64,000 bases of DNA, taken from IMG/VR virus record IMGVR_UViG_3300017909_004140, positions 32,001-96,000 of that record, one strand, 5' to 3'. Positions within the stretch are counted from its first letter, which is position 1. Every line of letters starts with the position of its first letter. Under the pieces are notes generated by a model. The model was not told where the DNA came from. It ran no database searches and worked only from the letters and a program-made list of their open reading frames with translations. The stretch comes from a virus (taxonomy: Duplodnaviria; Caudoviricetes). Shown here piece by piece: positions 1-64,000 of the stretch. The position numbers were made by a program, and so were the translations under genes.

Positions 1-557
1 ACATTATGCATGATTAACTCAACAAATGCGTCTCGTGTTCCAGATGTTGTTGGAGGAATCATTATGTCAATTTTCTTGCTAGGAAGATTTGGGTTGATTT
101 GATTCCAATGCGTATACTTATTTTCTTTGAATGTCTTTGTATCTGGATCATATACTTCAGCAGCAACTGCTTTATAGATCTCTTCTTTTGTTAGATCGTA
201 TTTTACACCGTCTTTTGAATTTGAAATGGTAATACCATCATAACCAATAAGATATTCGATAGGCTCAATACCTTTTTCAGCACACATAGCAACTTCTTTT
301 TCTTTGATTGCTCTCGATGCGTTTGTAATATCTGGAGTATTAGTTCCAATACCGGCACAGAACATTTTAAGTCCACCACCTGAACCAGTAGACTCAATCA
401 CAGGCGTTTTGAATCCTGATTTTTGTCCAAAAATTTCAGCTACAACTGTAGCAAAAGGAAATACTGTAGAAGAACCTACAATTGAAAGCTGATCTCTAGC
501 ATATGCATTAGTTGAAATAACCATACTTAGAAGTATAGGTAAAATATATTGTTTCAT
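1..557 (-). CDS. pstS: Phosphate ABC transporter substrate-binding protein PstS (runs off the window edge; absent from the ORF track)
   Basis: Manual translation from ATG 557: MKQYILPILLSMVISTNAYARDQLSIVGSSTVFPFATVVAEIFG...ESTGSGGGLKMFCAG...DITNASR...GYDGI...PPTTSGTRDAFVELIM. Signal peptide plus PstS motifs GSSTV, TGSGGG and SGTR. Confidence 0.92.
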   Translation of the reverse strand, partial: MKQYILPILLSMVISTNAYARDQLSIVGSSTVFPFATVVAEIFGQKSGFKTPVIESTGSGGGLKMFCAGIGTNTPDITNASRAIKEKEVAMCAEKGIEPIEYLIGYDGITISNSKDGVKYDLTKEEIYKAVAAEVYDPDTKTFKENKYTHWNQINPNLPSKKIDIMIPPTTSGTRDAFVELIMHN

Positions 558-577
558 CTTATTCTCCGTCTGATAAG

Positions 578-611
578 TAAAAAATAGCTGGATGCTGTGT
601 CCAACTATTTT
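578..611 (-). terminator. Hairpin flanked by A/T runs in the pstS leader (terminator or 5' stabilising stem)
   Basis: AAAATAGCTGGA-tgctgtg-TCCAACTATTTT inverted repeat. Confidence 0.45.
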
Positions 612-619
612 ATATGTGT

Positions 620-653
620 ATTATACTACAAAAATGTTACAATTTTATTACAT
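620..653 (-). promoter_or_regulatory. Pho box plus -10 element upstream of pstS
   Basis: Minus strand ATGTAATAAAA-TTGTAACATTT-TTGTAGTATAAT. TGTAAT, TGTAAC and TGTAGT repeat at 11-bp spacing; the second half-site ends 10 nt before TATAAT (625-620). Confidence 0.75.
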
Positions 654-675
654 TTTATATTTAAGTGATTTGGTA

Positions 676-906
676 CTATAACCCTTTTCCACAGTGAGGA
701 CAGTTAGTTAGTTTTCCCATCTGTTTTTCCATTTTTCTCAATAGATCGCGCATTCTTTTAGCATCTTTTATTTCGCTTTTTATCCATTCTTTTCTTCTAT
801 CACTTTTAGCAAGCTTGAGTTCTTCTTTTAGTCTGTCTTTTTGTTTGCTTAGTTTTGTTTTAAACACTTCATAAAAAGCTGTATTCATTACTTCATGTTC
901 TGACAC
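676..906 (-). CDS. Hypothetical coiled-coil protein with C-terminal CPHC
   Basis: ORF track; GGAG SD upstream. Confidence 0.6.
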   Translation of the reverse strand: MSEHEVMNTAFYEVFKTKLSKQKDRLKEELKLAKSDRRKEWIKSEIKDAKRMRDLLRKMEKQMGKLTNCPHCGKGL

Positions 907-915
907 TGACGTCTC

Positions 916-1221
916 CTAGTGTATCGTTAAATCTTCTTCACTATAATAGGCATCTTGCACCATATTTCGTACTATACCTCCGTTTGCGTACACTAGTGTA
1001 AAGTTCTCTTTCAAAAACTCATTGTTTCTGTATAACTTTTCTAGTAAGACGCTTGACTCAAGAGCTTTTATTGTTTTGTTTAATATATCTTCATTTTGAG
1101 AAGCGCTTGGATAATGTTTTGTAACCACTTCTTTTAGATACATCTTTCTTTGTCTAGGAGGCAAAGAAATGATATAATCTAGAGCAGCTTCTGGTAATTC
1201 CCATAGTTTCATGATGCACAA
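916..1221 (-). CDS. Hypothetical protein
   Basis: ORF track; co-oriented with neighbours. Confidence 0.55.
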   Translation of the reverse strand: MCIMKLWELPEAALDYIISLPPRQRKMYLKEVVTKHYPSASQNEDILNKTIKALESSVLLEKLYRNNEFLKENFTLVYANGGIVRNMVQDAYYSEEDLTIH

Positions 1222-1250
1222 ATAGGCAGAGGGATTTCACCTCTGCCTTA
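1221..1250 (-). terminator. Intrinsic terminator after the D5-like gene
   Basis: AGGCAGAGG-gatttca-CCTCTGCCT perfect 9-bp stem. Confidence 0.7.
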
Positions 1251-1277
1251 TCAAGTTTAAATTAAACTACTAAGCAA

Positions 1278-1961
1278 TTAGCCTTCGTTTGCTTTAGGAG
1301 TATAGTCTGCGCAGGAAAGACCACGACGAGTAAGAACAGTCTTAACGCCACGCACAGTCTTGCCAAAGGCTTCTGCGATTTCTTCTACAGACTGGTCGAG
1401 CATATCCTCGATTCCGTCATACGGATCAGACTTAGAAGACTTCTTGTCACGCTGTTCAGCTTTAAGACCCATCGAGAGAAGCTTACCACGTACTGAGTTA
1501 ACAGGACGTCCAAGAGCTTCTGCAATCTCTTCAAGATACTTACCATCGTTGACAAGCGATTCGATTTCAGCTTCTTGCTCAGCACTGAAAGTCTTAGGAG
1601 TTACCTTCTTTTCAGCTGGCTTGATATGAGAAGTCATTTCAAGCGAGAGAGCTTTACCGTTGATTTGGCGAGCGGTGAACTTGCCATCAGCAAACACATC
1701 TGCAATTTCTTCAGCAGTGTGTGCGCCAGAGTTTTCTTCCAAAAATGCCGCAAGAGCATCAGTCTCGTCTGCAGAAAATACAGGAGCTGCGCCAGGCTTT
1801 TTAGGAACGTCAAAACCGAGTTTACGAAGTTTAGCAGTTACTGAACGACGTGGAAACTCGAACTCGCCGCAAAGTGTTTCGATGATGTCTTCTGTTACAC
1901 CAGAAGCACAGGCTGATTCCATACGCGAAACCATTTCATCAGTATATTCAAATTTACTCAT
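1278..1961 (-). CDS. T5 D5-like DNA-binding protein with tandem HTH-like repeats
   Basis: Repeated units RSVTAKLRKLG / RQINGKALSLEM / NSVRGKLLSMG / RGVKTVLTRRG; lies directly after the NAD ligase, as in T5-like phages. Confidence 0.7.
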   Translation of the reverse strand: MSKFEYTDEMVSRMESACASGVTEDIIETLCGEFEFPRRSVTAKLRKLGFDVPKKPGAAPVFSADETDALAAFLEENSGAHTAEEIADVFADGKFTARQINGKALSLEMTSHIKPAEKKVTPKTFSAEQEAEIESLVNDGKYLEEIAEALGRPVNSVRGKLLSMGLKAEQRDKKSSKSDPYDGIEDMLDQSVEEIAEAFGKTVRGVKTVLTRRGLSCADYTPKANEG

Positions 1962-2097
1962 TTTTTCCCTCTTGTTTTAAAGTTTGGTTGTTTGGTTTTT
2001 TGATTGAAGTTGAAAACTCTTTTCTCAACTTTATGAATTGATTATAACAAAAGAAATCAGCGATAACCAAGTAAAAAGTTAAAGTACTTGCTTGTTG

Positions 2098-3852
2098 TTA
2101 AACAATTCCTTTTAGAATCTCTGCACGATTATTCCAGTAATTAATAATTTTTATGCCTAGAGATTCAGCACGCTTTGCTTTAGAAGATGATGGATTATCA
2201 TCACCACTAATTAAAGCTACACAGTCTTTAGTTACAGTATTAGTCACTTGATACCCAAACTTCGCAAGATGATCTGAAATTTGATTACGAGTCATGTCAA
2301 GTTTTCCTGTAACACAGACTTTTCTACTAGTAGTTGCATTCATCACAGCTTCTACACTGAGATCTTGCTTTAGCTGAACAGGCAGTGTTTCTACCCACTC
2401 TTCATTCACCTCAAGCCAAGTTAAAATGCTTTCTACAGTTTTTGGACCAACGCCAGCGATTGTTTGATACTCAATCTCTCTAAGCTGAGAAAACTGAGGC
2501 AGTACTTCAACAATATCACGAGACATTGATCGACCTACTCCTGGAATACCAAGAGCAGCTAGTACTTGAGCATAAGGCTTAGTTCTAGAACGATCAAGTT
2601 CGCTTTCGATCTTAGAACCGTTCGCACCAAGAGTATGCCAAGGTTGGGGTGTATACAAGTCTACTGGATGGGTTAGTCCCATCTTCTTGATTGAGGCAGG
2701 TCCAAGACCTTTGATTTCCATAGTTCTGATAAAGTGTTCAAGCAGTTTTACTGTTGAGCGCTTTGAATCATCATCACAGAACAGTTTTGGACCTTGCCTA
2801 CGCAAAGAGGTTCCAATCGCTTGTTCAGCATGAAACTTATCTATGCGTTGTGAGCTAGGATGCTTTTCTAACACTTGAATAAACTTAGGGATAACTCCCC
2901 CAGAGCGTTCAATCTGTATTAAATCGCCAACACCTAGTTCATGATTCTCAATAAATTCTAAATTGTGTAGAGTAACACGGGAAATTTGTGCGCCATCAAT
3001 GTCTACAGGATCAACATGACCTACAGGATTGACTGCACCAGTGCGACCGATTACCCACTCTACTGATTGTAGTCGAGTAACGGCAAGTAAGGCTCCCCTC
3101 TCTTTTAGAGCGATTGCAAAACGTGGATACTTTGAAGTGTACCCAAGACGCTCACACTCTTTCCATGAATCTATTCTATATACTACACCATCTTGAGGAT
3201 ATTGTCCACACAAATCTTCTTCAAAAATAGTTGAGAAGCCTGCGTTTTTTACGATTGACATTCGTGCGCGATAGTTATTTCGCACTCCAAGATAGTCGTG
3301 TGCAATAAAACGAATGTTTCTGTCAGCAAACTCATTAGCCTCTTTTAGGCCGAGTGCGCCAGAAACATAGTTACGAAAATTCTCTACCTCATTGTCAGTG
3401 ACACACTCACCAACAATTACGGCATCTGAAATGCTTATGTTTTGAGGAACGCCATGACAGTGACGCATTAGGTGAGTAACATCTTCACCATACTCGCCAT
3501 TACCGCGAGTAAGTGCTAAATCAAGTTTTCCTTCTCGATAAATAAGTGAAAGATTAGTTCCGTCAAGCTTAGGAACTCTAACATCATACTCAGTACCAAT
3601 CTCTGCGCGATCATAACTTTTCTGAAGCGAGTATAGCTTAAATGGGTGACGGACCTTCCCAGCTTCGCCTCCCACATGAAGGGTAGGAGAATCGCTATCT
3701 TTCCAGCCTTGACGAGATTCGATAGCACGCAACTGGTCATACAGAGCGTCCCACTCTTCATCAGAAACTGTTGGTCTAGCCAAGTCATAATATTCATGTG
3801 AAAGTTTTTTAACAAGTTGTTTTAGTTCTGTATAGTCCATGCTTTTCCTCAC
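2098..3852 (-). CDS. ligA: NAD+-dependent DNA ligase
   Basis: YY..PTVSDEEWD domain Ia, KLDG adenylation motif, TRGNG..GEDVT, GRTG, TLHN, HhH repeats, C-terminal BRCT (VCVTGKL...SSKAKRA). Confidence 0.95.
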   Translation of the reverse strand: MRKSMDYTELKQLVKKLSHEYYDLARPTVSDEEWDALYDQLRAIESRQGWKDSDSPTLHVGGEAGKVRHPFKLYSLQKSYDRAEIGTEYDVRVPKLDGTNLSLIYREGKLDLALTRGNGEYGEDVTHLMRHCHGVPQNISISDAVIVGECVTDNEVENFRNYVSGALGLKEANEFADRNIRFIAHDYLGVRNNYRARMSIVKNAGFSTIFEEDLCGQYPQDGVVYRIDSWKECERLGYTSKYPRFAIALKERGALLAVTRLQSVEWVIGRTGAVNPVGHVDPVDIDGAQISRVTLHNLEFIENHELGVGDLIQIERSGGVIPKFIQVLEKHPSSQRIDKFHAEQAIGTSLRRQGPKLFCDDDSKRSTVKLLEHFIRTMEIKGLGPASIKKMGLTHPVDLYTPQPWHTLGANGSKIESELDRSRTKPYAQVLAALGIPGVGRSMSRDIVEVLPQFSQLREIEYQTIAGVGPKTVESILTWLEVNEEWVETLPVQLKQDLSVEAVMNATTSRKVCVTGKLDMTRNQISDHLAKFGYQVTNTVTKDCVALISGDDNPSSSKAKRAESLGIKIINYWNNRAEILKGIV

Positions 3853-3896
3853 TATCTTGAATATATAGTATCATATCAAGGAGGATAAAGCAATGA

Positions 3897-4217
3897 CTAA
3901 GCTTCTTTTTCTGCTAGCTTACGTTCTAGTGCTATAACTAAGTTTGTTAAGTTAGACTTTTTATTTAAATTTGTGCCTTCAATCTCGATATCTAGCATTG
4001 TTTCAAGATCGCGCAACATTGTTTTAACTGTTCGCGACCCTTCGCGATCTTCATCAGTAGGCTTTTCATAGATGCGTAGTTGCACCAGTTTAGAGATAAC
4101 ACTTCGATAGCCTTTACCAAAGTGTTCGCCTAGCTCGTTCACATCTTTCATGCCTTCTTCTGTATACAGTCTAATCAGTTCGCTCTCTTGTTCATCACTC
4201 CACGCTTTCACGCTCAT
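3897..4217 (-). CDS. T5 D3-like HTH DNA-binding protein
   Basis: WSDEQESELIRLY...GKGYRSVISKLVQLRIY; strong SD before ATG 4217; sits between the PC4-like gene and the ligase. Confidence 0.6.
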   Translation of the reverse strand: MSVKAWSDEQESELIRLYTEEGMKDVNELGEHFGKGYRSVISKLVQLRIYEKPTDEDREGSRTVKTMLRDLETMLDIEIEGTNLNKKSNLTNLVIALERKLAEKEA

Positions 4218-4473
4218 GTGATCCTCCTTTTCTATGTCTGCGAGCTGCATGTTCTGCAGCTTCTTCTAGTAGTTTCGTTACGGATGTTGTTTCGTCTGCA
4301 AGTAAGGCGTAGCCTTTAGACGTAGGATACCAATTTCCAGAGTCGCCGTCCATGCTATATTCACGAATGTGAACATATGCGACTCCTCGAAATTCGTTAT
4401 AGGTTACACGAATCTCATTTCCGTTCGCTTTTGCATACGCAGTTCCGAAACTTCTTTCTGTTTCGTTGTCCAT
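4195..4473 (-). CDS. PC4/Sub1-like ssDNA-binding protein
   Basis: VTYNEFRGVAYVHIREY...WYPTSKG PC4 signature. Confidence 0.85.
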   Translation of the reverse strand: MDNETERSFGTAYAKANGNEIRVTYNEFRGVAYVHIREYSMDGDSGNWYPTSKGYALLADETTSVTKLLEEAAEHAARRHRKGGSHERESVE

Positions 4474-4671
4474 GTTTTTCCCTTCTTTAGTACGGCACTA
4501 TATCAAGAGTAAAATTTTTATATTTGCGCTTAGTCAAATTTTATGTTACTTTATACTCGTATTTAATAGCGTACTTAAATTAACTAAATCGTAGATTTAA
4601 CGCAATTTAATCTAGATATCACATGGCTTTCTCTAAGTCACATCGCGTAAATCTTTATACACGGAGTGTAT

Positions 4672-5823
4672 TCAAGCAGTACGCCACCCTTGCGCCAAAA
4701 TTCTGGCAGTGGGTTCGCTCATATCAACGGAGTTGATTAACGTGGCGTAGCGTTCAATAACATTTTCCCAAGTAAATAGTTCTTTAGAATAGTCTCTTCC
4801 TGTTATATTTCTATCATAACAAGCTCTCATTTTTCCTGCTAAATCATGAATATCAGGTTCAGCAGCAATTGCGTGTCCTCCCATTGTAGTTAGAGAGTCT
4901 CCTGGTTTCATCATCATATATTTAGGATCATCTGCTTTTACTACTACTGCTTTTGGAGGAATTCTACATAAATCATCTCTTACAAACTCATCAGTAGGAC
5001 CATCTCCAGTGACTAAAGGAAAACAACCGCAAGCCATAGCTTCTTGTACATGCATACCAAATCCTTCTCCGCGATAAGGATGTACTAGTACATGACTTGA
5101 TTTGTATATTCTGCTCATGTCAATCTCACTAAGCTGATTCCCGATATATTCAATTTCTGCACAACCAGTGTCATACTGTAGTTTTACTAGTTGAGGCACA
5201 ACCTGATAATCTCCATAAACAGCTGGATTATCTTTAATAATTAACTTTGCATTATCTTCTTTTTTAAATACCTGACTCCAAATTTGAAGTAGAATGTCTA
5301 AACCTTTTCTCCACTGAGCATTTCCTACAAAAACAAAAGTGTATTTATCGTTAAGATTTTTCTTTTTAGTGTTAAAAAACTTTGTATCATAACCATTAGG
5401 AATTACTTCTACTTTATCTGGTCTGAGACCTGCTTCTTTGTAAATGTTTGCAGTCCAGGTTGAAGGCGTAATAACCTTATCTACAAAAGTTTCAAACTTA
5501 TATTGCCACTCGAAAGGTAGTTTTCTATATTCCCAAGGCTGGATTTGAAAAACTCTTGTCTTATCAGACACAGGCCATCTCCAGATCGGTGGGTAAGTAT
5601 GCCTAAGTTGAATATCTGGCTCCTCTGTCATAGATTTAGTAGTCAGTTTTTTAATTTCTTTTAGCTCTGTGCTAGAAACATTATACTGAGGATCATAACT
5701 ATCTAAAACATTTATATATACATCAATATTATCTACTTTTGATAATCCAATTGCTAGCTTTCTATTAATAATAGATAAGCTATGGTTATCAAAAAACTTT
5801 CCAATAATTTCTACTTTTTTCAT
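4672..5823 (-). CDS. GT-B (GT4-like) glycosyltransferase
   Basis: VIPNGYD, RKGLDILL, EGFGMHVQEAMACG. Confidence 0.9.
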   Translation of the reverse strand: MKKVEIIGKFFDNHSLSIINRKLAIGLSKVDNIDVYINVLDSYDPQYNVSSTELKEIKKLTTKSMTEEPDIQLRHTYPPIWRWPVSDKTRVFQIQPWEYRKLPFEWQYKFETFVDKVITPSTWTANIYKEAGLRPDKVEVIPNGYDTKFFNTKKKNLNDKYTFVFVGNAQWRKGLDILLQIWSQVFKKEDNAKLIIKDNPAVYGDYQVVPQLVKLQYDTGCAEIEYIGNQLSEIDMSRIYKSSHVLVHPYRGEGFGMHVQEAMACGCFPLVTGDGPTDEFVRDDLCRIPPKAVVVKADDPKYMMMKPGDSLTTMGGHAIAAEPDIHDLAGKMRACYDRNITGRDYSKELFTWENVIERYATLINSVDMSEPTARILAQGWRTA

Positions 5824-6656
5824 ATTGTGATCCCCTCAGCCTGTTCTACAGCTTTTCTTCTAAATTCTTGTTTATCTATGGCAGTAAGTCTTGCCCATTG
5901 TGCAGGATCTCCAAGTCCTGATGTTTTAAAGTTTTTCAATTCAGCATAATTTTGTGGATTAATTCGTAACCAGATGTCATAAAAAGGATCTTTCTCTACT
6001 AAATCTGCATGTCCAATATTATTAATTTTTTGATGTAAATCTTTATCTTTTCTACAAATGCTCCAGTGCAATATCGCTAAAGGTGTTTTTAACAATTTTT
6101 TATTACTTTGAGCATTATTTGTCCATCTTGCATATACAAACTCATGGTTACTCCAGTTTGCAAAACCCTGTGTTTCGTTTAAATCCCAATTTCCATGATC
6201 ATCAGTAATCATTAAATAAACATCTTCAAACTCTTTATAAGGTAAAAACCAGTTAAAAGCTAAATCATAATCTTTGTAATACGGCTCCACTATCGGTAAG
6301 TAGTTTTCAAAAAAATGATTTGCGTTAATTAGTTCTTCATCTGCATCAAAACTGAAAATCCAATCATGAGTGCATTGTTTCTTTAAAAAGTTTCTTTCAT
6401 AGTTATCGTTATCTATAAACACATTTGAAACACAAAAGTCATCTTCGATGATTGTAATTTTATTATCTCCATCAATATTAGATAATTGTCTATACAGATC
6501 TTGTTCATCAAACTTAAATGTATTTCCTGCCCAGGTTTTTCTGTTTTTATCTAGTCCTAGAATAATTTCATCTACATAGGCATAATATGACATGATACTT
6601 GCAGGTAAGTACTCTGCATCATAACTAATTAGACTAATCGCTGACTTCTTTTGCAT
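5820..6656 (-). CDS. GT-A (GT2-like) glycosyltransferase
   Basis: YVDEII, RNFL...DWIFSFDADE (DxD motif). Confidence 0.75.
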   Translation of the reverse strand: MQKKSAISLISYDAEYLPASIMSYYAYVDEIILGLDKNRKTWAGNTFKFDEQDLYRQLSNIDGDNKITIIEDDFCVSNVFIDNDNYERNFLKKQCTHDWIFSFDADEELINANHFFENYLPIVEPYYKDYDLAFNWFLPYKEFEDVYLMITDDHGNWDLNETQGFANWSNHEFVYARWTNNAQSNKKLLKTPLAILHWSICRKDKDLHQKINNIGHADLVEKDPFYDIWLRINPQNYAELKNFKTSGLGDPAQWARLTAIDKQEFRRKAVEQAEGITI

Positions 6657-6879
6657 TTTTTATTCCTTTATAAATTCCTGTTACTATTGCCTCTAAAATA
6701 ATCATTGGAAGCAGTGTTAAAAACAGTAGTACTCCAAATACTACAATAAAAACTGTTGTTACTGCTACAAATACTTTTTCGAAAACTAGAGAAGTGTATG
6801 TATGTGAGATTTTATTATCTACATCATGTTTTTTCAACATTTCTTCTAGTTGTTCATAATTTACTAACTTTGAGTTCAT
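6634..6879 (-). CDS. Small membrane protein
   Basis: Long hydrophobic C-terminal stretch; start overlaps the upstream stop. Confidence 0.55.
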   Translation of the reverse strand: MNSKLVNYEQLEEMLKKHDVDNKISHTYTSLVFEKVFVAVTTVFIVVFGVLLFLTLLPMIILEAIVTGIYKGIKNAKEVSD

Positions 6880-7613
6880 TCTTTTACCGTTACGTCTAGT
6901 GTTGAAAATAGAGGACTGTCTTTCCATTTATCTTGTAAAATGTTTAGATTATAAGCCTCTGCCTCTACTATTTCTTGTGTTCTAATTCTTTTTACATCTT
7001 TGCTTTGAAAGTGAAACATTGGAATAGGAACTTGGTAAATTTTCCAACCTGCTTTACGCACCTCTAAGCAATAATCAACATCTCTGTTATAGCTCCATTT
7101 ATATCTTGGATCAAAGTCTCCTACCTGATCTAAGACTTCTCTTCTAATATAGATGCCTCCAAAAGTATACCAAGCAACTTCTCTTACTTTATCATATTGA
7201 CCTATATCATACTCTAGTTTTTTAAAATTTTGATTTGTAAATAGTTCTAGTCCTGATCCATAATGATCAGGTTTTCCTTCTTTTGTAAACTTACCTCCAG
7301 CGCACTCGACCGCATATCCTTTGCTAAACTTTTTTGGATATAAGAGTTTTAATCCTAATATGCCTGCCTCTGGATACTGCTCTACATATTCTAATATTTG
7401 TTCATCCCAATTTTCTGCATCTTCATGAGTACTCATATCAGAGTGCATTATAAATACATCTGTATCACAAGAATTCCACAGTCTTTGATACATTAAATCT
7501 GGTCCTAGCTTACTAGTATCTTTTTCTAGTAGTGCAGGCACTCCCCAAGGTAAGTTTTGCTTAAACTCTGATATCTCTTCTTCAAATACATACGGGGTAA
7601 TAATAGTAAACAT
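6876..7613 (-). CDS. GT2-family glycosyltransferase
   Basis: IRREVLDQVGDFD...DVDYCLEVRKAGWKI. Confidence 0.85.
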   Translation of the reverse strand: MFTIITPYVFEEEISEFKQNLPWGVPALLEKDTSKLGPDLMYQRLWNSCDTDVFIMHSDMSTHEDAENWDEQILEYVEQYPEAGILGLKLLYPKKFSKGYAVECAGGKFTKEGKPDHYGSGLELFTNQNFKKLEYDIGQYDKVREVAWYTFGGIYIRREVLDQVGDFDPRYKWSYNRDVDYCLEVRKAGWKIYQVPIPMFHFQSKDVKRIRTQEIVEAEAYNLNILQDKWKDSPLFSTLDVTVKE

Positions 7614-7756
7614 TATATTTTTTCTAACTCTTCTATTCTAGCTTTTAACCATTCAATAACAATTTTTCTGTTTTTAGTAGGGTGAATATGGGCTTCTAAA
7701 GCATAAAGCTCTTCTTTAAGAATATATAGTACTGCCCAATCTCTACTTGATTTCAT
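7613..7756 (-). CDS. 47-aa hypothetical protein (not in ORF track)
   Basis: MKSSRDWAVLYILKEELYALEAHIHPTKNRKIVIEWLKARIEELEKI; fills the gap exactly with TAATG overlaps at both ends. Confidence 0.6.
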   Translation of the reverse strand: MKSSRDWAVLYILKEELYALEAHIHPTKNRKIVIEWLKARIEELEKI

Positions 7757-8148
7757 TAGTAACTCCTGTGTTGTTTATGCTCAAAAAGTTTACTATCAGT
7801 ATATTTATTAATTAGTTTCTTTAGTCTAGCCCTTTCATCGTTTATAATGTATACACACCGAGATAATTCCACAAACTCTTCTCCAAAATCTTTTTCTTGT
7901 TCGTGCTCTCGTTTTTTATCTTCTACTTCCCATATTTCTGAATTTAAAGTAAACAACATTCTATAATAAATCCAAACATGAGGTATTGACCACCAGTCTT
8001 GGTTTTCTACTATTTCTAAAAGAAGATCTATTTCCTCTTCTACTTCTGAGATACCGTTTTGCTGTTTTACTTCTAAGATGGAGAGTTTATCAAGTAGTTC
8101 TCCGTTTGATACTGGTACTTCAATCATTAAAACCTCTTTTCTGTCCAT
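7756..8148 (-). CDS. DUF6165-like protein of glycosyltransferase clusters
   Basis: PVSNGELLDKLSILEVK...LNSEIWEVED...VYIINDERARLK. Confidence 0.75.
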   Translation of the reverse strand: MDRKEVLMIEVPVSNGELLDKLSILEVKQQNGISEVEEEIDLLLEIVENQDWWSIPHVWIYYRMLFTLNSEIWEVEDKKREHEQEKDFGEEFVELSRCVYIINDERARLKKLINKYTDSKLFEHKQHRSY

Positions 8149-9131
8149 GTTTTAGGAGTTTTATTATTAACAATCTCTAAGGGGAGATGGTATTTAAAAG
8201 GTTTAGTTCCTTTTTTTCTAATCCAGTCTGCAGTTAGCTTAACTGCTTCTTCTACTGTTGTTGTTGTTTTGTACCCTAATAACTTTCTTGCTTTATCAGA
8301 AGAACAAGTAGCATGCTTTACTTCTTGTGGTCTTCCTTGTGTATAGTATATGGGATCTTGATTTATTCCAGTCTCGTTAGCGCATAAGTTTGCTAATTCA
8401 GCTATAGTAATTTCTTCTTCATCAGGCCCAATATTAATAGTTTCATATACTATATTTTCCTGGGTTCCCATTTTTTCTAAGCACTGAACACAGTCAGAAA
8501 CATAAGAAAAACATCTAGTTTGATTACCGTCGCCATATATAATTGAAGGCTTTCCTTGTAGATTTCTATTTAACATAATACTCATTACATTTCTAAAAGG
8601 GTCATCGTACTTTTGGTACTCTCCTACTATGTTATGAGGCACTGCGATGTTCCATTCTATATTATGCACCTTACTTAAAACTTTTAGTACTTCTTCTGCT
8701 GCTACTTTAGCAATTCCGTAAGGATCGACTGGAGCAGGGCTCATATCTTCGTTAAAAGGAGGTTTTTGCTCTCCATAACGAGCCATAGAGGTACAAAAAA
8801 CAATTCTTTTTACTCCTGCAGCAATGGCAGCTGAAAAAGTAGTAACTGATGCTTCAAAAATATTACGGGTAATAAATGCAGGAGAAAATACTGATAGTCC
8901 TTCATGCGCTGTAGCAGCACAGTGATAAACTAGATCACAGCCTTTCATTGCTTTTTTCATGGCTTCAAAATCACAACAGTCGCACAAAGTAAAGTCAACA
9001 AAAGAAGGCACGTTATCCTCTTCTCCTCCAATAAAAGTATCATTTCCTGCTACATCAAAACCAAGTTCATGCATTCTGACAGCGATATGATGTCCTAAAA
9101 ATCCTCCGACTCCGGTTATAAATACCTTCAT
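8127..9131 (-). CDS. NAD-dependent nucleotide-sugar epimerase/dehydratase
   Basis: TGVGGFLG Rossmann motif; YGIAK catalytic YxxxK. Confidence 0.92.
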   Translation of the reverse strand: MKVFITGVGGFLGHHIAVRMHELGFDVAGNDTFIGGEEDNVPSFVDFTLCDCCDFEAMKKAMKGCDLVYHCAATAHEGLSVFSPAFITRNIFEASVTTFSAAIAAGVKRIVFCTSMARYGEQKPPFNEDMSPAPVDPYGIAKVAAEEVLKVLSKVHNIEWNIAVPHNIVGEYQKYDDPFRNVMSIMLNRNLQGKPSIIYGDGNQTRCFSYVSDCVQCLEKMGTQENIVYETINIGPDEEEITIAELANLCANETGINQDPIYYTQGRPQEVKHATCSSDKARKLLGYKTTTTVEEAVKLTADWIRKKGTKPFKYHLPLEIVNNKTPKTWTEKRF

Positions 9132-10102
9132 AATAGTTCCTTCACTATATTTGCTTTTTTAATTATTTCTTCTTCTGTTTCTTCGGGAGACACATTGAGA
9201 TAAAACACATTTTCACTCATTTTTTTAGCAGTAGGACTAACGTTTTGACACTCAAATAAAGGTTGCATAGACATTGGCTTAAAAGAATGCCTAGCTGTTA
9301 CTCCTTTTTCGTTTAAGACCCCTACTAGTTCATTAGCTTTAGGGTGTTTGATATCATATACCCAAACTACTTTTCTATTATTAGGCATATGATATTTTTC
9401 TGGGATGATACTATTGTATATCTGAGAAATTCTATGTCTTCTTAATAAATTATCTTTTGCATTTTTCAAAGATTCAAGAGCTAGGTTAGCTTGTGAGTCT
9501 GTGCATCTATAATTAAATCCTATTTGTTCGTGATAATAGTTATGTTTGTTACCGAAACTCATTGACTTCATATCTTGGACTGTATCAATAAAATCTTTGT
9601 CATCAGAGGTTATTACTCCTCCCTCTTCCGCATGAATAATTTTATTTCTATACAAAGAAAAACAACCAATATCAAAAGAGCCGATCTGCTTATTTAATAT
9701 ACTTGCTCCTTGTGCTTCGCAAGCGTCTTCAATAACTCTTAATTTGTATTTCTCAGCAATATTCATAACCTTATCCATGTCTACAACTCTTCCATAAACA
9801 TGAGTTATCATCAATACTTTAGTGTTTTCATCTATAGCTTGTTCTAGTTTATTTAAATCAATTAATAAATTATTATCACAATCAATAAACTTAGGTGTTA
9901 GTCTTGCATAGTATACAGCTAATCCGCTAGCATACATAGTAAATTCAGGCACAATAATATTACTATTTTTGGGTAATTTAAGTGCTTCTATTGATACATG
10001 AAGGGCTGCCGTACCTGTATTAACTGCACAAGCATATTTAGTACCTACGAAATTAGCATATTCTTTTTCTAGTTTTTGATATGGAAACATTACCAGTCCC
10101 AC
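9128..10102 (-). CDS. DegT/DnrJ PLP sugar aminotransferase (perosamine-synthase-like)
   Basis: NTGTAALH, IEDACEAQG, FSLYRNKII..EGG with the catalytic Lys retained, GFNYR. Confidence 0.88.
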   Translation of the reverse strand: MGLVMFPYQKLEKEYANFVGTKYACAVNTGTAALHVSIEALKLPKNSNIIVPEFTMYASGLAVYYARLTPKFIDCDNNLLIDLNKLEQAIDENTKVLMITHVYGRVVDMDKVMNIAEKYKLRVIEDACEAQGASILNKQIGSFDIGCFSLYRNKIIHAEEGGVITSDDKDFIDTVQDMKSMSFGNKHNYYHEQIGFNYRCTDSQANLALESLKNAKDNLLRRHRISQIYNSIIPEKYHMPNNRKVVWVYDIKHPKANELVGVLNEKGVTARHSFKPMSMQPLFECQNVSPTAKKMSENVFYLNVSPEETEEEIIKKANIVKELL

Positions 10103-11043
10103 TGTTCTCCATTTATTTTAAAGTACTCAATAGTTCTACGAAGAGCCTCTTCTAAATCTACTTCTGGTCTTGTAGAGATTGACTTATATAATTTACTATT
10201 ATCTGACTGTAGATGCCATATCTCCCAAGGTCTAATTCTATCTGGATCTTCTTCAATTGTGATAGAATTATGTCCCATAAGGTTACCAATTAAGTGTGCA
10301 AGATCATAGATTTTGATACCGTCTTCACTGCCCATATTATATACTTCTCCAAAGTCTCCGTTTTCTAATAGATCTACTGCCATACGAACAGCATCTCCTG
10401 CATATTGAAAATCTCTAAAAGAATTATTACCTAGCTTTACGGTATTGCTTTTTGATAATTGAGAAATAATTTCTGGAATAACATAAGCATGAGTCTCTCT
10501 TTCTCCTACACAGTTAAACTGTCTCATAGCAATGGCAGGTATTTTTGATTCTCTCCATCTTACCTGGACTAATCCATCTGCTGCTAGCTTAGAAACTCCA
10601 TAAGTAGAGTGAGGCTCTACAGGATCATCTTCTGTTATCTTACCAGTTAAATCTCCATATATCTCAGCAGAAGATACTTGTAGCAGTCCTTTTATTTTAG
10701 CCTGTTCACAAGCTACTAACACTCTTAATACGGCTGTTGCGTTGATATCAAAGAAGTGCATGGGTCTATCAAAACACTCTGGAATATAAGGCTCTGCTGC
10801 ATAGTTAAACACATACTTGATATCATTTTCTACCAATATGTCAGCTAGTTCTGTAGCATCATCTCTAATATCATGCCACATAAACTCCGCTTCTTCATGA
10901 ATATGTTTTTTAGATCCTGAAATTAAGTTATCAAGTACTAATACTTTACAATCTCTTTCATCAATTAAATAGTCTACCAAGTGTGAGCCTAAAAATCCCG
11001 CACCTCCAATAACACATACATTTGTGTTTCTGATATTTCTCAT
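10090..11043 (-). CDS. NAD-dependent nucleotide-sugar epimerase/dehydratase
   Basis: GGAGFLGS, SSAEIYG, YGVSK. Confidence 0.92.
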   Translation of the reverse strand: MRNIRNTNVCVIGGAGFLGSHLVDYLIDERDCKVLVLDNLISGSKKHIHEEAEFMWHDIRDDATELADILVENDIKYVFNYAAEPYIPECFDRPMHFFDINATAVLRVLVACEQAKIKGLLQVSSAEIYGDLTGKITEDDPVEPHSTYGVSKLAADGLVQVRWRESKIPAIAMRQFNCVGERETHAYVIPEIISQLSKSNTVKLGNNSFRDFQYAGDAVRMAVDLLENGDFGEVYNMGSEDGIKIYDLAHLIGNLMGHNSITIEEDPDRIRPWEIWHLQSDNSKLYKSISTRPEVDLEEALRRTIEYFKINGEQWDW

Positions 11044-11465
11044 TGTTTCCTCCTAGCAGGATTTCCATAATAAGTACCTGATTCAGTTATATCTCTAGTA
11101 ACTACTGCTCCTGCTCCTATAACTACATTGTCGCAAATACTAACAGGTAAAATAGTAGCGTTGCTTCCAATTAATACATTATTTCCAATATTAGTTGATA
11201 ATAGCCCTTCAGGATTTAGCTTTAAATTTGTAAATTTATCGTTTGTAAACATAACTCCGTGCCCAATAAAGCAGTCTTCTCCTATATTTACATGACTACA
11301 AATAAAAGAGTGACTTTGTACTCTTGTTCTTTTACCTACATAAACTTTTGCTTGTATTTCTACAAAAGGGCCTACAAATACATCATCGTCTAAATGACAG
11401 CCATAAATATTAACTTCGTCAAATATATTTACATTTTTACCGAGAACAACATTATCTTCAACCAT
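11040..11465 (-). CDS. Hexapeptide-repeat sugar N-acetyltransferase
   Basis: Left-handed beta-helix repeats, FIGHGVMFTND, IGAGAVVTRD...GNPAR. Confidence 0.9.
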   Translation of the reverse strand: MVEDNVVLGKNVNIFDEVNIYGCHLDDDVFVGPFVEIQAKVYVGKRTRVQSHSFICSHVNIGEDCFIGHGVMFTNDKFTNLKLNPEGLLSTNIGNNVLIGSNATILPVSICDNVVIGAGAVVTRDITESGTYYGNPARRKQ

Positions 11466-12321
11466 TTTTTAAAGCTTTTAGTCTTTCTATCATTTTATCC
11501 ATCATAATACCGATATCTAAGTGATCAAACGCTTTCCTAGTATCATTTAAGTCTAAAACTGGAGTATTATCCCAAGTTTCTTTTAAAACTCTTTTGAAAT
11601 CTTCATAGTCATCATATTTAAAATAGATTCCTCTATCTCCTAAGTAATCTTTAGCACCCATATAAGGAGAATCACTAACTATACAAGGCTTGCCGTGATA
11701 ATATCCTTCTAGTAAGGTTAAGCCTCCTGTTGATGCCTCATAGTACTCGCATACCGTAAAAGCACACTCTAGTAATACTTTTTGAAACTCTCTTTCTCCA
11801 AAAGTATGAACTGTTTCAACATAAGGAATATCTAATTCTTGACAAGCTCTTTTAGTCCACCCATAATTTGGATCATTATAGTATTGTCTGAGCGGATTAT
11901 AAACATACCTTTTATCTATTATTTGATCATCGTTTGCGTCAAATTTTCTAAACCATGTTAAAATAATTTTACACTTATCTCCGATACCGAAGTACTCTTC
12001 CATACGTTTAACAACTTCTTCAGAAGGACACCATAGTTCTACGCATTTTTCTAAATATTCTCCGTATCCTTTCCAATCATAAACTCCTCTTTTATCTTCC
12101 CATGCCCATTTATAAAAGTCCCATGTATAGTTTATCATCGGAATATTAGGAAATTTTTTGTGTGCTGCTTTCCACCATTCTAATCTGGCTTGCCCTGTGC
12201 ACACGATAAAATCACAATCTTCACTAACTTCATTTAAGAGTACTTCTACTCCTTTTTCTCTTAATACAGGAATCCACGGTTCAACATTTTGTGATGGAGG
12301 AGTAATTAAACAAATTTTCAT
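11458..12321 (-). CDS. Putative GT-B glycosyltransferase
   Basis: EASTGGLTLLEGYYHGKPCIVSD resembles the GT4 E-x7-E motif. Confidence 0.7.
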   Translation of the reverse strand: MKICLITPPSQNVEPWIPVLREKGVEVLLNEVSEDCDFIVCTGQARLEWWKAAHKKFPNIPMINYTWDFYKWAWEDKRGVYDWKGYGEYLEKCVELWCPSEEVVKRMEEYFGIGDKCKIILTWFRKFDANDDQIIDKRYVYNPLRQYYNDPNYGWTKRACQELDIPYVETVHTFGEREFQKVLLECAFTVCEYYEASTGGLTLLEGYYHGKPCIVSDSPYMGAKDYLGDRGIYFKYDDYEDFKRVLKETWDNTPVLDLNDTRKAFDHLDIGIMMDKMIERLKALKNG

Positions 12322-13352
12322 CTTACAAACCAGCCTTTCTTCGCTCTATCATAATCTTCTTTTGCCATCGAAATTACCAATTCTTCAAATGACATTTTTG
12401 GTTTCCAGTTAAGTAATTCAGTTGCTTTAGAGTAGTCTCCAAGTAAGGTATCTACTTCTGCCGGTCTAAAATGTATAGGATTTACTTTTGCTATTACTTT
12501 ATTGGTTACTTCATTAACTGCGATTTTTCCCAAACCTTCTCCCTGAATACTAATTTTCATATCTAGAAACTCAGCAGTTTTTAGTAAGAACTCTTCAACA
12601 GAGTGTTCAATACCTGTAGCAACTACATAGTCTTCCGCTTTATCGTGTTGCAACATTAAATGCATTGCTTCAACAAAATCTCCTGCAAAGCCCCAGTCTC
12701 TTTTAGCTTCAAAATTACCTAATTCTAATACTAAGTCTTCTCCTGTTGCCATTCTAGCTAAATGAGTAGAAATTTTTCTGGTAACAAACTCTTCTCCTCT
12801 TAAAGGAGACTCGTGATTAAATAATATACCACAAGAACCAAATATATCATAAGATTCTCTGTAATTTATAGTGATGTTGTGAGCAAATACTTTAGCACAA
12901 GCGTAGGGACTTCTAGGATAAAACTTAGTCGTTTCTTTCTGTACTTTTTCTTGTATTAGTCCAAACATTTCAGAAGAAGATGCTTGATAAAATTTAATTT
13001 TAGGGTTAATAATTCGTATTGCTTCAAGTATTTTTAACGTAGAAAGTGCTGTTACTTCAGATGTATATATTGGCTGATCAAAACTAGCCCTTACAAAGCT
13101 CTGCGCTCCTAAATTATATATCTCATCTGGTTCGATGGAAGAAATAGTTTTTATTATATTGCTTTGTTCTAATAATTCTAAAGATACTAAATTAATTTCT
13201 TTATCTATCTCTAACTCTTTTAATCTCCATATGTTTCCTGTACTTGATCTACGAACAGCCCCATAAACATCATATCCTTTTTCTAATAAAAGTTTTGCTA
13301 AATACGCACCGTCTTGTCCAGTAATACCAGTAACTAAAGCTTTTTTAGTCAT
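12318..13352 (-). CDS. gmd: GDP-mannose 4,6-dehydratase
   Basis: TGITGQDGAYLA, YQASSSEMFG, PRSPYACAK, LFNHESPLRGEEFVTRKI, RPAEVDTLLGD. Confidence 0.96.
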   Translation of the reverse strand: MTKKALVTGITGQDGAYLAKLLLEKGYDVYGAVRRSSTGNIWRLKELEIDKEINLVSLELLEQSNIIKTISSIEPDEIYNLGAQSFVRASFDQPIYTSEVTALSTLKILEAIRIINPKIKFYQASSSEMFGLIQEKVQKETTKFYPRSPYACAKVFAHNITINYRESYDIFGSCGILFNHESPLRGEEFVTRKISTHLARMATGEDLVLELGNFEAKRDWGFAGDFVEAMHLMLQHDKAEDYVVATGIEHSVEEFLLKTAEFLDMKISIQGEGLGKIAVNEVTNKVIAKVNPIHFRPAEVDTLLGDYSKATELLNWKPKMSFEELVISMAKEDYDRAKKGWFVR

Positions 13353-14539
13353 ATATGTGTCTCCATCATTCTAAAAAAGTAGTCAATTTGTTCATACATC
13401 TTACTAGGATTATTACCGATAAAGAATCCTTGAGTATCAAGAATATCAGACCCTTCATAACCTTTAATATTTTGCTTTGTATTCAGCCTTCTAATAACAG
13501 GGTTGTTCATAAAATTACCTGCTACAATTGGCCTGCACTCAATACCGTTTTCTATTAATTTATCTACTATTTTATCTCTATTTAGACCTGATCTTAATAC
13601 TATACCAAAACCAAACCAACTACTGTATGTTGTGTTTTTAAATCCATCTTCTTCTTCTCTTTGCAAATAAAAATCAGGGTTACCACTAACTCCTAATCTT
13701 TCTTTAAAGTAAGCTGCATTTTCTCTTCTGGCAAGAGTCATATCTTCCATTTTTCTAAGCTGCGCTTGCCCTATGGCTCCACTCATTTCTAAGGGTCTAA
13801 CGCTATAACCAGGTAGTGCAAAACGAAAACTATCTTTGAAAGGATTTCCAATTTTATTACACACTGTGTTTTCTTTTGGAAGCTCTCTCATCCAACCGTG
13901 TGCTCTTAAACTTTTACAATATTCTGCTAATTTTAAATCATCTGTTAGGATCATTCCTCCTTCCATCGTTTGCATATGATGACTAAAGAAAAAAGAATAA
14001 GTACCCATTAGACCAATACTGCCTAAGTATCTTCCTTTATATTTTGCTCCTAAGCTTTCACAGTTGTCTTCTATTAAAATTAAATTATGTCTATGGCACA
14101 GCTCTATTAATTGAGCATATTCACAAGAATTGCCTAATAGATTAACAGCAAAAATAGCTTTTGTTTTTTCTGATATATTTTCTTCAATATCATTAACGTC
14201 TATATTAAAAGTGTGCGGGTTGACATCTACAAATTTCATTGTTAACCCGTATTGATGAACCGGAAAAAAAGTAGTACTCCAACTAACAGCAGGTACAATG
14301 ACTTCGTCTCCAGGATTTAAATCAATATCCTCATTAAGAACTAAACTAGCAATCATCAACAAGTTTGCAGAACTGCCACTATTTACCATAACTGCATGTT
14401 TTTTACCCATACTAGTTGCAAACTGCTTTTCAAATTTTTCTACTTCTGGTCCCATAGTGAACCTATTACTATTTATTACTTTTTGGATCATACCTAACTC
14501 TTCATGATCCCACGTTTCACATGCTAGTGGATATCTCAT
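13349..14539 (-). CDS. colD: GDP-4-keto-6-deoxymannose 3-dehydratase (ColD-like)
   Basis: YPLACETW N-terminus, NSGSSANL, EDNCESLGA, SFFFSHHMQTMEGG (His in place of the aminotransferase Lys), LRAHGW. Confidence 0.85.
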   Translation of the reverse strand: MRYPLACETWDHEELGMIQKVINSNRFTMGPEVEKFEKQFATSMGKKHAVMVNSGSSANLLMIASLVLNEDIDLNPGDEVIVPAVSWSTTFFPVHQYGLTMKFVDVNPHTFNIDVNDIEENISEKTKAIFAVNLLGNSCEYAQLIELCHRHNLILIEDNCESLGAKYKGRYLGSIGLMGTYSFFFSHHMQTMEGGMILTDDLKLAEYCKSLRAHGWMRELPKENTVCNKIGNPFKDSFRFALPGYSVRPLEMSGAIGQAQLRKMEDMTLARRENAAYFKERLGVSGNPDFYLQREEEDGFKNTTYSSWFGFGIVLRSGLNRDKIVDKLIENGIECRPIVAGNFMNNPVIRRLNTKQNIKGYEGSDILDTQGFFIGNNPSKMYEQIDYFFRMMETHI

Positions 14540-15452
14540 TAACTTTCTCTTTCACTTCTGAATATGTTATACGGTTTATATTTATTGGGTTGAAAATGTA
14601 TGTTCCTTTTTTATTTGGAGGTATAAATGCTGTGGCGTTTTTGTTATGATTAGCTTGCCAATAAGAAGCCAGCACTATAGTTGGGTGTTCATAAGCAGAC
14701 ATGATCCACATAGAACCACTGTCTGTCCCTATACTAATATCACAAGCTAAGGCTGCCTTTATTTGAGTAAAAAACTCATAACTAGTTAAGTTGTGGTAAT
14801 TATCACTTTCCGATAAGACAGGTTCTCCCACCCATCCAAAATGGTATATAGTATATCCATCAGAAATTAAGCTAGCAACGGCAGAAACCCACCAATCTTT
14901 ACTAGGAGACCTTCCATTATTGCTTCCATAACCAGCGAAAGGCCAAATGGCTAATGACTTATCTGCAATGGTTACAAAGCTTTCTCTCTTTCTAGAATAC
15001 CCATGCTGCGCATAGTTATCTGGTAAAGAAGGAGTAAACCATTTGTACAACTTAGGAATTTGTTCGTCTTCTGTTAATACTTCTGTTAAATCTTCTATTT
15101 GATTTGCTTTTGCTGTATTTTCTATACAGCCCCAATAATTATACCAATCAGATACTTTATGGTTTTGTTTTAATACAATTTTATTTTCGTGATCTAGTCT
15201 CATAGTAGAAAAATCACAAGAAGCAGCAATTTTATAATCTTCTTTGTCAAATCCGTCCCATGCAGTAATTTTTATTCTGTCAATAAGAGGATGATTGAAA
15301 AATAAAGGAGCTGATTGTGAACATCTTTCTACTATACCAAAATATTTGTAACTACCTGGATATTTTTTTTCAAAATAAGTAAGTTGTGGTAAGGACATAA
15401 CTAAATCTCCTATAATACCAAAACTTGTTCCCCAAATTTTATACATTATCAA
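14517..15452 (-). CDS. GT9-like (heptosyltransferase-fold) glycosyltransferase
   Basis: GIIGDLVMSLP...HPLID...IGTDSGSMWI. Confidence 0.75.
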   Translation of the reverse strand: MIMYKIWGTSFGIIGDLVMSLPQLTYFEKKYPGSYKYFGIVERCSQSAPLFFNHPLIDRIKITAWDGFDKEDYKIAASCDFSTMRLDHENKIVLKQNHKVSDWYNYWGCIENTAKANQIEDLTEVLTEDEQIPKLYKWFTPSLPDNYAQHGYSRKRESFVTIADKSLAIWPFAGYGSNNGRSPSKDWWVSAVASLISDGYTIYHFGWVGEPVLSESDNYHNLTSYEFFTQIKAALACDISIGTDSGSMWIMSAYEHPTIVLASYWQANHNKNATAFIPPNKKGTYIFNPININRITYSEVKEKVNEISTSM

Positions 15453-16257
15453 TATAATCCAGAATATTTTTCCAAGAAATATTTACGTGATTTTCTAATT
15501 CAGTTATATTTGCTTTAGTAAATTTTTGGTATTGCTTTTTTAAATTTTCAGGCATTGGTATATATTTAATCTGTACATTGTATTTTTTAGCTATCTTACG
15601 TCCTATAGCTTCAAAACTTGTAGGATTACCTGTTCCTACATTAAATATACCGTTTTCTGACTTACTCAGCATTTGTTTATGTACTTCGCAAACATCTTCT
15701 ACACAAACAAAATCTCTTTTAAAATTCTCACTATCTTCAAATAAAGTAATCTCTTTTTTATTTATCGCCTGATCAGTAAATTTGGTGTAAGGACTTGCCA
15801 TATCTTTTTTATGTTCTTCTCCTTTTTTACCGTAAACGTTAAAATATCTAAAGCCTTGTACTGTAATATCTTTACCATAATCTGTTTCACGAATGTGCCT
15901 ATCAAACAAGTATTTTGTCCACGCATAGGGAGACTGAGGATTTAAAGACTTGTTTTCTGTAAAATGATTTGTATTACCGTATACGCTAGCACTTGATGCA
16001 TATTGAAAAATTTTAACTTTTTGTGCTATTGCCTCTTTTAATAAAGACTTACTAAAATCATAGTTTTGAAGTACTATCTGATCTACGTCTGAATAAGTTG
16101 TAGAGCTTATCGCCCCAAGATGAATAACTGCGTCTATATTTTTTAGTAAAGGAAATCCGTTTGACCACTCCCAGCCCGTTACTTCATGTTCGTTTTTTAA
16201 ATACTCATAAAGATTACTACCAATAAATCCTTTGTGTCCTGTAATCAGTATTTTCAT
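15439..16257 (-). CDS. hldD: ADP-L-glycero-D-manno-heptose 6-epimerase
   Basis: TGHKGFIGSN, HLGAISSTT, YASSASVYG, GFRYFNVYG..EEHK.DMAS, RDFV, YQKFTKANI. Confidence 0.85.
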   Translation of the reverse strand: MKILITGHKGFIGSNLYEYLKNEHEVTGWEWSNGFPLLKNIDAVIHLGAISSTTYSDVDQIVLQNYDFSKSLLKEAIAQKVKIFQYASSASVYGNTNHFTENKSLNPQSPYAWTKYLFDRHIRETDYGKDITVQGFRYFNVYGKKGEEHKKDMASPYTKFTDQAINKKEITLFEDSENFKRDFVCVEDVCEVHKQMLSKSENGIFNVGTGNPTSFEAIGRKIAKKYNVQIKYIPMPENLKKQYQKFTKANITELENHVNISWKNILDYIDNV

Positions 16258-17099
16258 TTTACTGTCTCTATTATTGTTTTAGCCCAATTATCAGTAGAAT
16301 ATTTTTGAACTGTTTTTCTTCCGTGTTCAGCTATCTCATGTCTTTCTTTTGCGTTTTTCAAATAGTATGAAATTTTATCTTTACAGTCTTCTACACTATC
16401 AAACGTAATAAAATCTTTTCCTACTTCCCAATCGTTTTCCATCAATTCCCATTTTTCAGTCAAGAAAAAACTTCCACAAGCTAATACTTTATATACTCTA
16501 TCTGAGGTTCCTTCTTTATTAGTGGTAAATCCTAAATTGATTTTTGACTGATTTACTACTTTAGTATACTCATGTCCATAAGAATTATTAAAGTTTTTAA
16601 AACCTACTTGTTGAAAATAACCTCCTCGATGATCTTTTAAATATCCAACAAAGCTTGAGTCATAAATTTTTTCAAGTTTCATAGGGCGGTGTAATGTAGG
16701 GTGAAAACCTTCTTGCAAATAGTAACTGTTTGGGTTTGTTTCTTTGAAAATATTTGATAGTTTTTCATACGCGGAAAAAATATAATTGCTATGTTTTACT
16801 TTTTCCATCCACTCACTATCAGCATTCACTAGCGGGTCCATATACCAACACGCAACTTTACAATACTCTTTTGCCTTTTTTATAACATCAATATTTATTG
16901 TATTACCTTTACTGATTAATAGTAAATCAGGAGTATCACTTTTTATTATATTTATAATAGCCTCATCTCTTTGTTTTAAAGAATAAGACCCTATATCTCT
17001 CATATCAAAAGTACTAAGATCAGATACTTTATCAAGGGCTTCTGCTTGCCCTATATTAGTAGAGTTATTTGTAAACACTCCTACATATAAGATTTTCAT
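16254..17099 (-). CDS. CgeB-like GT-B glycosyltransferase
   Basis: SKINLG...SDRVYKVLACGSFFLT...KISYYL...IAEHGR. Confidence 0.8.
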   Translation of the reverse strand: MKILYVGVFTNNSTNIGQAEALDKVSDLSTFDMRDIGSYSLKQRDEAIINIIKSDTPDLLLISKGNTINIDVIKKAKEYCKVACWYMDPLVNADSEWMEKVKHSNYIFSAYEKLSNIFKETNPNSYYLQEGFHPTLHRPMKLEKIYDSSFVGYLKDHRGGYFQQVGFKNFNNSYGHEYTKVVNQSKINLGFTTNKEGTSDRVYKVLACGSFFLTEKWELMENDWEVGKDFITFDSVEDCKDKISYYLKNAKERHEIAEHGRKTVQKYSTDNWAKTIIETVK

Positions 17100-18013
17100 T
17101 TCAGAAAACTCTTTACTCTTTCTATAACGTAGTCAGTATCAGGATTCCAACCTCCTTCATGAATAACTTCTCTTTTACTATTAAAAGGATTCCAATCTGT
17201 GGCGTATCTATGAATATTTTGTGGTATAGTCATTACTACCATATCTGTATCACATAGAGAAGCTAAATGTGCTGGACCACTACAAGTAGTTACTAAAAAC
17301 TTGCATTTATTTAGATACGAAACCGTATCTTCTATTGATATGCCTCGTAAGTCATCACAGTAGTTTGGTACTACAGATTCGTGTTTTGTACCGATAGCTC
17401 CTAGTTTGTAACCTTCTTTATGAAGAAACGAACAAAGCTTATCCCAAGACTGCCCAGGCCAGTTTTTATTACTAGTTCCGTGATGAAAAGCTTTTCTTGC
17501 GTGAATCAGTGCTTTATAGGGAGACTTTTTTATTGTTTTGCTTTTATATTTGTGAAATAGTTGAGAGCTAAGAAATTTTGGTAGTCTTTCTTCTCTGCCT
17601 GGTCCATCAGCATGATAGTCAACTAAAAAAGTATGAGATGGTATATATAAACAGTTATCTTCTGTTAACCCTAACTTTTCCATAACGTTATTTTTTATAT
17701 CCTTCGGCTGAATATCGGAATGCGGAGTAGGCCAGTCTTGACAAAGTGCTCCGGTAATATTCTCTCCTGGACAGTTGAATTCAATATATGAATCGCAGAA
17801 ATCCTCGTAGATAAAACTTCTTCCCGTTCTGCTAATTATGTTAAATGTTTTTAGGTGTGGGTTATCTCTTCTCATTTTTCTCAAATAACCCTGACAGCCG
17901 AATAACTCCCAACCGAATTCTCCTACCCAAGGACCAAATAATACGTGCTCTACATTTTTGACTTTTTCACTCATTTCATTATGATTTAAATGCATATTAA
18001 CCCTCGATATCAA
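17096..18013 (-). CDS. GT9-like glycosyltransferase
   Basis: GEFGWEL, KNWP..W, DLRG, SGPAHLASLC. Confidence 0.75.
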   Translation of the reverse strand: MISRVNMHLNHNEMSEKVKNVEHVLFGPWVGEFGWELFGCQGYLRKMRRDNPHLKTFNIISRTGRSFIYEDFCDSYIEFNCPGENITGALCQDWPTPHSDIQPKDIKNNVMEKLGLTEDNCLYIPSHTFLVDYHADGPGREERLPKFLSSQLFHKYKSKTIKKSPYKALIHARKAFHHGTSNKNWPGQSWDKLCSFLHKEGYKLGAIGTKHESVVPNYCDDLRGISIEDTVSYLNKCKFLVTTCSGPAHLASLCDTDMVVMTIPQNIHRYATDWNPFNSKREVIHEGGWNPDTDYVIERVKSFLK

Positions 18014-18701
18014 TACTGTTCCATAAATTATCCCAATTTACTACAGGACTCATATGAAATGGTGTTAGATGTGTAGAACAACCAGGTACAGGAGATATAC
18101 AAGGGTGTGTTTGGAACATTTCTTTTGTTGGGTTATGTGGAGCAGTTTCATTTATAAGATCCCAACACTCTAACCAAGTTTTTGTTTTACCAGCAAAAGT
18201 ATATGTTGTTGAGGGATTGGTTCTCCAGTGTCTGTCTGTATCTACCATTAAAAAACAAGGAGTCTTATCTTTGGTATACCTATCAGGGTAATCCATTGTA
18301 GTAACCCAGTTATTCCATTTTGTAAAAATTAGTTTCATAGCAGAGATTGCGTCTGGAGTATGTAGGTAATCATCTTCAACTACGTAATGAACCTCTTCTG
18401 GATCGCTCATATCTAACTGTGTTTTTAAAAATTCTAACATTTTAAAGGTGTGAAGCCTGTCGTGAATATCGTGTTTAGGAATTTCTAAAAAAGTTGTGTT
18501 CTCATAAGAATTTTTTTCTATAAAATCCATTGTTTCTTGTGTTACATCATCATGCAATATGAAAACTTCATCAGACTCTTCAATTCCATCATAAATAGAT
18601 TTCCAACATTTGCGAACAGTTTTCCACTTAGGAATTTCATCCCACCTAGGAACTCCACTAACACTTTCTTGTTTTTCACAGCATCGAAAGTAAATTTTCA
18701 T
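17997..18701 (-). CDS. Putative GT-A glycosyltransferase
   Basis: YVVEDDYLH, DYPDRY, STTYTF; operon context. Confidence 0.65.
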   Translation of the reverse strand: MKIYFRCCEKQESVSGVPRWDEIPKWKTVRKCWKSIYDGIEESDEVFILHDDVTQETMDFIEKNSYENTTFLEIPKHDIHDRLHTFKMLEFLKTQLDMSDPEEVHYVVEDDYLHTPDAISAMKLIFTKWNNWVTTMDYPDRYTKDKTPCFLMVDTDRHWRTNPSTTYTFAGKTKTWLECWDLINETAPHNPTKEMFQTHPCISPVPGCSTHLTPFHMSPVVNWDNLWNSIDIEG

Positions 18702-19446
18702 CTATAACTACTCCTAACCCACAACTACCATAAAAACCAAGATGTTTGTAGTTGTCTTCTTTATATTCATCTTCAAAAGCTTTTCTCTCCCAAAATTGTT
18801 TTATCCATTCTGGTCTAGAAATAAATTTTAACTCCTCTTCTTCTGCATTTACAGAGAAAGACCATTCATGATATACAATTGTCGCTTTTGGGTATTTTTT
18901 CTTAATTTCTTTTGCGATAGCATAACAAAATATCTGTCTATGATCTGCATCAACAAATATTAAATCATACTCATCTTCTGAGTCTTTTATAAACTCTATT
19001 GCGTCCCCTTTGTAAAAAGAGATATTTTCATTTTCTAGGTATTCTTTGTACTTATCACACATTCTATGAGGTACTTTAACATCTACCCCGTCAAACTGGG
19101 AATCTTCCGGTAAAGCTTCTCTAATTAGGCTTCCGCTGATTCCTTGAGCTACTCCTATCTCTAGTACTTTTTGTGGTTTAAGTTTTTTAAGTAGTGTATA
19201 AAAAACTCTGGCCTCGTTGTAATCAAGAGTGCCAGAGCCTGCCCATTCTCCTCCATAGTCTGCGTGTGCTTCTATAGATTGCTTTAAAAACCAACTATCC
19301 CACATTTCATTAAAATTTTCTGTCTCTTCTTCCCATGAAGAGAAACAGTTATTTAATTGAGAAATAAAGGTAAGGCTAGTTTCGGAATAACTTTTTGTAT
19401 CTTTTTGTTTAATCATTTTTCTTCCTTTAAATAGTATTATACACAA
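18676..19446 (-). CDS. Class I SAM-dependent methyltransferase
   Basis: VLEIGVAQGIS, GDAIEFI, YDLIFVDADH. Confidence 0.85.
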   Translation of the reverse strand: MCIILFKGRKMIKQKDTKSYSETSLTFISQLNNCFSSWEEETENFNEMWDSWFLKQSIEAHADYGGEWAGSGTLDYNEARVFYTLLKKLKPQKVLEIGVAQGISGSLIREALPEDSQFDGVDVKVPHRMCDKYKEYLENENISFYKGDAIEFIKDSEDEYDLIFVDADHRQIFCYAIAKEIKKKYPKATIVYHEWSFSVNAEEEELKFISRPEWIKQFWERKAFEDEYKEDNYKHLGFYGSCGLGVVIDENLLSML

Positions 19447-19494
19447 ATTGTAAAAATTTTCAAGTTACTAGATTGGTGGGTAAACTGTGAAATT

Positions 19495-19522
19495 AAAAAA
19501 AGGGAGGTGAAATCACCTCCCT
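19495..19522 (-). terminator. Intrinsic terminator
   Basis: AGGGAGGTGA-AA-TCACCTCCCT stem followed by a T-run on the minus strand. Confidence 0.8.
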
Positions 19523-19546
19523 CTCATAGAGTATCTTATGTGTTAA

Positions 19547-19870
19547 TTAAAACTTGATTTTTCCGCCGATAACAGTTTCAGAGTGTTTGAAGCCATCATC
19601 AAAATCATTTTTCATATATAAAGTAACATTTCCTACAGGCTGAGCAAAATCTACTTCGTATTTAGAAATATTAAATTTCATGTTATCTGCTGTAGTATCT
19701 TTCATTGTTACACCAAAAGAAGCCATTCCATAACCGACAGAGCCGTATACAGAGTTAATTTCTGCTTCTAATTCTCTCTCTGTTCCAATAGTTAGATTAG
19801 GTTTAAGACCTTCTGCTAATACCGTAAGGGGGGTAGCTGCTAAAATAGTAGCAATAATTATTTTTTTCAT
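19547..19870 (-). CDS. Small outer-membrane beta-barrel-like protein
   Basis: Signal peptide MKKIIIATILAATPLTVLA, alternating beta strands, C-terminal IGGKIKF (terminal Phe). Confidence 0.6.
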   Translation of the reverse strand: MKKIIIATILAATPLTVLAEGLKPNLTIGTERELEAEINSVYGSVGYGMASFGVTMKDTTADNMKFNISKYEVDFAQPVGNVTLYMKNDFDDGFKHSETVIGGKIKF

Positions 19871-19927
19871 TATGTAACCTTTCATCTCATAAAAATACAC
19901 TTAATAGTTTTCTATTAAGTGTTAATA

Positions 19928-20386
19928 GTTGTGGCCCGTTCTGTTGCTAGGTGGTGCCATACCCCATTAGACTATGCCGCTAAGGGCATATCCATAGGTG
20001 CAAAATTATCGTTTGCAATTGTTTTATTCTTGCGGTTAAGGTCGCTTGCGCACCTGTCTCTCGATTTGATTTTTATTGAGTCTGTCGATCCTATTTCGCC
20101 CCCATCATAAAAGCACGCGTATCAAACAAAATTGCTCATAGTTTTCTTCAAATCCTGTTTCATAATCTGCAAGAGGAGCTCCATTACTTCCAGAAACCCA
20201 GAGTCTTCTGAAATATCCGTCATAGGAATCTTCTACTTGCTGAGGAGTTACTTTACGAAGGTCTCCCTTAACCATATAGTAAACTCTACATTTTTCTTTG
20301 AATGTTACCATGCGTTTATGGTGGAGGCGCCGGGTACCGCCCCCGGGTCCAGTCCGCCTATTCTATCTCTTCTCAAACGAGACAAT
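19928..20386 (-). ncRNA. ssrA: Permuted two-piece tmRNA: acceptor piece ~20386-20319, intervening segment 20318-20104, coding piece 20103-~19928
   Basis: GGACCCGGGGGCGGTACCCGGCGCCTCCACCA precedes GGGGGCGAAATAGGATCGAC. Acceptor stem GGGGGCG/CGCCTCC has G3:U70. Tag frame 20016-19972 reads ANDNFAPMDMPLAA*. Outer ends are approximate. Confidence 0.93.
20105..20311 (-). CDS. 68-aa hypothetical protein inside the tmRNA intervening segment
   Basis: ATG 7 nt after the CCA end; TGA ends 1 nt before the mature 5' G. Confidence 0.65.
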   Translation of the reverse strand: MVTFKEKCRVYYMVKGDLRKVTPQQVEDSYDGYFRRLWVSGSNGAPLADYETGFEENYEQFCLIRVLL

Positions 20387-20737
20387 TTATTCCTTGAAAA
20401 ATAGCTCTAGTTCGTCTAATATCCAAGTACTAATTTCTAAAGTACCAAATAATATAATTAGCATAAAAGGCACTATTATAAATAAAAATATAGTTAGCAC
20501 TATTTTTTGCCAGCGATTACATTTTTCTACATAAAAATGAGCAAATAGTCTTAATCCGGCTTTAATTTTTTCTTTTAACCAATCTCCGAAGAAATTACGA
20601 AAAAGTCGCATTACTATTAATATAGGAGAAGTTATAACATCCCATACAAGTAATACTACGTCTACTATTAGATCAATAATATGATCTATTGTAAACCAGT
20701 TTTTTATTCTGTTTTTGAAATTATTTTTGTAAACCAA
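20387..20737 (-). CDS. Hypothetical membrane protein
   Basis: Two hydrophobic segments. Confidence 0.6.
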   Translation of the reverse strand: MVYKNNFKNRIKNWFTIDHIIDLIVDVVLLVWDVITSPILIVMRLFRNFFGDWLKEKIKAGLRLFAHFYVEKCNRWQKIVLTIFLFIIVPFMLIILFGTLEISTWILDELELFFKE

Positions 20738-20994
20738 CGAGATTTGCCTAACTGTTCTTCTAGTTTGGCAGCTTGCACTCTAGCTTTAGAAAACGAATCA
20801 AATTTTGTGGGGTGTTGAACACCGTCTATTTCGTCACACATGAGTCCTATTTCGTCTGATTCAATACTGTGTATTTCTACTAAATAATAAACTTCTGTCA
20901 TTTTAACTTCTTCTTTTAATTTTTTAAAGTCTACTGTTTCTGTTTCTATTAAAACATGGATAGATTTAATAGACCAAGTTAGCTCATCAGACAC
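20704..20994 (-). CDS. Hypothetical protein
   Basis: ORF track; operon packing. Confidence 0.5.
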   Translation of the reverse strand: MSDELTWSIKSIHVLIETETVDFKKLKEEVKMTEVYYLVEIHSIESDEIGLMCDEIDGVQHPTKFDSFSKARVQAAKLEEQLGKSRWFTKIISKTE

Positions 20995-20996
20995 GA

Positions 20997-21197
20997 CTAT
21001 AACGACATTTCTTCTTTTTTACGTTCTAGTCTTTTAATTCTAGCTACCGCTTCTTTGTGTTTGATACGTCTTTTTTCGCCTTTAGTAATATGGTATCTTT
21101 TTTCTTTTAGCTTTTTAAAAATACCTTCTGTGTTTAATTTTCTACTAAGAATTTTGTAGGCTTTTCCCACATCATTATTTCGTACTTTAATATACAT
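20997..21197 (-). CDS. rpsU: Ribosomal protein bS21
   Basis: IKVRNNDVGKAYKILSRKLNTEGIFKKLKEKRYH.TKGEKRR. Confidence 0.88.
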   Translation of the reverse strand: MYIKVRNNDVGKAYKILSRKLNTEGIFKKLKEKRYHITKGEKRRIKHKEAVARIKRLERKKEEMSL

Positions 21198-21448
21198 TAT
21201 AAACCCAATTTTTGTAATGATTCCTTAATTGTTAGTTTAGACTCCAACTTCTTGTGTAGAGTATCATTTTTGTATACCATTACGCAAGGAAAAAGTGTGA
21301 TATTTAACTCACTAGCTTTTTCCGACTGATAATCGTATATCTCTGACTGTGTAATAGAGGGATGACGTTTTTTAATTTGACTAAATAATCGACTAATGTA
21401 GTCAAAATTATGTGGATTTTTATAGAATCCTACTAGTTTGTAATTCAT
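21197..21448 (-). CDS. Possible thioredoxin-like fold protein lacking CxxC
   Basis: ASELNITLFPCVMVYKND resembles the thioredoxin cis-Pro region. Confidence 0.4.
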   Translation of the reverse strand: MNYKLVGFYKNPHNFDYISRLFSQIKKRHPSITQSEIYDYQSEKASELNITLFPCVMVYKNDTLHKKLESKLTIKESLQKLGL

Positions 21449-21599
21449 ATTCGCTCTTGCCTATATGATAAGTTTTTGTTATTATATATTTAATGAGTTT
21501 TCTCTCTTTATTTTTAACTCAAATCTTAAATCATTATAGTATATTGATAACTAGCTGTCAATAACTTTCTTGATTAAAACAAAAAATACGCTTTTATCG

Positions 21600-21628
21600 T
21601 TGCTAGAAGCTTAAAAACAATATATAAT
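21600..21628 (+). promoter_or_regulatory. Sigma70-type promoter for the rightward operon
   Basis: TTGCTA-17-TATAAT. Confidence 0.65.
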
Positions 21629-21644
21629 AGGATTATAAAATAAA

Positions 21645-21836
21645 ATGTCAAAGTATTTAGAAGCAAAAACATACTTCAGAGATTTATCTAATAAAGGTAT
21701 AGCACAAGCAGATGAATTATTTGAAGAAGCAGAACAAATTAGAAGCTCATTGGGAGATATAGCATATGCCCATTTTATTATGAATTGCTATGACGATCTT
21801 TTCAATGTTCAATTACCGAATATCAAAAATAATTAG
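21645..21836 (+). CDS. Hypothetical protein
   Basis: ORF track; follows the promoter. Confidence 0.55.
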   Translation: MSKYLEAKTYFRDLSNKGIAQADELFEEAEQIRSSLGDIAYAHFIMNCYDDLFNVQLPNIKNN

Positions 21837-21845
21837 AGTAAATAA

Positions 21846-22979
21846 ATGAGACTAGAAGAAGACCTTAAATTAGACTATAAAGATGTATTAATTCGTCCAA
21901 AAAGATCTGTACTTGGTAGTCGTAAAGAGGTAGATCTAAAAAGAGGATTTACTTTTCGTAACTATAACGGCAGTAAAAAAAATGATAGACACTGGCGCGG
22001 TATTCCTTTAATGGCAGCAAATATGGACGGTGTTGGTACATTTGAAATGGCAGATACTTTGTCTGAGCATTACATTTTTACCTGTCTGAAAAAAACTTAT
22101 TCTGTTAGTGATCTCGTTATGTTTTTTGACACCAATACTTATTTGCGTACCGAGTATGTTGCGATGAGTATTGGTATCACAGAGAGCGACCATCAAAAGT
22201 TTCGTGATGTGTATGAACAAGCTGATACTAGTCTAAAATATGTTTGTATTGATGTGGCAAATGGATATAGTCAGAGATTTCTAGACTTTGTTAAGAATTT
22301 CAGAAAACTATACCCTAATATTGTAATTATTGCTGGTAATGTTGTTACAGCAGATCAAACACAGGAGTTAATTTTAAATGGAGCCGATATTGTTAAAGTG
22401 GGCATTGGCCCTGGGTCTGTTTGTACTACTAGGATTCAAACGGGTGTTGGTTATCCTCAGCTTAGTGCTGTTATTGAGTGTGCTGATGCCGCACACGGTC
22501 TTGGAGGTCACATCATTGCTGATGGCGGATGTACATGCCCTGGTGATGTGGCTAAAGCCTTCGCTGGCGGAGCAGATTTTGTAATGCTGGGTGGTATGCT
22601 TGCCGGACACGATGAAGGCGGTGGCGAAGTAATTACTAAAATTTATGAAACTAATGAAGTAACAAAAACTAATGACGGATTCTTTGAATCGGTTTATGAA
22701 GAACGTAAGTTTGTACAGTTCTATGGAATGAGTTCTAAAGCAGCTAATGAAAAGCATTTTGGAGGACTAAAAGAATACAGGTCTTCTGAAGGCAGAGAAG
22801 TGCTAATTCCATATAAAGGAGCAGTGTCTAGTACTATTCAAAACATATTAGGAGGAATTAGATCTGCTTGCACATATGCTGGAGCTGTTAGGCTAAAGCA
22901 TTTATCGTTGTGTACTACGTTTGTTCGGTGTACACAAACTCATAATTCTGTTTATGAGAGTAGTACTATTGGTGATTAA
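21846..22979 (+). CDS. guaC: GMP reductase (GuaC, E. coli type)
   Basis: [65 protein letters not shown]; no CBS domains. Confidence 0.95.
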
Positions 22980-23001
22980 CCCATTTATAATAGGAGATAA
23001 A

Positions 23002-23277
23002 ATGGTAAAAAGTAAAGGGTTAGTATTTAAAGGTTTTTATTCTTTCAATGCATTAGTAGAAAATGCACCTTATCTAGTTAAATGGAATGCAAAAGAAGCA
23101 TTATCCTGGCTAGAAGAGGCACGTATGCTAGTAGAAACTGAGATTCAAGAAAAATCATATAACAAAGCAGTAGAACAAGTTAACAATTTTCTTGACTCTT
23201 ACGAAAAAAAATCTTATTATGATAAAAAAGAAGTTTGGGGAATCTATCCTTCTGACAGAGCAATTCCTTATTTTTAA
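23002..23277 (+). CDS. Hypothetical protein
   Basis: AGGAG SD before ATG 23002. Confidence 0.55.
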   Translation: MVKSKGLVFKGFYSFNALVENAPYLVKWNAKEALSWLEEARMLVETEIQEKSYNKAVEQVNNFLDSYEKKSYYDKKEVWGIYPSDRAIPYF

Positions 23278-23292
23278 TGCGGAGAACTATAA

Positions 23293-23655
23293 ATGATTAA
23301 TCCTTATGAGTTTGCTTTTAGAAAAGTAAAGAAAATAGTAAACTATGATGCTACTGAAGACGAGAAACTAGAAGCAGTAGATAAAACTATGGCTATTCTA
23401 GCTACCAAGGTTACTAGTAAGAGCTGGTTTTACTCTCATCCTTCTTTTAATGATAAATTTTATTCTGATAGAGGAACCTCAAAAACAGGAGATACTCTTA
23501 ATATGAATAATCCTTGGCATATTTTCTTTACTAATCTTCTTTTTAATATTAGCTCTATCACTGATGTGAAAAAAGAAATATGGTATCTAGAAAATAGTGT
23601 TAATTATAGAGATTGGATTGTAGAGAATGTCCGAAAAAAGAGAGTCGCATCATAA
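23293..23655 (+). CDS. Hypothetical protein
   Basis: GGAG SD; ORF track. Confidence 0.55.
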   Translation: MINPYEFAFRKVKKIVNYDATEDEKLEAVDKTMAILATKVTSKSWFYSHPSFNDKFYSDRGTSKTGDTLNMNNPWHIFFTNLLFNISSITDVKKEIWYLENSVNYRDWIVENVRKKRVAS

Positions 23656-23884
23656 TTTTATGATGAGAAAACTTAGAGAAATGTGGTCTACAGAAGAAGA
23701 GAACAAACGTTCTCTTCTAGGAGTTAATTTTAGAGGAGAACCAGAAAGTTTACTAAACTATGAAGTACCTCAATTAAGAGCAAAAATAGGAGAGCTTCGT
23801 GCAGAAGTAGAAGCTCTCAAAGCCGATAACGCTGAACTAACAAAATGTTATTATGAAGTTTTAAGGAAAATTGACGATGCCTGA
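23627..23884 (+). CDS. Hypothetical coiled-coil protein
   Basis: Heptad pattern in the C-terminal half. Confidence 0.55.
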   Translation: MSEKRESHHNFMMRKLREMWSTEEENKRSLLGVNFRGEPESLLNYEVPQLRAKIGELRAEVEALKADNAELTKCYYEVLRKIDDA

Positions 23885-24737
23885 AGGACCAGAATGCACT
23901 ATTGTAGCAAAACAACTTCATTCTTTTTCGGCTAATAAAAAATTAGAGAAAATTGAAATATTAACAGGCAGGTACACTAGAAAATTGCCTGATGGATATG
24001 AAGAGTTTTGTAAGAGATTACCAGAAACAGTTGCAGGAGTTTCTAATAAAGGCAAGTTTATTTATCTTATGACTGATGAAGGCTCTACTATTTTTATCAC
24101 TTTAGGTATGTCAGGTACTTTTAAGGTTCAAGATAATAAATACGCCCGTGTAAAGTTCTCTTTTGATGATAAATCAGAACTTTTCTATTCAGATATGAGA
24201 AATTTTGGAACATTAAAGTTTTTCACACCGGATAACGCAGAGGTTGCTCTAAAGAAAAAACTTTCTGAAATTGGCCCAGACATGCTAAATGATCCATGCC
24301 AATCCTCAGAATGGTTAAAAATTTGTCATAGACGGAAAACAAATTCTATGGTAAAATTCTTAATGAATCAAAAAAATATTTCAGGTGTAGGAAATATTTA
24401 TAAAAGCGAAGCACTGTTTTTAGCAGGTATTGATCCTAGAAAAACTATTGGTGCTTGTACTGATGATGAACTGCTAAAACTTTATAATGCAGTTAAGAAA
24501 GTACTCAAGACAAGTTTTGAGTCTGGGGGAGCAACTATTAGAAATTATAGTGACTTACATAACAATCATGGAAATTACATTCGATTTCCTTCTAACCCTA
24601 AAGAAATGTTGGAAGCCAGAAAAGAAGGTAAAGTAATGATTTATGGTAGAAAACAGGACATATATGGGAATGATGTAGTTAGACTACGATTAGATGATGA
24701 TAGAACTACATTTTTTTCTCCTAAAGTACAAAAATGA
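23877..24737 (+). CDS. Fpg/Nei DNA glycosylase-AP lyase (zincless finger)
   Basis: N-terminal MPEGPE, KGKF, LGMSG, DMRNFG, H2TH LMNQKNISGVGNIYKSEALF; C-terminal RTTFF..Q without the four Cys. Confidence 0.92.
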   Translation: MPEGPECTIVAKQLHSFSANKKLEKIEILTGRYTRKLPDGYEEFCKRLPETVAGVSNKGKFIYLMTDEGSTIFITLGMSGTFKVQDNKYARVKFSFDDKSELFYSDMRNFGTLKFFTPDNAEVALKKKLSEIGPDMLNDPCQSSEWLKICHRRKTNSMVKFLMNQKNISGVGNIYKSEALFLAGIDPRKTIGACTDDELLKLYNAVKKVLKTSFESGGATIRNYSDLHNNHGNYIRFPSNPKEMLEARKEGKVMIYGRKQDIYGNDVVRLRLDDDRTTFFSPKVQK

Positions 24738-25171
24738 ACTATAAAACCCTAAAAAATAAAATTGCAGAAATACTTTTGGATACTCCTGCTGACTTGTATG
24801 ATGATGAGAAAGGTATGCTATTTCAAACAGATACCTGGGAACTAGTGCAAGATAGAGAGAATCTAGAAGAAATAGATATCGAAGACGAAGACGAGGAGTT
24901 AGATTTAAAAGCAGTAGGCTCTGCTAATTTAATTGTAGCAAACACTCTTTTTAAAAAAGCTTTAAGTCAAAATGTAAGTATACTTGAAGAGCTAAAAAGA
25001 GTTTCGTCTAATAATATTATCTATGAAGCTAAAGAATCAGCAGACGAGCTATTCGAGCTAATTATGACTGATTTAGAAAATGAACGAGTAATTAGAAAAA
25101 AACCAGAAATTGTCAGACAAGGATTTAAAGTAGTAGGGGGAACTGATGTCGGAGTCAATAGTCCAGCTTGA
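24734..25171 (+). CDS. Hypothetical acidic protein
   Basis: ORF track. Confidence 0.55.
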   Translation: MNYKTLKNKIAEILLDTPADLYDDEKGMLFQTDTWELVQDRENLEEIDIEDEDEELDLKAVGSANLIVANTLFKKALSQNVSILEELKRVSSNNIIYEAKESADELFELIMTDLENERVIRKKPEIVRQGFKVVGGTDVGVNSPA

Positions 25172-25394
25172 TAAAGCTGAAGTAAGAAAAGCTATTAATA
25201 ACATTGTTGATGTAATGTATGAGATTGAATCAGCTAGAGAAACCATTAACGAAACTGTTAAGGAGCTTAAAGCTGAATATGGATTGAACCCTTCAGTGGT
25301 TAGAGCAGCAGCGTCAGCAATTCATAAAAGAAATAAAGAAGAGCTTGAAGAGAAAAATCAAGCAGTTCTTGAACTGGTTAGTCTATTTGATTAA
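25146..25394 (+). CDS. T4 DsbA/GapR-like dsDNA-binding protein
   Basis: Helical INETVKELKAEYGLNPSVVR pattern and size. Confidence 0.6.
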   Translation: MSESIVQLDKAEVRKAINNIVDVMYEIESARETINETVKELKAEYGLNPSVVRAAASAIHKRNKEELEEKNQAVLELVSLFD

Positions 25395-25561
25395 CTATAT
25401 CTTGGCATAACCCATGCCTAAAAAGTGGTAGCGTCGGGGAGAGACCCGAGGTATTGCTTTCCTCAAGCAAATATATAAATAAATAGGCCTGTGACATCTT
25501 GTCGCAGAGCCTATTTGCGCGTGTGCGTGTTTAACTAAATAATAATTTTTGCGAGGTAAAA

Positions 25562-25723
25562 ATGCTTAATAAACTAAAAGAACTTATGTCACTTAGTACA
25601 TACACATACAAAGATGACCTTAAAACTTGGGCACAATTAGAATATGGAAAAGACTGGAGATTTGCCTACAATTTTTTGGTAGATAATAACGGAAAACCGC
25701 CTAGAAAAGGAGAACACTACTAA
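25562..25723 (+). CDS. 53-aa hypothetical protein (not in ORF track)
   Basis: GAGGT SD; ...WAQLEYGKDWRFAY... Confidence 0.6.
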   Translation: MLNKLKELMSLSTYTYKDDLKTWAQLEYGKDWRFAYNFLVDNNGKPPRKGEHY

Positions 25724-25724
25724 C

Positions 25725-25877
25725 ATGAACAACCTACTACAAACACTGAAAAACATTTTTAAACCTAGAAACCATTTACATATGTTAATGATAGAAAAAT
25801 ACTTAGCAGAATCAACAGATTTAGTTGATTTAGAGCAAAGACAACAACAACTTGCAAGGAAAGGAATTTGGCTATGA
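25725..25877 (+). CDS. DUF3563-like small protein (not in ORF track)
   Basis: EKYLAESTDLVDLEQRQQQL; AGGAG SD; ATGA overlap with the next gene. Confidence 0.65.
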   Translation: MNNLLQTLKNIFKPRNHLHMLMIEKYLAESTDLVDLEQRQQQLARKGIWL

Positions 25878-26074
25878 CTACACTAGTATGGAATACTACA
25901 TGTGCTTTTTGTGAAGCTGTTGCACACTATTTAAACCTTTTTATTAAAAAAAGTAACAGCTTTTTCATTTCCGTAGGGTATGCTCGCGCAGCTTCACATT
26001 TAGCTGCTCAAGGATATCATAAAGAAGCTAAAGAACTTATGATGTATAAAAAAGAGGAGATCTCAAAACTATGA
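25874..26074 (+). CDS. Small hypothetical protein
   Basis: GYARAASHLAAQGYHKEAKELM; translationally coupled to both neighbours. Confidence 0.6.
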   Translation: MTTLVWNTTCAFCEAVAHYLNLFIKKSNSFFISVGYARAASHLAAQGYHKEAKELMMYKKEEISKL

Positions 26075-26499
26075 AAACACTTACCTTTTATTTAGCAGCT
26101 TTCAGTTTAGTATTTGCAGTTAGCTCTGCTAACGCAATGACAATTGAAATGCTTAATAAAGACGATGCTGGAAACAAGATGGTTTACAGCAAAGAATTGA
26201 CAAGAGTAGACGTAGGTGAAACAATCACCTGGATTCCAACTTCAAAAGGTCACAATGTCGAAATGATTGCGGGACCGGATGGAGCTGAACTTCCTAAAAA
26301 GTCTAAGAATGGTAAAGAAGTTTCTATGACTTTTGAAGTGCCAGGCATCTATTACTATTGGTGTACACCACACAAAGGCATGGGCATGATTGGCCTTGTC
26401 GTAGTGGGAGATGATACTTCAAATAAAAATGCAATCGCTAAGGCAAAAGCTTTAGGTAAGTCAAAGAAAAAACTTAAAACACTTTTAGGAGAACTATAA
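26071..26499 (+). CDS. Pseudoazurin-like blue copper protein
   Basis: Signal peptide; type-1 Cu ligands KGHNVE and YWCTPHKGMGM. Confidence 0.9.
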   Translation: MKTLTFYLAAFSLVFAVSSANAMTIEMLNKDDAGNKMVYSKELTRVDVGETITWIPTSKGHNVEMIAGPDGAELPKKSKNGKEVSMTFEVPGIYYYWCTPHKGMGMIGLVVVGDDTSNKNAIAKAKALGKSKKKLKTLLGEL

Positions 26500-26537
26500 T
26501 GTGGCCGTATACTGAAGAAGAAAATGAACAACTATCG

Positions 26538-26564
26538 GGGCGCCTATAAAGGCGCCCTTTCTTT
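26538..26564 (+). terminator. Intrinsic terminator
   Basis: GGGCGCCT-ataa-AGGCGCCC-TTTCTTT. Confidence 0.8.
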
Positions 26565-26609
26565 AATAAAATCCTTGCTAAAAAAACAAAATTACGGTAT
26601 ACTAACAGT

Positions 26610-27287
26610 ATGATAAATTTACATAAATACGACTACAAAACAACTATTAAAGCTGAGACGCTTACTACTGGAAGAACCTACTTTACTCCTGATGGAGACT
26701 ACGCAAGTATAACCACTCTTTTAGGCAAAACTGCTGATAAAGCATGGTTACAGGCTTGGATAGATAAAGTAGGTGAAGAAGAAGCTAGACGCGTATCAAA
26801 AGAAGCCACTGATAGAGGTACAATTGTACATGAAATAGCCGAACACTATTTTAACGGAGAAGATGTCACAGAAGAACTAGCAAAGCAAGAGCTTGTTACA
26901 GCTCAAATGACTCGTAATCTAATTCGTGCTGTGTCTACAGGGATAGAAGAAATTTGGGGTCAAGAAGCTGTATTATGGAGTAAAAAACTAAAATACGCAG
27001 GAAGATCAGATATGATTGGAATTTGGAAAGGCAAACCATCAATCGTTGATTTTAAAACTTCTCGCCGTAAGAAATATGTGAAACAGATTAAAGACTATTT
27101 TTTACAAGGAACTGCCTATGCTTTTGCCCATAATGAAATGTATGGGACTAACATTCGTAATTTAGCCATTGTTATTACTGTAGAAAATGGAGAACCACAA
27201 ATATTTGAATCAAATGCGGTTCATCATTTCCCTGACTTGAAAAATCGTATCCTTCAATTTCATAAAATGCAAAAAAATAAAAGTTGA
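26610..27287 (+). CDS. PD-(D/E)xK exonuclease (phage Cas4-like/MGME1-like)
   Basis: SITTLL, RGTIVH, E...YAGRSD...IVDFKTS, YFLQ..AY; apparently leaderless (TTGCTA-17-TATACT-6-ATG). Confidence 0.85.
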   Translation: MINLHKYDYKTTIKAETLTTGRTYFTPDGDYASITTLLGKTADKAWLQAWIDKVGEEEARRVSKEATDRGTIVHEIAEHYFNGEDVTEELAKQELVTAQMTRNLIRAVSTGIEEIWGQEAVLWSKKLKYAGRSDMIGIWKGKPSIVDFKTSRRKKYVKQIKDYFLQGTAYAFAHNEMYGTNIRNLAIVITVENGEPQIFESNAVHHFPDLKNRILQFHKMQKNKS

Positions 27288-27493
27288 CAAAGATGTGGAA
27301 AAAAGGTAAAAATTATATAGACAGAAAATTAGAAACTTATTTTATGAGTCGTCCAAATTTGACAGAGGCAGATGAGCGATTGATTCGTAGCTTAATCAAA
27401 GATCAGATGCGTTATGGCAAACTAACTACTAATAAATGGAATCTAGTTAAAAAACTATACGATCAGTATCAAGAAAAAGGAAGATATGGCTAG
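27284..27493 (+). CDS. Hypothetical protein
   Basis: ORF track; start uncertain. Confidence 0.45.
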   Translation: MTKMWKKGKNYIDRKLETYFMSRPNLTEADERLIRSLIKDQMRYGKLTTNKWNLVKKLYDQYQEKGRYG

Positions 27494-27836
27494 TGTACTT
27501 GAGCACCTACAAACTAAAAAGCTAACTTCGCTTGTAACTTTAACTGACACCGCAAAAGAGTATTTAACCACTGTAACCGATTTTGAAGATAAAAAATATG
27601 TTCATCTAACAGTTAACGGTGGAGGTTGTTCTGGTTTTCAGTATAAGTGGACTATGGTAGATGAGGTCGTAGAAGGAACCTTAATTGACAACATTTTAGT
27701 CTTAGATCAAATGGCTGAGATGTTTGTTTTAGGATGTACAATTGATTATGTAAAGGAATTAGGAGGATCATACCTCAAAGTGATCAATCCTAACGCTACA
27801 GCATCATGTGGTTGTGGTGAAAGTTTTGCAGTGTGA
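27486..27836 (+). CDS. HesB/IscA/ErpA A-type Fe-S carrier
   Basis: GGGCSGFQY and NPNATASCGCGESF. Confidence 0.93.
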   Translation: MASVLEHLQTKKLTSLVTLTDTAKEYLTTVTDFEDKKYVHLTVNGGGCSGFQYKWTMVDEVVEGTLIDNILVLDQMAEMFVLGCTIDYVKELGGSYLKVINPNATASCGCGESFAV

Positions 27837-28888
27837 CTACACAAAAATTATCAACAAAAACAATAGATGTTTCTTCTCTTACTTCAGACGATGATGGTAA
27901 AAGAGTAACTGTTGACACTAATAATGCATTAGCGTTAATCGCAAGTGATAGTCCTTTTTTTGACCTCCCTAAATTTACCTATACAGGGAGTGTTGCAGGC
28001 TATACAGCAGGAGGTCGTGCTCCTCCTACTATGTACAATACAGTAGACAAATACCCTTTCAGTTCAGATACTAATGCTACTGACGTAGGAGATCTAACAA
28101 TTGCGCGTAACTACTACGCTGGGCAATCTTCTACTACACATGGATATGAAACTGGGGGACTAACTTCTGGCAGCCAAGAGACGCAAAAATTTCCTTTTTC
28201 TTCTGATGAAAACGCTACTGGAAATCTTTTTGATCTATCTATAAAACGATATGGAGGAGCAGGCTGTTCTTCTAGCACTCATGGATATCATGCAGGAGGC
28301 TACACTGTTCCAGGGCAACCAGTACCCGTAACCCAACAAAACATCATTGATAAGTTTCCTTTCTCTTCAGATGAGAATGCAACAGATGTAGGAGATTTAA
28401 CAGTAGCTAGAGGAGAGGCAGGTGCTGGTTTTTCTTTTGCCGAAACTGCGTATGCTGCCGGAGGAAGCCCTGCTACTGATGTGATAAATCGTTGGTCAAC
28501 TGTATCAGATGGAAATGCTACAGACGTCGGAGAACTATTGGTCGCAGTCAATGGGGGTTCTGGATCTAGTAGTGGAACTCACGGGTATCACTGTGGAGGA
28601 GATGATGGTTCTATTTCGCGTGATGAAATTTCAAAATTTTCGTTTACTTCAAACTCTCCTGCTACAGACATAGCAGAGCTAAGTAGAAGCGCAAGTTTTA
28701 TAGGAGGAGGAACCTCATCTACTACAAACGGTTATAGTGTCGGAGGACGACCTAGACCAAGTGTTGGAACTGATATTATAGATAAGTTTCCTTTTTCAAG
28801 CGATTCTCCTGCATCAGACATAGGAAATCTTACTGTAGCAAGGATAGAAGTAGCATCTAACCAATCAGGAATAACTCCAATAGCATAA
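27833..28888 (+). CDS. KFPF-repeat (Kelch-like propeller) protein, paralog 1; probably virion-associated
   Basis: About six repeats of SSTHGYxxGG...IDKFPFSSDxNATDVGDLTxAR. Confidence 0.7.
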   Translation: MTTQKLSTKTIDVSSLTSDDDGKRVTVDTNNALALIASDSPFFDLPKFTYTGSVAGYTAGGRAPPTMYNTVDKYPFSSDTNATDVGDLTIARNYYAGQSSTTHGYETGGLTSGSQETQKFPFSSDENATGNLFDLSIKRYGGAGCSSSTHGYHAGGYTVPGQPVPVTQQNIIDKFPFSSDENATDVGDLTVARGEAGAGFSFAETAYAAGGSPATDVINRWSTVSDGNATDVGELLVAVNGGSGSSSGTHGYHCGGDDGSISRDEISKFSFTSNSPATDIAELSRSASFIGGGTSSTTNGYSVGGRPRPSVGTDIIDKFPFSSDSPASDIGNLTVARIEVASNQSGITPIA

Positions 28889-28899
28889 AAGGTACTTAC

Positions 28900-30066
28900 A
28901 TGGCAGAACAAAAAATTCCAATTCATAATATTTCAGCTCCTGCAAGCGCAGTAGACGGCGATAAAATGGCCGTTGATCACTGGGCAGGAGGAGCCATTAG
29001 AATGGCTACTGATACTTTTGATACCCAGCCTTTACCTGCTATGCAAGGACAATCTATAAGTTATCAAACTTTTGGTGGATCAAATCCTCCTGTTTATCCA
29101 ACACAAAACGCGCAAATTACCAAATTTCCATTTGCTACTCATTCTCCTACGGCTGTAGGGCAAGAACCTACATGGGACTATACAAATCAAAGATGGAGAC
29201 AAGCACATACAACTGTGAGCGGTAGAGAGTATCTTTATAATATCGGAGCGGCTAGACCCATAAGCGCTCCTTACAATTCTAAAGCTGAATTTACTTCTTA
29301 TCTTCAGTTCTCTAATGACTCAATGGGTACAGGCTCTAGATGGCCTGGTCACGCAGCAAGATATAGTGCAGGAAGTTCTTCTACAACAAAAGGTTACATA
29401 TACGGAGGAGACTACTACGAGACTGGTCCTTATACAACTGCGTTTCCTCAAAGTGGAACATATGATAAAGTTTCTTCATTTCCTTTTGCTGATGCTACTA
29501 TCCCTAACACTGATGTAACTGAATTAGGAGCTAGCCTAACTTACTTGCATGGAACAGGCAATGACGATACAGCTTTTCTGTTTAACGGAACTACTGGTAA
29601 TCTATTTAGTCCTGGTATTCCGTCAGGATTACCTACAACTGTTCGTACAATGCCTTACGCTTCTGAAACTATATCTACTTCTCCCCAATCGATAGAGTAT
29701 GGATATGCTTTTGGTGCTACTTCTAGTTCTCCAACACATGGATATAGGCAAGGAGGGCAGCTAGGTTCTCCTTCACCTTCTCTAGCCGGACCTGGCAGAA
29801 CTCAGATAGTAAAATTTGCTTTTACCAATGACACATTCGGAGCATTTGCTGCCAATTTAGGAACAGCTGTAAAACAAAATGCAGGAACTAGTTCTGGAAC
29901 AGATGGATATTCTACAGGAGGCCATACAGGTCCTGCTTTTGCTAACTCTGTTGATCACATTCAAAAATTTCCCTTTGCTGCTGATGCTGACTCAACAGAT
30001 GTTGGAGAAATATCTACTTGGGGTAATACAGGAAACAGATACCTACATTCAGCAGGACAAGTTTAA
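28900..30066 (+). CDS. KFPF-repeat protein, paralog 2
   Basis: Diverged copies of the same repeat (ITKFPF, SSFPF, IQKFPFAADADSTDVGEI). Confidence 0.65.
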   Translation: MAEQKIPIHNISAPASAVDGDKMAVDHWAGGAIRMATDTFDTQPLPAMQGQSISYQTFGGSNPPVYPTQNAQITKFPFATHSPTAVGQEPTWDYTNQRWRQAHTTVSGREYLYNIGAARPISAPYNSKAEFTSYLQFSNDSMGTGSRWPGHAARYSAGSSSTTKGYIYGGDYYETGPYTTAFPQSGTYDKVSSFPFADATIPNTDVTELGASLTYLHGTGNDDTAFLFNGTTGNLFSPGIPSGLPTTVRTMPYASETISTSPQSIEYGYAFGATSSSPTHGYRQGGQLGSPSPSLAGPGRTQIVKFAFTNDTFGAFAANLGTAVKQNAGTSSGTDGYSTGGHTGPAFANSVDHIQKFPFAADADSTDVGEISTWGNTGNRYLHSAGQV

Positions 30067-30080
30067 CATAGGAGAATACT

Positions 30081-30425
30081 ATGGCAAAATATGAAAGACT
30101 GCCTTCAGGAAAAATTAAATATGCAGGACGCACTTTCGACGGCTTTAACAAGCCGCGTCGTAGTGACCGGGAAGGTAAAAAAGGAATGGTTCTTGCAAAA
30201 GATGGTGACAACATCAAATTAATTCATTTTGGAGATGCCAATATGGGACATAACTACTCTCCTGAGGCTAGACGCTCTTTTAAGGCTCGTCACGCAAAAA
30301 ATATTGCAAAAGGCAAGATGAGTGCAGCATACTGGGCAGATAAAGTATACTGGGCAGGACCTAGCGGCTCTAAAAAGTCTCCTCCAAAATCTCAAAAATA
30401 CACTAGAGGATTGAACAGAAAGTAA
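30081..30425 (+). CDS. Small basic phage protein (IHFG...RRSFKARH...SAAYW type)
   Basis: Motif pattern; strong SD; function unknown. Confidence 0.6.
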   Translation: MAKYERLPSGKIKYAGRTFDGFNKPRRSDREGKKGMVLAKDGDNIKLIHFGDANMGHNYSPEARRSFKARHAKNIAKGKMSAAYWADKVYWAGPSGSKKSPPKSQKYTRGLNRK

Positions 30426-30426
30426 G

Positions 30427-31431
30427 ATGGGAACTAAAAAGGTAGACATAGCAAACATTGATCTTACAGGAGTGAGCGTAGGAGCCAACGCTACCTATGT
30501 GGCTGCTAATGCACGCTTTGAATGGGTAAGTGGAACTTATTCAGCGGGCGGAGGAAGTAGTACTCCAAACGCGCAAGGAACCTCTTTTGGTTATCAAGCA
30601 AGCGGTATATCACAGATAAACGTTGTAGCTACTACTACAGATAAATACTCTTATACTTCAGATGCTAATGCTACAAATCCAGGAACTACCATAAGAAGTA
30701 CTGCGTCTTATCAAGCAGCCGGAGCCTCTTCTTCAACTGATGGATATATACACGGTGGACGAGTTCTACCTTCATCAGCAGGAACTACTACTATTGAAAA
30801 ATTTGATTTTGCCTCAGAATCAAATGGGGGAGATGGTGGGGAATTAAGTGTTGCCAGAACCTTACATGCAGGGGTTAGTGGTCCTACACATGCCTATTCT
30901 GCAGGAGCAGTGCCTGTTGTTAACAGTATTGAAAAATTTCCTTTTTCGTCTGATCAAGTAGGCACTGATGTTGGAGATTTAATATCCACTATGGGGTATA
31001 CTGCAGCGGGGCACTCTTCAACGTCTCACGGTTACATATCAGGAGGGGGTTTTCCAAATCGCGATAGTATAGAGAAGTTTCCTTTTAGTTCAGATACTAA
31101 CGCAACTGATGTAGGAGAGTTAGTATATTCTGCTTATTACGTGTCAGGTACTAATAGTTCTACTCACGGATATACATTAGGAGGAGTTACTCCTACTATT
31201 ATTGATCATATGCAAAAATTTCCTTTTAGTTCAGATTCTTCAGCAACGAACATAGGAGAATTAGCATCAACTTTTCCATTAGGTGGAGGATCAACTTCTT
31301 CTACTACAAATGGGTATGTTCATAAGAGGGCTACACTATTAAAACATTCGTTTTCTTCAGATAGCCCTGCTGCTTCAATTGGAACCACTCCTCTTGATTT
31401 AAATCAGGTTAGTAGCGGAATACAGGTATAA
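30427..31431 (+). CDS. KFPF-repeat protein, paralog 3
   Basis: IEKFPFSSDTNATDVGEL repeats; N-terminal KKVDIANID...FEWVSGT. Confidence 0.7.
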   Translation: MGTKKVDIANIDLTGVSVGANATYVAANARFEWVSGTYSAGGGSSTPNAQGTSFGYQASGISQINVVATTTDKYSYTSDANATNPGTTIRSTASYQAAGASSSTDGYIHGGRVLPSSAGTTTIEKFDFASESNGGDGGELSVARTLHAGVSGPTHAYSAGAVPVVNSIEKFPFSSDQVGTDVGDLISTMGYTAAGHSSTSHGYISGGGFPNRDSIEKFPFSSDTNATDVGELVYSAYYVSGTNSSTHGYTLGGVTPTIIDHMQKFPFSSDSSATNIGELASTFPLGGGSTSSTTNGYVHKRATLLKHSFSSDSPAASIGTTPLDLNQVSSGIQV

Positions 31432-31433
31432 GA

Positions 31434-31604
31434 ATGATAGCCTATAAAAGCAATAACAAAAAAACTTGTAACTCTTGTGGACACGACTGCCACTGTAAAT
31501 GGGATGCTTGCGATTGCGGCTGTGATGTTTGTGACTGTGGAACAGTTTATGACGATTTACCAAGCGATGTAGAACCAAAAGCCGAAGAAAGGATGTTAGC
31601 ATGA
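31434..31604 (+). CDS. Cys-rich metallothionein-like 56-aa protein (not in ORF track)
   Basis: MIAYKSNNKKTCNSCGHDCHCKWDACDCGCDVCDCGTVYDDLPSDVEPKAEERMLA; fills the gap with an ATGA overlap. Confidence 0.65.
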   Translation: MIAYKSNNKKTCNSCGHDCHCKWDACDCGCDVCDCGTVYDDLPSDVEPKAEERMLA

Positions 31605-31816
31605 CTGATAAACAACTAAGGTATATCAAAGTACGCATTGACCAGCTAAAAGACGATCAAGCAAAAGCACATGATGCATATGATAAACAGTGGTATAATA
31701 GATGTATTCAAGAACTAGACTGGGTTTTACAAATGGATTCTAAACCTACTCATAATTGTTATATGTCGGGGGAAATTACTTCGGATGCAGCAGGATTTAA
31801 ACTAAGCAACTTTTGA
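31601..31816 (+). CDS. Hypothetical protein
   Basis: ORF track; coupled start. Confidence 0.6.
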   Translation: MTDKQLRYIKVRIDQLKDDQAKAHDAYDKQWYNRCIQELDWVLQMDSKPTHNCYMSGEITSDAAGFKLSNF

Positions 31817-31831
31817 TTATAAGGAGTATTT

Positions 31832-32275
31832 ATGAACATTGATAAATTAAGAGAGGAATTAGCTTATGACGAAGGTGTCGTACATAAAGTTTATTTGGAC
31901 CATCTCGGTCTGCCTACTTTTGGTATTGGTCATCTTATTCGCGAGTCGGACCCAGAGTATGGAGCCGAGGTTGGAACGCCCATTAGTGACGATAGAGTCG
32001 TTGAAGCCTTCGAGCAGGATATCCAAACAGTCTTGTCAGATTGCGACAAGCTATACTCAGACTTTAGCAGTTTGCCAGAAGAAGCTCAACTAATTATTGC
32101 TAATATGATGTTTAATTTAGGATATCCGAGACTGTCTAAGTTTAAAGGCATGAAACGTGGAGTTGATGCTCGTGATTGGAATGCTGCAGCTGACGAAATG
32201 GTAGACTCTCGTTGGTATCGTCAAGTTACAAAACGAGCTGATAGGCTTGTTGATAGAATGAGAGCGCTTGCCTAA
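31832..32275 (+). CDS. Endolysin, T4-type (GH24) lysozyme
   Basis: DEGVVHKVYLDHLGLPTFGIGHL (E-x8-D-x5-T triad), MMFNLG, SRWYRQV..RA. Confidence 0.93.
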   Translation: MNIDKLREELAYDEGVVHKVYLDHLGLPTFGIGHLIRESDPEYGAEVGTPISDDRVVEAFEQDIQTVLSDCDKLYSDFSSLPEEAQLIIANMMFNLGYPRLSKFKGMKRGVDARDWNAAADEMVDSRWYRQVTKRADRLVDRMRALA

Positions 32276-32780
32276 GATGTTAAAGATATATGCGTTAGTT
32301 GTAGTCATTGCTGTGTTAGGAGGCATTGGATACAGTGCAAAATACTACTATGACACTACACAAGCTACAATTTCTACTCTTAAAGAAAATAACGCAAAGC
32401 TAGAAGTAGCTATACAAACAGCAACAGAAAGTGTTAAAACTCTTCAACAAGATATGGCACGACTAGGAGAACTAAACTCTGAGCTACAAGCCTCTCTACA
32501 AAAAGCTGAGGCATATGGAGACGAGCTTAGACAAAAATTAAATAAAATGAATCTTGTAATAGAAGCACTTAGAGATTCTAAACAACTAGAAGGAAAAATG
32601 AATGGCGCTACAGCAAACCTATGGCGTGAGTTTATGGACGATACTGGTAATGATAGGGAGTATCCTCTTCCTCAGTGGTTGCAGCCGATTCCAGCCGGAA
32701 CCGGAGATCAAGGTAGTGACCCAGATAGAGAAGGTTCAGATACCAACAGTAGCGCGTCCGAAACCTCTCCAACTCAATGA
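32268..32780 (+). CDS. i-spanin (Rz-like)
   Basis: N-terminal TM plus long coiled coil, directly after the endolysin. Confidence 0.75.
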   Translation: MPKMLKIYALVVVIAVLGGIGYSAKYYYDTTQATISTLKENNAKLEVAIQTATESVKTLQQDMARLGELNSELQASLQKAEAYGDELRQKLNKMNLVIEALRDSKQLEGKMNGATANLWREFMDDTGNDREYPLPQWLQPIPAGTGDQGSDPDREGSDTNSSASETSPTQ

Positions 32781-33003
32781 TACTCGTGTTTTTGTAGTAA
32801 CAAAAAAGAACTTTGAGGAGTTTGAAAAAGAATTTGTAGAAGCATATGGAGAGTTTGCTTTTGTAGCTCTTAGTATGAAAGACTATGAAAATCTTGCATT
32901 AAATATTGCAGATATTCGTAGATTCTTGAATCAACAAGAAGAAATCATACTATACTATGAAAAAGCTGTGACAACTCCTGCGGAGGATACTGATGGCAAT
33001 TAG
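32602..33003 (+). CDS. o-spanin lipoprotein (Rz1-like)
   Basis: Lipobox LFLSGC, Pro-rich mature N-terminus, overlaps the i-spanin 3' end in another frame. Confidence 0.75.
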   Translation: MALQQTYGVSLWTILVMIGSILFLSGCSRFQPEPEIKVVTQIEKVQIPTVARPKPLQLNDTRVFVVTKKNFEEFEKEFVEAYGEFAFVALSMKDYENLALNIADIRRFLNQQEEIILYYEKAVTTPAEDTDGN

Positions 33004-34018
33004 AAAAGTAGATATAAGAAATATTGACACAACAGGCGCAAAAGTTGGAGCTAACTTAGTATATAGTCACGGTAATACCTCTTTTGAGTGGGTAAGTGGG
33101 ACTTTTACGCCAACGGTAGCTCCCTCAAATTTAGCTGGTTATGTTGCAGGCAGCTCATACGGATATGATGTGGGGGGTAATGTAACTAATGCAGGTATTA
33201 ATCGATACCCTTTTTCTTCAGATACTGATGCTACAGATGTGGGAGAAGTAATAAGTTCTAGTCATACTCAATTTGAGGGCACAGGTACTTGTTCTACTAC
33301 TTATGGGTATACTGCAGGAGGACAGCAACCAACCAGTACTCCTTCTCCTTCAAACAATATTTTACGTTTTCCCTTTACTTCTCCTGAGGGCGTTGCTTCA
33401 GATGTTGGACAGTTAACAGCAACTACTAGGTTATGTTGTGGGGGCATCTCAGATCTCGCTAATGATCGTGGATATAATGTAGGCGACATTACAGATAAAA
33501 CTATGATGAATCGCTATCCAACAGTGTCTCCTGGAAACGCAACAGATGTAGGAAATTTAGCTACTCCTAGATTTTGGGGAGCTGGTTCTTCTAGTGAGAC
33601 TGATGGATATGTTATTGGTGGCGAGACTCCTGCAGATACAAATAAAATTGAAAAATTTCCTTTTGCTTCTGAGTCTTCTTCTAACCAACCTGCTACTATA
33701 CTTGCAGTTAATAGATCACAGCACGGTCATCAAGGAGAAACTCACATATATGTGAGTGGAGGTATTAGTAACGCTGATGTAATACAGAAGTTTACCTATG
33801 CTGCTGACACTCCTGCTACAGACGTAGGAGAACTAGCAACCCCTAACTCGATGCACGGAGGAACTAGTGCCACAACAGGATATGGCTATCTAACATCAGG
33901 ATACCCATTAAATAGAAGAATTGAAAAATTTTCAATGATATCTGATGGAGGATCAACTTCTGTAGGAAATCTTACAGGATCAAACAGATATAGAACTCAA
34001 GGTAACATACAAGTATAA
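32993..34018 (+). CDS. KFPF-repeat protein, paralog 4
   Basis: RYPFSSDTDATDVGE and IEKFPFASE repeats; N-terminus RKVDIRNID...FEWVSGT shared with paralog 3. Confidence 0.7.
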   Translation: MAIRKVDIRNIDTTGAKVGANLVYSHGNTSFEWVSGTFTPTVAPSNLAGYVAGSSYGYDVGGNVTNAGINRYPFSSDTDATDVGEVISSSHTQFEGTGTCSTTYGYTAGGQQPTSTPSPSNNILRFPFTSPEGVASDVGQLTATTRLCCGGISDLANDRGYNVGDITDKTMMNRYPTVSPGNATDVGNLATPRFWGAGSSSETDGYVIGGETPADTNKIEKFPFASESSSNQPATILAVNRSQHGHQGETHIYVSGGISNADVIQKFTYAADTPATDVGELATPNSMHGGTSATTGYGYLTSGYPLNRRIEKFSMISDGGSTSVGNLTGSNRYRTQGNIQV

Positions 34019-34037
34019 AATAAGGATGACATAAATA

Positions 34038-34325
34038 ATGTGGTTTTTTCTAATTAAAGCTATAGCAGGATCTATCATAGGAGCTGCTACAGAATCGTGG
34101 TTTAGAGATACAAAAATAGGAGTTTGGTTTTATGCTAAAGTGGATTCGCTCTATACTTGGGCATCAAAAAGATACGGAGTTAAAATACTCACAGACGAGC
34201 AGAAAAGACTTAAAAAATTCCCCGAACTGTCAAGAAGACTCGAGAGTCTCGAATCTCGTGTTAAAGTACTCGAAAGACAAAAACCTGACGGATACTCAGG
34301 TAATGGATATCAGGACTCGTTTTAA
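34038..34325 (+). CDS. Hypothetical protein (hydrophobic N-terminus, C-terminal coiled coil)
   Basis: ORF track. Confidence 0.55.
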   Translation: MWFFLIKAIAGSIIGAATESWFRDTKIGVWFYAKVDSLYTWASKRYGVKILTDEQKRLKKFPELSRRLESLESRVKVLERQKPDGYSGNGYQDSF

Positions 34326-34374
34326 CACTTGGGAAAAAGATGGCAGAGAAATAGACTTTTGAAAGGATTGAAAA

Positions 34375-34719
34375 ATGGCTGATGAAAAGATTGTCAAAAC
34401 AGTTGACCCTGAAGTAGCTGCAAAAGACATGAACGGAGATGGACACATCTCTCGAGAAGAAGTTGAGATGAACCTAGAATTTAGACGCAAAGAGCTAGAA
34501 GACGCCGATGCTCGTAGAGATGCTATGAGAAAAATGACTTGGTTTGCATTACTAGGAATGTTACTCTATCCAGCAGGAATTTTTGTAACATCTTTCTTAG
34601 GACAAGAAAAAGCAGCAGTAATTATTGGTGATATTGCTCCTACATATTTTGTTGCTATTTCAGCACTAGTTGCAGCATATTTTGGTGCAAACGCCTATGC
34701 AGATAAAAAGAGTAAGTAA
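34375..34719 (+). CDS. Putative holin with N-terminal EF-hand-like loop
   Basis: DMNGDGHISREE; two TM helices; ..YFG.. and a basic C-terminus. Confidence 0.55.
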   Translation: MADEKIVKTVDPEVAAKDMNGDGHISREEVEMNLEFRRKELEDADARRDAMRKMTWFALLGMLLYPAGIFVTSFLGQEKAAVIIGDIAPTYFVAISALVAAYFGANAYADKKSK

Positions 34720-35466
34720 ATGGATAAAAGAACATTAGAAAGAGCAGAATTTTGCTCTATGCTTTCTACTATGGTGTATACTAATGCTCAAAAAATCAGA
34801 AGCAGATTTTTAGGTACAGTAGAAGATATAAATAATTTTGTTTTTATCTCTGAGGGAGGCACAGAAGTTGTGCTTTTTACTCAAAGAGGAGTCAAATATA
34901 TCGTATTTAGAGGCACCGAACCTAATAAGTTTGAAGATATTAAGGCAGATCTAAAAGCGTACAGAAGACGTTCAGATACTAAAGGACGTGTTCATGCTGG
35001 ATTTAAAGATGCACTAGATTTAGTTTGGCAAAAAATTGAAGCATGGCATAAAAAGTTTCCACTTCAAGGACACACTATTATCTGTGGTCATTCTTTAGGA
35101 GGAGCCTTAGCTACTCTTGCAGGATCAAGAATCAAACATAGTGAGGTGTATACTTTTGGATCGCCTAGAGTGGGAAATAGAAAATGGTGTAAACACCAAA
35201 ACTTCCAACACTATAGGTTTGTAAACAATAACGATATTGTTACTAAAGTACCTTTTTTCTTGCTAGGATACAAACATTATGGTAATCTACAGTATATTAA
35301 TTATTATGGAAATGTAAGAAAAGCAACTTACTGGCAAAGAACTAAAGACCAGTGGAGAGGAAGATATAAAGCCTTTCAAAAAAGACAGTGGTTTGATGGT
35401 ATATATGACCATAATATTTCAGATTATCATAAGAAAATAAGTAATGTATTACGTAGCAGTAGTTAA
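34720..35466 (+). CDS. Class 3 lipase
   Basis: VFRGT, VHAGF, GHSLGGALA, YTFGSPRVGN, RFVNNNDIV..VP, DH. Confidence 0.92.
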   Translation: MDKRTLERAEFCSMLSTMVYTNAQKIRSRFLGTVEDINNFVFISEGGTEVVLFTQRGVKYIVFRGTEPNKFEDIKADLKAYRRRSDTKGRVHAGFKDALDLVWQKIEAWHKKFPLQGHTIICGHSLGGALATLAGSRIKHSEVYTFGSPRVGNRKWCKHQNFQHYRFVNNNDIVTKVPFFLLGYKHYGNLQYINYYGNVRKATYWQRTKDQWRGRYKAFQKRQWFDGIYDHNISDYHKKISNVLRSSS

Positions 35467-35638
35467 ATGCCCTCATTGTGAAACAAAACAAAATACATTT
35501 GTAGGACAAGGTTCTTTTTTTCCTACAGATGTACTACACTGTATAAACTGTAATCATATGTTCGATCAAAGTGCCGAGCTTTATGAAATTCCTTATCTTT
35601 CTGTATTCAATAAAAGTAATAATCACCTTGCTACTTAG
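35444..35638 (+). CDS. Zn-ribbon protein
   Basis: CPHC...CINC. Confidence 0.6.
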   Translation: MYYVAVVKCPHCETKQNTFVGQGSFFPTDVLHCINCNHMFDQSAELYEIPYLSVFNKSNNHLAT

Positions 35639-35680
35639 TGCTCTTTTTGTTATACTTAGTTATAAATCAAAGAGGAGACA

Positions 35681-35959
35681 GTGATGGCAAAAGGTAAAAA
35701 ATCTTCCGGTAAAAAATATCAATCAAAAGGTGAGCGTCAGTCTGTATCCCAAAAAACTATTTTGGGTATGAGACGCGATCGCTCATCTTATTGGAAAGAC
35801 TCTAATATTGTTAAAAGCTGGAGAAAAGGTGAAAATCCTTGGATTACGGTTATGAATCCTAATAAAGAAGAGACGAATAAGCGTATGATTCGAGTTCGTA
35901 CTAATGATTTTTGGGGATTTCCTAAATCTGCTCAAATTAAAATGAGAACCTTTTCATGA
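35681..35959 (+). CDS. Basic hypothetical protein
   Basis: Promoter TTGCTA-17-TATACT and GAGGAG SD upstream. Confidence 0.65.
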   Translation: MMAKGKKSSGKKYQSKGERQSVSQKTILGMRRDRSSYWKDSNIVKSWRKGENPWITVMNPNKEETNKRMIRVRTNDFWGFPKSAQIKMRTFS

Positions 35960-36282
35960 GCATTGACTATAAATATAATGAGCCTGAGATTTTAGCAGAG
36001 ATATCTGACTATATAGATAGCACTTATGATCAACACTACTCTCTAAATAAATTTCAGGCTACTGAATTTATTATAGACTCAGGGCAAGGAGAAGGTTTTT
36101 GTCTTGGTAATATACTAAAATATGCACAACGCTATGGAAAAAAGAGTGGTAAAAATAGAAAAGATCTGTTGAAGATCATTCATTATGGTGTTATGGCGCT
36201 ACACAATCATGATCTAGTAGAAGAAGGAAAAAATAATGCAAGTAAGGCTGATAAGCTATACCCAGGCAGCAGAGTCCTCTGA
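35956..36282 (+). CDS. DUF3310-like phage protein
   Basis: QHYS...GFCLGNILKYAQRYGKK.GKNRKDLLKIIHY. Confidence 0.75.
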   Translation: MSIDYKYNEPEILAEISDYIDSTYDQHYSLNKFQATEFIIDSGQGEGFCLGNILKYAQRYGKKSGKNRKDLLKIIHYGVMALHNHDLVEEGKNNASKADKLYPGSRVL

Positions 36283-36895
36283 TTTAGAAGACGGAAATGC
36301 ACAAGATCTCATTGCATACTGTGCTAGAGTATCAAACCCCTCTAACCAGATGAATAGTGAAACAAGTGCTAAACTGATTAAATACCTAATAAATAATCAG
36401 CACTGGTCTCCGCTAGAGATGGTAAATGTTTGTTTAGAGATTGAGACTACACGAGATATTGCGCATCAGATTGTACGCCATCGCTCATTTTCTTTTCAAG
36501 AGTTTTCTCAAAGGTACGCTGATCCAAAAGAGTTTGGTGATCAGTTTGTAAGACGAGAAGCACGACTTCAAGATAGAAAGAACCGACAAAACTCTATTGA
36601 AACTGATGATGAAGAGCTACAAAAACAGTGGTTGATTCAACAAGATCAGGTGATTTTAGCAGCAGACAAAGCTTATAACTGGGCTATTGAGAATGGAATT
36701 GCTAAAGAACAGGCTCGTGTAGTTCTTCCAGAAGGCCTTACTAAAACTCGTTTATATATGAATGGTACTATTAGAAGCTGGGTACACTATATTCAACTAC
36801 GCGGAGCAAATGGTACACAAAAAGAACATATGGATATCGCTCATGAGTGCGCCAAAGTCATAGCTAATGTTTTTCCAATGGCTGAGTATCTATAA
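36236..36895 (+). CDS. thyX: Flavin-dependent thymidylate synthase
   Basis: ARVS, HWSPLEM, RHRSFSFQEFSQRY, KEQARVVLP, TQKEH. Confidence 0.96.
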   Translation: MQVRLISYTQAAESSDLEDGNAQDLIAYCARVSNPSNQMNSETSAKLIKYLINNQHWSPLEMVNVCLEIETTRDIAHQIVRHRSFSFQEFSQRYADPKEFGDQFVRREARLQDRKNRQNSIETDDEELQKQWLIQQDQVILAADKAYNWAIENGIAKEQARVVLPEGLTKTRLYMNGTIRSWVHYIQLRGANGTQKEHMDIAHECAKVIANVFPMAEYL

Positions 36896-37534
36896 ACAAG
36901 AAAGGTCTCTCATCTCAAAGTGAAATGGAAATAGATAGCGTTTTACTTTTAAAACACTTTTATCTTCTTCTGTATAAGTAATCCCGTAGCATTTAGTTGC
37001 GGGATTTTCTATAGGTTCTTCAATTTCTGGAACCCAATCTCCCCAGTACGATTGTACGATAAAATCATGAGAGTTAAAAAAGTAAACATCTCTATAGTTC
37101 TTATCTAGTCCATGACTTCTTCCAATGCCAAACTGATTACCTATAGCTGATTTATAGGGAAGTTGAGGCAATTCATACTTATACATGTCTGCATCATAAG
37201 TTTTTAGCACTCTTTTTTTACTGCTTAGATAGTATTTTATTGCATAAAAGTCTAGTGAGTTAAAGTTCTCTACTTCAAACTCTTCTCTTAAATAGTGTGG
37301 ACATTTTTCATCAAAAACAACAACTATTGCGTCTTCTTCATAAGTAGTGTTATTTTTTGAGTGATAACTAATCATATCATAAGAAAAACATAAATCTTTA
37401 TTAACCTCTTCACTGAAGTAAGTAAATAGTTTATTTTTTAATTCTAACACATCAGAATCATTTGAATTACCTTTGTAAACATATTCTACAATATTATCAG
37501 AGTCATATTGAATTTCTACAAATTTATCAGTCAT
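36890..37534 (-). CDS. Hypothetical protein (last gene of the radical SAM operon)
   Basis: ORF track; overlaps the upstream gene. Confidence 0.6.
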   Translation of the reverse strand: MTDKFVEIQYDSDNIVEYVYKGNSNDSDVLELKNKLFTYFSEEVNKDLCFSYDMISYHSKNNTTYEEDAIVVVFDEKCPHYLREEFEVENFNSLDFYAIKYYLSSKKRVLKTYDADMYKYELPQLPYKSAIGNQFGIGRSHGLDKNYRDVYFFNSHDFIVQSYWGDWVPEIEEPIENPATKCYGITYTEEDKSVLKVKRYLFPFHFEMRDLSCL

Positions 37535-38210
37535 ATCCTTGTTCTACCTTTTCTTTTATAAACTTTGCTAGCCTGTTAATCCAGAAATAACGAGTCCAAT
37601 GAACTATTATGCTTACAGGATTTTTACCATTTAATACGGCTCCTCCTATGAGAAGTCTACAATAGTACCATCTTTTGTATTTTCGACCAAAACAGTGGTT
37701 CCAGTTTTCAGTTTCTTTTTCGATAACCTCTTTAGGTATCTCTTCTCCTGCTTTTGTAAAGTATAGCTTGTCTTCAATCTTAAACCAATTTTGGGTTTCA
37801 TCCATAGTTGGGTCGTCCATTACTTCGTGATAATCATTAAAAGGATCATATAAATTTATATTAGTTTGAGATTCTTGATAAAAAACTCTATACTGCGGTA
37901 ATTTTGCTTTGACTACTTGTTTAGCAAAAGCATCTCTCGATTTTTTAGACCCAAAACAAATAACAACAAAAGATTCTTCCATCCAATCATGCCCTTCGCA
38001 AGAAGAACAGGTTAAATATCCTTTTTTGTTAAGTATCTCCACTAGAGGCCAAATACCAGGATCTACTTGAGATTTAAACTCTTTCATGTATGGAGAGACA
38101 GATACGCCAACCCAATTATTACCTGTAACTGTGGCATTGACTCGTCCGTTATCGTGTAGCCAGTTTTTCTTTGTAAAATGCTCTTTTCTATAAAAATCTT
38201 TTTTATTCAT
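37527..38210 (-). CDS. Protein with TYW3/Taw3-like SSCxG motif
   Basis: VDPGIWPLVEILNKKGYLTCSSCEGH. Confidence 0.45.
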   Translation of the reverse strand: MNKKDFYRKEHFTKKNWLHDNGRVNATVTGNNWVGVSVSPYMKEFKSQVDPGIWPLVEILNKKGYLTCSSCEGHDWMEESFVVICFGSKKSRDAFAKQVVKAKLPQYRVFYQESQTNINLYDPFNDYHEVMDDPTMDETQNWFKIEDKLYFTKAGEEIPKEVIEKETENWNHCFGRKYKRWYYCRLLIGGAVLNGKNPVSIIVHWTRYFWINRLAKFIKEKVEQGYD

Positions 38211-38719
38211 CTAGGCGTAATTCCTGTAATACACAAGTTAAAAGTATCAGTTAGTAAAGGAGTTGTTCCATGTACCCACTCTTTATTTATCTGATCACAT
38301 ATGATTACTAGCCCTGTATAAGGAGTTATTTTTTTAATATTATTTTTTGTTCCGTATAAAAAGTCTCTACCTTTCATGTCTTTTTCAATATAGTAAATCA
38401 TAATTTGAACTAATCCACCAAAAGCATTGTCTGTGTGTAGGTCTACATACTCATTTTTATCTGTTTTATACGCTTCAAAAGTTTCTAATTTATCTAGAAG
38501 CTTTTGTAGATACAAATCTACTTTTGTATATAGTTGTTTGATGAAGAATTGATTAAGATAAGGAGGCATGCCTAGTGTAGACCAACTTACTTCTTTTCCT
38601 AGTTGCTTATCTTCATTTGGATAAAAAGTTAATGATTTTAGTTCTGTTTTTATATTTTTAGGTATTGTAATGCTATCAAAAGCAAAACCATTTTCTATAA
38701 CTTCTTTGTATGTAATCAT
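38207..38719 (-). CDS. 2OG-Fe(II) oxygenase
   Basis: LHTD...WVHGTTPL (HxD...H). Confidence 0.65.
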   Translation of the reverse strand: MITYKEVIENGFAFDSITIPKNIKTELKSLTFYPNEDKQLGKEVSWSTLGMPPYLNQFFIKQLYTKVDLYLQKLLDKLETFEAYKTDKNEYVDLHTDNAFGGLVQIMIYYIEKDMKGRDFLYGTKNNIKKITPYTGLVIICDQINKEWVHGTTPLLTDTFNLCITGITPR

Positions 38720-39372
38720 TTTACTAGTATAACTCCTACAAAGTTGTATGCTTTCCAGAATACTTCATACTTTTTAAAACCTATTTCTTCTATTTCTTGT
38801 AAGATATCTTCCCAAGATCTTATATTCATAGAGGCTCTTAACTCTTTTTCTTTGAGCATAATATCATCATATCTAAAGAATTTAGCTTTATAATCATAGT
38901 TTGCAAAAGTAAACACTTCTTGTAACATTGAGTCGCTAGAATACGTTTTTTCACAGAGTATTAAGGCTCCGTTAGGTATTAAAGAATCATATATATTTTT
39001 TAATACTGTTACTCTATCAGCAGTAGGTAAAAATTGAAGAGTAAACATAGAGACAGCCAAAGAAACATCAGTGCCAAACTCTAGCTTTCTCACATCTTCA
39101 ATTTTAAACTCTATATCATTATCTTCCCAGTGAGAACAAAAAGCTGTTTCATTATCTATTCCAATATATGAAACATTTTTAGCATGTGATGCTTTTTTTA
39201 TTTTTCTTAAATTTTTACCAGTAGAACATCCTAAGTCATACACTATAGTGTTATCTTGTATAAAAAAACCTGCAATAGTAGTTATCATAGTGCTTAGAGT
39301 TTTATATGAAATAATACTTTTTGATATATGATTATCAAACCCAAACGAGTGTTTTGCAAAGCTAAAACGCAT
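38716..39372 (-). CDS. CmoA-like class I SAM-dependent transferase
   Basis: FDNHISKSI, VYDLGCSTG, SMFTLQFL, L.PNGALILCEK. Confidence 0.8.
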   Translation of the reverse strand: MRFSFAKHSFGFDNHISKSIISYKTLSTMITTIAGFFIQDNTIVYDLGCSTGKNLRKIKKASHAKNVSYIGIDNETAFCSHWEDNDIEFKIEDVRKLEFGTDVSLAVSMFTLQFLPTADRVTVLKNIYDSLIPNGALILCEKTYSSDSMLQEVFTFANYDYKAKFFRYDDIMLKEKELRASMNIRSWEDILQEIEEIGFKKYEVFWKAYNFVGVILVK

Positions 39373-40276
39373 TTTTATACCTGCTTAGTAAATTTATGTA
39401 CCCATTACAGCTGTTTTTTAAGTCTTTTACAAAACGATAGTGTTCTGTTAGGCAGTGTCCTTTCCAAGAGCAATTTTGACAAACAGTAGAGAGAGACTTT
39501 TTTTCTTGCCACGCCCATTGTTCATATGTGTTGTAGTTAGTAAACTCTAAGAAATACTCTTTATCGTTTTTGTCAAAGTCTAGTACTGCATATTTACCAT
39601 TAGGAGTTATATAGATGTGATCATCTGAAAAAGCATTATACTCTTTTGTTAACGATCTTTTAATTCTTGCTTTATTTTCAAAATGAAATTTCTTCTTTAT
39701 TTTAGATTCCATCCATTTCACAACAAAGTTTTCAAAATCTCTATGACTTACTGCGTCTGCATTAGCTTGGTTTATACTATAGGGTTTTATTTCAACAGAC
39801 TTAACAGCTTTACACATATTTAATTTAGATATCATCATATCAACATCTAAATTTAGAACTCTTTTAGAAGCCAGAATTAGAACCGCTATAGGTTTAGAAC
39901 TCATTAACATATTATTAAAAACTATGTCTGATTTTTCTCTTGCTGAAAAATCATATGAGACGGAAAGAGTGACATCATCCTCGAAGAATCTGTCGTCAAG
40001 CATAGAAAAATTAGTATTAATATTGATGTAATCATGATAATGTTTGCGTATAACGGATTTAATTTCTTTGTAGTATTCTTTTTTAAGTGCGCCAATCTCT
40101 CCTCCGTATAAGTCTACGTGATCTATTTTTGGAATATTTGATAATAGTAGGTCTAGTTTTTCTGGGCTAATTCTTTTTTGATTTCCTAACTGTTCTGGAG
40201 TTAAATAACAAAAGTCACATCTGAAATTACAAAAATAACTAGGATTTATTGAGACTGAAAATATTTTATCCACCAT
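39362..40276 (-). CDS. Radical SAM enzyme with C-terminal Cys cluster
   Basis: CNFRCDFCY, YGGEI, CQNC...CLTEH...C. Confidence 0.9.
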   Translation of the reverse strand: MVDKIFSVSINPSYFCNFRCDFCYLTPEQLGNQKRISPEKLDLLLSNIPKIDHVDLYGGEIGALKKEYYKEIKSVIRKHYHDYININTNFSMLDDRFFEDDVTLSVSYDFSAREKSDIVFNNMLMSSKPIAVLILASKRVLNLDVDMMISKLNMCKAVKSVEIKPYSINQANADAVSHRDFENFVVKWMESKIKKKFHFENKARIKRSLTKEYNAFSDDHIYITPNGKYAVLDFDKNDKEYFLEFTNYNTYEQWAWQEKKSLSTVCQNCSWKGHCLTEHYRFVKDLKNSCNGYINLLSRYKNAF

Positions 40277-40671
40277 CTATACTCTTTTCCATTTATAGTT
40301 TCATAGTCTTTAGGCTCAAATCCAAATTTTTTTAATAATGTGTCTACTCTTTTATGACGACTTAATCCCCAAAGCGGGTTTCCGTTTTCTGGGGTTACAG
40401 CATAATTACCCAGTTTATATATTGCGTCAGTGCCTTGATATTTTTTATCTATTAAGATAGTTTCAAGATACTCTCCTCTATCAATAGAAACTACTGTATA
40501 GTATCCTATAGGTTTATTTTCTAGATAAAGTAGATGTGCTCTTTGTTTTTGTATTAACTCAATAAAATCATCTTTTTCATCACGTTCTTCTTTTGTCATG
40601 TTATAAGATAGAGCAATTAGTATTGGTAAATCATTGATGCTAGCTTTTTTAGTTTTGTATATCAAGAACAT
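40246..40671 (-). CDS. GNAT acetyltransferase
   Basis: KKASINDL, KPIGY, ILIDKKYQG, LLKKFGF. Confidence 0.7.
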   Translation of the reverse strand: MFLIYKTKKASINDLPILIALSYNMTKEERDEKDDFIELIQKQRAHLLYLENKPIGYYTVVSIDRGEYLETILIDKKYQGTDAIYKLGNYAVTPENGNPLWGLSRHKRVDTLLKKFGFEPKDYETINGKEYRWWIKYFQSQ

Positions 40672-41446
40672 CTCCTAATATTCTAATGTCTTGTTCGTGA
40701 TGCATATTGTGTTCTCTTTTTATCATTGGAGTAATTCTTGTATCCCAAGATATGCTTATTCTAGGCATTTTAGACTGGTTAGGCTCTACTTCGTGCCAAA
40801 CCCACGAGGGAAATAGAATGAATTTACCTATTTCAGGCTTTATGGTAATGTTAGTTGGATTAACTGATTTTGTAGGTTTATCAAAGGTATCGACATAATC
40901 ACCAAATAAACCAGAAAACTCTAAAGTACTATTATTCATCTGTCTACCGTATTCATTATATCTAGAAGTATGATTATGTCTAATAGCATCACTACTTGTT
41001 TCGTCACCTGCTTTAGTCAGCATCTCTAAATCTAAATATCCAAAATCCATCATATTAGAATTACCTTTTGGATCTACCATGAGTAGATGACTGTCATGGT
41101 CGTTTAACCAAATAGTCCCACTAATATGGTTATTAGGGTGGTTGTGAATTCCAACATTTTGACTTTGGGGAAGCACATGCGCCCAGGCATAAGACTTTAT
41201 ATCATATTGATCGGACTCAAATAAGTTATTTTTTATATACTCTTTTATTGCAGGTACTAAATTATCGTGGTAAAGTGTTTGTAGTAAAGGCTCATCTAAA
41301 CTAAACAAGTTAAATACCTCTGTCACTTCATCAGGATTGTGATATTTATTCAATATATAGTTGAATAAATTTTTAGCTAATTGTTTGTCTACTGTGCCTA
41401 AAAGTATAGGAGTTGGCCATAAGTGTCTATGTGTATACTGATTCAT
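40649..41446 (-). CDS. Putative 2OG-Fe(II) oxygenase (TIGR02466-like)
   Basis: LWPTPI, HNHPNNHISG, GKFILFPSWVWHEVEPN...RISISW. Confidence 0.8.
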   Translation of the reverse strand: MNQYTHRHLWPTPILLGTVDKQLAKNLFNYILNKYHNPDEVTEVFNLFSLDEPLLQTLYHDNLVPAIKEYIKNNLFESDQYDIKSYAWAHVLPQSQNVGIHNHPNNHISGTIWLNDHDSHLLMVDPKGNSNMMDFGYLDLEMLTKAGDETSSDAIRHNHTSRYNEYGRQMNNSTLEFSGLFGDYVDTFDKPTKSVNPTNITIKPEIGKFILFPSWVWHEVEPNQSKMPRISISWDTRITPMIKREHNMHHEQDIRILGDVLDIQN

Positions 41447-42500
41447 TTACATACTCCGTTGGTATTGCGTCTAGTTTACATATATCTATAATATCAGGTG
41501 CTAAAGATTTCATTTTTTTACAATGAATTTCTGTTAAATTTAGTCTTTTTAGATCACTGATAGTTTTTCTACATCCATTACATATTTTAAACATTGGACA
41601 GGTTAAGCATGATTGTTTTAACACCATTAAGTTAAAATCGTTTTGCAATGGGGTTTCTATTTCTTTTTGTGACATCTCTTTGTCAAAATCAATTTTATAC
41701 TCTTTATCATCTCCAAAAGCTCCACAAGAATAATAGTCTCCTCCAGGATTTAAGTTTCTAATACTTTCATCACAACGTCTATTTTGTGGGCAGGTAGTAT
41801 TCGAAGAAAATCTTTTCAATAGCTGAGTAGTATTATACTCCCACTCTGAAAGACCTAGTTTGTATATCTGTAAATATTTTTCATATATATCTGCTAGCAA
41901 ATATGTGTAGTTTTCTAGCCCCATTTTTATACCATTTAAGAATTTTATTTCAGGCCCGCTCGCTACAGCATAGTTTAACTTACAAACTACTCCCATTTTT
42001 TTAGCTAGTAGCACATTATCAATCGCTTTATCCTCGTTTTCTTTTGTAATTACGGATATGAAATCTGGACGGTAGCCTACTAATTCTTTCATTTTATTTG
42101 AAACATTCCAAAAATCTTCTTCACTAAACTCTGTGAAGTCCCCTTTTAAGCGTCCTCCTCCATATTGAAATGAGGTACATACTCCGACTCTAGGATGCTT
42201 AAATAGATTTAACCATTTGTTAGGATTTTTATAAAAAGGCCAAAGATTAGTAGTTAATGAAATAGTTGTTTCTAAAGCATGCTCCTCTAAATATTCAATT
42301 ATTTTCCAGTAGTAGTCAGGAGACATCATTAGAGGATCACCACCATTTACTATAATAGTGTTTGTATAAGGAAATCTTTTTAGAAACTGAAATATTTTAT
42401 CATGAGAGAGTTCTACTGTCTTGGAGTCTGCTATTTTTGTACTTGAGCAAAAAGTACATTTAAAGTTGCAGCGCTCTGTAGGTTTAATTATTAATTCCAT
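41427..42500 (-). CDS. Radical SAM/SPASM enzyme
   Basis: IKPTERCNFKCTFC, NGGDPL, SPASM C...C...GDYYSC...CLTCPMFKICNGC. Confidence 0.93.
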   Translation of the reverse strand: MELIIKPTERCNFKCTFCSSTKIADSKTVELSHDKIFQFLKRFPYTNTIIVNGGDPLMMSPDYYWKIIEYLEEHALETTISLTTNLWPFYKNPNKWLNLFKHPRVGVCTSFQYGGGRLKGDFTEFSEEDFWNVSNKMKELVGYRPDFISVITKENEDKAIDNVLLAKKMGVVCKLNYAVASGPEIKFLNGIKMGLENYTYLLADIYEKYLQIYKLGLSEWEYNTTQLLKRFSSNTTCPQNRRCDESIRNLNPGGDYYSCGAFGDDKEYKIDFDKEMSQKEIETPLQNDFNLMVLKQSCLTCPMFKICNGCRKTISDLKRLNLTEIHCKKMKSLAPDIIDICKLDAIPTEYVNESVYT

Positions 42501-43473
42501 CTAAAAACCCCCAATAGTCTTTCAACCAGCAATGCTCCATAGTAGCTTTTTCTGGTAGTATGTGATTTTCTTGGAAACAACCTAAGCCACACTTACTAAA
42601 ATAATCACACATTAAACAATTGAATCCTTCTATCCATTTTGCTTCCATTTTTTCTCTACTATCGTGGGTCATAGCTCTATAGTTACCTCCTACTAGTAGA
42701 TTACAATGACCTATTTCTCCATCAGCAGCTATTACACTTGTTCTCTGACAGGTTAAATTTTTTCTAGTATCTCCTAATAAATACTTATCTATAGGACTGA
42801 CTTTAGGATAATTGATACTTAAAAATTTAAACATATCTAGCAGTTCTGTATCACTAGGGCAGTTTATACTAGCATTTTTTTCAGGAGTGTAGTAGTCAAA
42901 ATATATATTAAAATTCTCATATAGATAGTCAAATCCAGTAACTTCTTTGTTTAAAAACTTATAAATATTGGGAGCTGTTAATATGATGTTTACTGTTTGA
43001 ATATACTCTTTAAAATATCTCACATTATCCATAAAAACATCTAACTGGTTAGTATTAAAGCGCCCAGCTGGATCATAACTAACAGCAAGATTTATATTAA
43101 GCCTATCTAATAAATTTTTTACTCTGACTCTATCATTCCATATCATATTAGAAGTAATAAGAAATTCACTATTTTCAAACGATTTTTGGCACCTAAGAAT
43201 TAAAGACTCAATTTTACTTAAAATTTGATTTGAAATTTCATCACTCAGAATCTCTCCTCCCATAAAATGAAAGGAAAATTGTTCTTTATTTTGTGCGCGT
43301 AAGTTTTCGTAGACGCTTTTTATCGCAAAGTATTTTTCTGGGATGGAGTTCACACCCTCAAATGAATTATGATTTTGAGAACAAAAACTACACGCAAGAT
43401 TACAGTGTTCGAATAGGGTAACAATAACCTCTCCTAGATTAGACGATTTTTTATCTATTACACTACTGTACAT
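42484..43473 (-). CDS. Radical SAM/SPASM enzyme
   Basis: CNLACSFC, MGGEI, C...DGEIGHC...CLMCDYFSKCGLGC...C. Confidence 0.92.
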   Translation of the reverse strand: MYSSVIDKKSSNLGEVIVTLFEHCNLACSFCSQNHNSFEGVNSIPEKYFAIKSVYENLRAQNKEQFSFHFMGGEILSDEISNQILSKIESLILRCQKSFENSEFLITSNMIWNDRVRVKNLLDRLNINLAVSYDPAGRFNTNQLDVFMDNVRYFKEYIQTVNIILTAPNIYKFLNKEVTGFDYLYENFNIYFDYYTPEKNASINCPSDTELLDMFKFLSINYPKVSPIDKYLLGDTRKNLTCQRTSVIAADGEIGHCNLLVGGNYRAMTHDSREKMEAKWIEGFNCLMCDYFSKCGLGCFQENHILPEKATMEHCWLKDYWGFLDGINN

Positions 43474-44602
43474 AACCTTCTCTGAAACTATGGTGATCTG
43501 TTAGTTGCCAACTTCTTACTTTTTTAGTATTTCTTTCTTTATTATTTACAAAAGGTTTAAACTTATCTCTTTTTTCTTCTAGTGAGTATTCTAACAACTT
43601 ATCATATCTTTTTTCTTTACAAAGTAGGTAAAAATATCTTAGCAAATAGTGGGTTGTTTTGTCTTGGTGTTGATACTCTCCTATGTTACCTCCTGCATAT
43701 ATGGTATTGATATCTATATCAATAATTTTTCTTAAGCCAATCTCTCCCGTAATGAATAGTTCCATTAACTGCTCGCTGTCAAAAAACCCATTATGTCCAT
43801 ACTTCATCACTGATTTACGATATAACTTAAAAATAGTTTTCATATCGTAGTTGTTTTTAACATATTCTAAACTAGGATAAGCTTTTATATTCTCATCCAT
43901 TAGCCAACTATATTCATCAGGTAGTTTTAAATCTGCATACTCTGCGGTTTCATATAAGTGAGATCCATAATCAACATTTTCTAATAAGTCTCCTAGTTCG
44001 AACAGCTGACACATTACATTCATTTTCCAGTAGGTAAGTTCGTTCAGCACTGTATCTGCAACTATACCATATAGTTTTTTATACAAAATATCTTTATGTG
44101 CATATTTTGTGTTAGATAAATAACTAGCTAAGTGTAGCTCTGTGCAAGCTCCTTTTATATAACTACTATTTAACTCATGTTTATTACACTGTTCATATAC
44201 TTTATTGAACTCCTCAAAAGATAATAGTTTTAAAGAATCCCAAGGAGACCGTAAATTTATAGAACCATCGTCGTGTGATAAGCATGATTTTCCATGAAGA
44301 TATATATGCTTTTGTAATACTAGCTTATAAAAGTGATAAATAGATAAGGGAGAGTGGTTAGGCAGGATAGATTTTAGATATGTAGTAAGTATTTTTACAT
44401 AAGTTTCTTCTTCTGCTAAAACTATAAGTTCAGTATCTTTTTTGATGTTTTTGAAAGCATCGTTACCAAACAAGTCATCAGCATCTTTAAAATAATTCCA
44501 AGTGCTAGGAATAGGTGCTTCATACCCAACTAAGAATTTAGGAGTGTCCGGAGGGTAACAAAAGCTAAAATCTAGATAAACATTATTTATTAGGTTGAAC
44601 AC
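43463..44602 (-). CDS. Hypothetical protein in the radical SAM operon
   Basis: Long ORF overlapping both neighbours. Confidence 0.6.
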   Translation of the reverse strand: MFNLINNVYLDFSFCYPPDTPKFLVGYEAPIPSTWNYFKDADDLFGNDAFKNIKKDTELIVLAEEETYVKILTTYLKSILPNHSPLSIYHFYKLVLQKHIYLHGKSCLSHDDGSINLRSPWDSLKLLSFEEFNKVYEQCNKHELNSSYIKGACTELHLASYLSNTKYAHKDILYKKLYGIVADTVLNELTYWKMNVMCQLFELGDLLENVDYGSHLYETAEYADLKLPDEYSWLMDENIKAYPSLEYVKNNYDMKTIFKLYRKSVMKYGHNGFFDSEQLMELFITGEIGLRKIIDIDINTIYAGGNIGEYQHQDKTTHYLLRYFYLLCKEKRYDKLLEYSLEEKRDKFKPFVNNKERNTKKVRSWQLTDHHSFREGYVQ

Positions 44603-45281
44603 CGGCTGCTATCCCTGATACAAATACTAAAAGTGGCACATTATGTTCAAGCATCCAGCCGTATAAATTTTGTTCGTCATAGATATATTCTTCAGAATAG
44701 TGTTTAAAATACCTTTTTCTAGAACCAGAGGTTTCGTATATTTCAAATATAAAAGGGTTATTAATTAGGTTAATAACATTTTTACCTAATATTTCTGGGT
44801 CATCTACTACTTCATAATTTTTTAACTCTTCGTTTACAAAATCACTCAGAGAAGATACAAAAGAAAGAGTTGTAATAGGAAGTGACTCTAAGAAATCTGT
44901 AGTGTTTAACAGTTCATTATAAAATTCGTCAATAAACTTATCTGTCCATTCCTCAGTTAAAAGACTCATAGAGTATAAATCATCAACATCTATATTATTA
45001 TATTTAAGTACAATGTAGGTTAGCCCTAGCTCAAGCTCTTTACAGGTGATTAAATTGTTAGATGTAAAGTATAGCCTTAATAGTTCATACTTTTCTTCTT
45101 GTGTAGTGTTGTATAGATTAAGTTTAAAATCAATATCTAGATTAGATACATAATTAAAAAACGTTCTACCACTGATATCACTATCATAATACATTATTTC
45201 AAACTGTATTTTTTCTTCTTCCATAAAATATTGTTGTAAAAGCTCTACGTCAATAGGTGCTTTTGTTTTTATAACTCTCAT
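44583..45281 (-). CDS. Hypothetical protein in the radical SAM operon
   Basis: ATGA-coupled to the CHxx-repeat gene. Confidence 0.6.
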   Translation of the reverse strand: MRVIKTKAPIDVELLQQYFMEEEKIQFEIMYYDSDISGRTFFNYVSNLDIDFKLNLYNTTQEEKYELLRLYFTSNNLITCKELELGLTYIVLKYNNIDVDDLYSMSLLTEEWTDKFIDEFYNELLNTTDFLESLPITTLSFVSSLSDFVNEELKNYEVVDDPEILGKNVINLINNPFIFEIYETSGSRKRYFKHYSEEYIYDEQNLYGWMLEHNVPLLVFVSGIAAGVQPNK

Positions 45282-45877
45282 CTTCTTCCTCTTGAACTAT
45301 GACAGTTACTATGACAGCTTGCGTGGCAAGTATCTACAAATATAGTAACTTGATTTTCTTTTAAAGTATTCCACTGACTATATAGATTAGCTATATAATC
45401 TTCAAAATTAGAGGCGTCTATAACATCTCCTTCTTGAATATCATATGTAGCGCTATTATCTGTAACAGTTTGTTTATACGCAGAACCATCTAAGTGAATA
45501 AAATCAGTAGTGGTTCTTTGTTGTACATTATTTCCATTACCGCTAGGATATCCCGTTCTGTTAAAACGCAGTCTCCAGTTTAGTTTTCTAACTCCTGTAT
45601 AGTCTCTCGTTAGGTTACGTAAATAAGTTGCTAACTGTGCCGCATCTACTACTGCGTCTAGTCCCCCGCTAACTGCGGGGGCTACAGTGGGAGTTCCTAC
45701 TACTGAAAAAGGCACTCCTCCTTTAGGCGCGTTAGTTAGATTTGAATATGTTCCTGAAGAGAAAGGTGTTCCTGTTCCTACATCAATAACGGGGTTTATA
45801 GCATCTCTCATTACTTCGTTAAATCGGTTAACAACTAGTGCTTTGCTTACTTCATCTCCTGCATTAATAGTCGGCAT
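45278..45877 (-). CDS. Virion-like protein with C-terminal (CHxx)3-RGRR tail; candidate modification substrate
   Basis: Ends DTCHASCHSNCHSSRGRR; internal repeats INAGDEVSKA / IQEGDVIDAS; Gly/Thr/Val-rich composition. Confidence 0.65.
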   Translation of the reverse strand: MPTINAGDEVSKALVVNRFNEVMRDAINPVIDVGTGTPFSSGTYSNLTNAPKGGVPFSVVGTPTVAPAVSGGLDAVVDAAQLATYLRNLTRDYTGVRKLNWRLRFNRTGYPSGNGNNVQQRTTTDFIHLDGSAYKQTVTDNSATYDIQEGDVIDASNFEDYIANLYSQWNTLKENQVTIFVDTCHASCHSNCHSSRGRR

Positions 45878-46901
45878 AATATTCTCCTTGCTTTAATACC
45901 TGTATGGGGGTATTTTTTATTAGTTTAAATAGTTCTTTTGGCGAAGGACAGTGTGATTCATCCCACTCTAATTGATGACATCCGCTACCACACAAATCAA
46001 ATACTTCGCATTTATAACATCTTTCGTCTCTAGCTGCTTCACAAGCTATTAGTTCCATTCTTTTAGGTTTGAAAATTAATTCCCAAATCTCTTCATTTAT
46101 ATTACCATAAACTTCTTCAGGAGCAGCATTAGGACATCCGCTTATACTACCATCTGCATTTATAGTAAATAATTTTTGTTCACAGTCTCTACAAAAAGTA
46201 GCCGCTTGAGTTCCATTTGTTCTTGTTTTGACCATAGAGTTTATAAATGAATCAGTCCAGTTTTTAGGAGTGGTGTCTTTGTAAATTTCTAAAAACCAAT
46301 CAGCCTGTTCTTTATTACTGGGAAATATCTCAGGATGTTTTTTAGCATTTCCATGATCTGTAAGTCTTTCAAAATCTACTACATCTACGTTCAATGAGTT
46401 AAAATACTCTATAATTTCTTTAGGTTTAGTATTACAAAGTTCCTTGGTAACACTCACAAACATCGTTATAAAACAATCTAGCTCTTTTAATCTTTTTACA
46501 TTTTTCTCCCAAAGAGTTTTTTGTTTTTCATTAGAAAACCGTATACTTTTATCCCAAGAAGTTCCAATAACTCCTTTTAAGTCTTCAGTAATAAATTTAA
46601 TTTTTTCTTCACTTAAATTAAAAGTTAAGTTACTAGTAATACCAAATGAGACGTTATCATCATACTTCATACTATCAACTACATATTTCATATCTTTAAC
46701 AGGAGCAAGAAAAGGCTCTCCTCCGTGAAACTCAAAATGAATATGATTCGTTTTATAGTGCTTTCTTAATTTTTTTATCCAATCTACTGTTCTTTTAGGA
46801 TTAAAGTATATTTTTCTACCGTTTATTCCGTTTGTAAAACAGTGTTTACAATTGAGCTGACAAGTTTCCGTGGTTTTCAGATAAACTGTTATAGGATGCA
46901 T
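45864..46901 (-). CDS. Radical SAM/SPASM enzyme
   Basis: LKTTETCQLNCKHC, FHGGEPFL, CRDC...TINADGSISGCPN...CYKCEVFDLCGSGC...CP. Confidence 0.94.
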   Translation of the reverse strand: MHPITVYLKTTETCQLNCKHCFTNGINGRKIYFNPKRTVDWIKKLRKHYKTNHIHFEFHGGEPFLAPVKDMKYVVDSMKYDDNVSFGITSNLTFNLSEEKIKFITEDLKGVIGTSWDKSIRFSNEKQKTLWEKNVKRLKELDCFITMFVSVTKELCNTKPKEIIEYFNSLNVDVVDFERLTDHGNAKKHPEIFPSNKEQADWFLEIYKDTTPKNWTDSFINSMVKTRTNGTQAATFCRDCEQKLFTINADGSISGCPNAAPEEVYGNINEEIWELIFKPKRMELIACEAARDERCYKCEVFDLCGSGCHQLEWDESHCPSPKELFKLIKNTPIQVLKQGEYYADY

Positions 46902-47460
46902 CGTTTTCCATCTGTAGTGTCTGTAATTTTAAATCAATATACTTGTAGTATTTTCTTATACCAAAACTTAATGAAACATTTTCTGTAAGATTGTCTGCAT
47001 AATGAGCTTTTTCTCCTGGTATAAACACAGACTCGCCTGCTTTAAGAACAACTTCTTCCTTATGGTCTGGAAATACCATCTTTTTAGTTCCAGAAAGAAG
47101 TAGTATTACTACATCATAAGGATCTACGTGAGCAATAAAACTCGACTTTCCTTCTTTTCCCCAGTATAAGTGACAATCTATATATTCTTCTTCAGTTTTG
47201 AAGTTACATATCGTTGAAATGAACTCATCGTATTTTTCAAACCCTTCTACTTTAAATGTGTTCTTGCTCTTTGCTTTTATTTTTGTTAAAGTATTTTTAT
47301 AAGAGTTCGGAAATACCATATTTTCTTCAGCATTTTCAATGTAGAATACTTTTCCATCTCTTATGAAATGATAATTAGTTATCAATTCTATAGGTTTTAT
47401 ATTATGATATTTTTCGTACAATTCATGCGAAAAAGTTTTTATATGGTTAGATAAATTCAT
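46846..47460 (-). CDS. JmjC/cupin (YcfD/RoxA-like) oxygenase
   Basis: SFIAHVDPYDVVILLLSGTKK...LKAGESVFIPGEKAHYA. Confidence 0.8.
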   Translation of the reverse strand: MNLSNHIKTFSHELYEKYHNIKPIELITNYHFIRDGKVFYIENAEENMVFPNSYKNTLTKIKAKSKNTFKVEGFEKYDEFISTICNFKTEEEYIDCHLYWGKEGKSSFIAHVDPYDVVILLLSGTKKMVFPDHKEEVVLKAGESVFIPGEKAHYADNLTENVSLSFGIRKYYKYIDLKLQTLQMENDASYNSLSENHGNLSAQL

Positions 47461-47679
47461 ATGGCTATGATACCACTAAACAAGAATTTTAGCAAGAAAA
47501 ATTTTACTGCAATTTGTACAGAATGTGGAGAAGACTACTCTACTAAAAGAAAAGCATTAGGTTATGATACGTGTTTAGATTGTGGAGAAGATAAGCGAAT
47601 ATTTCCAACAGCTCCAGCTTTTAATAAAGGAGCTTACACTATAGTAACAATGAACAACGTAAGGGATATAGGTAAATGA
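47461..47679 (+). CDS. DksA/TraR-like C4 zinc-finger protein
   Basis: CTECGEDYSTKRKALGYDTCLDC. Confidence 0.6.
   Translation: MAMIPLNKNFSKKNFTAICTECGEDYSTKRKALGYDTCLDCGEDKRIFPTAPAFNKGAYTIVTMNNVRDIGK
47467..47495 (-). promoter_or_regulatory. Promoter for the radical SAM operon (leaderless geometry)
   Basis: TTGCTA(47495-47490)-17-TATCAT(47472-47467)-6 nt-ATG(47460). Confidence 0.6.
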
Positions 47680-48224
47680 ATCGTAGATATTGGAATGAAT
47701 TGGCAGACGATTATATTAATAAAATTGAAAAATGGTTAAACACTCATTGTCAAATTTCTAGTGCTAGCAAGTTTGCTCTGATTGAGGCTAAGCTTGACTG
47801 GTCTAAACGTCGTCGTTGCTCTCGTGGTGGTTGGAGACACGGAGGTCCTATTGTTTCTATTGCAATGAATGTTGCTATACCTGATGATAATTTTGACACG
47901 CCCCGTAGAGTTTATGAGTATGCATCGTTTGATAGTGATCCTATTATTGGAGGCTTTTACACTAACAACTTAGAGCATAAATTGTTACATCATCTTACAC
48001 ACGAAATGGCTCATGCAGCTCAATATAATCATAAAAACTTTCATAAGATGTATAGAATCAAGCCTCATGGGAATGAGTTTAAAATGTTCTATAAAGAGTT
48101 GCGAGAAGTATTTTTAAATCCTTTTTTACCAGATCAAGAACTCATGGAAAAGGAATTTAGAAAGCACAAAAAACTGGCATATAGTGTTGAGATACCTAAC
48201 ATGATAGCCGCAAGTAAAGTTTGA
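47676..48224 (+). CDS. SprT-like Zn metalloprotease
   Basis: HEMAH...PHGNEFK. Confidence 0.65.
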   Translation: MNRRYWNELADDYINKIEKWLNTHCQISSASKFALIEAKLDWSKRRRCSRGGWRHGGPIVSIAMNVAIPDDNFDTPRRVYEYASFDSDPIIGGFYTNNLEHKLLHHLTHEMAHAAQYNHKNFHKMYRIKPHGNEFKMFYKELREVFLNPFLPDQELMEKEFRKHKKLAYSVEIPNMIAASKV

Positions 48225-48354
48225 TATCGAATGGAGCAAAATAAATGAAAACCTTCTTGCTAATTATATTCATTTTTGTTATACTTCTTCATATGGTCGC
48301 TTTATATGATTACACTTATAGCGTGACTAAAAAACTTTATGATTGGTCTAAGGA

Positions 48355-48573
48355 GTGAAAATGGTCAATAAACGAGAAATGCTATTAAGAGCTACTAGAA
48401 AATACTTAGAAGGTAATCTTGACAAGCACCTAGCTAATATTGAAATTTACCTAGAGAACCCAGCAGGTATCGGTGAGCATAGCGATATTATTGAAGCTAT
48501 TGAACAAGAGCTTGAGCAGGCTTCTAAGTACGATGACATGATTAGTACTCTAGATGATTATATTGAGGAATAA
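48355..48573 (+). CDS. Conserved-looking hypothetical phage protein
   Basis: NIEIYLENPAGIGEHSDI; promoter TTGCTA-17-TATACT upstream. Confidence 0.65.
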   Translation: MKMVNKREMLLRATRKYLEGNLDKHLANIEIYLENPAGIGEHSDIIEAIEQELEQASKYDDMISTLDDYIEE

Positions 48574-48576
48574 GCT

Positions 48577-48738
48577 ATGTTAATGCCTCACGAAGTAGAT
48601 AACTTAAAAGAAAAGCTAGTCGCTATACGTGAGGTTATAACTGACGACTCTGATATAGTGCATTTACAAGAACAAATTGATAAAATAGCAGAAATACTAG
48701 ATGAAATTGAAGAAGAAGTACTAGAATTCGACGATTAA
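48577..48738 (+). CDS. 53-aa acidic hypothetical protein (not in ORF track)
   Basis: GAGG SD; ends 1 nt before tRNA-Arg. Confidence 0.5.
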   Translation: MLMPHEVDNLKEKLVAIREVITDDSDIVHLQEQIDKIAEILDEIEEEVLEFDD

Positions 48739-48739
48739 A

Positions 48740-48816
48740 GGTTGCGTAGCTCAACAGGATAGAGCAACGGCCTTCTAAGCCGTAGGTTGAGGGTTCGAGT
48801 CCTTCCGCAATCGCCA
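48740..48816 (+). tRNA. tRNA-Arg(TCT)
   Basis: GGTTGCG/CGCAATC acceptor, anticodon arm ACGGC-CT-TCT-AA-GCCGT, GGTTCGAGTCC T arm, encoded CCA. Confidence 0.96.
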
Positions 48817-48818
48817 AT

Positions 48819-48893
48819 GCGGGTATAGTATAACGGCTATTACTACAGCCTTCCAAGCTGAAGATCGGAGTTCGATTCTCCGTACCCGCTCCA
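48819..48893 (+). tRNA. tRNA-Gly(TCC)
   Basis: GCGGGTA/TACCCGC acceptor, CAGC-CT-TCC-AA-GCTG, GTTCGATT T loop, encoded CCA. Confidence 0.95.
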
Positions 48894-48908
48894 ATAAAAG
48901 GTAATCAT

Positions 48909-49715
48909 ATGACAAAAAAATATATTGCAGTAAGTGGTGGATTTGATCCAGTACATAAAGGTCATTTAGAGATGATTGAAGAAGCAGCAGAGCATGGTGA
49001 TGTTGTTGTGCTTCTTAATTCTGATAAATGGCTAGCTAGTAAAAAAGGCAAAGCTTTTATGGACGAAGAGCAACGCTCTTATATTATGTCGTCTATTAAA
49101 GGAGTCGTTAATGTTATTATTGGGGATGACTCTGATGGAACTGTTTTAGACGCACTAAAACAGTTTAAAGAACAATATTCTGATGAAGAGGTAGAACTTT
49201 GCTTTGCTAATGGCGGAGATAGAAAAAATGATAATGTTCCTGAGGTTGAGTACTGCTTAGTAAATGACATTCAATTACTTTGGAATATTGGGGGAGAAAA
49301 AACACAATCTTCTTCTCATTTATTATCTAATTGGGCAGGGGAGCACTGTGTTAGAGATTGGGGGACTTGGACAGTTCTAAAAGATTATGGATCAGTAAAA
49401 GTAAAAGAGCTACATGTGCTACCAGATAAAGAATTATCTTTTCAAAAACATGAACATCGTTCTGAACATTGGTATGTTGTAAAAGGCACAGCGTATATTT
49501 ATAATGGTAAAGTTATTCCAGGGGAGGTTGTAAAACAACATAATACAGTAGACATTCCTCAAGGGGCTTGGCACCAGTTGTGTAACTATTCAACTACTGA
49601 ACCTCTTTTTATTTTAGAGGTACAACAAGGAGAAAAGTGTATTGAAGAAGATATTGAGCGTATTGATGCTCCTCGCCACGATTGGAGAGGCAAACGCGAC
49701 GGAAAATCTATCTAA
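48909..49715 (+). CDS. HIGH-family nucleotidyltransferase fused to a mannose-6-phosphate-isomerase-type cupin
   Basis: SGGFDPVHKGH, LNSD, FANGGDR; then WG.W...LSFQKHEHRSEHWYVV...EEDIER. Confidence 0.85.
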   Translation: MTKKYIAVSGGFDPVHKGHLEMIEEAAEHGDVVVLLNSDKWLASKKGKAFMDEEQRSYIMSSIKGVVNVIIGDDSDGTVLDALKQFKEQYSDEEVELCFANGGDRKNDNVPEVEYCLVNDIQLLWNIGGEKTQSSSHLLSNWAGEHCVRDWGTWTVLKDYGSVKVKELHVLPDKELSFQKHEHRSEHWYVVKGTAYIYNGKVIPGEVVKQHNTVDIPQGAWHQLCNYSTTEPLFILEVQQGEKCIEEDIERIDAPRHDWRGKRDGKSI

Positions 49716-50157
49716 TAGTATTGAATGTTTAACTACTAATATATACTTTGAAGCTCGTAACCAATCTCTAGCAGGACAAATGGCCATAGTTTTGGTGGTT
49801 TTAAACAGGGTAAAAAGTGAGCATTATCCTAACACTGAGTGTGATGTAGTATTAGAAGGCCCAACTAGAGAGTCTTGGAAAACTAAAAAAGACCCATCGT
49901 TATCAGACGAGGACAGAATATACTATCCTATTAGACATCGCTGTCAATTTAGTTGGTATTGTGATGGTGTAAAAGACGTAGTAGGAAATAGAGAACGCTG
50001 GGAAGAGTTAAAAAATATAGTTGAAGAGTTTATGAAATCAGATTTATATGACTTTACAGAAGGATCTACTCATTACCATGCTTTTTATGTTTCTCCAGAG
50101 TGGGCTGAAGAAAAAGTATTAACCACTGTTATCGGAGACCATATTTTCTATCGGTAG
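49642..50157 (+). CDS. SleB-like cell wall hydrolase (Hydrolase_2)
   Basis: CLTTNIYFEARNQ...VVLNRV...CQFSWYCDG...GSTHYHA...IGDHIFYR. Confidence 0.92.
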   Translation: MKKILSVLMLLATIGEANATENLSNSIECLTTNIYFEARNQSLAGQMAIVLVVLNRVKSEHYPNTECDVVLEGPTRESWKTKKDPSLSDEDRIYYPIRHRCQFSWYCDGVKDVVGNRERWEELKNIVEEFMKSDLYDFTEGSTHYHAFYVSPEWAEEKVLTTVIGDHIFYR

Positions 50158-50247
50158 TAAAACCTAAATCGACAAAAATACCAATTGCCAAACTCATTTA
50201 ATTCTTGTATTATGTCAATATACAAGAATTTTTTGTGAGGTAGATTA

Positions 50248-52410
50248 ATGGCAACGATAGTTCCCGTCTCTCTCGGTGGTACTGGATCGAATAATATTTC
50301 TGGTGCTATTGAGAATCTTGGCTTTAGTGCCGCAAATACAGAAACCACCCTAAGTAACGTAACAGCTACGACCGTAACCATTCAAGGATTGACTTTGAAT
50401 GAGTCTACTGGTGTGCCTTCTTTTATCAATTCTAACTTACATATGGGAGCAGGTACCAGAATAAATGGTACTCCCGTACTTGATAGTGCTGTTATAAATA
50501 ATGCTACTATTTCAGCAGGCGGATTAACTTTTATTACTGAAAATGGTAATGCGCTTGTTACTACTGCGAGAGTTATTCACAAAGCAGCTTTTGATAGTAA
50601 TACCTCTTTTCCTGATCCTGTTACATTTAACGGCTATTTTGCTGTGGACCATGCATATAGTAAGGCATACTATAGTGATGGTTATAAACATAATGAACTC
50701 TTAACTAACAATACCTCTCTTACCCCAGATAAAAATTTTGGTACTTACGAACAAGATTTTGATATTGCTGGAGGCGCTACTGTACTTAGATCATTTCTTG
50801 ATATAGGCACAATCACTAATCAAATTAGAAATGTTAATATGCACGGAGCTATCAGAGGAGCTAACACTCTTTCTGTATATGAGTCTGTAAACTTCGGAGA
50901 CAACGGCTTTAGATATGTAGCTAATGATTCTTTAGGAGACCAGATTATCATCGGCCCTGGAGGAGCAGTTCCCGATACTCAGATGCAGATTAACGGTAAT
51001 TTACGTATCAACGGTAATTTGGTTATTATTGGTGCCACTCTTAACCAAGATACAGCAGCTGGAACAGTGCAAACAAACTTACATCATTTTGCCTCTACTA
51101 CAAATACAACTACTAACTCACTAATCTATGGTGTAGATTCCGCAAATACAAATATTGACACAGTTCAAGGTAATTTACACTCTTTTGGAACTCATGCAAA
51201 CTCTAGAATAAATATTGTACAGAGCAATGTTCATTCTATGGGAGCTAGAACTAATGCGAATATAAATGTTCTTCAAGGAAATATGGATCATCTCGGTACT
51301 AGTGTTAATAACTCTATTACTGCAATTCATTCTGGTAGTCAAGACTTTACTGTTAATAAAACATTCCAAGCTAATGTTACTATTCAAGGAAATCTAGTAG
51401 TCCAAGGAGACACTATTTCTGCAGACGTTACAAACATGACCGTCGAAGACCCTCTAATTGTATTAGCTAATAATAATCCAGGCACCTCTCTTGATGCGGG
51501 CTTATTAGTTCAAAGGTTAAATCCTGCCGATAATCAAGCTTGGATATGGGACGAAGCAAATGATGGTTGGGCAGCCTTAAGAACTTCAGAAGATGGTAGT
51601 ACAGCTGGTTCTATCTCTGCTTTGGGTTATATGGATGTTTATGCGAGAGATGTTAGACCTCAGAGAGATTTAAGGTCACCTAATGTTTTTGTAACAGATT
51701 TATCAGCAGATAGAATAGTTCACACTACTACTTCTGGAGAGCTTACTGCAACTTCTAGTCTTACTTTTGATGGTACTACTTTTGGAGTTAACAAAATATC
51801 CTCTGTTGCTAGTGGTGATGATCTTGTATTTGACACAAATGGTACAGGTAATGTTGTAGTAACACAAGGTACTCAGATTGAACTAGCGTCTGCTAATGTT
51901 GCTGATCTAACCTCTGGTAGAGTAGTTTATGCAGGCTCTAATGGTGAGCTTCAAGACGATGGAGATTTTACGTTTGATGGTACTACCGTTACAGCTAGTT
52001 CTTTATCAGTAAGTGGTTCTACTGCTTCTACTAGTAAAGATACAGGCGCATTAATCGTTACAAACGGAGGATTAGGAGTTGAGGGAGCTATTCATGCAGG
52101 GGGTGATGTTTCCGCTTTTAATACTTCAGACTATCGTTTAAAGAATAATGTAAAAAATATTAACTCTGCACTAGACAAACTAGATAATATATCAGGCGTT
52201 GAGTTTGATTGGAGCGCTTCTGAGGCTGGTCTTAATTATGGTCATCTACACGGCCATGACGTTGGTGTTATCGCTCAAGATTTACAACAAATATTACCAG
52301 AAGCAGTTAAGACTAGAGATGATGGTTACTTAGCCGTAGACTATAGCAGAGTTGTTCCTCTCCTCATTCAAGCCATTAAAGAGTTAAAAGCACAAATTGA
52401 GGACAAATAA
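50248..52410 (+). CDS. Tail fibre with C-terminal peptidase S74 intramolecular chaperone
   Basis: beta-rich repeats, VEDPLIVL, GALIVTNGGLGV, SDYRLKNNV...GVIAQDLQ...VDYSRVVPLLIQAIKEL. Confidence 0.9.
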   Translation: MATIVPVSLGGTGSNNISGAIENLGFSAANTETTLSNVTATTVTIQGLTLNESTGVPSFINSNLHMGAGTRINGTPVLDSAVINNATISAGGLTFITENGNALVTTARVIHKAAFDSNTSFPDPVTFNGYFAVDHAYSKAYYSDGYKHNELLTNNTSLTPDKNFGTYEQDFDIAGGATVLRSFLDIGTITNQIRNVNMHGAIRGANTLSVYESVNFGDNGFRYVANDSLGDQIIIGPGGAVPDTQMQINGNLRINGNLVIIGATLNQDTAAGTVQTNLHHFASTTNTTTNSLIYGVDSANTNIDTVQGNLHSFGTHANSRINIVQSNVHSMGARTNANINVLQGNMDHLGTSVNNSITAIHSGSQDFTVNKTFQANVTIQGNLVVQGDTISADVTNMTVEDPLIVLANNNPGTSLDAGLLVQRLNPADNQAWIWDEANDGWAALRTSEDGSTAGSISALGYMDVYARDVRPQRDLRSPNVFVTDLSADRIVHTTTSGELTATSSLTFDGTTFGVNKISSVASGDDLVFDTNGTGNVVVTQGTQIELASANVADLTSGRVVYAGSNGELQDDGDFTFDGTTVTASSLSVSGSTASTSKDTGALIVTNGGLGVEGAIHAGGDVSAFNTSDYRLKNNVKNINSALDKLDNISGVEFDWSASEAGLNYGHLHGHDVGVIAQDLQQILPEAVKTRDDGYLAVDYSRVVPLLIQAIKELKAQIEDK

Positions 52411-55271
52411 TGGCAACACCTACTACTGGTGAAATTTCCATCTCAGATTTACAAAATTTATACTCCCCTGTTCGTACAGCTCCTGGAAAACTTGGAGACT
52501 ATCATGCAGGAGGCTCTGTTGTAGCTTCAGGAGAGAAGCTAAGCGGAGGCGCAGGAGCTGCTATTCCTACAGCTCCTAGTGAACTTAGTTTATCAGATTT
52601 TTACGATCTTCGTGCTACTGTTCATGGCGCTGCTTTAACGGCCTCTACGGCTGCTTCAGTATTTGACGGCATTGATGTTTCGTGGACGGCTAGTGGTAAT
52701 GGTGAGTCTGCTGACAGTTGGCAAATTGGATGGAGACCTTCTCCGTCTACAGATGCTTATACCTACCTATCTACTGATTATCAGGGAAACCCTATCACTT
52801 CAACTAGTGCAACTGTTACTATTCCTTCTACTCCAGGTGCTACTCTACATGATTTAGTGGTTCGAGGAATAAATGCTTTTGGAACAGGAGTTGATTCTAG
52901 TCCTCAAACAGCCTATAAAAAAGCTCCTACTGCTGATTATCTTTATGATACTCCTGTAAGCTCTACTGTTGGAAGTATTGCAGGACAAGGTATTAGTACT
53001 GTTCATGTGTATGCTGCCGTTGGTGCTGGTGGGGCAACAGGTCCTTATTTCTTTACAGGCGGTGATGGCCCTGGAGCTGGTGAAAGTCCTTTTTCTGCTG
53101 ATGGAGGTATGTGGTGGTGGCCTCACTATACTTATCAAGTAGATATGGCAGGTGCCGGAGGTGGAGGCTCTGGAGGTATTGGATATAGAGCTACTTCGAT
53201 TCCTGTTACCCCTTCTACTCCTGTTAGTATTACAGTAGGACAATCAACCTCTGGTACTGGCGGCACTACAACTGTCAATATTGGAGGTACAAACTATGTA
53301 GTAGCTAATGGAGGGGCAGTTGGTGGTCGAGGTGGATTAATTACAGGAGGTAGTCCAGGAACTCCTGCTGGATTACCCTCTACATATATCCCAACCTCTC
53401 CAATCGAAGCAATTACAAGCGGTCCAAAAACTGAAGCTAATTTTATGCAAAAAGGATACTTTTATTATAATCCTCCATCAAATAATTGGTATCCTCCTAC
53501 TAATAACCCGACTGTCTCACAATCAGAAGCAGAACAGCATTTCGATCGCGCAGCTACTGCTCTTCGTTGGGGTGTTGCAGGAGATGGTGGTGCAGCTGGA
53601 GGAATTCCTACTGGAACGACTGCTCAAAGTCCTACTCATACAAATTCTGGTGCTGGATATGCGGGCGTTAATGTAGAACACAATAGACCAATTACTGCGT
53701 GGCCAAATACTTTTGGTCAAATGCACGGTGCTGGAGGTGTCGGTTATACTATTACAGTTCCTAATACTGATACGGTACCTGGACTTCCTGGAAATGTTCC
53801 TTTAAACGGCCCAGCATATCCTGGCTCAGGATCTCTTACAGTTAACGTGGGATATGGCAGTAGTTGGAAATCTACTGCATTTCCTGCTCCTTATGGCAAA
53901 GTTTATCAAGATGGAACAGGACATCCTGGAACCACAAGTATCCCTGGTCACGTAGCCTTTTCTGATACCCCAACTGCTCAAATGACAAGTCCTACGTATG
54001 TTGATGAAGCAGGAGATGGGTTTGTTTGGGTTCGTTTTAATGATGCTCCTGGATCTATTTCAGCAACTTCATACTCAGAGTATTCATCCCCAACATGGCC
54101 TACACAACATAAGGCCAATGGAACATCAGTTCCTAGTGATGGAATTAACTATTTTGGTAGAGGACCTGCATTAGTAGGTCCAGCTCCAGGAAGCGGTCCT
54201 TACTCTCCGATTGGTATACCTGCTGGAACAGCGTTTGCACCAAATCATCAAGAACCAATCAGTGGTACCGGTCAGGGAGCGACTATAGGAGGAGGAGCTT
54301 CGTTAACACCCTCTCCAGGCCATGTAAATAAAACTCAAAAAGTTACTTATTTTCCTCTTATTTCCTCTTCAGGTGTTACAGTCGATCCTGGTACATTAGG
54401 ACAAACACAAGCATATACTAATCACGCAGTAACAATATCTCCTGATAATACTAATAAAGCATACTCAGCAGGTGGATACGGACTGTATGTACCTGGCTCT
54501 ACAGATGAAGGTATGCAGACAGCTATTTCACGTTTTGAGTTTCCTTCTACTTCAATCACTTCTTCTGTTACCACGCTTAGTACTGGTAGAGCTTCTCATA
54601 CAGGATTCTCACTTGGAGTTAGCAATAGAGGATATGTAGGAGGTGGATGGACTAGTGGACTTACAGGACCGCAGGCTGCTGTTAATACTATGGAAGCATT
54701 TATCTTCCCATCAGAAACAACTGCTGCAGAGCCAAATAATATTGGAACTGCTCGTATGCATTCAGCTTCTGCAGCTAGTATGGACTATGGATATACAATT
54801 TCTGGAAAAACTACTTTTCCTATTCCTGCTACCACAGGAACAGATGAAATAACTAGATTTGCTGGAGCTTCTGGCTCTACCACAATTTCTGTATCAGATT
54901 TAGGAGAGTTTCCATCTTCAGGAGCAATACTTGCTTGGAGTACTTTAGGGTATATTATGACCTCTGATGCTGAACAAACTGGTTTTTCAACTGTTGCTCT
55001 TGCTAGTAATAATAGATCAGTAAACTATGGAGAACACCGTGATAAGTGGTTTGGAACGCTAAGAAATAATGGATTTTTTCCACAAGCACCGAACGCTACG
55101 GTAGCTGGAACTGCTGTATCAGGTAGAGCTCACGGCTTCTTGCTAACAGCTCCTGGTAGAATTGAAAAGTTTCCTTTCTCTTCTGGTGTTTATGCAGTTG
55201 ATTCTACTCAAGAACTAAGTCCTACCTCTAGTACCTATGGATATGGGTACGGAGCACCTGGAGTTGGTTGA
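52410..55271 (+). CDS. Large Gly-rich adhesin-like virion protein with FN3-like and KFPF-repeat regions
   Basis: PTTGEISISDL...LSLSDFY N-terminus, VSWTA...VRGINAFGTG, GAGGGGSGG blocks, C-terminal IEKFPFSS. Confidence 0.7.
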   Translation: MATPTTGEISISDLQNLYSPVRTAPGKLGDYHAGGSVVASGEKLSGGAGAAIPTAPSELSLSDFYDLRATVHGAALTASTAASVFDGIDVSWTASGNGESADSWQIGWRPSPSTDAYTYLSTDYQGNPITSTSATVTIPSTPGATLHDLVVRGINAFGTGVDSSPQTAYKKAPTADYLYDTPVSSTVGSIAGQGISTVHVYAAVGAGGATGPYFFTGGDGPGAGESPFSADGGMWWWPHYTYQVDMAGAGGGGSGGIGYRATSIPVTPSTPVSITVGQSTSGTGGTTTVNIGGTNYVVANGGAVGGRGGLITGGSPGTPAGLPSTYIPTSPIEAITSGPKTEANFMQKGYFYYNPPSNNWYPPTNNPTVSQSEAEQHFDRAATALRWGVAGDGGAAGGIPTGTTAQSPTHTNSGAGYAGVNVEHNRPITAWPNTFGQMHGAGGVGYTITVPNTDTVPGLPGNVPLNGPAYPGSGSLTVNVGYGSSWKSTAFPAPYGKVYQDGTGHPGTTSIPGHVAFSDTPTAQMTSPTYVDEAGDGFVWVRFNDAPGSISATSYSEYSSPTWPTQHKANGTSVPSDGINYFGRGPALVGPAPGSGPYSPIGIPAGTAFAPNHQEPISGTGQGATIGGGASLTPSPGHVNKTQKVTYFPLISSSGVTVDPGTLGQTQAYTNHAVTISPDNTNKAYSAGGYGLYVPGSTDEGMQTAISRFEFPSTSITSSVTTLSTGRASHTGFSLGVSNRGYVGGGWTSGLTGPQAAVNTMEAFIFPSETTAAEPNNIGTARMHSASAASMDYGYTISGKTTFPIPATTGTDEITRFAGASGSTTISVSDLGEFPSSGAILAWSTLGYIMTSDAEQTGFSTVALASNNRSVNYGEHRDKWFGTLRNNGFFPQAPNATVAGTAVSGRAHGFLLTAPGRIEKFPFSSGVYAVDSTQELSPTSSTYGYGYGAPGVG

Positions 55272-55426
55272 TGAACACATTAAAAGAAGATATTAAAGAA
55301 ATAAAAGATAAGTTATTGAGAATAGAAACAGAAACTCAATCGCTAAAACAATCACTAGAACACTTGTACAATTTACTTGACCAACTTAAAGGAAAGGAGG
55401 GGAATGATGATAACGAGACTACCTAG
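55271..55426 (+). CDS. 51-aa coiled-coil protein (not in ORF track)
   Basis: MNTLKEDIKEIKDKLLRIETETQSLKQSLEHL...; TGATG coupling. Confidence 0.55.
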   Translation: MNTLKEDIKEIKDKLLRIETETQSLKQSLEHLYNLLDQLKGKEGNDDNETT

Positions 55427-55904
55427 TGTAATATTTAAAATTAGAGAAGACGGAGAGTGGGTTGATAGAAGCTCTGATGAAATGTTTGTCGGAACTAACG
55501 TAATGTTTGCACTTCCTGGTGCATTTACACCTACTTGTTCATCTACTCATTTACCACAGTTTGACTTACTATATGATGAGTTTAAAGGACATGGCATAAG
55601 TAATATCTACTGCTTGTCTGTTAACGACTCGTATGTAATGAATGCTTGGGCAAAAGAACTTGGAATCACTAATATTAAAATGATTCCAGACGGAACGGGC
55701 GATTTTACTCGTCAAATGGGTATGTTAGTAAATAAAGCAGACAAAGGATTTGGCTATCGTTCTTGGAGATATGCCTTAGTAACTGAAGGCATGGAAATCA
55801 AGAAAGCTCTTATTGAGTCAGATAGGAGTGATAACACCACTGATGATCCTTTTGAGGTTTCAAGCGCTACTAGCGTATTAAACTATCTAAGAGAGTGTGC
55901 ATGA
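55404..55904 (+). CDS. Peroxiredoxin (Prx5 type)
   Basis: LPGAFTPTCSSTHLP, SVND.YVMNAW, RSWRY. Confidence 0.93.
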   Translation: MMITRLPSVIFKIREDGEWVDRSSDEMFVGTNVMFALPGAFTPTCSSTHLPQFDLLYDEFKGHGISNIYCLSVNDSYVMNAWAKELGITNIKMIPDGTGDFTRQMGMLVNKADKGFGYRSWRYALVTEGMEIKKALIESDRSDNTTDDPFEVSSATSVLNYLRECA

Positions 55905-56713
55905 GCGTTCAGTCTAAAAAAGATAGAAAAAACATCAAAAAGCTATTAAAACTAGTAATTAATAGAGGTCTTGACGACCTCTATTTTTTTGAGCCAAAGG
56001 AGAAATTTATGCCAAAGAGAAATACTCAATTTAAAGTAGTTAATTCAGAACTTGCAACAATTAGACCTAGCAAGAAACTGTACATTGAGGCAAAGAATGA
56101 AAGACAGCAAAGATATATTGATCTAATGAACGATCTTCATACTCATGTTATAGTTGCTACAGGTCCAAGTGGAACAGGTAAAACACTACTAGCAGTATCA
56201 AAAGGAGCAGAAGAGTTTAATGATAATCATTTTGATAAGATTGTGATCACTCGACCTGCTGTGTCAGTAGATGAGGAGCATGGATACCTACCAGGAGACA
56301 TACTAGAAAAGATGGATCCTTGGATGAAACCAATTACTGATATACTGTCAAGCTACTTTTCTAAACAACAACTTGAGTATCTAATGAGAGAGGAGAAGAT
56401 TGAAGTAGCTCCTCTAGCATATATGCGAGGACGTACTTTTAAACACTGTTGGGTAATTGCAGATGAAATGCAAAACGCAACACGCGAGCAGGTAAAAATG
56501 CTACTAACGCGTTTAGGAGAAGGTTCTAAGTTTATCCTTACTGGAGATCTTGATCAACATGATAATGGATATGAAGAAAATGGACTAGCACACTTTATGG
56601 ATCGTCTTGTGCATCATGGCGCAACAGACTATATTAAGTATGTTGAGTTTACTTCAGCAGATATTGAGCGACATCCTGTAGTACGCGAGGTGTTAGAAAT
56701 CTATCAAGATTAA
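55895..56713 (+). CDS. phoH: PhoH-family ATPase (start may be 56009)
   Basis: GPSGTGKT, RPAV, GYLPG, PLAYMRGRTF, DEMQN, LTRLG, GDLDQ, RHPVV. Confidence 0.95.
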   Translation: MCMSVQSKKDRKNIKKLLKLVINRGLDDLYFFEPKEKFMPKRNTQFKVVNSELATIRPSKKLYIEAKNERQQRYIDLMNDLHTHVIVATGPSGTGKTLLAVSKGAEEFNDNHFDKIVITRPAVSVDEEHGYLPGDILEKMDPWMKPITDILSSYFSKQQLEYLMREEKIEVAPLAYMRGRTFKHCWVIADEMQNATREQVKMLLTRLGEGSKFILTGDLDQHDNGYEENGLAHFMDRLVHHGATDYIKYVEFTSADIERHPVVREVLEIYQD

Positions 56714-56745
56714 CTGTCTAACTACAATTTATAATAAATTTTGCA

Positions 56746-56795
56746 TTGCTCAATCCTTAAAAATTTTATAATATATATTTATTGATTGAGTGAGA
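56746..56795 (+). promoter_or_regulatory. T5-like promoter P1
   Basis: TTGCTC-17-TAATAT, then ATTGATTGAGTGAG. Confidence 0.65.
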
Positions 56796-57015
56796 AGGCT
56801 AACGGCATCACTCTGAGCTCGCGACGGTAGGAATGCCTGCTCTTAGCTGTAAGCAAAACATCAATCGTGCTTGTACCAGACGAAAGGTACAGCGTCATGT
56901 GACAACGAGAACAGTCACCGCGTATAGGCCACAAGACTGAGTTTAGACGTCTAACAAACCGTGCTCAAATCTTAATGCCTGGGGAGGCGCGAGATACCTC
57001 CCCATCAATTTTTTT
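56781..57015 (+). ncRNA. Candidate structured ncRNA 1 (~230 nt)
   Basis: No ORF; hairpins GAGTGA/TCACTC, TGTACC/GGTACA, GTGAC/GTCAC; ends in TGGGGAGG/CCTCCCCA stem plus T-run. Confidence 0.6.
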
Positions 57016-57016
57016 G

Positions 57017-57064
57017 TTGCTTATTGCTTAAATTTTTTATATACTGTTTATAGAAGTTGAGAGG
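57017..57064 (+). promoter_or_regulatory. T5-like promoter P2
   Basis: TTGCTT-17-TATACT, then ATAGAAGTTGAGAGG. Confidence 0.75.
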
Positions 57065-57220
57065 ATAACCTTCTAGAAAAAACCTCTTCTAAAGTCTCTG
57101 GGCGAGTGCTACGAGTAAGGAAAGCAAGCAAGCCAACGATGCGATCTGTATGAGGCAGTGAGCTAGGCACTTAAAACTTAACCTTCGCTAGTACAGAAAC
57201 TACTCTCGCCTGTGATTTTA
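57050..57220 (+). ncRNA. Candidate structured ncRNA 2 (~165 nt)
   Basis: AGAGG/CCTCT hairpin, then nested GGCGAG/CTCGCC, TCTGTA/TACAGA, AGTG/CACT. Confidence 0.55.
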
Positions 57221-57223
57221 TAG

Positions 57224-57275
57224 TTGCTAGATCGTTAAAAATTTAGTATTATATATTTATAGAAATTGAGAGAGG
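57224..57275 (+). promoter_or_regulatory. T5-like promoter P3
   Basis: TTGCTA-17-TATTAT, then ATAGAAATTGAGAGAGG. Confidence 0.75.
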
Positions 57276-58290
57276 CATCATCCTCTGGGCTTCGGTTCTC
57301 CGCTTCGGCGCGCTTGAACAAAGTGAAAGTTAAAATCCAGTTAATGATGCAACGGAGTCACGGAATCGGTCTCAGCCTCTTTCTCTCATGGCGCTGAACG
57401 TATTTTGTTCTGGCCGCCAGCAAGTCCTGGTCTGATAGTTCAGATAAGAGCAATTATAGCCACCAGGCAGTTATATGAGTAGTTTCGGTAAGGATAACCT
57501 ACTTTAAAAAACCTACCTCAAAGTGTGAACAAGTCTAGATTGAACACACTTTGGTTAGCACTGAGAGTTTCGGCTGTCAGTTCCGCGCCGTTGGCTGTAA
57601 AGCTTGATCAGGCGGATTCTTGTCGTGAGATGCAATTCACGAGTCGGGGAGGAGCTATGCATTGCGCACCTCAAGGTAACTGGCGAGGTTGGTGGCGGTT
57701 ACACTTTTACTCAGGCTGGACAGGCTAGCGTGTGTCCTATGTCACAAATCTTTCGAGAGGTCGGAGTAAATTATAGACTTACATTGTTGAGTCACTGAAC
57801 AGTTGAAGAATGAAGGGCAACTGAATTTTGGAAGCTGATCACACCTCAGCGCTTGCGTTGAGCATACTTTAGCAGTGTAGGGGAGAAGCGACGGCTTTTC
57901 CAGCTCTCCGAGGGGGAGATGCAGTAGAAACAAGGTCTATAGCGTTTCGTGACTGCAACCTTATTACGGTTAGCTCGTTTGGGGGGGCTTATACAGTCGA
58001 GTAGACAGACTTCATCCACCTGTCGTCTCCTGTATAGAGATGGTACGAGCGATTAAGCGGCGGGCGAGGTGCTGGCTTAATATTTTGAATTGAACTGGAC
58101 GCTAACTCCAGCCGAAGCTTAGGCTTGTAAAGTTAGCAGAGCTAGGTAAGCTGTTACTCATGTGAGGCCTTGCCGCTGAATTAGATTCGGGCGAAAGACA
58201 GCGCAACAAAAAGGAGAATCTAGAAAACTTGGGCAACCAGCTTTCTAGGAGTAACTGGGCGTAACCTCGTGTTGCGCCCTTTTGCCTTTT
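57259..58290 (+). ncRNA. Candidate large (~1 kb) structured ncRNA or ncRNA polycistron
   Basis: More GC-rich than flanks, no credible ORF, many hairpins including two C(UUCG)G loops, long-range pairing, bounded by promoter P3 and a terminator. Confidence 0.7.
58257..58290 (+). terminator. Intrinsic terminator
   Basis: GGGCGTAAC-ctcgt-GTTGCGCCC-TTTT. Confidence 0.8.
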
Positions 58291-58320
58291 AGCAAAATAT
58301 AAATTTAGGCAATTTTATAC

Positions 58321-58370
58321 TTGCACGGCGTGGAGATTTTTGGTAATATATAATTAACAAATTGAGGAGA
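58321..58370 (+). promoter_or_regulatory. T5-like promoter P4
   Basis: TTGCAC-17-TAATAT, then AACAAATTGAGGAG. Confidence 0.65.
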
Positions 58371-58448
58371 CGCACATTCTGCGGATCTCAACGCCAATTC
58401 AAAATTACTATACGTAAATGGAGTCTTGGCAGAAACACGTCTCCTCAC
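58356..58448 (+). ncRNA. Candidate small structured RNA or leader 4 (~90 nt)
   Basis: Perfect 10-bp closing stem TGAGGAGACG/CGTCTCCTCA enclosing CGCA/TGCG and GCCAA/TTGGC stems. Confidence 0.5.
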
Positions 58449-58456
58449 CTATCATC

Positions 58457-58714
58457 ATGGAGAAGCAGTTGTATTTAGTACGACGCACACTTAAAGGTCA
58501 TGAGGTCTCATCTTGGGGCGAATCTAGCGAACCGCTGGCAGTCTATCATGTAGGCGCTCGCTGTTCCTGTCCTAGTTATCGCAAGCCTTGCAAGCATCAG
58601 CGAATGGTAAAGAAGCATATCTCACTATCTGAGCCTCCAGGACAAGTCTACGATATCTCGCCCGCGAACCGCGTGATCGCACTACACTCTCTTCTAGAAT
58701 CTAGCACTTCTTAG
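58457..58714 (+). CDS. SWIM-type Zn-finger protein
   Basis: YHV...CSCPSYRKPCKH; start moved downstream of the RNA stem. Confidence 0.65.
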   Translation: MEKQLYLVRRTLKGHEVSSWGESSEPLAVYHVGARCSCPSYRKPCKHQRMVKKHISLSEPPGQVYDISPANRVIALHSLLESSTS

Positions 58715-58791
58715 ATATAAGAATTCAACTTTTGACAATTGGTCAAATTCATGTTACTTTATAGGAGAGAAAAAAAAGAAACGGAGTTTCA

Positions 58792-58899
58792 ATGCGCAGG
58801 CGAAAACGCCAAGAGATCTATGCGGCTCAGTTAAAAGTATTGTTTTTAGTATCACCACTTGCCGCTACAATTGCTCTTATGTATTCTATATTTCACTGA
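58792..58899 (+). CDS. 35-aa membrane peptide (not in ORF track)
   Basis: MRRRKRQEIYAAQLKVLFLVSPLAATIALMYSIFH; GGAG SD; promoter TTGACA-17-TACTTT. Confidence 0.5.
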   Translation: MRRRKRQEIYAAQLKVLFLVSPLAATIALMYSIFH

Positions 58900-59044
58900 G
58901 TTTGCATACTGAGTGATGAAATCACTACTAGTGTCACGCCACCCGTGCGCCTACATTTTAGGCTTGCTATGCGGTGGCTTTTTTGTTATAATTAATAATA
59001 ATCGGAGGGCAGCGCTCGCACGGAGTGCGACAGAGGAGGTGAGA

Positions 59045-59278
59045 ATGAGACGAGCAATACAAAATGGTAATTGGATTTCATTTTATGAAAACAACAAACT
59101 AGTTGGCAGAGTTGATTACTCAGAACGAGCACAGGTCTATAGAGATAAAGCTTGTCATAATTGGACTAGTGGTGTATTACAACCAGAAACTGTTTTAATG
59201 TTTGCAGATGAACAACTTGAGTTTGATTTTGATGTTCATCAAGGTGGCGTAGAAAACTGGGCTAAGTATAATGCCTAG
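59045..59278 (+). CDS. Hypothetical protein
   Basis: GAGGAGG SD before ATG 59045; promoter TTGCTA-17-TATAAT near 58964. Confidence 0.6.
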   Translation: MRRAIQNGNWISFYENNKLVGRVDYSERAQVYRDKACHNWTSGVLQPETVLMFADEQLEFDFDVHQGGVENWAKYNA

Positions 59279-59501
59279 GCGAACAAACGCTGGTCATATT
59301 ATTCCTGAGTCTTCTGAACATTCTAGAGCGACTCTTTGGAACGCTAAAGAGAAGTTTGAGGTACACTCGGAAACTTCGTTTCCTTGTCCTGATGACAGTC
59401 ATCCTCTTTTTACAATTAGAGTTTCAAAGCAACAGCCTACCGCAACCTGTTATTATTGTAGCAAAACTTGGATACTAAATTTAGATGTTAAAGAAGACTG
59501 A
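59271..59501 (+). CDS. zf-CHCC-like zinc-finger protein
   Basis: CPDDSHP...CYYC. Confidence 0.6.
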   Translation: MPRRTNAGHIIPESSEHSRATLWNAKEKFEVHSETSFPCPDDSHPLFTIRVSKQQPTATCYYCSKTWILNLDVKED

Positions 59502-59769
59502 GGTATATAAGCTATTTGATGATCTATCAGTGGAACCAGATACTACTATTCTATCTGCGGCTTATGGTGTTCGAGACTCTATACCTTTTAGAGTAGAAGA
59601 GTGGTCTTGGGATGGTATACAAGGTAAAACAATAGTTTTACACTCTGAACACTGCCCTGCGCTAGTAATTACAGAAGAAGATCTTAAAAAGAAGTTTGAT
59701 GTTGAAGGCAGCACTACTTTTAGAAAAACAGGGCAATACTATTTTTTGAACTATGACTTCTCTATTTAA
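59485..59769 (+). CDS. Hypothetical protein
   Basis: ORF track; overlapping operon. Confidence 0.55.
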   Translation: MLKKTEVYKLFDDLSVEPDTTILSAAYGVRDSIPFRVEEWSWDGIQGKTIVLHSEHCPALVITEEDLKKKFDVEGSTTFRKTGQYYFLNYDFSI

Positions 59770-60232
59770 AGGCACAGCAAACGCTGAACAACTATTTATA
59801 TTAACCTATGCTGAGTTAGATAAGCATCAGATTGTTAATAAAATTTCTCGTGACGAAACCTGGTATCGAGAAAGGCATGAAGGATGGACCTACATTCTCA
59901 ATAAACTGATAAACAGTTTTAATGCAGAAGGCATGAAATATCCTATCTGCATTATGTTTAAAGAGGGTAGCTATAATTGTTGTCATGGAGGACAACGACT
60001 AGCTGCAGCAATGAAATCAAATCTTACTACAGTACCTTGTATTATTGCATGGAGAAATTATGATATCGACAAAATTCCAGCTGACTCCCACTTCATTTCT
60101 GATTTACGAGAATTGGATTCTCTTAATCACGGTGATGTTGAGCGTATACATCTGAGTGGTGGCGGGTTCGAGATTTTAGTTAAGGATAGAAAGCATTGGG
60201 ATCCAAATGACTATATGGACAAAACTACTTAG
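59753..60232 (+). CDS. ParB/Srx-like domain protein
   Basis: LINSFNAEGMKYPI...HGGQRLAAA...VPCII. Confidence 0.65.
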   Translation: MTSLFKGTANAEQLFILTYAELDKHQIVNKISRDETWYRERHEGWTYILNKLINSFNAEGMKYPICIMFKEGSYNCCHGGQRLAAAMKSNLTTVPCIIAWRNYDIDKIPADSHFISDLRELDSLNHGDVERIHLSGGGFEILVKDRKHWDPNDYMDKTT

Positions 60233-60554
60233 TACAGTAGCAGCTACAGTGTTGCTATCGAACTCTGCTCTAGCTGAACTAGAGTGGAGACAGAAGCCTG
60301 TACAGTGTGGTCCTAAAGATAGTTTTTTGAACCTAATACTACAGGCTGATGAAATAGCACTAATGGCAGGGCTAGGACAAATAAAAGTACAAGGTTCTTA
60401 TTATCGTGTTCCGATCTATATTTTTGCTAATACAGAGACAGGCACTTTTACTATTGCAGAGATGCATATTGAGAATGATGAAATTTGTGTTTTAGCTTTT
60501 GGAGCCAACACAACTTTTGATGTAGAAACTCCTAACTTAACAGAGAGATGGTAA
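60207..60554 (+). CDS. Secreted hypothetical protein
   Basis: Signal peptide; KPVQCG...TGTFTI.E...CVLAFG. Confidence 0.6.
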   Translation: MTIWTKLLSTVAATVLLSNSALAELEWRQKPVQCGPKDSFLNLILQADEIALMAGLGQIKVQGSYYRVPIYIFANTETGTFTIAEMHIENDEICVLAFGANTTFDVETPNLTERW

Positions 60555-60727
60555 TGGAAAAATTTAACAAACGCCCCTTGAGGTTTGATTCTACTCCTAA
60601 CTCTCCTATTTTACAGGAGATGCGCAAACCTCAACTAATGCTGGTGAAGTATAATGACTATGGAGTACGTAAGTTGAAAAAAAGACTTAAAGACGCAGAA
60701 GAGTATAGTAAAAGAAAGTTTCGTTAA
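60554..60727 (+). CDS. 57-aa basic protein (not in ORF track)
   Basis: Fills the gap; TAATG coupling. Confidence 0.5.
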   Translation: MEKFNKRPLRFDSTPNSPILQEMRKPQLMLVKYNDYGVRKLKKRLKDAEEYSKRKFR

Positions 60728-61387
60728 ATGAATATTTACATCGGTTATGATCCAAAATACCCTAAAGTGTACGAAGCCTGCACTAATTCTATTTTTAGAA
60801 GCACTAACAGTCCTTCTTTCTACACTGTAACTCCTCTTGATCAACAAAAACTAAGAGACTCTAAAGTTTACTGGAGAGAAGAAGATGATAGAGCTTCTAC
60901 TCCTTTTTCGCTTACTCGTTTTTTAGTTCCTCTATTGAACGGATATAATGGATGGGCGCTATACTGCGATAGCGACTTTATATTCTTAGATGATATTAGC
61001 AATCTACTTGCTCTAAAAGATGATACTAAAGCAGTGATGGTAGTGCAACACGACTATGAACCAAAACTTGGTTTTAAAATGAACAGAAAGGTTAATCATA
61101 CATATAGACGAAAGAATTGGTCTTCTCTTATGTTGTTTAACTGTTCTCATATTGCCTGTAAAGGATTAACTCCAGAGATAGTTAATGGTTTTGATCCTGC
61201 TGATTTACACCAGCTTGCTTGGTGCGATGAACATGAGATAGGAGAGTTACCAACAAAATGGAATCATCTTGTGGGATACTATGATGATCCTAATCCTAGC
61301 GCAATTCATTTTACTGATGGAGGTCCGTGGTTATTAGGATATGAGAATGAACCTTTCGCAGATAAATGGAGAGAATATTGCTCATAG
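60728..61387 (+). CDS. GT8-like glycosyltransferase
   Basis: IYIGYD, STPFSLTRFLVP, YCDSDF, RKNWSSLMLFN, WNHLVG, HFTDGGPW. Confidence 0.85.
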   Translation: MNIYIGYDPKYPKVYEACTNSIFRSTNSPSFYTVTPLDQQKLRDSKVYWREEDDRASTPFSLTRFLVPLLNGYNGWALYCDSDFIFLDDISNLLALKDDTKAVMVVQHDYEPKLGFKMNRKVNHTYRRKNWSSLMLFNCSHIACKGLTPEIVNGFDPADLHQLAWCDEHEIGELPTKWNHLVGYYDDPNPSAIHFTDGGPWLLGYENEPFADKWREYCS

Positions 61388-61926
61388 ATATTCTCAACTT
61401 TATTGATGATAGAGATGTTTATATCATTTCTTCTGGAGTTCCTCTACAAGACGTTAAGATTGAGGGAGCCCCTGTCTTAGTACGGCTTAACTCTAGTCGT
61501 CGGTGGGGAGACTGTGATATTTGGTTTAATAATCAGTCTCAAGATCCAAGATTTCAACGAGACTCTCGAGGCTCTGGTAATGAAAAATACATTATTCGTG
61601 CTAATGGAGATAATGATGGTGCAAATATGCGCCGTAACTATCCAGAAGAGTTTTTACCACATACATACTTTTGGGATGTTGAAAACTGGAAAAATATGAC
61701 AAAAGAGATGCAAATAGATAGACCTCTTACAGGAACTATTGCTGCATACTGGTTTCACAAGTATACAGAATCTACTATACACTTAATAAACTATGACTTT
61801 TATGAACAAAACAAAATACACACTGTGAGAAATATTCCACAGCCTGCCCCTGTTCACAAGCCTTGGCTCGATAAGGCATTTCTAAATACTTTAGATAGAA
61901 TACAGTATGGATGGATTATTCCATGA
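61366..61926 (+). CDS. Hypothetical protein with possible sialyltransferase-like fold
   Basis: LVRLN...RPLTG.IA...LINYDFY...H resembles sialyl motifs. Confidence 0.4.
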   Translation: MERILLIDILNFIDDRDVYIISSGVPLQDVKIEGAPVLVRLNSSRRWGDCDIWFNNQSQDPRFQRDSRGSGNEKYIIRANGDNDGANMRRNYPEEFLPHTYFWDVENWKNMTKEMQIDRPLTGTIAAYWFHKYTESTIHLINYDFYEQNKIHTVRNIPQPAPVHKPWLDKAFLNTLDRIQYGWIIP

Positions 61927-62885
61927 TTAAACACGCATCAGTCGAAATAAATGGTGGGTGCAACTATGCTTGTCCTATGTGTCCTCAAGCAGAAGGGAGA
62001 GAAAAAGCATTTCTCAAAAAGTTACCACTAGAGACCTATAGAAATATTATATCTCAACTAGCCGACCTTGGCTGTAAAGAGATAAATCTTCAAGGAAGTG
62101 GCGAGCCTTTATTAAATAAGAACATTGACGAGTATATTAGATATGCTTTTAAAAATGGTATAGATTGTAATATTGTAACAAACGGTCATAATCTAACTGA
62201 TGATATGTCAAGTAAATTGATTGACGCTGGGTTGAAAAACATCAGAGTTAGTGTAATTGGATATACACCTTCTCTCTATAAACAGTGGATGAGTAAAGAT
62301 GCTTTTTCTACCGTCTACATGAACGTACATAAATTTATGAAAAAAGCAAAAAGTTCTTACACAACTATTTCATCTTATCACTTAATTTTAGATAACGATA
62401 AAAAAGAAGAGGAAATACTAGCCTACAAACAGTCTTGGATTGATCCTCTACAAATTGAAGCAGAGATATGGGAAATGCATAATTGGGGAGGACAGTATGA
62501 TACTCCATACTCTCGTGAAACTTTACAAAAACGTTCTTGTGGTAGACCTTTTGCTCCTTATCTAAATGTAAGAGCAGGAGGACTTGATGGAAAACATGGA
62601 GCAGTAGTTCCCTGTTGTTATGTGTTAGGGCAAGATTCAAAAGCAGTGCTAGGACATCTAGACACACAAACTATTGAAGAAGTATGGAACTCTGCTGAGT
62701 ATGAACAATTACGTGCTGCTCATAGAGAAGAACAATTCGATTCTATAGACTACTGTAAAGACTGTGATCAACTCTATGACGCTCCTGATTCTTTAGTGTG
62801 GACTAATATAAAAGGCAAGAAATACGGACAACATAAGATAGACAAATCATTTGACTTTAGGGATTTTGTTAAAGATGCGCGGTAA
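61911..62885 (+). CDS. Radical SAM enzyme with SPASM/twitch domain
   Basis: CNYACPMCP, GSGEPLL, CGRPF...VVPCC...LG..IEEVWN...CKDC. Confidence 0.93.
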   Translation: MDYSMIKHASVEINGGCNYACPMCPQAEGREKAFLKKLPLETYRNIISQLADLGCKEINLQGSGEPLLNKNIDEYIRYAFKNGIDCNIVTNGHNLTDDMSSKLIDAGLKNIRVSVIGYTPSLYKQWMSKDAFSTVYMNVHKFMKKAKSSYTTISSYHLILDNDKKEEEILAYKQSWIDPLQIEAEIWEMHNWGGQYDTPYSRETLQKRSCGRPFAPYLNVRAGGLDGKHGAVVPCCYVLGQDSKAVLGHLDTQTIEEVWNSAEYEQLRAAHREEQFDSIDYCKDCDQLYDAPDSLVWTNIKGKKYGQHKIDKSFDFRDFVKDAR

Positions 62886-63459
62886 GAAAATAAACTACAA
62901 ACTACTAGATAGTGAAGTTCCAGCTTTTTCTGATACTAGCATTGAGTTTTTAGAGAAGGCTGTACGAAAAAATCATGTAGTTTTTGAGTGGGGATCAGGA
63001 GCTTCTACTTTTTGGTTCGCTGATAGGTGTCATACTATTTGGAGTGTAGAGTACTTTAAATTATTTTATGATGAACTCGTTGAAAGAGCTGAAAATAGAA
63101 TAAATGTTAACTTGATACTAAAAGAGCCTGATGAAACAAAACAAGAAGTTGAGTATATAGCTAAAAACTCTTCAGCATCAGGATACTCTTTTAAAGCTTT
63201 TGCTCATTCAATTGATACTTTTAAAGATAGATATTTTGATTGGATAGTAATTGACGGTCGAGCCAGACCCAAATGTTTAGAGCTAGCTCTTCCTAAACTA
63301 CGACTTGGAGGAAGTATCATTTTTGATGATTCTGAGCGAGGAGCTTATTTTGAAGCTATGATGAAGCACTCTCATCATTTTGACGGCATAATGCAGTTTT
63401 CAGGAGTTACTGTAGATAAAAAGAGAAATACCACTTCAATACTCTATAAGAAAAAATAG
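62851..63459 (+). CDS. Class I SAM methyltransferase
   Basis: VFEWGSGASTFWF, IVIDGRAR..C, GGSIIFDDSER. Confidence 0.85.
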   Translation: MTLGILLKMRGKKINYKLLDSEVPAFSDTSIEFLEKAVRKNHVVFEWGSGASTFWFADRCHTIWSVEYFKLFYDELVERAENRINVNLILKEPDETKQEVEYIAKNSSASGYSFKAFAHSIDTFKDRYFDWIVIDGRARPKCLELALPKLRLGGSIIFDDSERGAYFEAMMKHSHHFDGIMQFSGVTVDKKRNTTSILYKKK

Positions 63460-63555
63460 TTCTTGCATTCTCAGCATTTTTTTGATATATTGTAATTGTA
63501 AGATTTGCCTAAGAGGGAGTCTTACTTTAATTCTTGCTTAATAAGGAGATATGCA

Positions 63556-63987
63556 ATGACACATCTAACTACTATTGATTTAAATAGAATCACACCTTTT
63601 GCTGTAGGTTTTGATAGAATCTTTAACGATATGCATCGTTATATGGAACATCAATCCTCTTCCACAGCGTTTCCACCGTATAACATTATTAAAGATGGTA
63701 ATAATTTTCAAATTGAGATAGCACTAGCTGGTGTTAAGAAAGAAGATTTGAAGATGGAAATGGCTGATGGCGTTTTAACTATTGAACACACTCCTGAGAC
63801 TATTGAAGAGTCTAAAAAATGGGAGTGGTTACATCGCGGAATTTCACAACGTAAGTTTCGTCGTAAGTTTACTCTTGCTGATGATATTGTTGTGAACTCA
63901 GCTGCTATGGAAAACGGTATGTTGTATATTAATTTAGAACGTATCATTCCAGAAGAGAAAATGCCGAAGCTCATTGAGATCAAGTGA
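63556..63987 (+). CDS. Small heat shock protein (Hsp20/IbpA-like)
   Basis: VGFDR, FPPYNI, IEIALAG, LHRGISQRKF, ENGML.I.L..IIPEEK.PK; AAGGAG SD. Confidence 0.95.
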   Translation: MTHLTTIDLNRITPFAVGFDRIFNDMHRYMEHQSSSTAFPPYNIIKDGNNFQIEIALAGVKKEDLKMEMADGVLTIEHTPETIEESKKWEWLHRGISQRKFRRKFTLADDIVVNSAAMENGMLYINLERIIPEEKMPKLIEIK

Positions 63988-64000
63988 TTTAGTCTTGACA

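Follow-up and report, generated by a model that had tools for sequence, protein, structure and literature searches.

A predicted small protein gene in the intervening segment of a permuted phage tmRNA gene

The 64,000-nt stretch of viral DNA analysed here, which we call the window, carries a permuted two-piece tmRNA gene whose intervening segment is filled almost from end to end by a 68-codon open reading frame (ORF). Comparison with related sequences indicates that this ORF is a genuine protein gene under purifying selection. The explanation that best accounts for our observations overall, and to which we assign a probability of about 0.65, is a selected gene lying in the loop of the tmRNA spacer, made together with the tmRNA precursor and with its output tied to tmRNA synthesis. 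A single transcript thereby appears to serve both as the precursor of a stable RNA and as a messenger.

The permuted tmRNA gene and the ORF in its spacer

The virus record to which the window belongs measures 107 kb and is an estimated ~91% complete. On the minus strand, the Rfam models RF01849 (alpha_tmRNA) and RF04321 (tmRNA_permuted) score 123.5 bits (at 19930-20430; cut-off 50) and 104.5 bits (cut-off 47), respectively, and ARAGORN predicts a permuted tmRNA at 19881-20413 with the tag ANDNFAPMDMPLAA. The features of the locus are the following:

19930..20430, minus strand: two-piece tmRNA gene of the permuted alpha type, with the acceptor piece first, then the intervening segment and the coding piece (Rfam and ARAGORN)
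20319..20383, minus strand: acceptor piece, the 3' half of the tRNA-like domain with the T-arm (Rfam alignment)
20104..20318, minus strand: intervening segment of 215 nt, a single long insertion in both Rfam models
20105..20311, minus strand: 68-codon protein gene P0001, 207 nt including the stop, encoding a protein of 8.05 kDa and pI 5.3
20309..20320, minus strand: 5' strand of the closing helix, CAUAAACGCAUG, which holds the start codon
20106..20117, minus strand: 3' strand of the closing helix, CGUGCUUUUAUG, coding for the C-terminal VLL and extending 2 nt into the stop
19930..20103, minus strand: coding piece, with G1 at 20103, starting GGGGGCGAAAUAGGAUCGAC
20016-19972, minus strand: tag frame ANDNFAPMDMPLAA of the ...LAA type, with its stop present

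The acceptor piece, located upstream of the coding piece, ends with the 3' strand CGCCUCC, the discriminator A and an encoded CCA at 20321-20319 (CGCCUCC-ACCA, 20329-20319); the acceptor 5' strand GGGGGCG occupies 20103-20097, with G3 opposite U. Removal of the intervening segment is required, since both the CCA 3' end and the mature 5' G must be freed. The Rfam scan of the window returned the tmRNA and two tRNAs only, with no group I intron at the site.

Read along the minus strand, the segment consists of the leader UAAACGC (20318-20312), the AUG (20311-20309), the remainder of the frame down to the stop codon UGA (20107-20105) and a single U (20104) that precedes G1 (20103). The AUG is placed 7 nt past the CCA, the stop 1 nt before G1, and the ORF occupies 96% of the segment; the coordinates and counts given in an earlier sequence-only reading of this DNA are exact. 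A frame of at least 68 codons arose in 37 of 20,000 shuffles of the segment.

That reading had also proposed that the loop holds a protein gene, and had suggested looking for homologues inside ssrA; here the relatives provide strong support. A protein search yielded eight close relatives of P0001, and pattern scans of viral and metagenome contigs yielded 28 loci. At least 15 other tmRNA spacers, viral or metagenomic, hold a conserved version of the ORF. Indeed, at all loci that are at least 54% identical to the query and include both gene ends, the ORF sits between the CCA and GGGGGCG, and sequence reading revealed the same nested layout in L026 and L027 (51% identity), while L033 and L127 joined the nested set through a scan centred on the tmRNA. 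A tBLASTn search with P0001 gave no match in 50,697 deposited phage records. Likewise, tBLASTn with P0040 (a free-standing member of the family) and two other spacer proteins, as well as blastn with the tmRNA region, found nothing relevant in the same records.

The pattern of divergence among the relatives is that of a protein-coding sequence. Pairwise dN/dS values (NG86, Nei-Gojobori) range from 0.05 to 0.25, pointing to purifying selection; variable sites in the close group are distributed 11/7/39 over the three codon positions, and length differences consist of in-frame indels. AlphaFold2, run on a 21-row alignment, predicts a small protein of four helices (pLDDT 89.7). Gene callers mostly place the start at M13, but the twelve residues before M13 are conserved family-wide, with the consensus x-F/L-K-E-x-x-R-x-F/Y-W/Y, and we therefore take the AUG at 20311 as the start. 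This may serve as a warning for annotation: pipelines that mask RNA genes miss such ORFs or choose the wrong start codon.

The tmRNAs that surround the nested genes score 76-120 bits with Rfam, and their tag frames are complete in all cases; the arrangement is found again and again in uncultured marine phages. The tags of the window and of L015, L001, L004, L002, L026 and L033 keep an ANDN start and an AA or VA end throughout, and their middle parts diverge strongly (APMDMPLAA, VVEDYALAA, VAEDYRQAA) between phages with 88-96% identity in their nested proteins. More distant nested loci have the tags ASEELRLAA and, with a shortened coding piece, APLAAVA.

Closing helix, transcription unit and a possible coupling to tmRNA processing

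The 215-nt segment forms an enlarged apical hairpin loop, closed by a 12-bp helix that is stacked on the acceptor stem. Its strands, CAUAAACGCAUG and CGUGCUUUUAUG, are paired at all but one of the 12 positions, the exception being a C/U mismatch, and the pairing takes in the AUG as well as two stop-codon bases. The helix spans C75 of the CCA to position -3 before G1 and is parted from the acceptor stem by a 2x2 internal loop; the gene uses its strands for the first codon and the last four sense codons. In the minimum-free-energy fold of the precursor, both the acceptor stem and this helix form (z = -3.4).

Sequence comparison indicates that the helix is supported by covariation. In 92 phage spacers aligned in fixed register, pairs 4-12 are canonical in 88-99%, with four to seven pair types each. 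Compensatory changes are also found within the family, where pair 8 changes from G-C to A-U and pair 7 from the C/U mismatch to C-G, A-U or U-A; in L004, ...ACACAUG pairs with CGUGUGU..., and in L027, ...AUACACG pairs with CGUGUAU.... Thus, the earlier proposal that the segment ends extend the acceptor helix and bury the AUG finds support in both covariation and folding.

No GGAGG-like motif is present 5' of the AUG at 20311, and the absence of a Shine-Dalgarno (SD) sequence, likewise noted before, holds for the subgroup of the window. Other members differ in this respect: L004, L027 and L033 have GGAG or AGGA at the edge of the helix, and several other families of spacer genes have AAGGAG within the 5' strand, and in those the SD, rather than the AUG, would therefore be sequestered.

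At the junction of spacer and coding piece, ...UUAUGAU followed by GGGGGCGAAAUAG is conserved, and each reading frame therefore has a fixed end. Three types occur. In the first, to which the window belongs, the frame closes with UGA at -4 to -2 (...RVLL and stop). In the second, found in L004, L027, L033 and the MDEV family described below, it closes with UAG at +11 to +13 within the mature tmRNA (...FMMGAK and stop), and in the third it closes at about +30 or further. A cut by RNase P would strip the stop codon from types 2 and 3. In one nested variant (L026:3001-3240), the UAG is missing from the 5' acceptor region and the frame consequently runs on, spanning 79 aa through the 5' region of the mature tmRNA (...FMRGAKQDRLADNRKAERQVRKRP).

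The apparent transcription unit comprises, in order, an 83-aa ORF, bS21, a 96-aa ORF, a 116-aa ORF and the tmRNA, with the following elements:

21533..21561, minus strand: promoter candidate TTGACA-17-TATAAT, a match to the sigma-70 consensus (pattern scan)
20997..21197, minus strand: bS21, a phage-encoded ribosomal protein (Pfam Ribosomal_S21, E = 2e-13)
19897..19922, minus strand: hairpin and U-run just after the tmRNA 3' end (pattern scan)
19498-19525: stronger terminator-like site (pattern scan)

The promoter candidate at 21561-21533 is the sole strong one upstream of the unit, and there is no strong match inside it, so the nested gene is probably transcribed only within the tmRNA precursor. 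As an observation in its own right, bS21 and the tmRNA share one apparent unit under a perfect sigma-70 consensus, in a 107-kb genome in which no SmpB was found.

From this arrangement we infer an order of translation and processing. Transcription would start from the promoter-like site and carry the gene in the tmRNA precursor. A ribosome could engage the AUG before transcription is complete, the pairing partner of the AUG lying ~190 nt downstream, and the helix would form once its 3' strand has been made and the ribosome has left. RNase P would then cut before G1 and 3' trimming would expose the CCA, releasing, besides the two pieces of the tmRNA, a panhandle RNA of 215 nt in which the AUG is paired and the stop is 1 nt from the 3' end. 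Because processing would leave the messenger in this form, the output of the protein would be tied to tmRNA synthesis in time and amount. Whether the messenger is near-leaderless would depend on the cut site in the 3' trailer of the acceptor piece. That the AUG is paired in the folded precursor and has no SD counts against this reading, as does the choice of M13 by most gene callers.

A bolder version, which we regard as unlikely, is that end-processing of the phage tmRNA doubles as the step that makes the mRNA, the excised spacer being a working messenger for a ribosome-rescue protein, with feedback through non-stop mRNA. In the variants ending in ...FMMGAK, the RNase P cut would turn the messenger into a non-stop mRNA and hence into a substrate for the tmRNA of the same transcript, so that tmRNA maturation and the amount of protein made would be coupled by an inherent feedback. 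With a ribosome-binding site and a stop codon that form part of a processing helix, the locus offers a natural system in which competition between translation and RNA processing could be studied on a single RNA.

The protein family and its placement at phage tmRNA genes

P0001 belongs to an unnamed family present on more than 1000 viral contigs (538 and 556 in two motif scans). A profile search against 1.84 billion representatives returned 131 clusters at E <= 1e-3, all of 44-125 aa, and a cluster look-up gave marine metagenomes as the source throughout. P0001 matches the family consensus KEAxRLFWxVKGHL...SYFKRLW...EGFEEAW with its invariant K15, G16, Y33, R36, W38 and F54. The genome of the window holds a single copy of the family, the nested one.

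Searches for an identity gave no family name. Pfam reported no family for P0001 at E <= 1, and neither did Pfam, PHROGs, NCBIfam and PADLOC name P0001 or its relatives. Four specific candidates were rejected: S23p, with no Pfam match in P0001 and none in 100 relatives; SmpB, with no match to PF01668 and an all-helical model as opposed to a beta-barrel; a homing endonuclease in a tmRNA group I intron, with no ribozyme and no LAGLIDADG, GIY-YIG or HNH domain (Pfam, NCBIfam); and uL13, the best match in a profile search of PDB sequences, whose E value of 0.54 we treated as noise. The model of P0001 had no Foldseek match in PDB or BFVD at E <= 0.001 and no usable match in the ESM Atlas, and a wide structure comparison with VIA-align gave a best Z of 3.8, a value that says nothing for a helical model this small.

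Most members of the family are free-standing. The linkage samples were selected by motif, and among the matches listed ~33 of 43 sampled clusters have no tmRNA within 1.5-2.5 kb, while about a fifth have a phage tmRNA a short way downstream in the same orientation. In the first half of the family, a permuted tmRNA follows the gene on its own strand at 27 of the 80 listed loci, or in 5 of 18 clusters when the loci are grouped at 90% identity; in the other half this is so for 4-5 of 25 clusters. Seen from the tmRNA, the family occurs at 8 of 120 listed phage loci (nested in 2, and upstream in the same orientation in 6) and at none of 120 listed bacterial loci. There are also contigs of 65-96 kb with the family and no tmRNA, although these are only 18-27% complete. 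Five free-standing loci (L010, L012, L013, L014 and L028) had no consistent annotated neighbour.

Where the family and a tmRNA occur together, four architectures can be distinguished. In the first, the family gene is followed by a ~70-aa gene and the tmRNA (L297:1513-2315, L351:1492-2378 and, in tmRNA orientation, L071 at about 8738-9500); the middle gene, shared by all three, is 32% identical between L297 and L351. In the second, a DUF3307 membrane protein lies between family gene and tmRNA (L276). In the third, the family gene abuts the tmRNA directly and the spacer of that tmRNA holds a different ORF (L072). The fourth is the nested arrangement, whose members fall in two distant parts of the family tree; that tree (130 rows x 74 columns) is poorly resolved, and we therefore used it solely for placing the nested members in these two spots.

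Some further details of these neighbourhoods were recorded. The ~70-aa gene has the motif ...DL..LE......K.....KTKNG........LLR.MNA.R..., and the spacer of the L351 tmRNA itself carries a 43-aa ORF. The DUF3307 (phrog_2470) membrane protein recurs beside the family gene (L013:1510-1878, L014:2636-3004, L276:1796-2179), flanking it on one side in L013 and L014 and standing between it and the tmRNA in L276. In one branch, many of the free-standing members have a C-terminal extension, ...VA(V/I)LGYD or ...LGGH(Y/F)D, before the stop (P0022, P0048, P0066, P0071, P0074, P0093, P0097 and P0109; loci L370, L392-L397 and L412), and in L028 a neighbouring 93-aa protein ends ...TLGYDK.

The sequence-only reading had suggested that the protein could be a cofactor of tmRNA or the ribosome. 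In its strongest form, this would make it a protein dedicated to the tmRNA pathway of the phage, one that might bind the tmRNA or the host SmpB, or handle tagged proteins, with nesting enforcing joint production. The circumstantial part of the idea holds up, as the family is found repeatedly inside or just upstream of phage tmRNA genes: there are at least four tmRNA-linked architectures with the tmRNA always downstream and on the same strand, nesting occurs in two distant branches, the phage encodes no SmpB (PF01668 is absent across the 107-kb genome), and bS21 belongs to the unit of the tmRNA. The more specific claim fits less well with the data, as most family members are not beside a tmRNA, 112 of 120 listed phage tmRNA loci lack the family, and ~20 unrelated groups of genes, small membrane proteins included, fill the same loop elsewhere. 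Furthermore, the protein is acidic (pI 5.3), unlike typical RNA binders, and the strong variation of the tags among phages with proteins 88-96% identical makes it unlikely that the protein recognises the variable tag portion. We therefore consider a dedicated partnership possible but rather doubtful.

Adjacency could also reflect the residence of both genes in one hypervariable, single-strand early region and not a shared function. To us, nesting looks like an extreme form of the operon linkage between the family and phage tmRNA, and we lean towards co-expression with a phage translation module (bS21, tmRNA) over a proven physical partnership. Since its members turn up repeatedly at phage tmRNA genes, the family nevertheless offers a concrete candidate for a phage-encoded factor that acts on ribosome rescue.

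Spacers across phages and bacteria, and known systems

The intervening segment has been regarded as a short spacer that is normally discarded. This description fits bacteria, where the conserved 5' motif of the tmRNA retrieved 104 alphaproteobacterial genomes with spacers of 3-82 nt, none being longer than 82 nt among the matches listed, but it fails for phages. Scanning viral contigs for the same motif and pooling the matches with the family loci gave 117 unique phage spacers of 9-499 nt among the matches listed. Among the 53 spacers of at least 100 nt, 44 have an ORF that covers at least 70% of their length, compared with 4.5 +/- 1.9 in shuffled sequences and 4 on the antisense strand; the unbiased fraction is somewhat lower, since ~13 of the 53 came in through the P0001 family protein itself. 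At 150 nt and above, 31 of 32 spacers are filled by an ORF. Judged by length, the only property measured, bacterial spacers of ~30 nt are about the right size for a closing hairpin alone, and in the phage versions a gene is carried in the apical loop of that hairpin. A segment treated as disposable is a routinely used coding site in marine phages.

The spacer ORFs sort into ~20 unrelated groups of small genes, and two further recurrent groups, a 44-aa membrane peptide and a 35-aa MDEV peptide, have dN/dS values of 0.06-0.34. One comprises single-pass membrane peptides of 39-59 aa (...YI.WSICAD..L..G...; L128:4125-4259, L074, L087, L096, L136 and L057), with dN/dS of 0.07-0.24 (0.07-0.15 in four close members) and AAGGAG in the 5' strand of the helix. 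The other, the MDEV group of 35-36 aa (MDEVILWEFRK..VE.ICINNYS..HARL.MGAK; L048:5450-5557, L045, L114, L118, L119 and L141), has its final residues and UAG stop within the mature tmRNA and dN/dS of 0.06-0.34. Two spacers of ~310 nt contain two genes (L017:3001-3320 and L019:1734-2118, the latter with flanking genes 87-100% identical to those of the window). In these, another conserved ORF (MT.LD..KLQKAYVKVYG..WR.YFTK.HWCVYD...) comes after the family gene; its ATG overlaps the stop of the first gene (ATGA, or ATGACTAA), and it has no stop before G1 and reads into the mature tmRNA. No relationship was detectable between the second ORF of L019 and the ~70-aa gene of the upstream module.

Such a permissive loop, with its ~20 ORF groups and two ORFs each in L017 and L019, might suggest that P0001 is a selfish or neutral insertion tolerated by the phage, in the manner of a homing-endonuclease gene in a tmRNA intron or of the S23p ORF of Coxiella, which lies in an intervening sequence and is apparently untranslated in vivo (PMC4990558). 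We find this very unlikely, given the strong purifying selection on the amino-acid sequence, the 131 clusters of mostly ordinary free-standing genes, the single copy in the genome and the lack of a nuclease or mobility domain in the protein and of a group I intron or other Rfam element at the site. That the frame is a mere by-product of RNA-structure constraint or chance can be dismissed as highly improbable: its ends are indeed constrained by the helix, it has no SD and 68 codons are rare yet possible in shuffled sequence, but third-position variation dominates (11/7/39, dN/dS 0.05-0.25), free-standing homologues share its motifs outside any tmRNA, indels stay in frame and the predicted structure is confident.

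We found no description of a protein gene in a tmRNA intervening sequence in the literature searched, which included PMC9004378 and PMC11915505. Two-piece permuted tmRNAs have been described in marine myophages, namely the OM43 phage Melnitz and the pelagimyophages HTVC008M and Mosig (PMC9004378). The window resembles these phages in its alpha-type permuted ssrA, the lack of a phage SmpB, the ANDN...LAA tag and an early-looking operon; it differs in that its segment is filled by a 68-codon gene, whereas that paper makes no mention of a spacer ORF. The tmRNA of HTVC008M spans 312 nt and is therefore compact. Permuted tmRNA genes are also known from Caulobacter and other Alphaproteobacteria (Keiler 2000; Sharkady and Williams 2004, both as cited in PMC9004378). 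They share with the window the gene order, the acceptor stem, the encoded CCA and a hairpin-forming segment, and for both, removal of the segment by tRNA-processing enzymes is inferred by homology; the sampled bacterial segments of 3-82 nt, however, are shorter than the 215 nt of the window. In the 2025 tmRNA database, intervening sequences hold only a tRNA-Ala gene and a repetitive element (PMC11915505).

The nearest precedents are the S23p ORF of Coxiella and the homing-endonuclease genes of tmRNA introns, and P0001 belongs to neither. Homing-endonuclease genes are found in group I introns of tmRNA genes (PMC11915505), and like P0001 they are protein genes nested in a part of the tmRNA gene that is missing from the mature RNA; in the window, that part is removed by end-processing of a permuted gene and not by splicing. 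In Coxiella burnetii, an intervening sequence of the 23S rRNA carries the S23p ORF, whose product is apparently not made in vivo (PMC4990558). As in the window, the ORF lies within a stem-closed segment that is excised from the precursor of a stable RNA, but the host RNA, the processing enzyme and the Pfam family are different, and the gene described here is under strong selection at the protein level.

Follow-up and report, generated by a model that had tools for sequence, protein, structure and literature searches.

A conserved eight-gene phage module links four radical SAM enzymes to a Cys-His-tailed protein, their candidate maturation substrate

A tightly packed operon with a conserved eight-gene core

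The window, a stretch of 64,000 nucleotides from a marine phage (IMG/VR record IMGVR_UViG_3300017909_004140), contains a tightly packed operon of 14 open reading frames, all on the minus strand from 47460 to 36890, with each gene overlapping the next by 4 to 56 nt. A ThyX gene abuts the operon, and two tRNA genes lie 1.3 kb upstream of it. In transcription order, the features are:

46846..47460, minus: g01, JmjC_2/cupin Fe(II)/2OG oxygenase; core, first gene
45864..46901, minus: g02, radical SAM/SPASM enzyme; core, always directly upstream of g03
45278..45877, minus: g03, 199-aa tail protein, presumed substrate; alpha/beta body with a predicted disordered C-terminal tail; core
45281..45328, minus: coding sequence of the 16-residue tail CHASCHSNCHSSRGRR, 3' end of g03
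44583..45281, minus: g04, 232-aa acidic protein, no recognised family; core, directly downstream of g03
43463..44602, minus: g05, 379-aa protein, no recognised family; core, fast-evolving
42484..43473, minus: g06, radical SAM/SPASM enzyme (CNLACSFC); core
41427..42500, minus: g07, radical SAM/SPASM enzyme; core, most conserved member
40649..41446, minus: g08, 2OG-Fe(II) oxygenase (2OG-FeII_Oxy_5 / TIGR02466-like); accessory
40246..40671, minus: g09, 141-aa possible acetyltransferase (weak match); close relatives only
39362..40276, minus: g10, radical SAM enzyme whose C-terminal Cys cluster is shorter; core, after g07 in most loci
38716..39372, minus: g11, CmoA-like SAM-dependent enzyme; lineage-specific insertion, not module-bound
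38207..38719, minus: g12, 170-aa protein, no recognised family; close relatives only, 7 loci
37527..38210, minus: g13, 227-aa protein, SSC-E/H-G-H motif conserved; accessory, 32 loci
36890..37534, minus: g14, 214-aa protein, no recognised family, last gene; accessory, 11 loci

Eight of the 14 genes form a conserved module: the oxygenase g01, the four radical SAM (rSAM) enzymes g02, g06, g07 and g10, the tail protein g03, and g04 and g05, which belong to no recognised family. The others (g08, g09, g11, g12, g13 and g14) are lineage-specific additions outside this core. Pfam, NCBIfam and PHROG profiles gave no peptidase or transporter match for any of the 14 proteins, we detected no RRE/PqqD-like domain, and no peptidase or exporter lies within the core module in any locus examined.

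An earlier sequence-only reading of this DNA had described 14 overlapping genes without peptidase or transporter, including a JmjC oxygenase, four rSAM enzymes, a 199-aa protein ending (CHxx)3RGRR, a 2OG-Fe oxygenase (g08), a CmoA-like gene (g11) and an SSCEGH protein (g13), and our analysis agrees on each of these, for g11 as a resemblance. Its proposal of a 14-gene tailoring system may hold for the eight genes conserved with g03 and is not supported for the other six: a tailoring line of 14 enzymes is unsupported because only these eight are conserved with g03 and the CmoA-like gene is common in module-free phages.

Core enzymes and their accessory neighbours

The oxygenase g01, upstream of g02 in almost all loci, scores above the cut-off of JmjC_2 (PF08007; 2.7e-9, 37.1 bits, cut-off 22) and matches phrog_8014 at 3e-21; among 61 homologues, its HxD...H triad (H111, D113, H153) and K126 each reach 90% conservation or more. 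Each of the four rSAM enzymes carries CxxxCxxC and all retain their cluster cysteines, with full SPASM-type Cys sets in g02, g06 and g07. g02 (CQLNCKHC at residue 14; 11 conserved Cys) reaches 35.7 bits against the SPASM model TIGR04085 (cut-off 27), and its best full-length matches are DarE, anSME, PapB and YhhB at 1e-13 to 1e-17, all far under the family cut-offs. g06 matches Radical_SAM, Fer4_12 and phrog_1802 (1.6e-38) and conserves C24, C28, C31, C242, C286, C289, C295, C299 and C315. g07, with 249 related loci in IMG/VR and a median identity of 65% over 61 homologues, exceeds the PF04055 cut-off (40.1 bits) and resembles DynA and anSME at 1e-15 to 1e-18, while g10 (CNFRCDFC; phrog_1802, 5.2e-26; median identity 61%) conserves C16, C20, C23, C266, C269, C275 and C290. 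The best rSAM matches are peptide or protein maturases (DarE, DynA, anSME, PapB, YhhB, HxsB, HxsC), with the PqqE and MftC families among the weak ones; as the maturase matches fall far below the family cut-offs, their chemistry is not transferable to the operon.

The two remaining core proteins have no Pfam or PDB match. g04 (net charge -22) matches phrog_20767 at 5.6e-33 and has homologues in RSF1, Atu_ph07, Phosso and Burkholderia phages; g05 matches phrog_36207 and was recovered in 84 loci by profile iteration, mostly directly after g04. Since no enzyme has an N-terminal recognition domain, both are probably non-catalytic helpers.

Among the accessory genes, g08 matches PF13759 (2OG-FeII_Oxy_5, 1.7e-18) and phrog_81, with BLAST relatives in only some loci. 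The GNAT call made earlier for g09, which occurs in 7 loci, agrees with a PHROG acetyltransferase match (phrog_1249, 4.8e-4) but with no other family. g11 scores 121.9 bits against TIGR00740 (3.2e-35), under the 193-bit cut-off, and matches phrog_4752; it is missing from locus L004, its homologues occur in many module-free phages (cyanophages, Staphylococcus phages and Erwinia phages), and the phage genome contains no CmoB. The earlier 2OG-Fe oxygenase call for g12 is unsupported, only an HxD...H pattern being visible: the protein has no Pfam, NCBIfam or PHROG match and no profile similarity to g08 (hhalign probability 0.7%). g13 has nine invariant residues (G22, R23, S39, P40, K63, Y65, S70, C71, H74) and no PDB match; a TYW3 match at its SSC motif (E 0.0067) is under threshold and limited to three near-identical members, and its language-model neighbours are DUF6919 and TYW3 (0.85-0.90), so that it is possibly a TYW3/DUF6919-like SAM-binding domain, a lead only. 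g14 has no family match in Pfam, NCBIfam or PHROG.

A nearly invariant tail on a divergent protein family

All three cysteines of g03 lie within its last 16 residues, CHASCHSNCHSSRGRR. The protein belongs to a large family without a name (445 representative clusters at 50% identity) whose bodies drop to about 25% identity while the tail, (C-H-x-S/N)x3-R-x-R-R, stays nearly invariant; the exact ending CHxxCHxxCHxxRxRR is present in 120 of the 151 best representatives, a level of conservation that argues against chance. In the position logo, Ser or Asn nearly always fills the fourth place of each repeat. Comparing 71 distinct DNA sequences of the tail, we found Cys, His and Arg invariant but their codons freely variable (TGT/TGC, CAT/CAC, AGA/CGN; Ser from both codon boxes), and thus the constraint acts on the peptide. 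An AF2 model of g03 from 134 sequences (pLDDT 80.7, pTM 0.81) has a confident fold without a match in PDB; residues 185-199, the tail, are of low confidence and extend past its last beta-strand, where they are predicted to be accessible. The amino-acid composition of g03 resembles that of this phage's structural genes, whereas its 13 operon neighbours do not.

Tail protein and enzymes form an obligate pair

Gene order is fixed in the 27 loci found through g03 (cupin, rSAM, g03, g04, (g05), rSAM, rSAM, rSAM), and the same order is seen in RSF1 and Atu_ph07. Of 58 g07-seeded loci whose upstream flank reached 8 kb or more, 50 contain a tail ORF; four of the other eight were inspected as whole records, and all four encode the tail protein just beyond the fetched flank. 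The sequence-only reading had suggested scoring this co-occurrence and had named homologous operons lacking the tail protein as counter-evidence; the pairing was instead recovered from both the g03 side and the g07 side, supporting an obligate pair of tail protein and rSAM enzymes. Besides g03, the core module holds no other conserved candidate substrate. The module is also present in Bdellovibrionota chromosomes (g07 copies 54-63% identical in five genomes), and as the module-bearing chromosomes contain no T4-type terminase, a virion role is not universal.

A homologue is associated with virions of Atu_ph07

The g03 homologue of Agrobacterium phage Atu_ph07 is gp170 (AUZ94952; computed mass 31.894 kDa, tabulated 31.89 kDa). 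The published virion proteome of this phage lists gp170 with 8 unique peptides and 35% coverage, but not its enzyme neighbours gp168, gp169 and gp171-175. gp170 peaks in gel slice 1, at the top, as do proteins of 87-127 kDa (gp197, gp20), whereas other 31-32 kDa proteins peak in slice 7, a pattern that fits an SDS-resistant or covalently linked form. A single PEG-purified preparation from one distant phage underlies this proteome, whose 131 proteins include some replication enzymes, so gp170 could be carry-over. The earlier description of g03 as probably structural is in line with gp170 and with the composition of g03, but need not extend to the Bdellovibrionota chromosomes.

Comparison with characterised systems

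Among characterised systems, HXS, which acts in defence (PMC13128918), and CrpA/CrpC (PMC13692751) come nearest, and they date the earlier statement that no characterised system is like this one; the operon is a member of neither. In the antiphage system HXS, HxsB and HxsC are rSAM enzymes that, together with HxsD, mature HxsA; maturation has been located at an S-H-x-S-S unit, the repeats have basic residues on their flanks, and the process depends on a small non-catalytic partner (Li et al., Nat Commun 2026, PMC13128918). Both systems encode several rSAM enzymes beside a full-length protein with tandem His-x-Ser units, in g03 three H-x-S/N units followed by RGRR. However, the HxsB and HxsC models give g02 and g07 scores of 37.9 and 35 bits (cut-offs 370 and 268), none of the 14 proteins matches the HxsA or HxsD models, each g03 repeat begins with an invariant Cys and the repeats sit at the extreme C-terminus, and the operon has four rSAM enzymes plus a JmjC oxygenase. 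HXS belongs to a bacterial defence island and the periplasm, whereas the present module is phage-encoded, with a product found in a virion.

Triceptide rSAM synthases link His-C2 to the C-beta of the +2 residue, as proven on HAA, HNR and HTK, and these rSAM/SPASM enzymes (HaaB, HtkB, YhhB) act on repeated aromatic-X-X motifs (PMC11499958). The g03 tail shows the same pattern, with His and its +2 Ser/Asn conserved around a variable middle residue, although here we only infer a crosslink. Triceptide precursors are short leader-core peptides, whereas the g03 motif ends a folded protein of ~190 residues without a leader; the invariant Cys before each His has no triceptide counterpart, and the YhhB, XyeB, FxsB and GrrM models reach 21-49 bits (cut-offs 310-450).

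We also compared maturases of protein substrates, namely CrpC/CrpA, the anaerobic sulfatase maturase (anSME) and QhpD; against these, the operon stands alone in its phage context and its four paralogous enzymes. CrpC, an rSAM-SPASM enzyme with three clusters, makes thioethers (ranthionines) on Cys of the folded, adjacently encoded CrpA (PMC13692751), which is Cys-rich throughout, whereas g03 has Cys in its tail only. Both g02 and g07 have anSME among their best full-length matches (~1e-16), yet at 59.5 bits against a family cut-off of 349. The last g03 repeat, C-H-x-S-R, shares its C-x-x-x-R spacing with the sulfatase motif, C-x-P/A-x-R, but Gly, Ser or Asn replaces the Pro/Ala in the g03 family. 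Like the ribosomal oxygenases (YcfD/RoxA, NO66, MINA53), g01 scores above the PF08007 cut-off and has the iron-binding HxD...H triad; this family includes the ribosomal-protein Arg/His hydroxylases YcfD, NO66 and MINA53. The hydroxylation carried out by JmjC_2 oxygenases targets the C-beta of protein Arg or His, two residue types that are invariant in the g03 tail. Unlike the ribosomal oxygenases, g01 has ~200 residues, covers only part of the profile and is without the winged-helix and dimerisation parts.

Alternative readings of the module

The tail could instead be a metal or iron-sulfur binding element, with the rSAM enzymes acting elsewhere: three Cys-His pairs, possibly assembled through oligomerisation, would coordinate Fe, Zn or an Fe-S cluster, making g03 either a cluster donor or electron partner of the four enzymes or a metal-stapled virion tip comparable to the His-bound iron sites of T4 fibres. 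Marine T4-like phages with many rSAM genes do carry Fe-S assembly genes (PMC5332604). The Cys and His are invariant at a fixed 4-residue spacing, and by their conserved Cys sets the four enzymes together would require up to 11 [4Fe-4S] clusters. Yet the Ser/Asn at repeat position 4 and the R-x-R-R end, neither needed for ligation, are as conserved as Cys and His; we know of no Fe-S scaffold signature that the motif matches; the presence of gp170 but not the enzymes in virions is odd for a cluster donor; and the core offers no other conserved candidate substrate. We consider metal binding unlikely.

PQQ (from PqqA) and mycofactocin (from MftA) arise by the action of rSAM/SPASM enzymes on a carrier C-terminus, and g03 could be a disposable scaffold of this kind, its tail crosslinked and afterwards released by a host protease to yield a small molecule or cofactor. 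The extreme C-terminal, disordered position of the tail and the weak PqqE and MftC matches agree with this, but the missing peptidase or exporter, a ~180-residue body that is conserved as a fold and far exceeds known scaffolds, and the full-size gp170 recovered from virions make it highly improbable. The least probable alternative, to which we give very little weight, is that nucleic acid, as tRNA or phage DNA bases, is the target of the enzymes, with g03 as bystander or cofactor. JmjC, radical SAM, TYW3-like and CmoA-like proteins recall the wybutosine and cmo5U tRNA pathways. In favour are g11, the TYW3 signals of g13, the abutting ThyX, the two DHFR genes inside the RSF1 cluster and the nearby tRNA genes. 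However, g11 and g13 are not core, the former occurring in module-free phages and the latter in only its 32 loci; the TYW3 match is subthreshold; the SPASM-bearing rSAM enzymes match peptide maturases, not TYW1 or QueE; CmoB is absent; and g03 is kept wherever the enzymes occur. A nucleic-acid role is plausible for the accessory g11 and g13 alone.

A proposed maturation of the tail

On balance, we favour the eight-gene core as a protein-maturation module acting on the disordered tail at the C-terminus of g03, (Cys-His-x-Ser/Asn)x3-Arg-Gly-Arg-Arg, which the enzymes most likely crosslink and hydroxylate. g04 and g05, probably non-catalytic, would present the folded substrate; the rSAM enzymes would take hydrogen atoms from tail residues and so form intramolecular crosslinks, candidates being triceptide-like His-C2 to C-beta bonds on the three H-x-S/N units and/or Cys thioethers; and the JmjC-type oxygenase g01 may hydroxylate His or Arg. 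Matured g03 would then become part of the virus particle or be carried along with it. The RiPP-style modification of a phage protein suggested by the sequence-only reading is thereby strengthened by the obligate pairing and the virion homologue, but narrowed to eight of the 14 genes and to a role that is not purely virion. If correct, the module would represent an uncharacterised chemical finishing step on a protein whose homologue in a cultured relative belongs to the virus particle.

Organization of the operon and its surroundings

The sequence belongs to a 107-kb IMG/VR virus record with a completeness estimate of 91%, and DNA near-identical to the window is present in seawater and marine metagenomes from several studies; no RNA run was among the public runs listed with such DNA. 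Between 47460 and 36890, fourteen consecutive minus-strand ORFs overlap their neighbours by 4 to 56 nt, and we refer to them as g01 to g14 in transcription order.

Genes of the operon (47460 to 36890)
g01, 204 aa, minus strand: JmjC_2/cupin oxygenase, above the PF08007 cut-off
g02, 345 aa, minus strand: radical SAM protein with SPASM domain
g03, 199 aa, minus strand: tail protein, C-terminus CHASCHSNCHSSRGRR
g04, 232 aa, minus strand: no Pfam or NCBIfam family
g05, 379 aa, minus strand: no Pfam or NCBIfam family
g06, 329 aa, minus strand: radical SAM/SPASM
g07, 357 aa, minus strand: radical SAM/SPASM
g08, 265 aa, minus strand: 2OG-FeII_Oxy_5
g09, 141 aa, minus strand: single weak acetyltransferase PHROG match
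g10, 304 aa, minus strand: radical SAM
g11, 218 aa, minus strand: CmoA-like, under the equivalog cut-off
g12, 170 aa, minus strand: no family match in the searches run
g13, 227 aa, minus strand: SSCEGH motif
g14, 214 aa, minus strand: no family match in the searches run

ORF calling and family searches bore out the sequence-only reading of these fourteen genes apart from two calls: a 2OG oxygenase at g12 is unsupported, with no relation between g12 and g08 in hhalign, and a GNAT at g09 is weak, given its one PHROG match. That reading had seen no peptidase or transporter, and family searches of all fourteen proteins likewise matched neither. Pfam matches were absent from all 21 members of the g04 family and all 24 of the g05 family, neither had a PDB sequence match, and nothing was returned for g04 from the protein atlas. 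A scan for operon promoters and terminators did not do better than shuffles.

Other features of the window
4672 to 19446, minus strand: about 16 overlapping genes, among them a sugar aminotransferase and several glycosyltransferases; a glycan or nucleotide-sugar pathway is probable
19930 to 20430, minus strand: permuted tmRNA of alphaproteobacterial type (Rfam RF01849, 123.5 bits; ARAGORN tag peptide ANDNFAPMDMPLAA), which hints at an alphaproteobacterial host
27833 to 28888, 30427 to 31431 and 32993 to 34018, plus strand: three phrog_19111 paralogues (function not known), structural-gene-like in composition
36890 to 36895: ThyX abutting the operon end, stop codons overlapping
48740 to 48893, plus strand: tRNA-Arg(TCT) and tRNA-Gly(TCC), opposite in strand to the operon and 1.3 kb upstream of its start
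48909 to 49715: cytidylyltransferase/cupin fusion
50248 to 52410: 720-aa tail-fibre-like gene, close to the three phrog_19111 paralogues
61911 to 62885, plus strand: the record's fifth radical SAM gene, not related to the operon enzymes; its nearest matches, tungsten-cofactor maturase and MoaA, fall below cut-off (3.9e-26)
63505 to 63987, plus strand: IbpA-like small heat-shock protein gene near the fifth radical SAM gene

An eight-gene module is retained across phages

Comparison of related loci separated conserved from accessory genes. The order g01, g02, g03, g04, then g06, g07 and g10 is kept in 27 IMG/VR loci located via g03, and the fast-evolving g05 was found by iterated profile search in 84 loci, mostly straight after g04. 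Genes g08, g13 and g14 occur only in subsets of loci, g09, g11 and g12 are limited to the four closest relatives, and one locus carries the entire operon minus g11. Homologues of the CmoA-like g11 are found in cyanophages, Staphylococcus phages and Erwinia phages, none of which is among the cultured phages that bear the module. From this retention pattern we conclude that the functional unit is an eight-gene module, namely the g01 oxygenase, the radical SAM enzymes g02, g06, g07 and g10, the tail protein g03, and g04 and g05. The modification system first proposed for the whole 14-gene operon would be confined to these eight genes, the remaining six being accessory.

Neither tblastn with g03 nor megablast with the operon found a match in cultured phages; these relatives were reached via g04, g07 and profiles. 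The first route was the g04 search, which returned homologues in Ralstonia RSF1/RSL2, Burkholderia FLC6/FLC8, Agrobacterium Atu_ph07 and Sinorhizobium Phosso. The gene order in RSF1 and Atu_ph07 is that of the window (cupin, radical SAM, small protein, unknowns, then radical SAM enzymes), and their small proteins have the C-termini CHSSCHSSCHGSRGRR and CHSSCHASCHNSRSRR, respectively. The RSF1 copy of the module also contains two dihydrofolate reductase genes (12611 to 13727). In some loci the g07 matches were over-long, as if an intron were present, which we ruled out: ORF lengths were normal, Rfam returned none, and the matches had been joined to the neighbouring paralogue g10.

The tail protein accompanies the enzymes

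The census was repeated from the enzyme g07 to exclude an artefact of finding loci via g03. Among 249 g07-related places in IMG/VR, tail ORFs were counted in the best 80, of which 58 had at least 8 kb of upstream flank, and an ORF with the tail was present in 50 of these 58. Whole records were searched for four of the eight exceptions, and all four encode a g03 homologue just past the fetched flank. The remaining exceptions are like those searched: L102 and L105 have their ORFs arranged as in L104, and L064 and L065 the gene-presence pattern and match coordinates of L063. A 28.6-kb fragment outside the 58 (L086, about 10% complete) gave no g03 match and cannot separate presence from absence. 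Taken with the whole-record checks, the enzyme-first census therefore argues against homologous operons that lack the tail protein, the outcome that the sequence-only reading had named as speaking against it.

The Cys-His tail is nearly invariant on a divergent body

Exhaustive profile searching placed g03 in a family of 445 representative clusters at 50% identity. The ending CHxxCHxxCHxxRxRR, which had been singled out for a database search, is exact in 120 of the 151 best representatives, and the others deviate from it slightly, by a single added residue or by additional repeats. Within this 16-residue tail no change occurs at the Cys, the His or the three Arg; the fourth repeat position holds Ser or Asn, the third is variable, and the residue between the Arg is mostly Gly. 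Across 71 distinct tail DNA sequences codons varied freely (TGT/TGC, CAT/CAC, both Ser boxes, AGA/CGN), and selection therefore acts on the tail peptide, not on a nucleic-acid signal. Cys is confined to the tail in 85 of the 120 exact-tail members.

The g03 body shows about 25% identity between distant members. Structure prediction with AF2 from 134 sequences gave a confident alpha/beta domain (pLDDT 80.7, pTM 0.81) with the tail as a low-confidence extension past the last strand; a model from only 9 sequences was poor (pLDDT 62). The fold had no match in the PDB (best Foldseek E 1.4, best VIA-align Z 3.6), and the BFVD returned only members of its own family. In composition g03 is rich in Gly, Ala, Thr, Ser and Val, like the tail-fibre-like and neighbouring structural-type genes of this phage, and all 13 of its operon neighbours are rich in Lys, Ile, Asn, Glu and Tyr.

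Two tandem tail-protein copies, some of merely 125 to 140 aa, occur in phages and MAG contigs (L046, L049, L059, L062, L109, L123, L131, L133, L143 and L160), L030 carries a member with six CH repeats, and the 453-aa member P0085 has an N-terminal Gly_rich_2 domain (PF21722, 7e-11) fused ahead of the g03-like domain and tail.

The radical SAM enzymes fall outside characterised families

The phage record contains exactly five CxxxCxxC radical SAM ORFs, and four of them are the operon genes g02, g06, g07 and g10, whose cluster motif is retained in homologues of each; the radical SAM Cys sets are at least 90% conserved across 61 homologues per enzyme. Median identity over 61 homologues was strikingly high for g07 (65%) and g10 (61%), and 27% for g01. 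Auxiliary Cys sets typical of SPASM occur in g02, g06 and g07, and g10 has a shorter four-Cys C-terminal set; against the SPASM model TIGR04085 (cut-off 27) g02 scored 35.7 bits, g07 26.3 and g06 17.6. All four enzymes begin within 25 residues of the cluster motif and thus have no fused N-terminal RRE domain. In NCBIfam they come closest to maturases of peptides and proteins (DarE, DynA, anSME, PapB, YhhB, CbpB, HxsB, HxsC), at 20-65 bits against cut-offs of 270-650. By sequence, the four enzymes lie in the radical SAM/SPASM superfamily and outside every characterised family.

The oxygenase g01 scored 37.1 bits against JmjC_2 (PF08007, cut-off 22) and conserves the 2-His-1-carboxylate triad HxD...H (H111, D113, H153) plus a Lys. 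PF08007 includes ribosomal-protein Arg and His hydroxylases, and His and Arg, the residue types hydroxylated by its members, are invariant in the tail. Among the accessory genes, g11 reached 121.9 bits against CmoA (TIGR00740, cut-off 193.3); the 107-kb phage record has no CmoB (PF08003), a partner that the host may supply. The TYW3 signal of g13 falls below threshold, at 16.2 bits against PF02676 (cut-off 27) over 28 residues only, and occurs in just 3 of 9 g13 members; its neighbours by language model at 0.85-0.90, DUF6919 and TYW3, serve as no more than leads, and the g13 profile had no PDB match.

Comparison with known maturation systems

Several known systems share features with the module. 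In the HXS system the substrate of HxsB and HxsC is HxsA, a protein with HxS repeats that shows a +8 Da shift at SHRSS once matured (PMC13128918). The operon enzymes fall well short of its models (g02 37.9 bits against 370 for HxsB, TIGR03978; g07 35.0 against 267.9 for HxsC, TIGR03977; g10 16.2 against the HXS enzyme models), and none of the 14 proteins matches HxsA or HxsD. Three H-x-S/N units are visible in g03, which however lacks the peptidoglycan-binding domain of HxsA and any NCBIfam or Pfam match. Similarly, g03 contains three C-x-x-x units but is a folded 199-aa protein, whereas the CXXX-repeat target is a short peptide, and the corresponding maturase model (TIGR04115, cut-off 350) gave 31.5 bits for g02 and 21.2 for g06.

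On HAA, HNR and HTK motifs, radical SAM triceptide synthases form a bond from His-C2 to C-beta at position +2 (PMC11499958). The tail fits the triceptide pattern of conserved first and third residues: across 120 sequences the His never changes, Ser or Asn occupies position +2 in 88-100%, and the middle residue is variable. The cyclophane synthase families themselves did not match (YhhB 48.8 bits against 445, XyeB 30.9 against 450, FxsB 34.8 against 370, GrrM 21.3 against 310, AmcB 28.5 against 425). For anSME (TIGR03942, cut-off 349) g02 and g07 scored 59.5 and 57.7 bits, and the last tail repeat, C-H-(G/S/N)-S-R, resembles the target motif C/S-x-P/A-x-R but lacks Pro or Ala at position 3. Cys thioethers are formed by radical SAM-SPASM enzymes on peptides and on a protein, CrpA (PMC13692751).

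Assignment to HXS, the CXXX-repeat system, the characterised cyclophane synthases, anSME, CmoA and TYW3 failed throughout; among the maturase and enzyme-family searches only the superfamily-level assignments, radical SAM/SPASM and JmjC_2, held. The module seems to act like radical SAM protein-maturation systems but is a distinct one, set apart by a new substrate family, four paralogous enzymes with an oxygenase, phage and predator hosts, and a virion destination. Full-text literature searches on radical SAM clusters of phages, on phage proteins resembling RiPPs and on radical SAM systems in Bdellovibrio yielded passing annotations only.

A tail-protein homologue in virions and the module in predatory bacteria

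The g03 homologue of Atu_ph07, AUZ94952, corresponds to gp170: accession order fits AUZ94962 as gp180, AUZ94958 as gp176 and AUZ94959 as gp177, with sizes agreeing, and the mass calculated for it, 31.894 kDa, agrees with the 31.89 kDa given in the table. It is listed among the virion proteins, covered to 35% by 8 unique peptides (Attai et al. Table S5, PMC6102473), and the neighbouring enzyme genes gp168, gp169 and gp171-175 are missing from that table (PMC6102473). It was detected in gel slices 1 to 9 with its maximum in slice 1, where the 87-127 kDa proteins gp197 and gp20 peak; other 31-32 kDa proteins peak in slice 7 (PMC6102473). This one table hints at an SDS- and heat-resistant high-mass form of gp170.

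A degenerate tail DNA pattern run over one-per-species prokaryote genomes hit 47 places, of which about 37 were real in-frame g03 family ORFs, mostly with adjoining module genes, and about 10 were out-of-frame chance matches in high-GC genomes. The majority are from Bdellovibrionota, some of them on contigs 1.3 to 2.8 Mb long, and five Bdellovibrionota genomes (G006-G010), with the module on the chromosome, each carry one g07 copy at 54-63% identity. A 178-kb Bacteriovoracaceae contig (L164) holds a complete module at 4726-15614 with five radical SAM genes and no cupin detectable by BLAST. Terminase_6N had no match in the five genomes; since it was the sole terminase type searched, a prophage origin of these copies is possible. 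Evidently, the module works in a cellular setting too.

Proposed maturation of the tail and alternatives

We consider it probable, from the combined analyses, that the g03 tail is the substrate on which the core module acts as a maturation system. Candidate reactions would be His-C2 to C-beta links on the three H-x-S/N units, after the triceptide precedent, and Cys thioethers, after CrpA; HxsA-type maturation of H-x-S units offers a further candidate precedent. The choice and order of these reactions and the roles of g04 and g05 are our inference. With a net charge of -22, g04 might hold the basic RGRR end; a g04-g03 complex prediction (score 0.00, controls absent) speaks neither for nor against this.

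A tail that purely binds metal or a cluster would account for its Cys and His, and we regard this as unlikely. Production of a peptide-derived small molecule appears quite improbable for a folded protein with a homologue in virions and an operon without peptidase or transporter matches. Modification of nucleic acid we think very improbable for the module as a whole, and more plausible if only the accessory g11 and g13 are considered.

Beyond maturation of the tail by the core module, we tentatively advance a further reading, which we think doubtful: the oxygenase, together with all four radical SAM enzymes, would build an undescribed polycyclic Cys-His tail structure that staples g03 into invasion-apparatus assemblies. 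The structure could be, for example, thio-imidazole-type or a multiply bridged knob, the stapling may be covalent or metal-dependent, and the assemblies may be very large and SDS-resistant. Such a device may be common to jumbo and marine phages and predatory Bdellovibrionota, because both must breach the Gram-negative envelope.

Radical-SAM maturation is known chiefly from short secreted peptides, with only a handful of recent cases on whole proteins. The eight-gene module described here, which encodes four radical SAM enzymes, is retained across hundreds of phage lineages and predatory bacteria and is strictly tied to one protein family, whose 16-residue tail is almost frozen and which is found in the particle of a cultured phage. 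Cultured carriers whose hosts are tractable (Ralstonia RSF1 and RSL2, Agrobacterium Atu_ph07, Pseudomonas pPa_SNUABM_DT01, Sinorhizobium Phosso) make the proposal directly testable. If the tail is modified, it would represent new post-translational chemistry on a virion component, would account for the abundant radical SAM genes in many large marine and soil phages, and would make the module a phage-side counterpart of bacterial HXS.

Follow-up and report, generated by a model that had tools for sequence, protein, structure and literature searches.

The tail gene and its operon

The window is a stretch of 64,000 nucleotides from the 107-kb genome of a virus of the Caudoviricetes (positions 32,001 to 96,000 of IMG/VR record IMGVR_UViG_3300017909_004140). 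On its minus strand lies an operon of 14 overlapping genes, one of which (45278–45877) encodes the protein considered here, a polypeptide of 199 amino acids with a variable alpha/beta body and an invariant C-terminal tail. The operon begins with a JmjC/cupin Fe(II)/2OG-type oxygenase of the conserved core (46846–47460), followed by the radical SAM/SPASM enzyme rSAM1 (45864–46901), which has no N-terminal RRE and whose nearest solved structure is anSME. Downstream of the tail gene are a core protein of 232 amino acids and unknown fold (phrog_20767; 44583–45281), whose start overlaps the stop of the tail gene by 4 nt, and a lineage-specific protein of 379 amino acids without assigned function (phrog_36207; 43463–44602). 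These are followed by rSAM2, a core radical SAM enzyme (42484–43473), and rSAM3, a radical SAM/SPASM-like enzyme and frequent accessory member (41427–42500). An accessory 2OG-Fe(II) oxygenase (PF13759, TIGR02466-like; 40649–41446), a small acetyltransferase-like protein with only a weak PHROG match (40246–40671) and rSAM4, an accessory radical SAM enzyme whose C-terminal Cys motif is reduced (39362–40276), come next. The last four overlapping genes (36890–39372) encode a SAM methyltransferase (38716–39372) and three unknown proteins. Family scans of the 14 genes found no peptidase or exporter.

The 16 codons of the tail (45281–45328) directly precede the stop codon (45278–45280), and the protein ends in ...VDT-CHAS-CHSN-CHSS-RGRR. 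As the preliminary description of this DNA had observed, the three Cys residues all lie near this end, 16, 12 and 8 residues from the C-terminus, and the translation contains no other Cys. The DNA word for two in-register CHxx units occurs twice in the window, both times in the tail gene, compared with 0.07 expected occurrences; none of 100 shuffles yielded two, and the word is absent from the remainder of the 107-kb genome. A Shine-Dalgarno sequence, AAGGAGA (45883–45889), stands 5 nt before the ATG of the tail gene and is the strongest among the genes of the operon. A scan for promoters and terminators was uninformative, with fewer promoter-like sites than in shuffled sequences.

The gene had also been described as similar in composition to virion genes and dissimilar to the enzyme genes around it, and three measures agree on this point. 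Its GC content is 38.5%, the residues G, T, V, A, S and N together make up 52% of the protein, and Lys makes up 2.5%. The corresponding values are 38–44%, 56–59% and less than 2% for the fibre genes at 50248 and 52410, and 28–33%, 26–34% and 5–11% for the flanking enzymes. The repeated I-x-x-G-D-x-I/V-x-A units ascribed to the body proved weak, with only two copies (at residues 4 and 147), the first of which fits incompletely. BLASTP detected no internal repeat in the body.

A fibre-like body, also ascribed to the protein, is not what the AF2 model predicts. The model (pTM 0.81) shows three helices and a three-stranded sheet packed into a compact alpha/beta domain; an elongated trimeric body rich in beta structure or coils is not seen, and no tail-fibre profile matches the protein. 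A Foldseek search of the model against the PDB returned nothing below an E value of 0.5, a wide VIA-align search gave a best Z score of 4.0, and a BFVD search retrieved only uncharacterised family members. Scans with NCBIfam (E ≤ 0.01) and Pfam (even at E ≤ 10) assigned the protein to no family, and its only PHROG match, to the unannotated phrog_35144, covers the C-terminal 74 residues.

Conservation of the tail and of its radical SAM neighbours

Clustering at 50% reduced the family to 202 representatives, nearly all of which end at the tail and 158 of which were readable. The strict motif stands at the exact C-terminus in 131 of these 158, and 22 others carry near-variants. In the family alignment, entropy is 0.63 bits per column in the tail versus 2.4–3.0 in the body, which drifts to approximately 21% column identity and leaves the tail as the sole conserved part. 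The preliminary description had held that its reading would fail if the tail were variable or missing in homologues; the opposite is seen, and the tail is near-invariant across the family and invariant in nine close homologues. Even the positions left free by the DNA search pattern are conserved. The fourth position of each repeat is Ser or Asn in approximately 90–98% of cases family-wide, whereas the x position varies, and Gly occupies the R-G-RR position in 217 of 256 tails. Two natural variants, P0055 and P0120, have lost the Cys and kept H-x-S/N.

The DNA pattern search gathered at least 120 IMG/VR contigs with the motif. The cassette also occurs in five cultured phage groups, including Atu_ph07, RSF1/RSL2, FLC6/8, Phosso and DT01, and in approximately 38 cellular genomes; the chromosomes of predatory Bdellovibrionota contain the module as well. 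A tblastn search of cultured phages with the protein from the window found no match because BLAST masks the tail.

The core gene order is JmjC oxygenase, rSAM1, tail gene, 232-residue protein and rSAM2. Members of the family are always embedded among radical SAM genes, two to five per locus, and in loci with tandem short forms these are followed by three or four radical SAM genes. All 18 well-flanked loci contain two to four CxxxCxxC reading frames within 4.5 kb. The loci on the at least 120 motif-bearing contigs are often incomplete, and rSAM1 was found on 89, the 232-residue protein on 84, rSAM2 on 69 and the JmjC oxygenase on 62. Among cultured jumbo phages in which the tail gene is likewise present, the rSAM1 proteins are 41–46% identical to that of the window. 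A prediction of the association was borne out in Pseudomonas phage DT01, which was found through rSAM1 alone and in which the adjoining gene of 178 amino acids ends in CHTSCHTSCHSARGRR. Because the tail gene always travels with radical SAM enzymes, the association points to the enzymatic finishing of a protein that is probably a virion component.

The CxxxCxxC motif starts at residues 11–24 in all four radical SAM enzymes, and therefore they have no room for an N-terminal RRE. Against the SPASM model TIGR04085 (cut-off 27 bits), rSAM1 scored 35.7 bits and contains the CX2CX5CX3C motif, rSAM3 fell just below the cut-off at 26.3 bits, and rSAM2 scored 17.6 bits although the CX2CX5CX3C motif is present. 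None of the four reached the cut-off of any characterised maturase family in the NCBIfam scan. In a search of solved structures, rSAM1 aligned end to end with the anSME structures 4K36–4K39, and rSAM2 and the JmjC oxygenase had no matches. Recent paralogy was considered and rejected: a BLASTP comparison of rSAM1 with rSAM3 gave an E value of 0.87, so that these enzymes are not recent paralogues. The AF2 model of the 232-residue core protein has a pLDDT of 92, and its best structural match (Z 5.3) is confined to the first 58 residues.

A fibre partner and the evidence from virions

In 64 of 80 informative viral loci (80%), the tail gene is directly preceded on the same strand by one for a fibre-like protein whose C-terminal domain is conserved, and thus a role at or on the fibre is possible. 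In this phage, whose genome contains a single copy of the partner at another place, and in RSF1 and DT01, the partner is not adjacent to the tail gene. The partner is not exclusive to the cassette, as its domain also occurs in CP220 and PA5oct, neither of which has the tail gene, and in PA5oct it has no adjacent radical SAM genes. The Bdellovibrionota cassettes contain the tail gene and radical SAM genes and have no partner fibre. Their chromosomal copies of the tail gene adjoin housekeeping genes, and therefore the family is not strictly a virion component.

Evidence of a place in the particle comes from phage Atu_ph07, in which gp170 was detected in purified virions (31.89 kDa, 8 unique peptides, 35% coverage; PMC6102473 Table S5). 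The computed mass of AUZ94952, a homologue of the tail protein, agrees with the mass given for gp170. The enzymes that flank gp170 are absent from the same virion list (PMC6102473 Table S5). This is a single proteome of PEG-purified particles, and some obvious non-structural proteins are also listed (PMC6102473). The paper on a Sinorhizobium phage contains no second virion proteome and only re-cites the Atu_ph07 data. In the gel, gp170 was found in fragments 1–9 and peaked in the topmost, fragment 1, and the description of the loading buffer names no reducing agent (PMC6102473); therefore, its high-mass migration could reflect disulfide-linked oligomers.

The proposal that this protein is the substrate of its neighbours thus stands in part. 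The invariant tail, the position among radical SAM genes and the homologue in virions favour it and make the protein a very probable substrate of the radical SAM enzymes encoded beside it. The fibre-like body gives way to a predicted compact fold, and an association with fibres is partly rescued by the upstream partner gene.

A proposed modification of the tail and its alternatives

RiPP peptides and a few enzymes (sulfatases, QhpC) are known to undergo radical SAM maturation, joined in 2026 by the HXS defence effector; to our knowledge, virion proteins are not among them. Our search of the literature on virion maturation by phage radical SAM/SPASM enzymes and on CXXX-repeat systems found no description of the family.

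The HXS antiphage system offers one comparison. Its effector HxsA is matured by the radical SAM enzymes HxsB and HxsC with HxsD, and its modification (+8 Da) was located in an S-H-R-S-S unit in which His and Ser are both essential (Li et al., Nat Commun 2026, PMC13128918). Both systems have a folded protein with tandem His-x-Ser units beside basic residues and two or more co-encoded radical SAM enzymes. However, HxsA serves bacterial defence; it contains a peptidoglycan-binding domain, is processed at its N-terminus and is exported. The tail protein, by contrast, is phage-encoded and probably a virion protein; a Cys invariably precedes each His, the repeat has a period of four and stands at the exact C-terminus, and its end is R-G-R-R. 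The tail protein has no NCBIfam match at E ≤ 0.01 and therefore matches neither HxsA nor HxsD, so that it shares only the H-x-S/N motif with the HxsA family. The 232- and 379-residue proteins likewise have no NCBIfam match that would make either an HxsD partner. The scores of rSAM1 for HxsB (TIGR03978; 37.9 bits, cut-off 370) and of rSAM3 for HxsC (TIGR03977; 35 bits, cut-off 267.9) are weaker than their matches to other families.

Triceptides, or three-residue cyclophanes, are formed by the radical SAM/SPASM enzymes XyeB, GrrM, FxsB and YhhB and by the His-type enzymes HaaB and HtkB (PMC11499958). The tail agrees with their aromatic-x-X3 motif in H-A-S, H-S-N and H-S-S, with a conserved Ser or Asn at X3 and a variable middle residue, and SPASM-type enzymes are common to both. 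Triceptide precursors, however, are short leader-core peptides guided by an RRE, whereas the tail belongs to a 199-residue protein predicted to be folded and its enzymes lack an RRE; moreover, the invariant Cys has no part in triceptide motifs. The best scores of the radical SAM enzymes with the XyeB, GrrM, FxsB, YhhB and AmcB models were 21–49 bits, against cut-offs of 310–450.

In the CXXX-repeat radical SAM target systems (TIGR04115 maturase, PF27846), Cys likewise recurs at every fourth residue and a maturase gene is adjacent; the tail differs in having only three repeats, an obligatory His in each and a fixed basic end. The nearest named cluster in the ESM Atlas carries the PF27846 family, with a feature score of 0.80 that serves as a lead only. 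A Pfam scan (E ≤ 10) of the protein and its longer-repeat relatives gave no match, with the PF27846 model possibly missing from the copy of Pfam used, and the TIGR04115 maturase model scored 31.5 bits (cut-off 350). QhpD is a SPASM enzyme that makes Cys thioether cross-links in QhpC, a subunit of quinohemoprotein amine dehydrogenase. As would be the case here, several Cys cross-links are put into a protein that is kept in a larger assembly, but QhpC is part of an enzyme, its cross-links join Cys to Asp or Glu and its motif is different, and the QhpD model scored 33 bits (cut-off 453).

In our view, the protein is a small accessory component of the virion that belongs to the tail-fibre/baseplate module and whose flexible tail is the substrate of the co-encoded enzymes, a reading to which we give a probability of about 0.68. 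Both the modification and its chemistry are inferred. The tail, (Cys-His-x-Ser/Asn)x3-Arg-Gly-Arg-Arg-COOH, would form a flexible end on a compact and fast-evolving alpha/beta body, and the RRE-less, anSME-like SPASM enzymes would act on this free end of a folded protein and not on a leader-guided peptide, probably recognising the terminal R-x-R-R carboxylate end. In thioether-forming SPASM enzymes the substrate Cys ligates the auxiliary Fe-S cluster, and each Cys of the tail may do the same. Abstraction of H at the beta-carbon of Ser or Asn may then yield a covalent link to the neighbouring His, which would be His-x-Ser chemistry of the triceptide or HXS type, possibly with Cys thioethers in addition. 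The variable x, the Ser or Asn at the fourth position and the Cys-less variants that keep H-x-S/N lean mildly towards this His-x-Ser/Asn reading. For the JmjC and 2OG oxygenases, a possible role is the hydroxylation of Arg or His. What results would be a rigid knot that resists proteases and possibly binds metal, and through it the protein could be held in an SDS-stable assembly at or close to a baseplate fibre.

Other explanations account for parts of the evidence. The anSME-like enzymes might instead convert the Cys residues into formylglycine, whose aldehydes would link covalently to other virion proteins. Like rSAM1, anSME is a radical SAM/SPASM enzyme without an RRE, and the target of anSME is a Cys within a short motif of a full-length protein; among solved structures anSME is the closest to rSAM1, with an end-to-end alignment (E 2e-7), and it ranks second among the NCBIfam matches of both rSAM1 and rSAM3. 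The sulfatase signature is C-x-P-S-R, and the third repeat, C-H-x-S-R, shares its Cys, Ser and Arg positions; the peak of gp170 in the top gel fragment was also counted in favour. Nevertheless, this conversion seems unlikely. The anSME equivalog TIGR03942 (cut-off 349 bits) gives 59.5 bits with rSAM1 and 57.7 bits with rSAM3, and these scores of 58–60 bits are no better than those for DarE, CbpB or PapB. The tail protein has no sulfatase domain, and its three repeats carry an invariant His that formylglycine leaves unexplained, as it does the Cys-less H-x-S/N variants. Only the third repeat fits the C/S-x-P/A-x-R motif, and only in part: the Pro/Ala position at +2 is mostly Gly or Ser, and the first two repeats have Cys, not Arg, at +4. 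We consider it slightly less probable still that the protein is fibre-associated and its unmodified tail a Cys3-His3 site for Zn, Cu or Fe; the substrate of the radical SAM enzymes would then be something else, such as the fibre protein or a small molecule. In a helix, Cys and His at i and i+1 with a period of four would share one face; phage fibres commonly contain metal sites, and the fibre partner gene is adjacent in most loci. However, the tail is the only element that occurs in every cassette together with the radical SAM enzymes, and a metal site needs neither the conserved Ser/Asn nor the terminal R-G-R-R. This reading is also at odds with the Bdellovibrionota cassettes, which lack a partner, and with PA5oct, where the partner domain stands apart from radical SAM genes.

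Two further readings appear to us very improbable, and to the same degree. The protein might be a classical RiPP precursor, with a body of 183 residues as a long leader and a modified tail released as a small bioactive peptide. Several adjacent SPASM maturase-like enzymes have RiPP maturases as their best family matches, and long leaders do occur in some RiPP classes; but no peptidase or exporter accompanies the gene, none of the radical SAM enzymes has an RRE domain, the conservation is reversed (the "core" is invariant and the "leader" variable), and the homologue in virions was covered to 35% as a protein. Alternatively, the protein might serve the radical SAM enzymes as an Fe-S carrier or electron donor and not be their substrate. 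A tail rich in Cys and His amid Fe-S enzymes would suit this role, for which it also speaks that marine phages with many radical SAM genes carry Fe-S assembly genes (PMC5332604). Against it, the composition is of the structural type, the homologue is in virions from which the enzymes are absent, no similarity to ferredoxin, flavodoxin or scaffold families is found, and the Cys spacing is unlike that of known cluster-binding motifs.

The substrate reading in its most specific form is that phage radical SAM enzymes cross-link the Cys-His-x-Ser tail of a small protein on the baseplate fibre, which would be the first radical-SAM-dependent virion maturation, and that the resulting Cys/His-derived, possibly metal-binding motif stabilises the virion or acts in host recognition. 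We regard this form as possible, if on balance slightly doubtful. The cassette is widespread (at least 120 viral contigs, five cultured phage groups and approximately 38 cellular genomes), and since the 16-residue tail is its one invariant feature, a sharp and cheap test is possible in culturable phages. If the modification is real, the enzymes would perform a new chemistry on the Cys-His-x-Ser unit and the assembly of phage particles would include a new layer, and this might account for the multiple radical SAM and Fe-S supply genes of many marine and jumbo phages.

Tail conservation on a folded domain

The target, an ORF of 199 residues at 45278-45877 (minus strand), ends in VDT-CHAS-CHSN-CHSS-RGRR. 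Its translation bears out the preliminary description, which placed all three Cys of the protein in the last 16 residues at 4-residue spacing; they lie 16, 12 and 8 residues from the C-terminus. The DNA word for two in-register CHxx units occurs twice in the window, both times in the target, against 0.07 expected occurrences, and it is absent from the rest of the 107,337-bp phage record. A composition like that of the virion genes and unlike that of the neighbouring enzymes had also been claimed, and the GC and Lys contents agree: 38.5% and 2.5% in the target, 38-44% and under 2% in the fibre genes at 50248 and 52410, and 28-33% and 5-11% in the surrounding enzyme genes. However, the repeated I-x-x-G-D units described for the body amount to just two loose copies, and a search for internal duplications found none. 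The body is not fibre-like either. AlphaFold2 with the family alignment predicts a confident compact domain (pLDDT 83.6, pTM 0.81), in which three long helices pack against a three-stranded sheet; the tail is modelled with low confidence and is presumably flexible. No solved structure matched the model (Foldseek E > 0.5; VIA-align best Z 4.0), and its BFVD matches are uncharacterised relatives only, among them a protein of Agrobacterium phage Atu_ph07.

A tail that is variable or missing in homologues had been named as evidence against a modified tail. The opposite was observed, and the tail is the conserved part of the protein. It is unchanged in nine close homologues (44-86% identity), and nearly all of the 202 cluster representatives recovered by an exhaustive phmmer search (E <= 0.001) align through the final residue of the query. 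The C-terminal end is (CHxx)3-R-x-RR in 131 of 158 readable representatives, and 22 of the 158 carry near-variants with one extra residue, four to six repeats or an RGHR-type end; two readable family members have lost the Cys and kept the three H-x-S/N units. In an alignment of 88 family sequences, the mean column identity is 21%, and the invariant or near-invariant columns are confined to the tail, save Met1 and Arg97. Entropy per column is 0.63 bits in the tail vs. 2.4-3.0 in each body segment. Within each repeat, position 3 is variable, whereas roughly 90-98% of the sequences have Ser or Asn at position 4. The tail is therefore an invariant, C-terminal and flexible element attached to a folded domain that varies. 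Some family members are longer because of N-terminal extensions (P0069, 453 aa; P0028, P0046 and P0131, 396-428 aa); in several of them RGHR or RRHR replaces the terminal RGRR, and in P0069 a Pfam Gly_rich_2 domain precedes the tail-bearing module.

Linkage to radical SAM enzymes

The target is the third of 14 minus-strand genes that run from 47460 to 36890 with successive overlaps of 4-56 nt, and its ribosome-binding site is the best among them. It follows a JmjC/cupin oxygenase and rSAM1, a radical SAM enzyme with a SPASM domain above the cut-off, and is itself followed by two unknowns (232 and 379 aa), the radical SAM enzymes rSAM2 and rSAM3, a 2OG oxygenase, a small acetyltransferase-like protein, the fourth radical SAM enzyme (rSAM4), a methyltransferase and three further unknowns. 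In all four radical SAM enzymes, the CxxxCxxC motif starts at residues 11-24, and therefore an N-terminal RiPP recognition element (RRE) is absent. The closest solved structure to rSAM1, aligned end to end, is an anaerobic sulfatase maturase, and none of the characterised maturase families is reached by the operon's radical SAM enzymes (best about 60 bits vs. cut-offs of 340-650). Because rSAM1 and rSAM3 are barely alignable, the enzymes represent old, distinct lineages, in keeping with distinct chemical steps.

Several features near the operon are recorded here. At 47460/47461, the JmjC start codon (minus strand) directly abuts a Cys-rich ORF of 72 aa that starts there on the plus strand; there is thus no intergenic space between the divergent units, and each promoter must sit within the coding sequence of the other unit. 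Adjacent tRNA-Arg(TCT) and tRNA-Gly(TCC) genes (48740-48893, plus strand) separate the operon's divergent neighbours from a nucleotidyltransferase gene. Three plus-strand genes lie near the operon (within 3-10 kb): one at 48909-49715 for a fusion of a cytidylyltransferase with a mannose-6-phosphate-isomerase-type cupin, and two at 50248-55271, for a fibre of 720 aa that ends in a Peptidase_S74 chaperone and for a Gly/Thr-rich protein of 953 aa.

A DNA pattern that covers the tail codons and the stop occurs in at least 120 IMG/VR contigs. When these loci, many of them truncated, were searched by phmmer with the operon proteins of the window, the matches listed placed rSAM1 in at least 89, the 232-aa protein in at least 84, rSAM2 in at least 69, the JmjC protein in at least 62, rSAM3 in at least 48 and rSAM4 in at least 34. 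Two to four radical-SAM-motif ORFs lie inside 4.5 kb in each of the 18 loci, among the matches listed, that have 4.5 kb or more of flanking sequence on either side, and the most frequent order in the well-flanked loci listed is JmjC, rSAM1, target, 232-aa protein, rSAM2, rSAM3. A second architecture (L001, L026, L077, L088 and about 20 further IMG/VR loci among the matches listed) has one or more collagen-like tail-fibre genes, a tandem pair of targets of about 127 aa each, three unknowns (about 420, 367 and 278 aa) and three to four radical SAM genes. Cultured phages with the cassette, that is, the tail gene and its radical SAM neighbours, are Ralstonia RSF1/RSL2 and relatives, Burkholderia FLC6, FLC8 and SURPRISE13, Agrobacterium Atu_ph07 and Sinorhizobium Phosso. 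Pseudomonas phage pPa_SNUABM_DT01, found through rSAM1 alone, carries as predicted a tail gene directly after the radical SAM gene (178 aa, ending CHTSCHTSCHSARGRR). Several radical SAM/SPASM enzymes are obligatory companions of the tail gene, and a JmjC oxygenase is a usual one.

In species-representative genomes, the tail DNA pattern matched 47 stretches, about 38 of which are true family members with radical SAM neighbours, and about 27 of these 38 belong to Bdellovibrionota. Some cellular copies lie on contigs of 1.3-2.8 Mb beside genes such as those for signal peptidase II (lspA) or LolA (lolA). The JmjC gene is rare in the Bdellovibrionota cassettes (e.g., L145, L143 and L166, among the genome-contig loci L127-L168), and an HMM of the fibre partner discussed below matched in none of these loci. 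Given these cellular copies, the module is not strictly viral. A Firmicutes locus in Dysosmobacter segnis (L151:3907-4266, minus strand) has an expanded repeat with 15 Cys, in which two CHxS blocks precede ARGRR, and adjoins radical SAM genes.

The fibre partner and the virion

In most viral loci, the cassette is immediately preceded by the gene for a fibre-like partner, whose length varies widely (about 190-2800 aa). Its N-terminal parts match collagen or tail-fibre profiles, and a strongly conserved domain of about 150 aa at its C-terminus matches the end portions of phrog_22593 and phrog_19602 ("tail fiber protein"). Twelve of these C-termini were used to build an HMM, which matched exactly one ORF in each of 64 viral loci (E 1e-41 to 1e-61); the partner is on the same strand as the target in 64 of the 80 informative loci (80%), a locus counting as informative if it held a partner or extended 3.5 kb or more upstream. 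The distance from the end of the partner to the target is either 0-13 bp or about 1.5 kb, and in the latter case JmjC and rSAM1 lie in the gap. The source phage has one copy, outside the window at genome positions 19-1326 (plus strand; G000:C1, locus L172), with a weak Peptidase_G2 intramolecular-chaperone match and a phrog_22593/phrog_19602-type end; its reading frame is open up to the very beginning of the linear record. The tail gene has its place in a fibre module.

The partner domain is not exclusive to the cassette, as it occurs in Campylobacter phage CP220 and Pseudomonas phage PA5oct. In CP220 (NC_027997.1, locus L174), it is gp036, after a gp25-like baseplate wedge gene, and the (CHxx)3 motif is nowhere in that genome; CP220 also carries radical SAM genes. 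The PA5oct protein is a proteomically confirmed virion protein. In RSF1 and DT01, the partner is not adjacent to the cassette. We read the cassette as an extra that a baseplate-fibre module may carry or lack, with the tail protein probably acting on the partner fibre or next to it.

One homologue of the target is present in virions. The virion proteome of Atu_ph07 lists gp170 at 31.89 kDa, with 35% of its sequence covered and 8 unique peptides (PMC6102473, Table S5). The computed mass of the homologue AUZ94952 is the same, and AUZ94958/AUZ94959 match gp176/gp177, which fixes the gp numbering and identifies AUZ94952 as gp170. The partner copy, gp176, is likewise a virion protein, and the flanking enzymes gp168, gp169, gp171 and gp172 are absent from the virion list (PMC6102473). 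Although proteins of about 30 kDa normally have their maximum in gel fragments 7-8, gp170 was found in fragments 1-9 with its maximum in fragment 1, the gel top, where proteins of 127-139 kDa peak (PMC6102473, Table S5). No other small protein in the list with more than two peptides peaks there. Because a protein of about 32 kDa peaks at the gel top, these data, from a single PEG-purified preparation with a loading buffer described without reducing agent, suggest an SDS-stable or covalent high-mass species.

Candidate chemistry of the tail

We propose that the tail is the substrate, offered by the folded protein to RRE-less radical SAM enzymes. Rival readings take the tail as a plain metal site or its Cys as residues converted to formylglycine, and the whole protein as an Fe-S carrier or as a RiPP precursor with a released peptide. 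His-x-Ser/Asn chemistry is mildly favoured by the conservation pattern, which fits it: x is variable, Ser/Asn is conserved, His is as conserved as Cys, and the two Cys-less variants keep H-x-S/N. The tail Cys may be extra cross-link donors or handles ligating an auxiliary cluster. Relatives of the JmjC oxygenase act as protein hydroxylases on Arg or His, and the R-G-R-R end or the tail His residues are therefore plausible JmjC targets.

His-x-Ser/Asn chemistry has one precedent in the triceptides and a second in the HXS effector, in which S-H-R-S-S is the site of a +8 Da change that needs both His and Ser (PMC13128918). HXS is the nearest known system in kind, but every HXS membership feature tested failed. 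The triceptide, anSME, CXXX-repeat and QhpD systems each have one aspect in common with the tail cassette. Radical SAM genes are numerous in some marine T4-like genomes (PMC5332604). Our literature search found no description of the tail family or of a virion protein matured by radical SAM enzymes. Such enzymes are already known to mature protein motifs; the biological setting proposed here is new.
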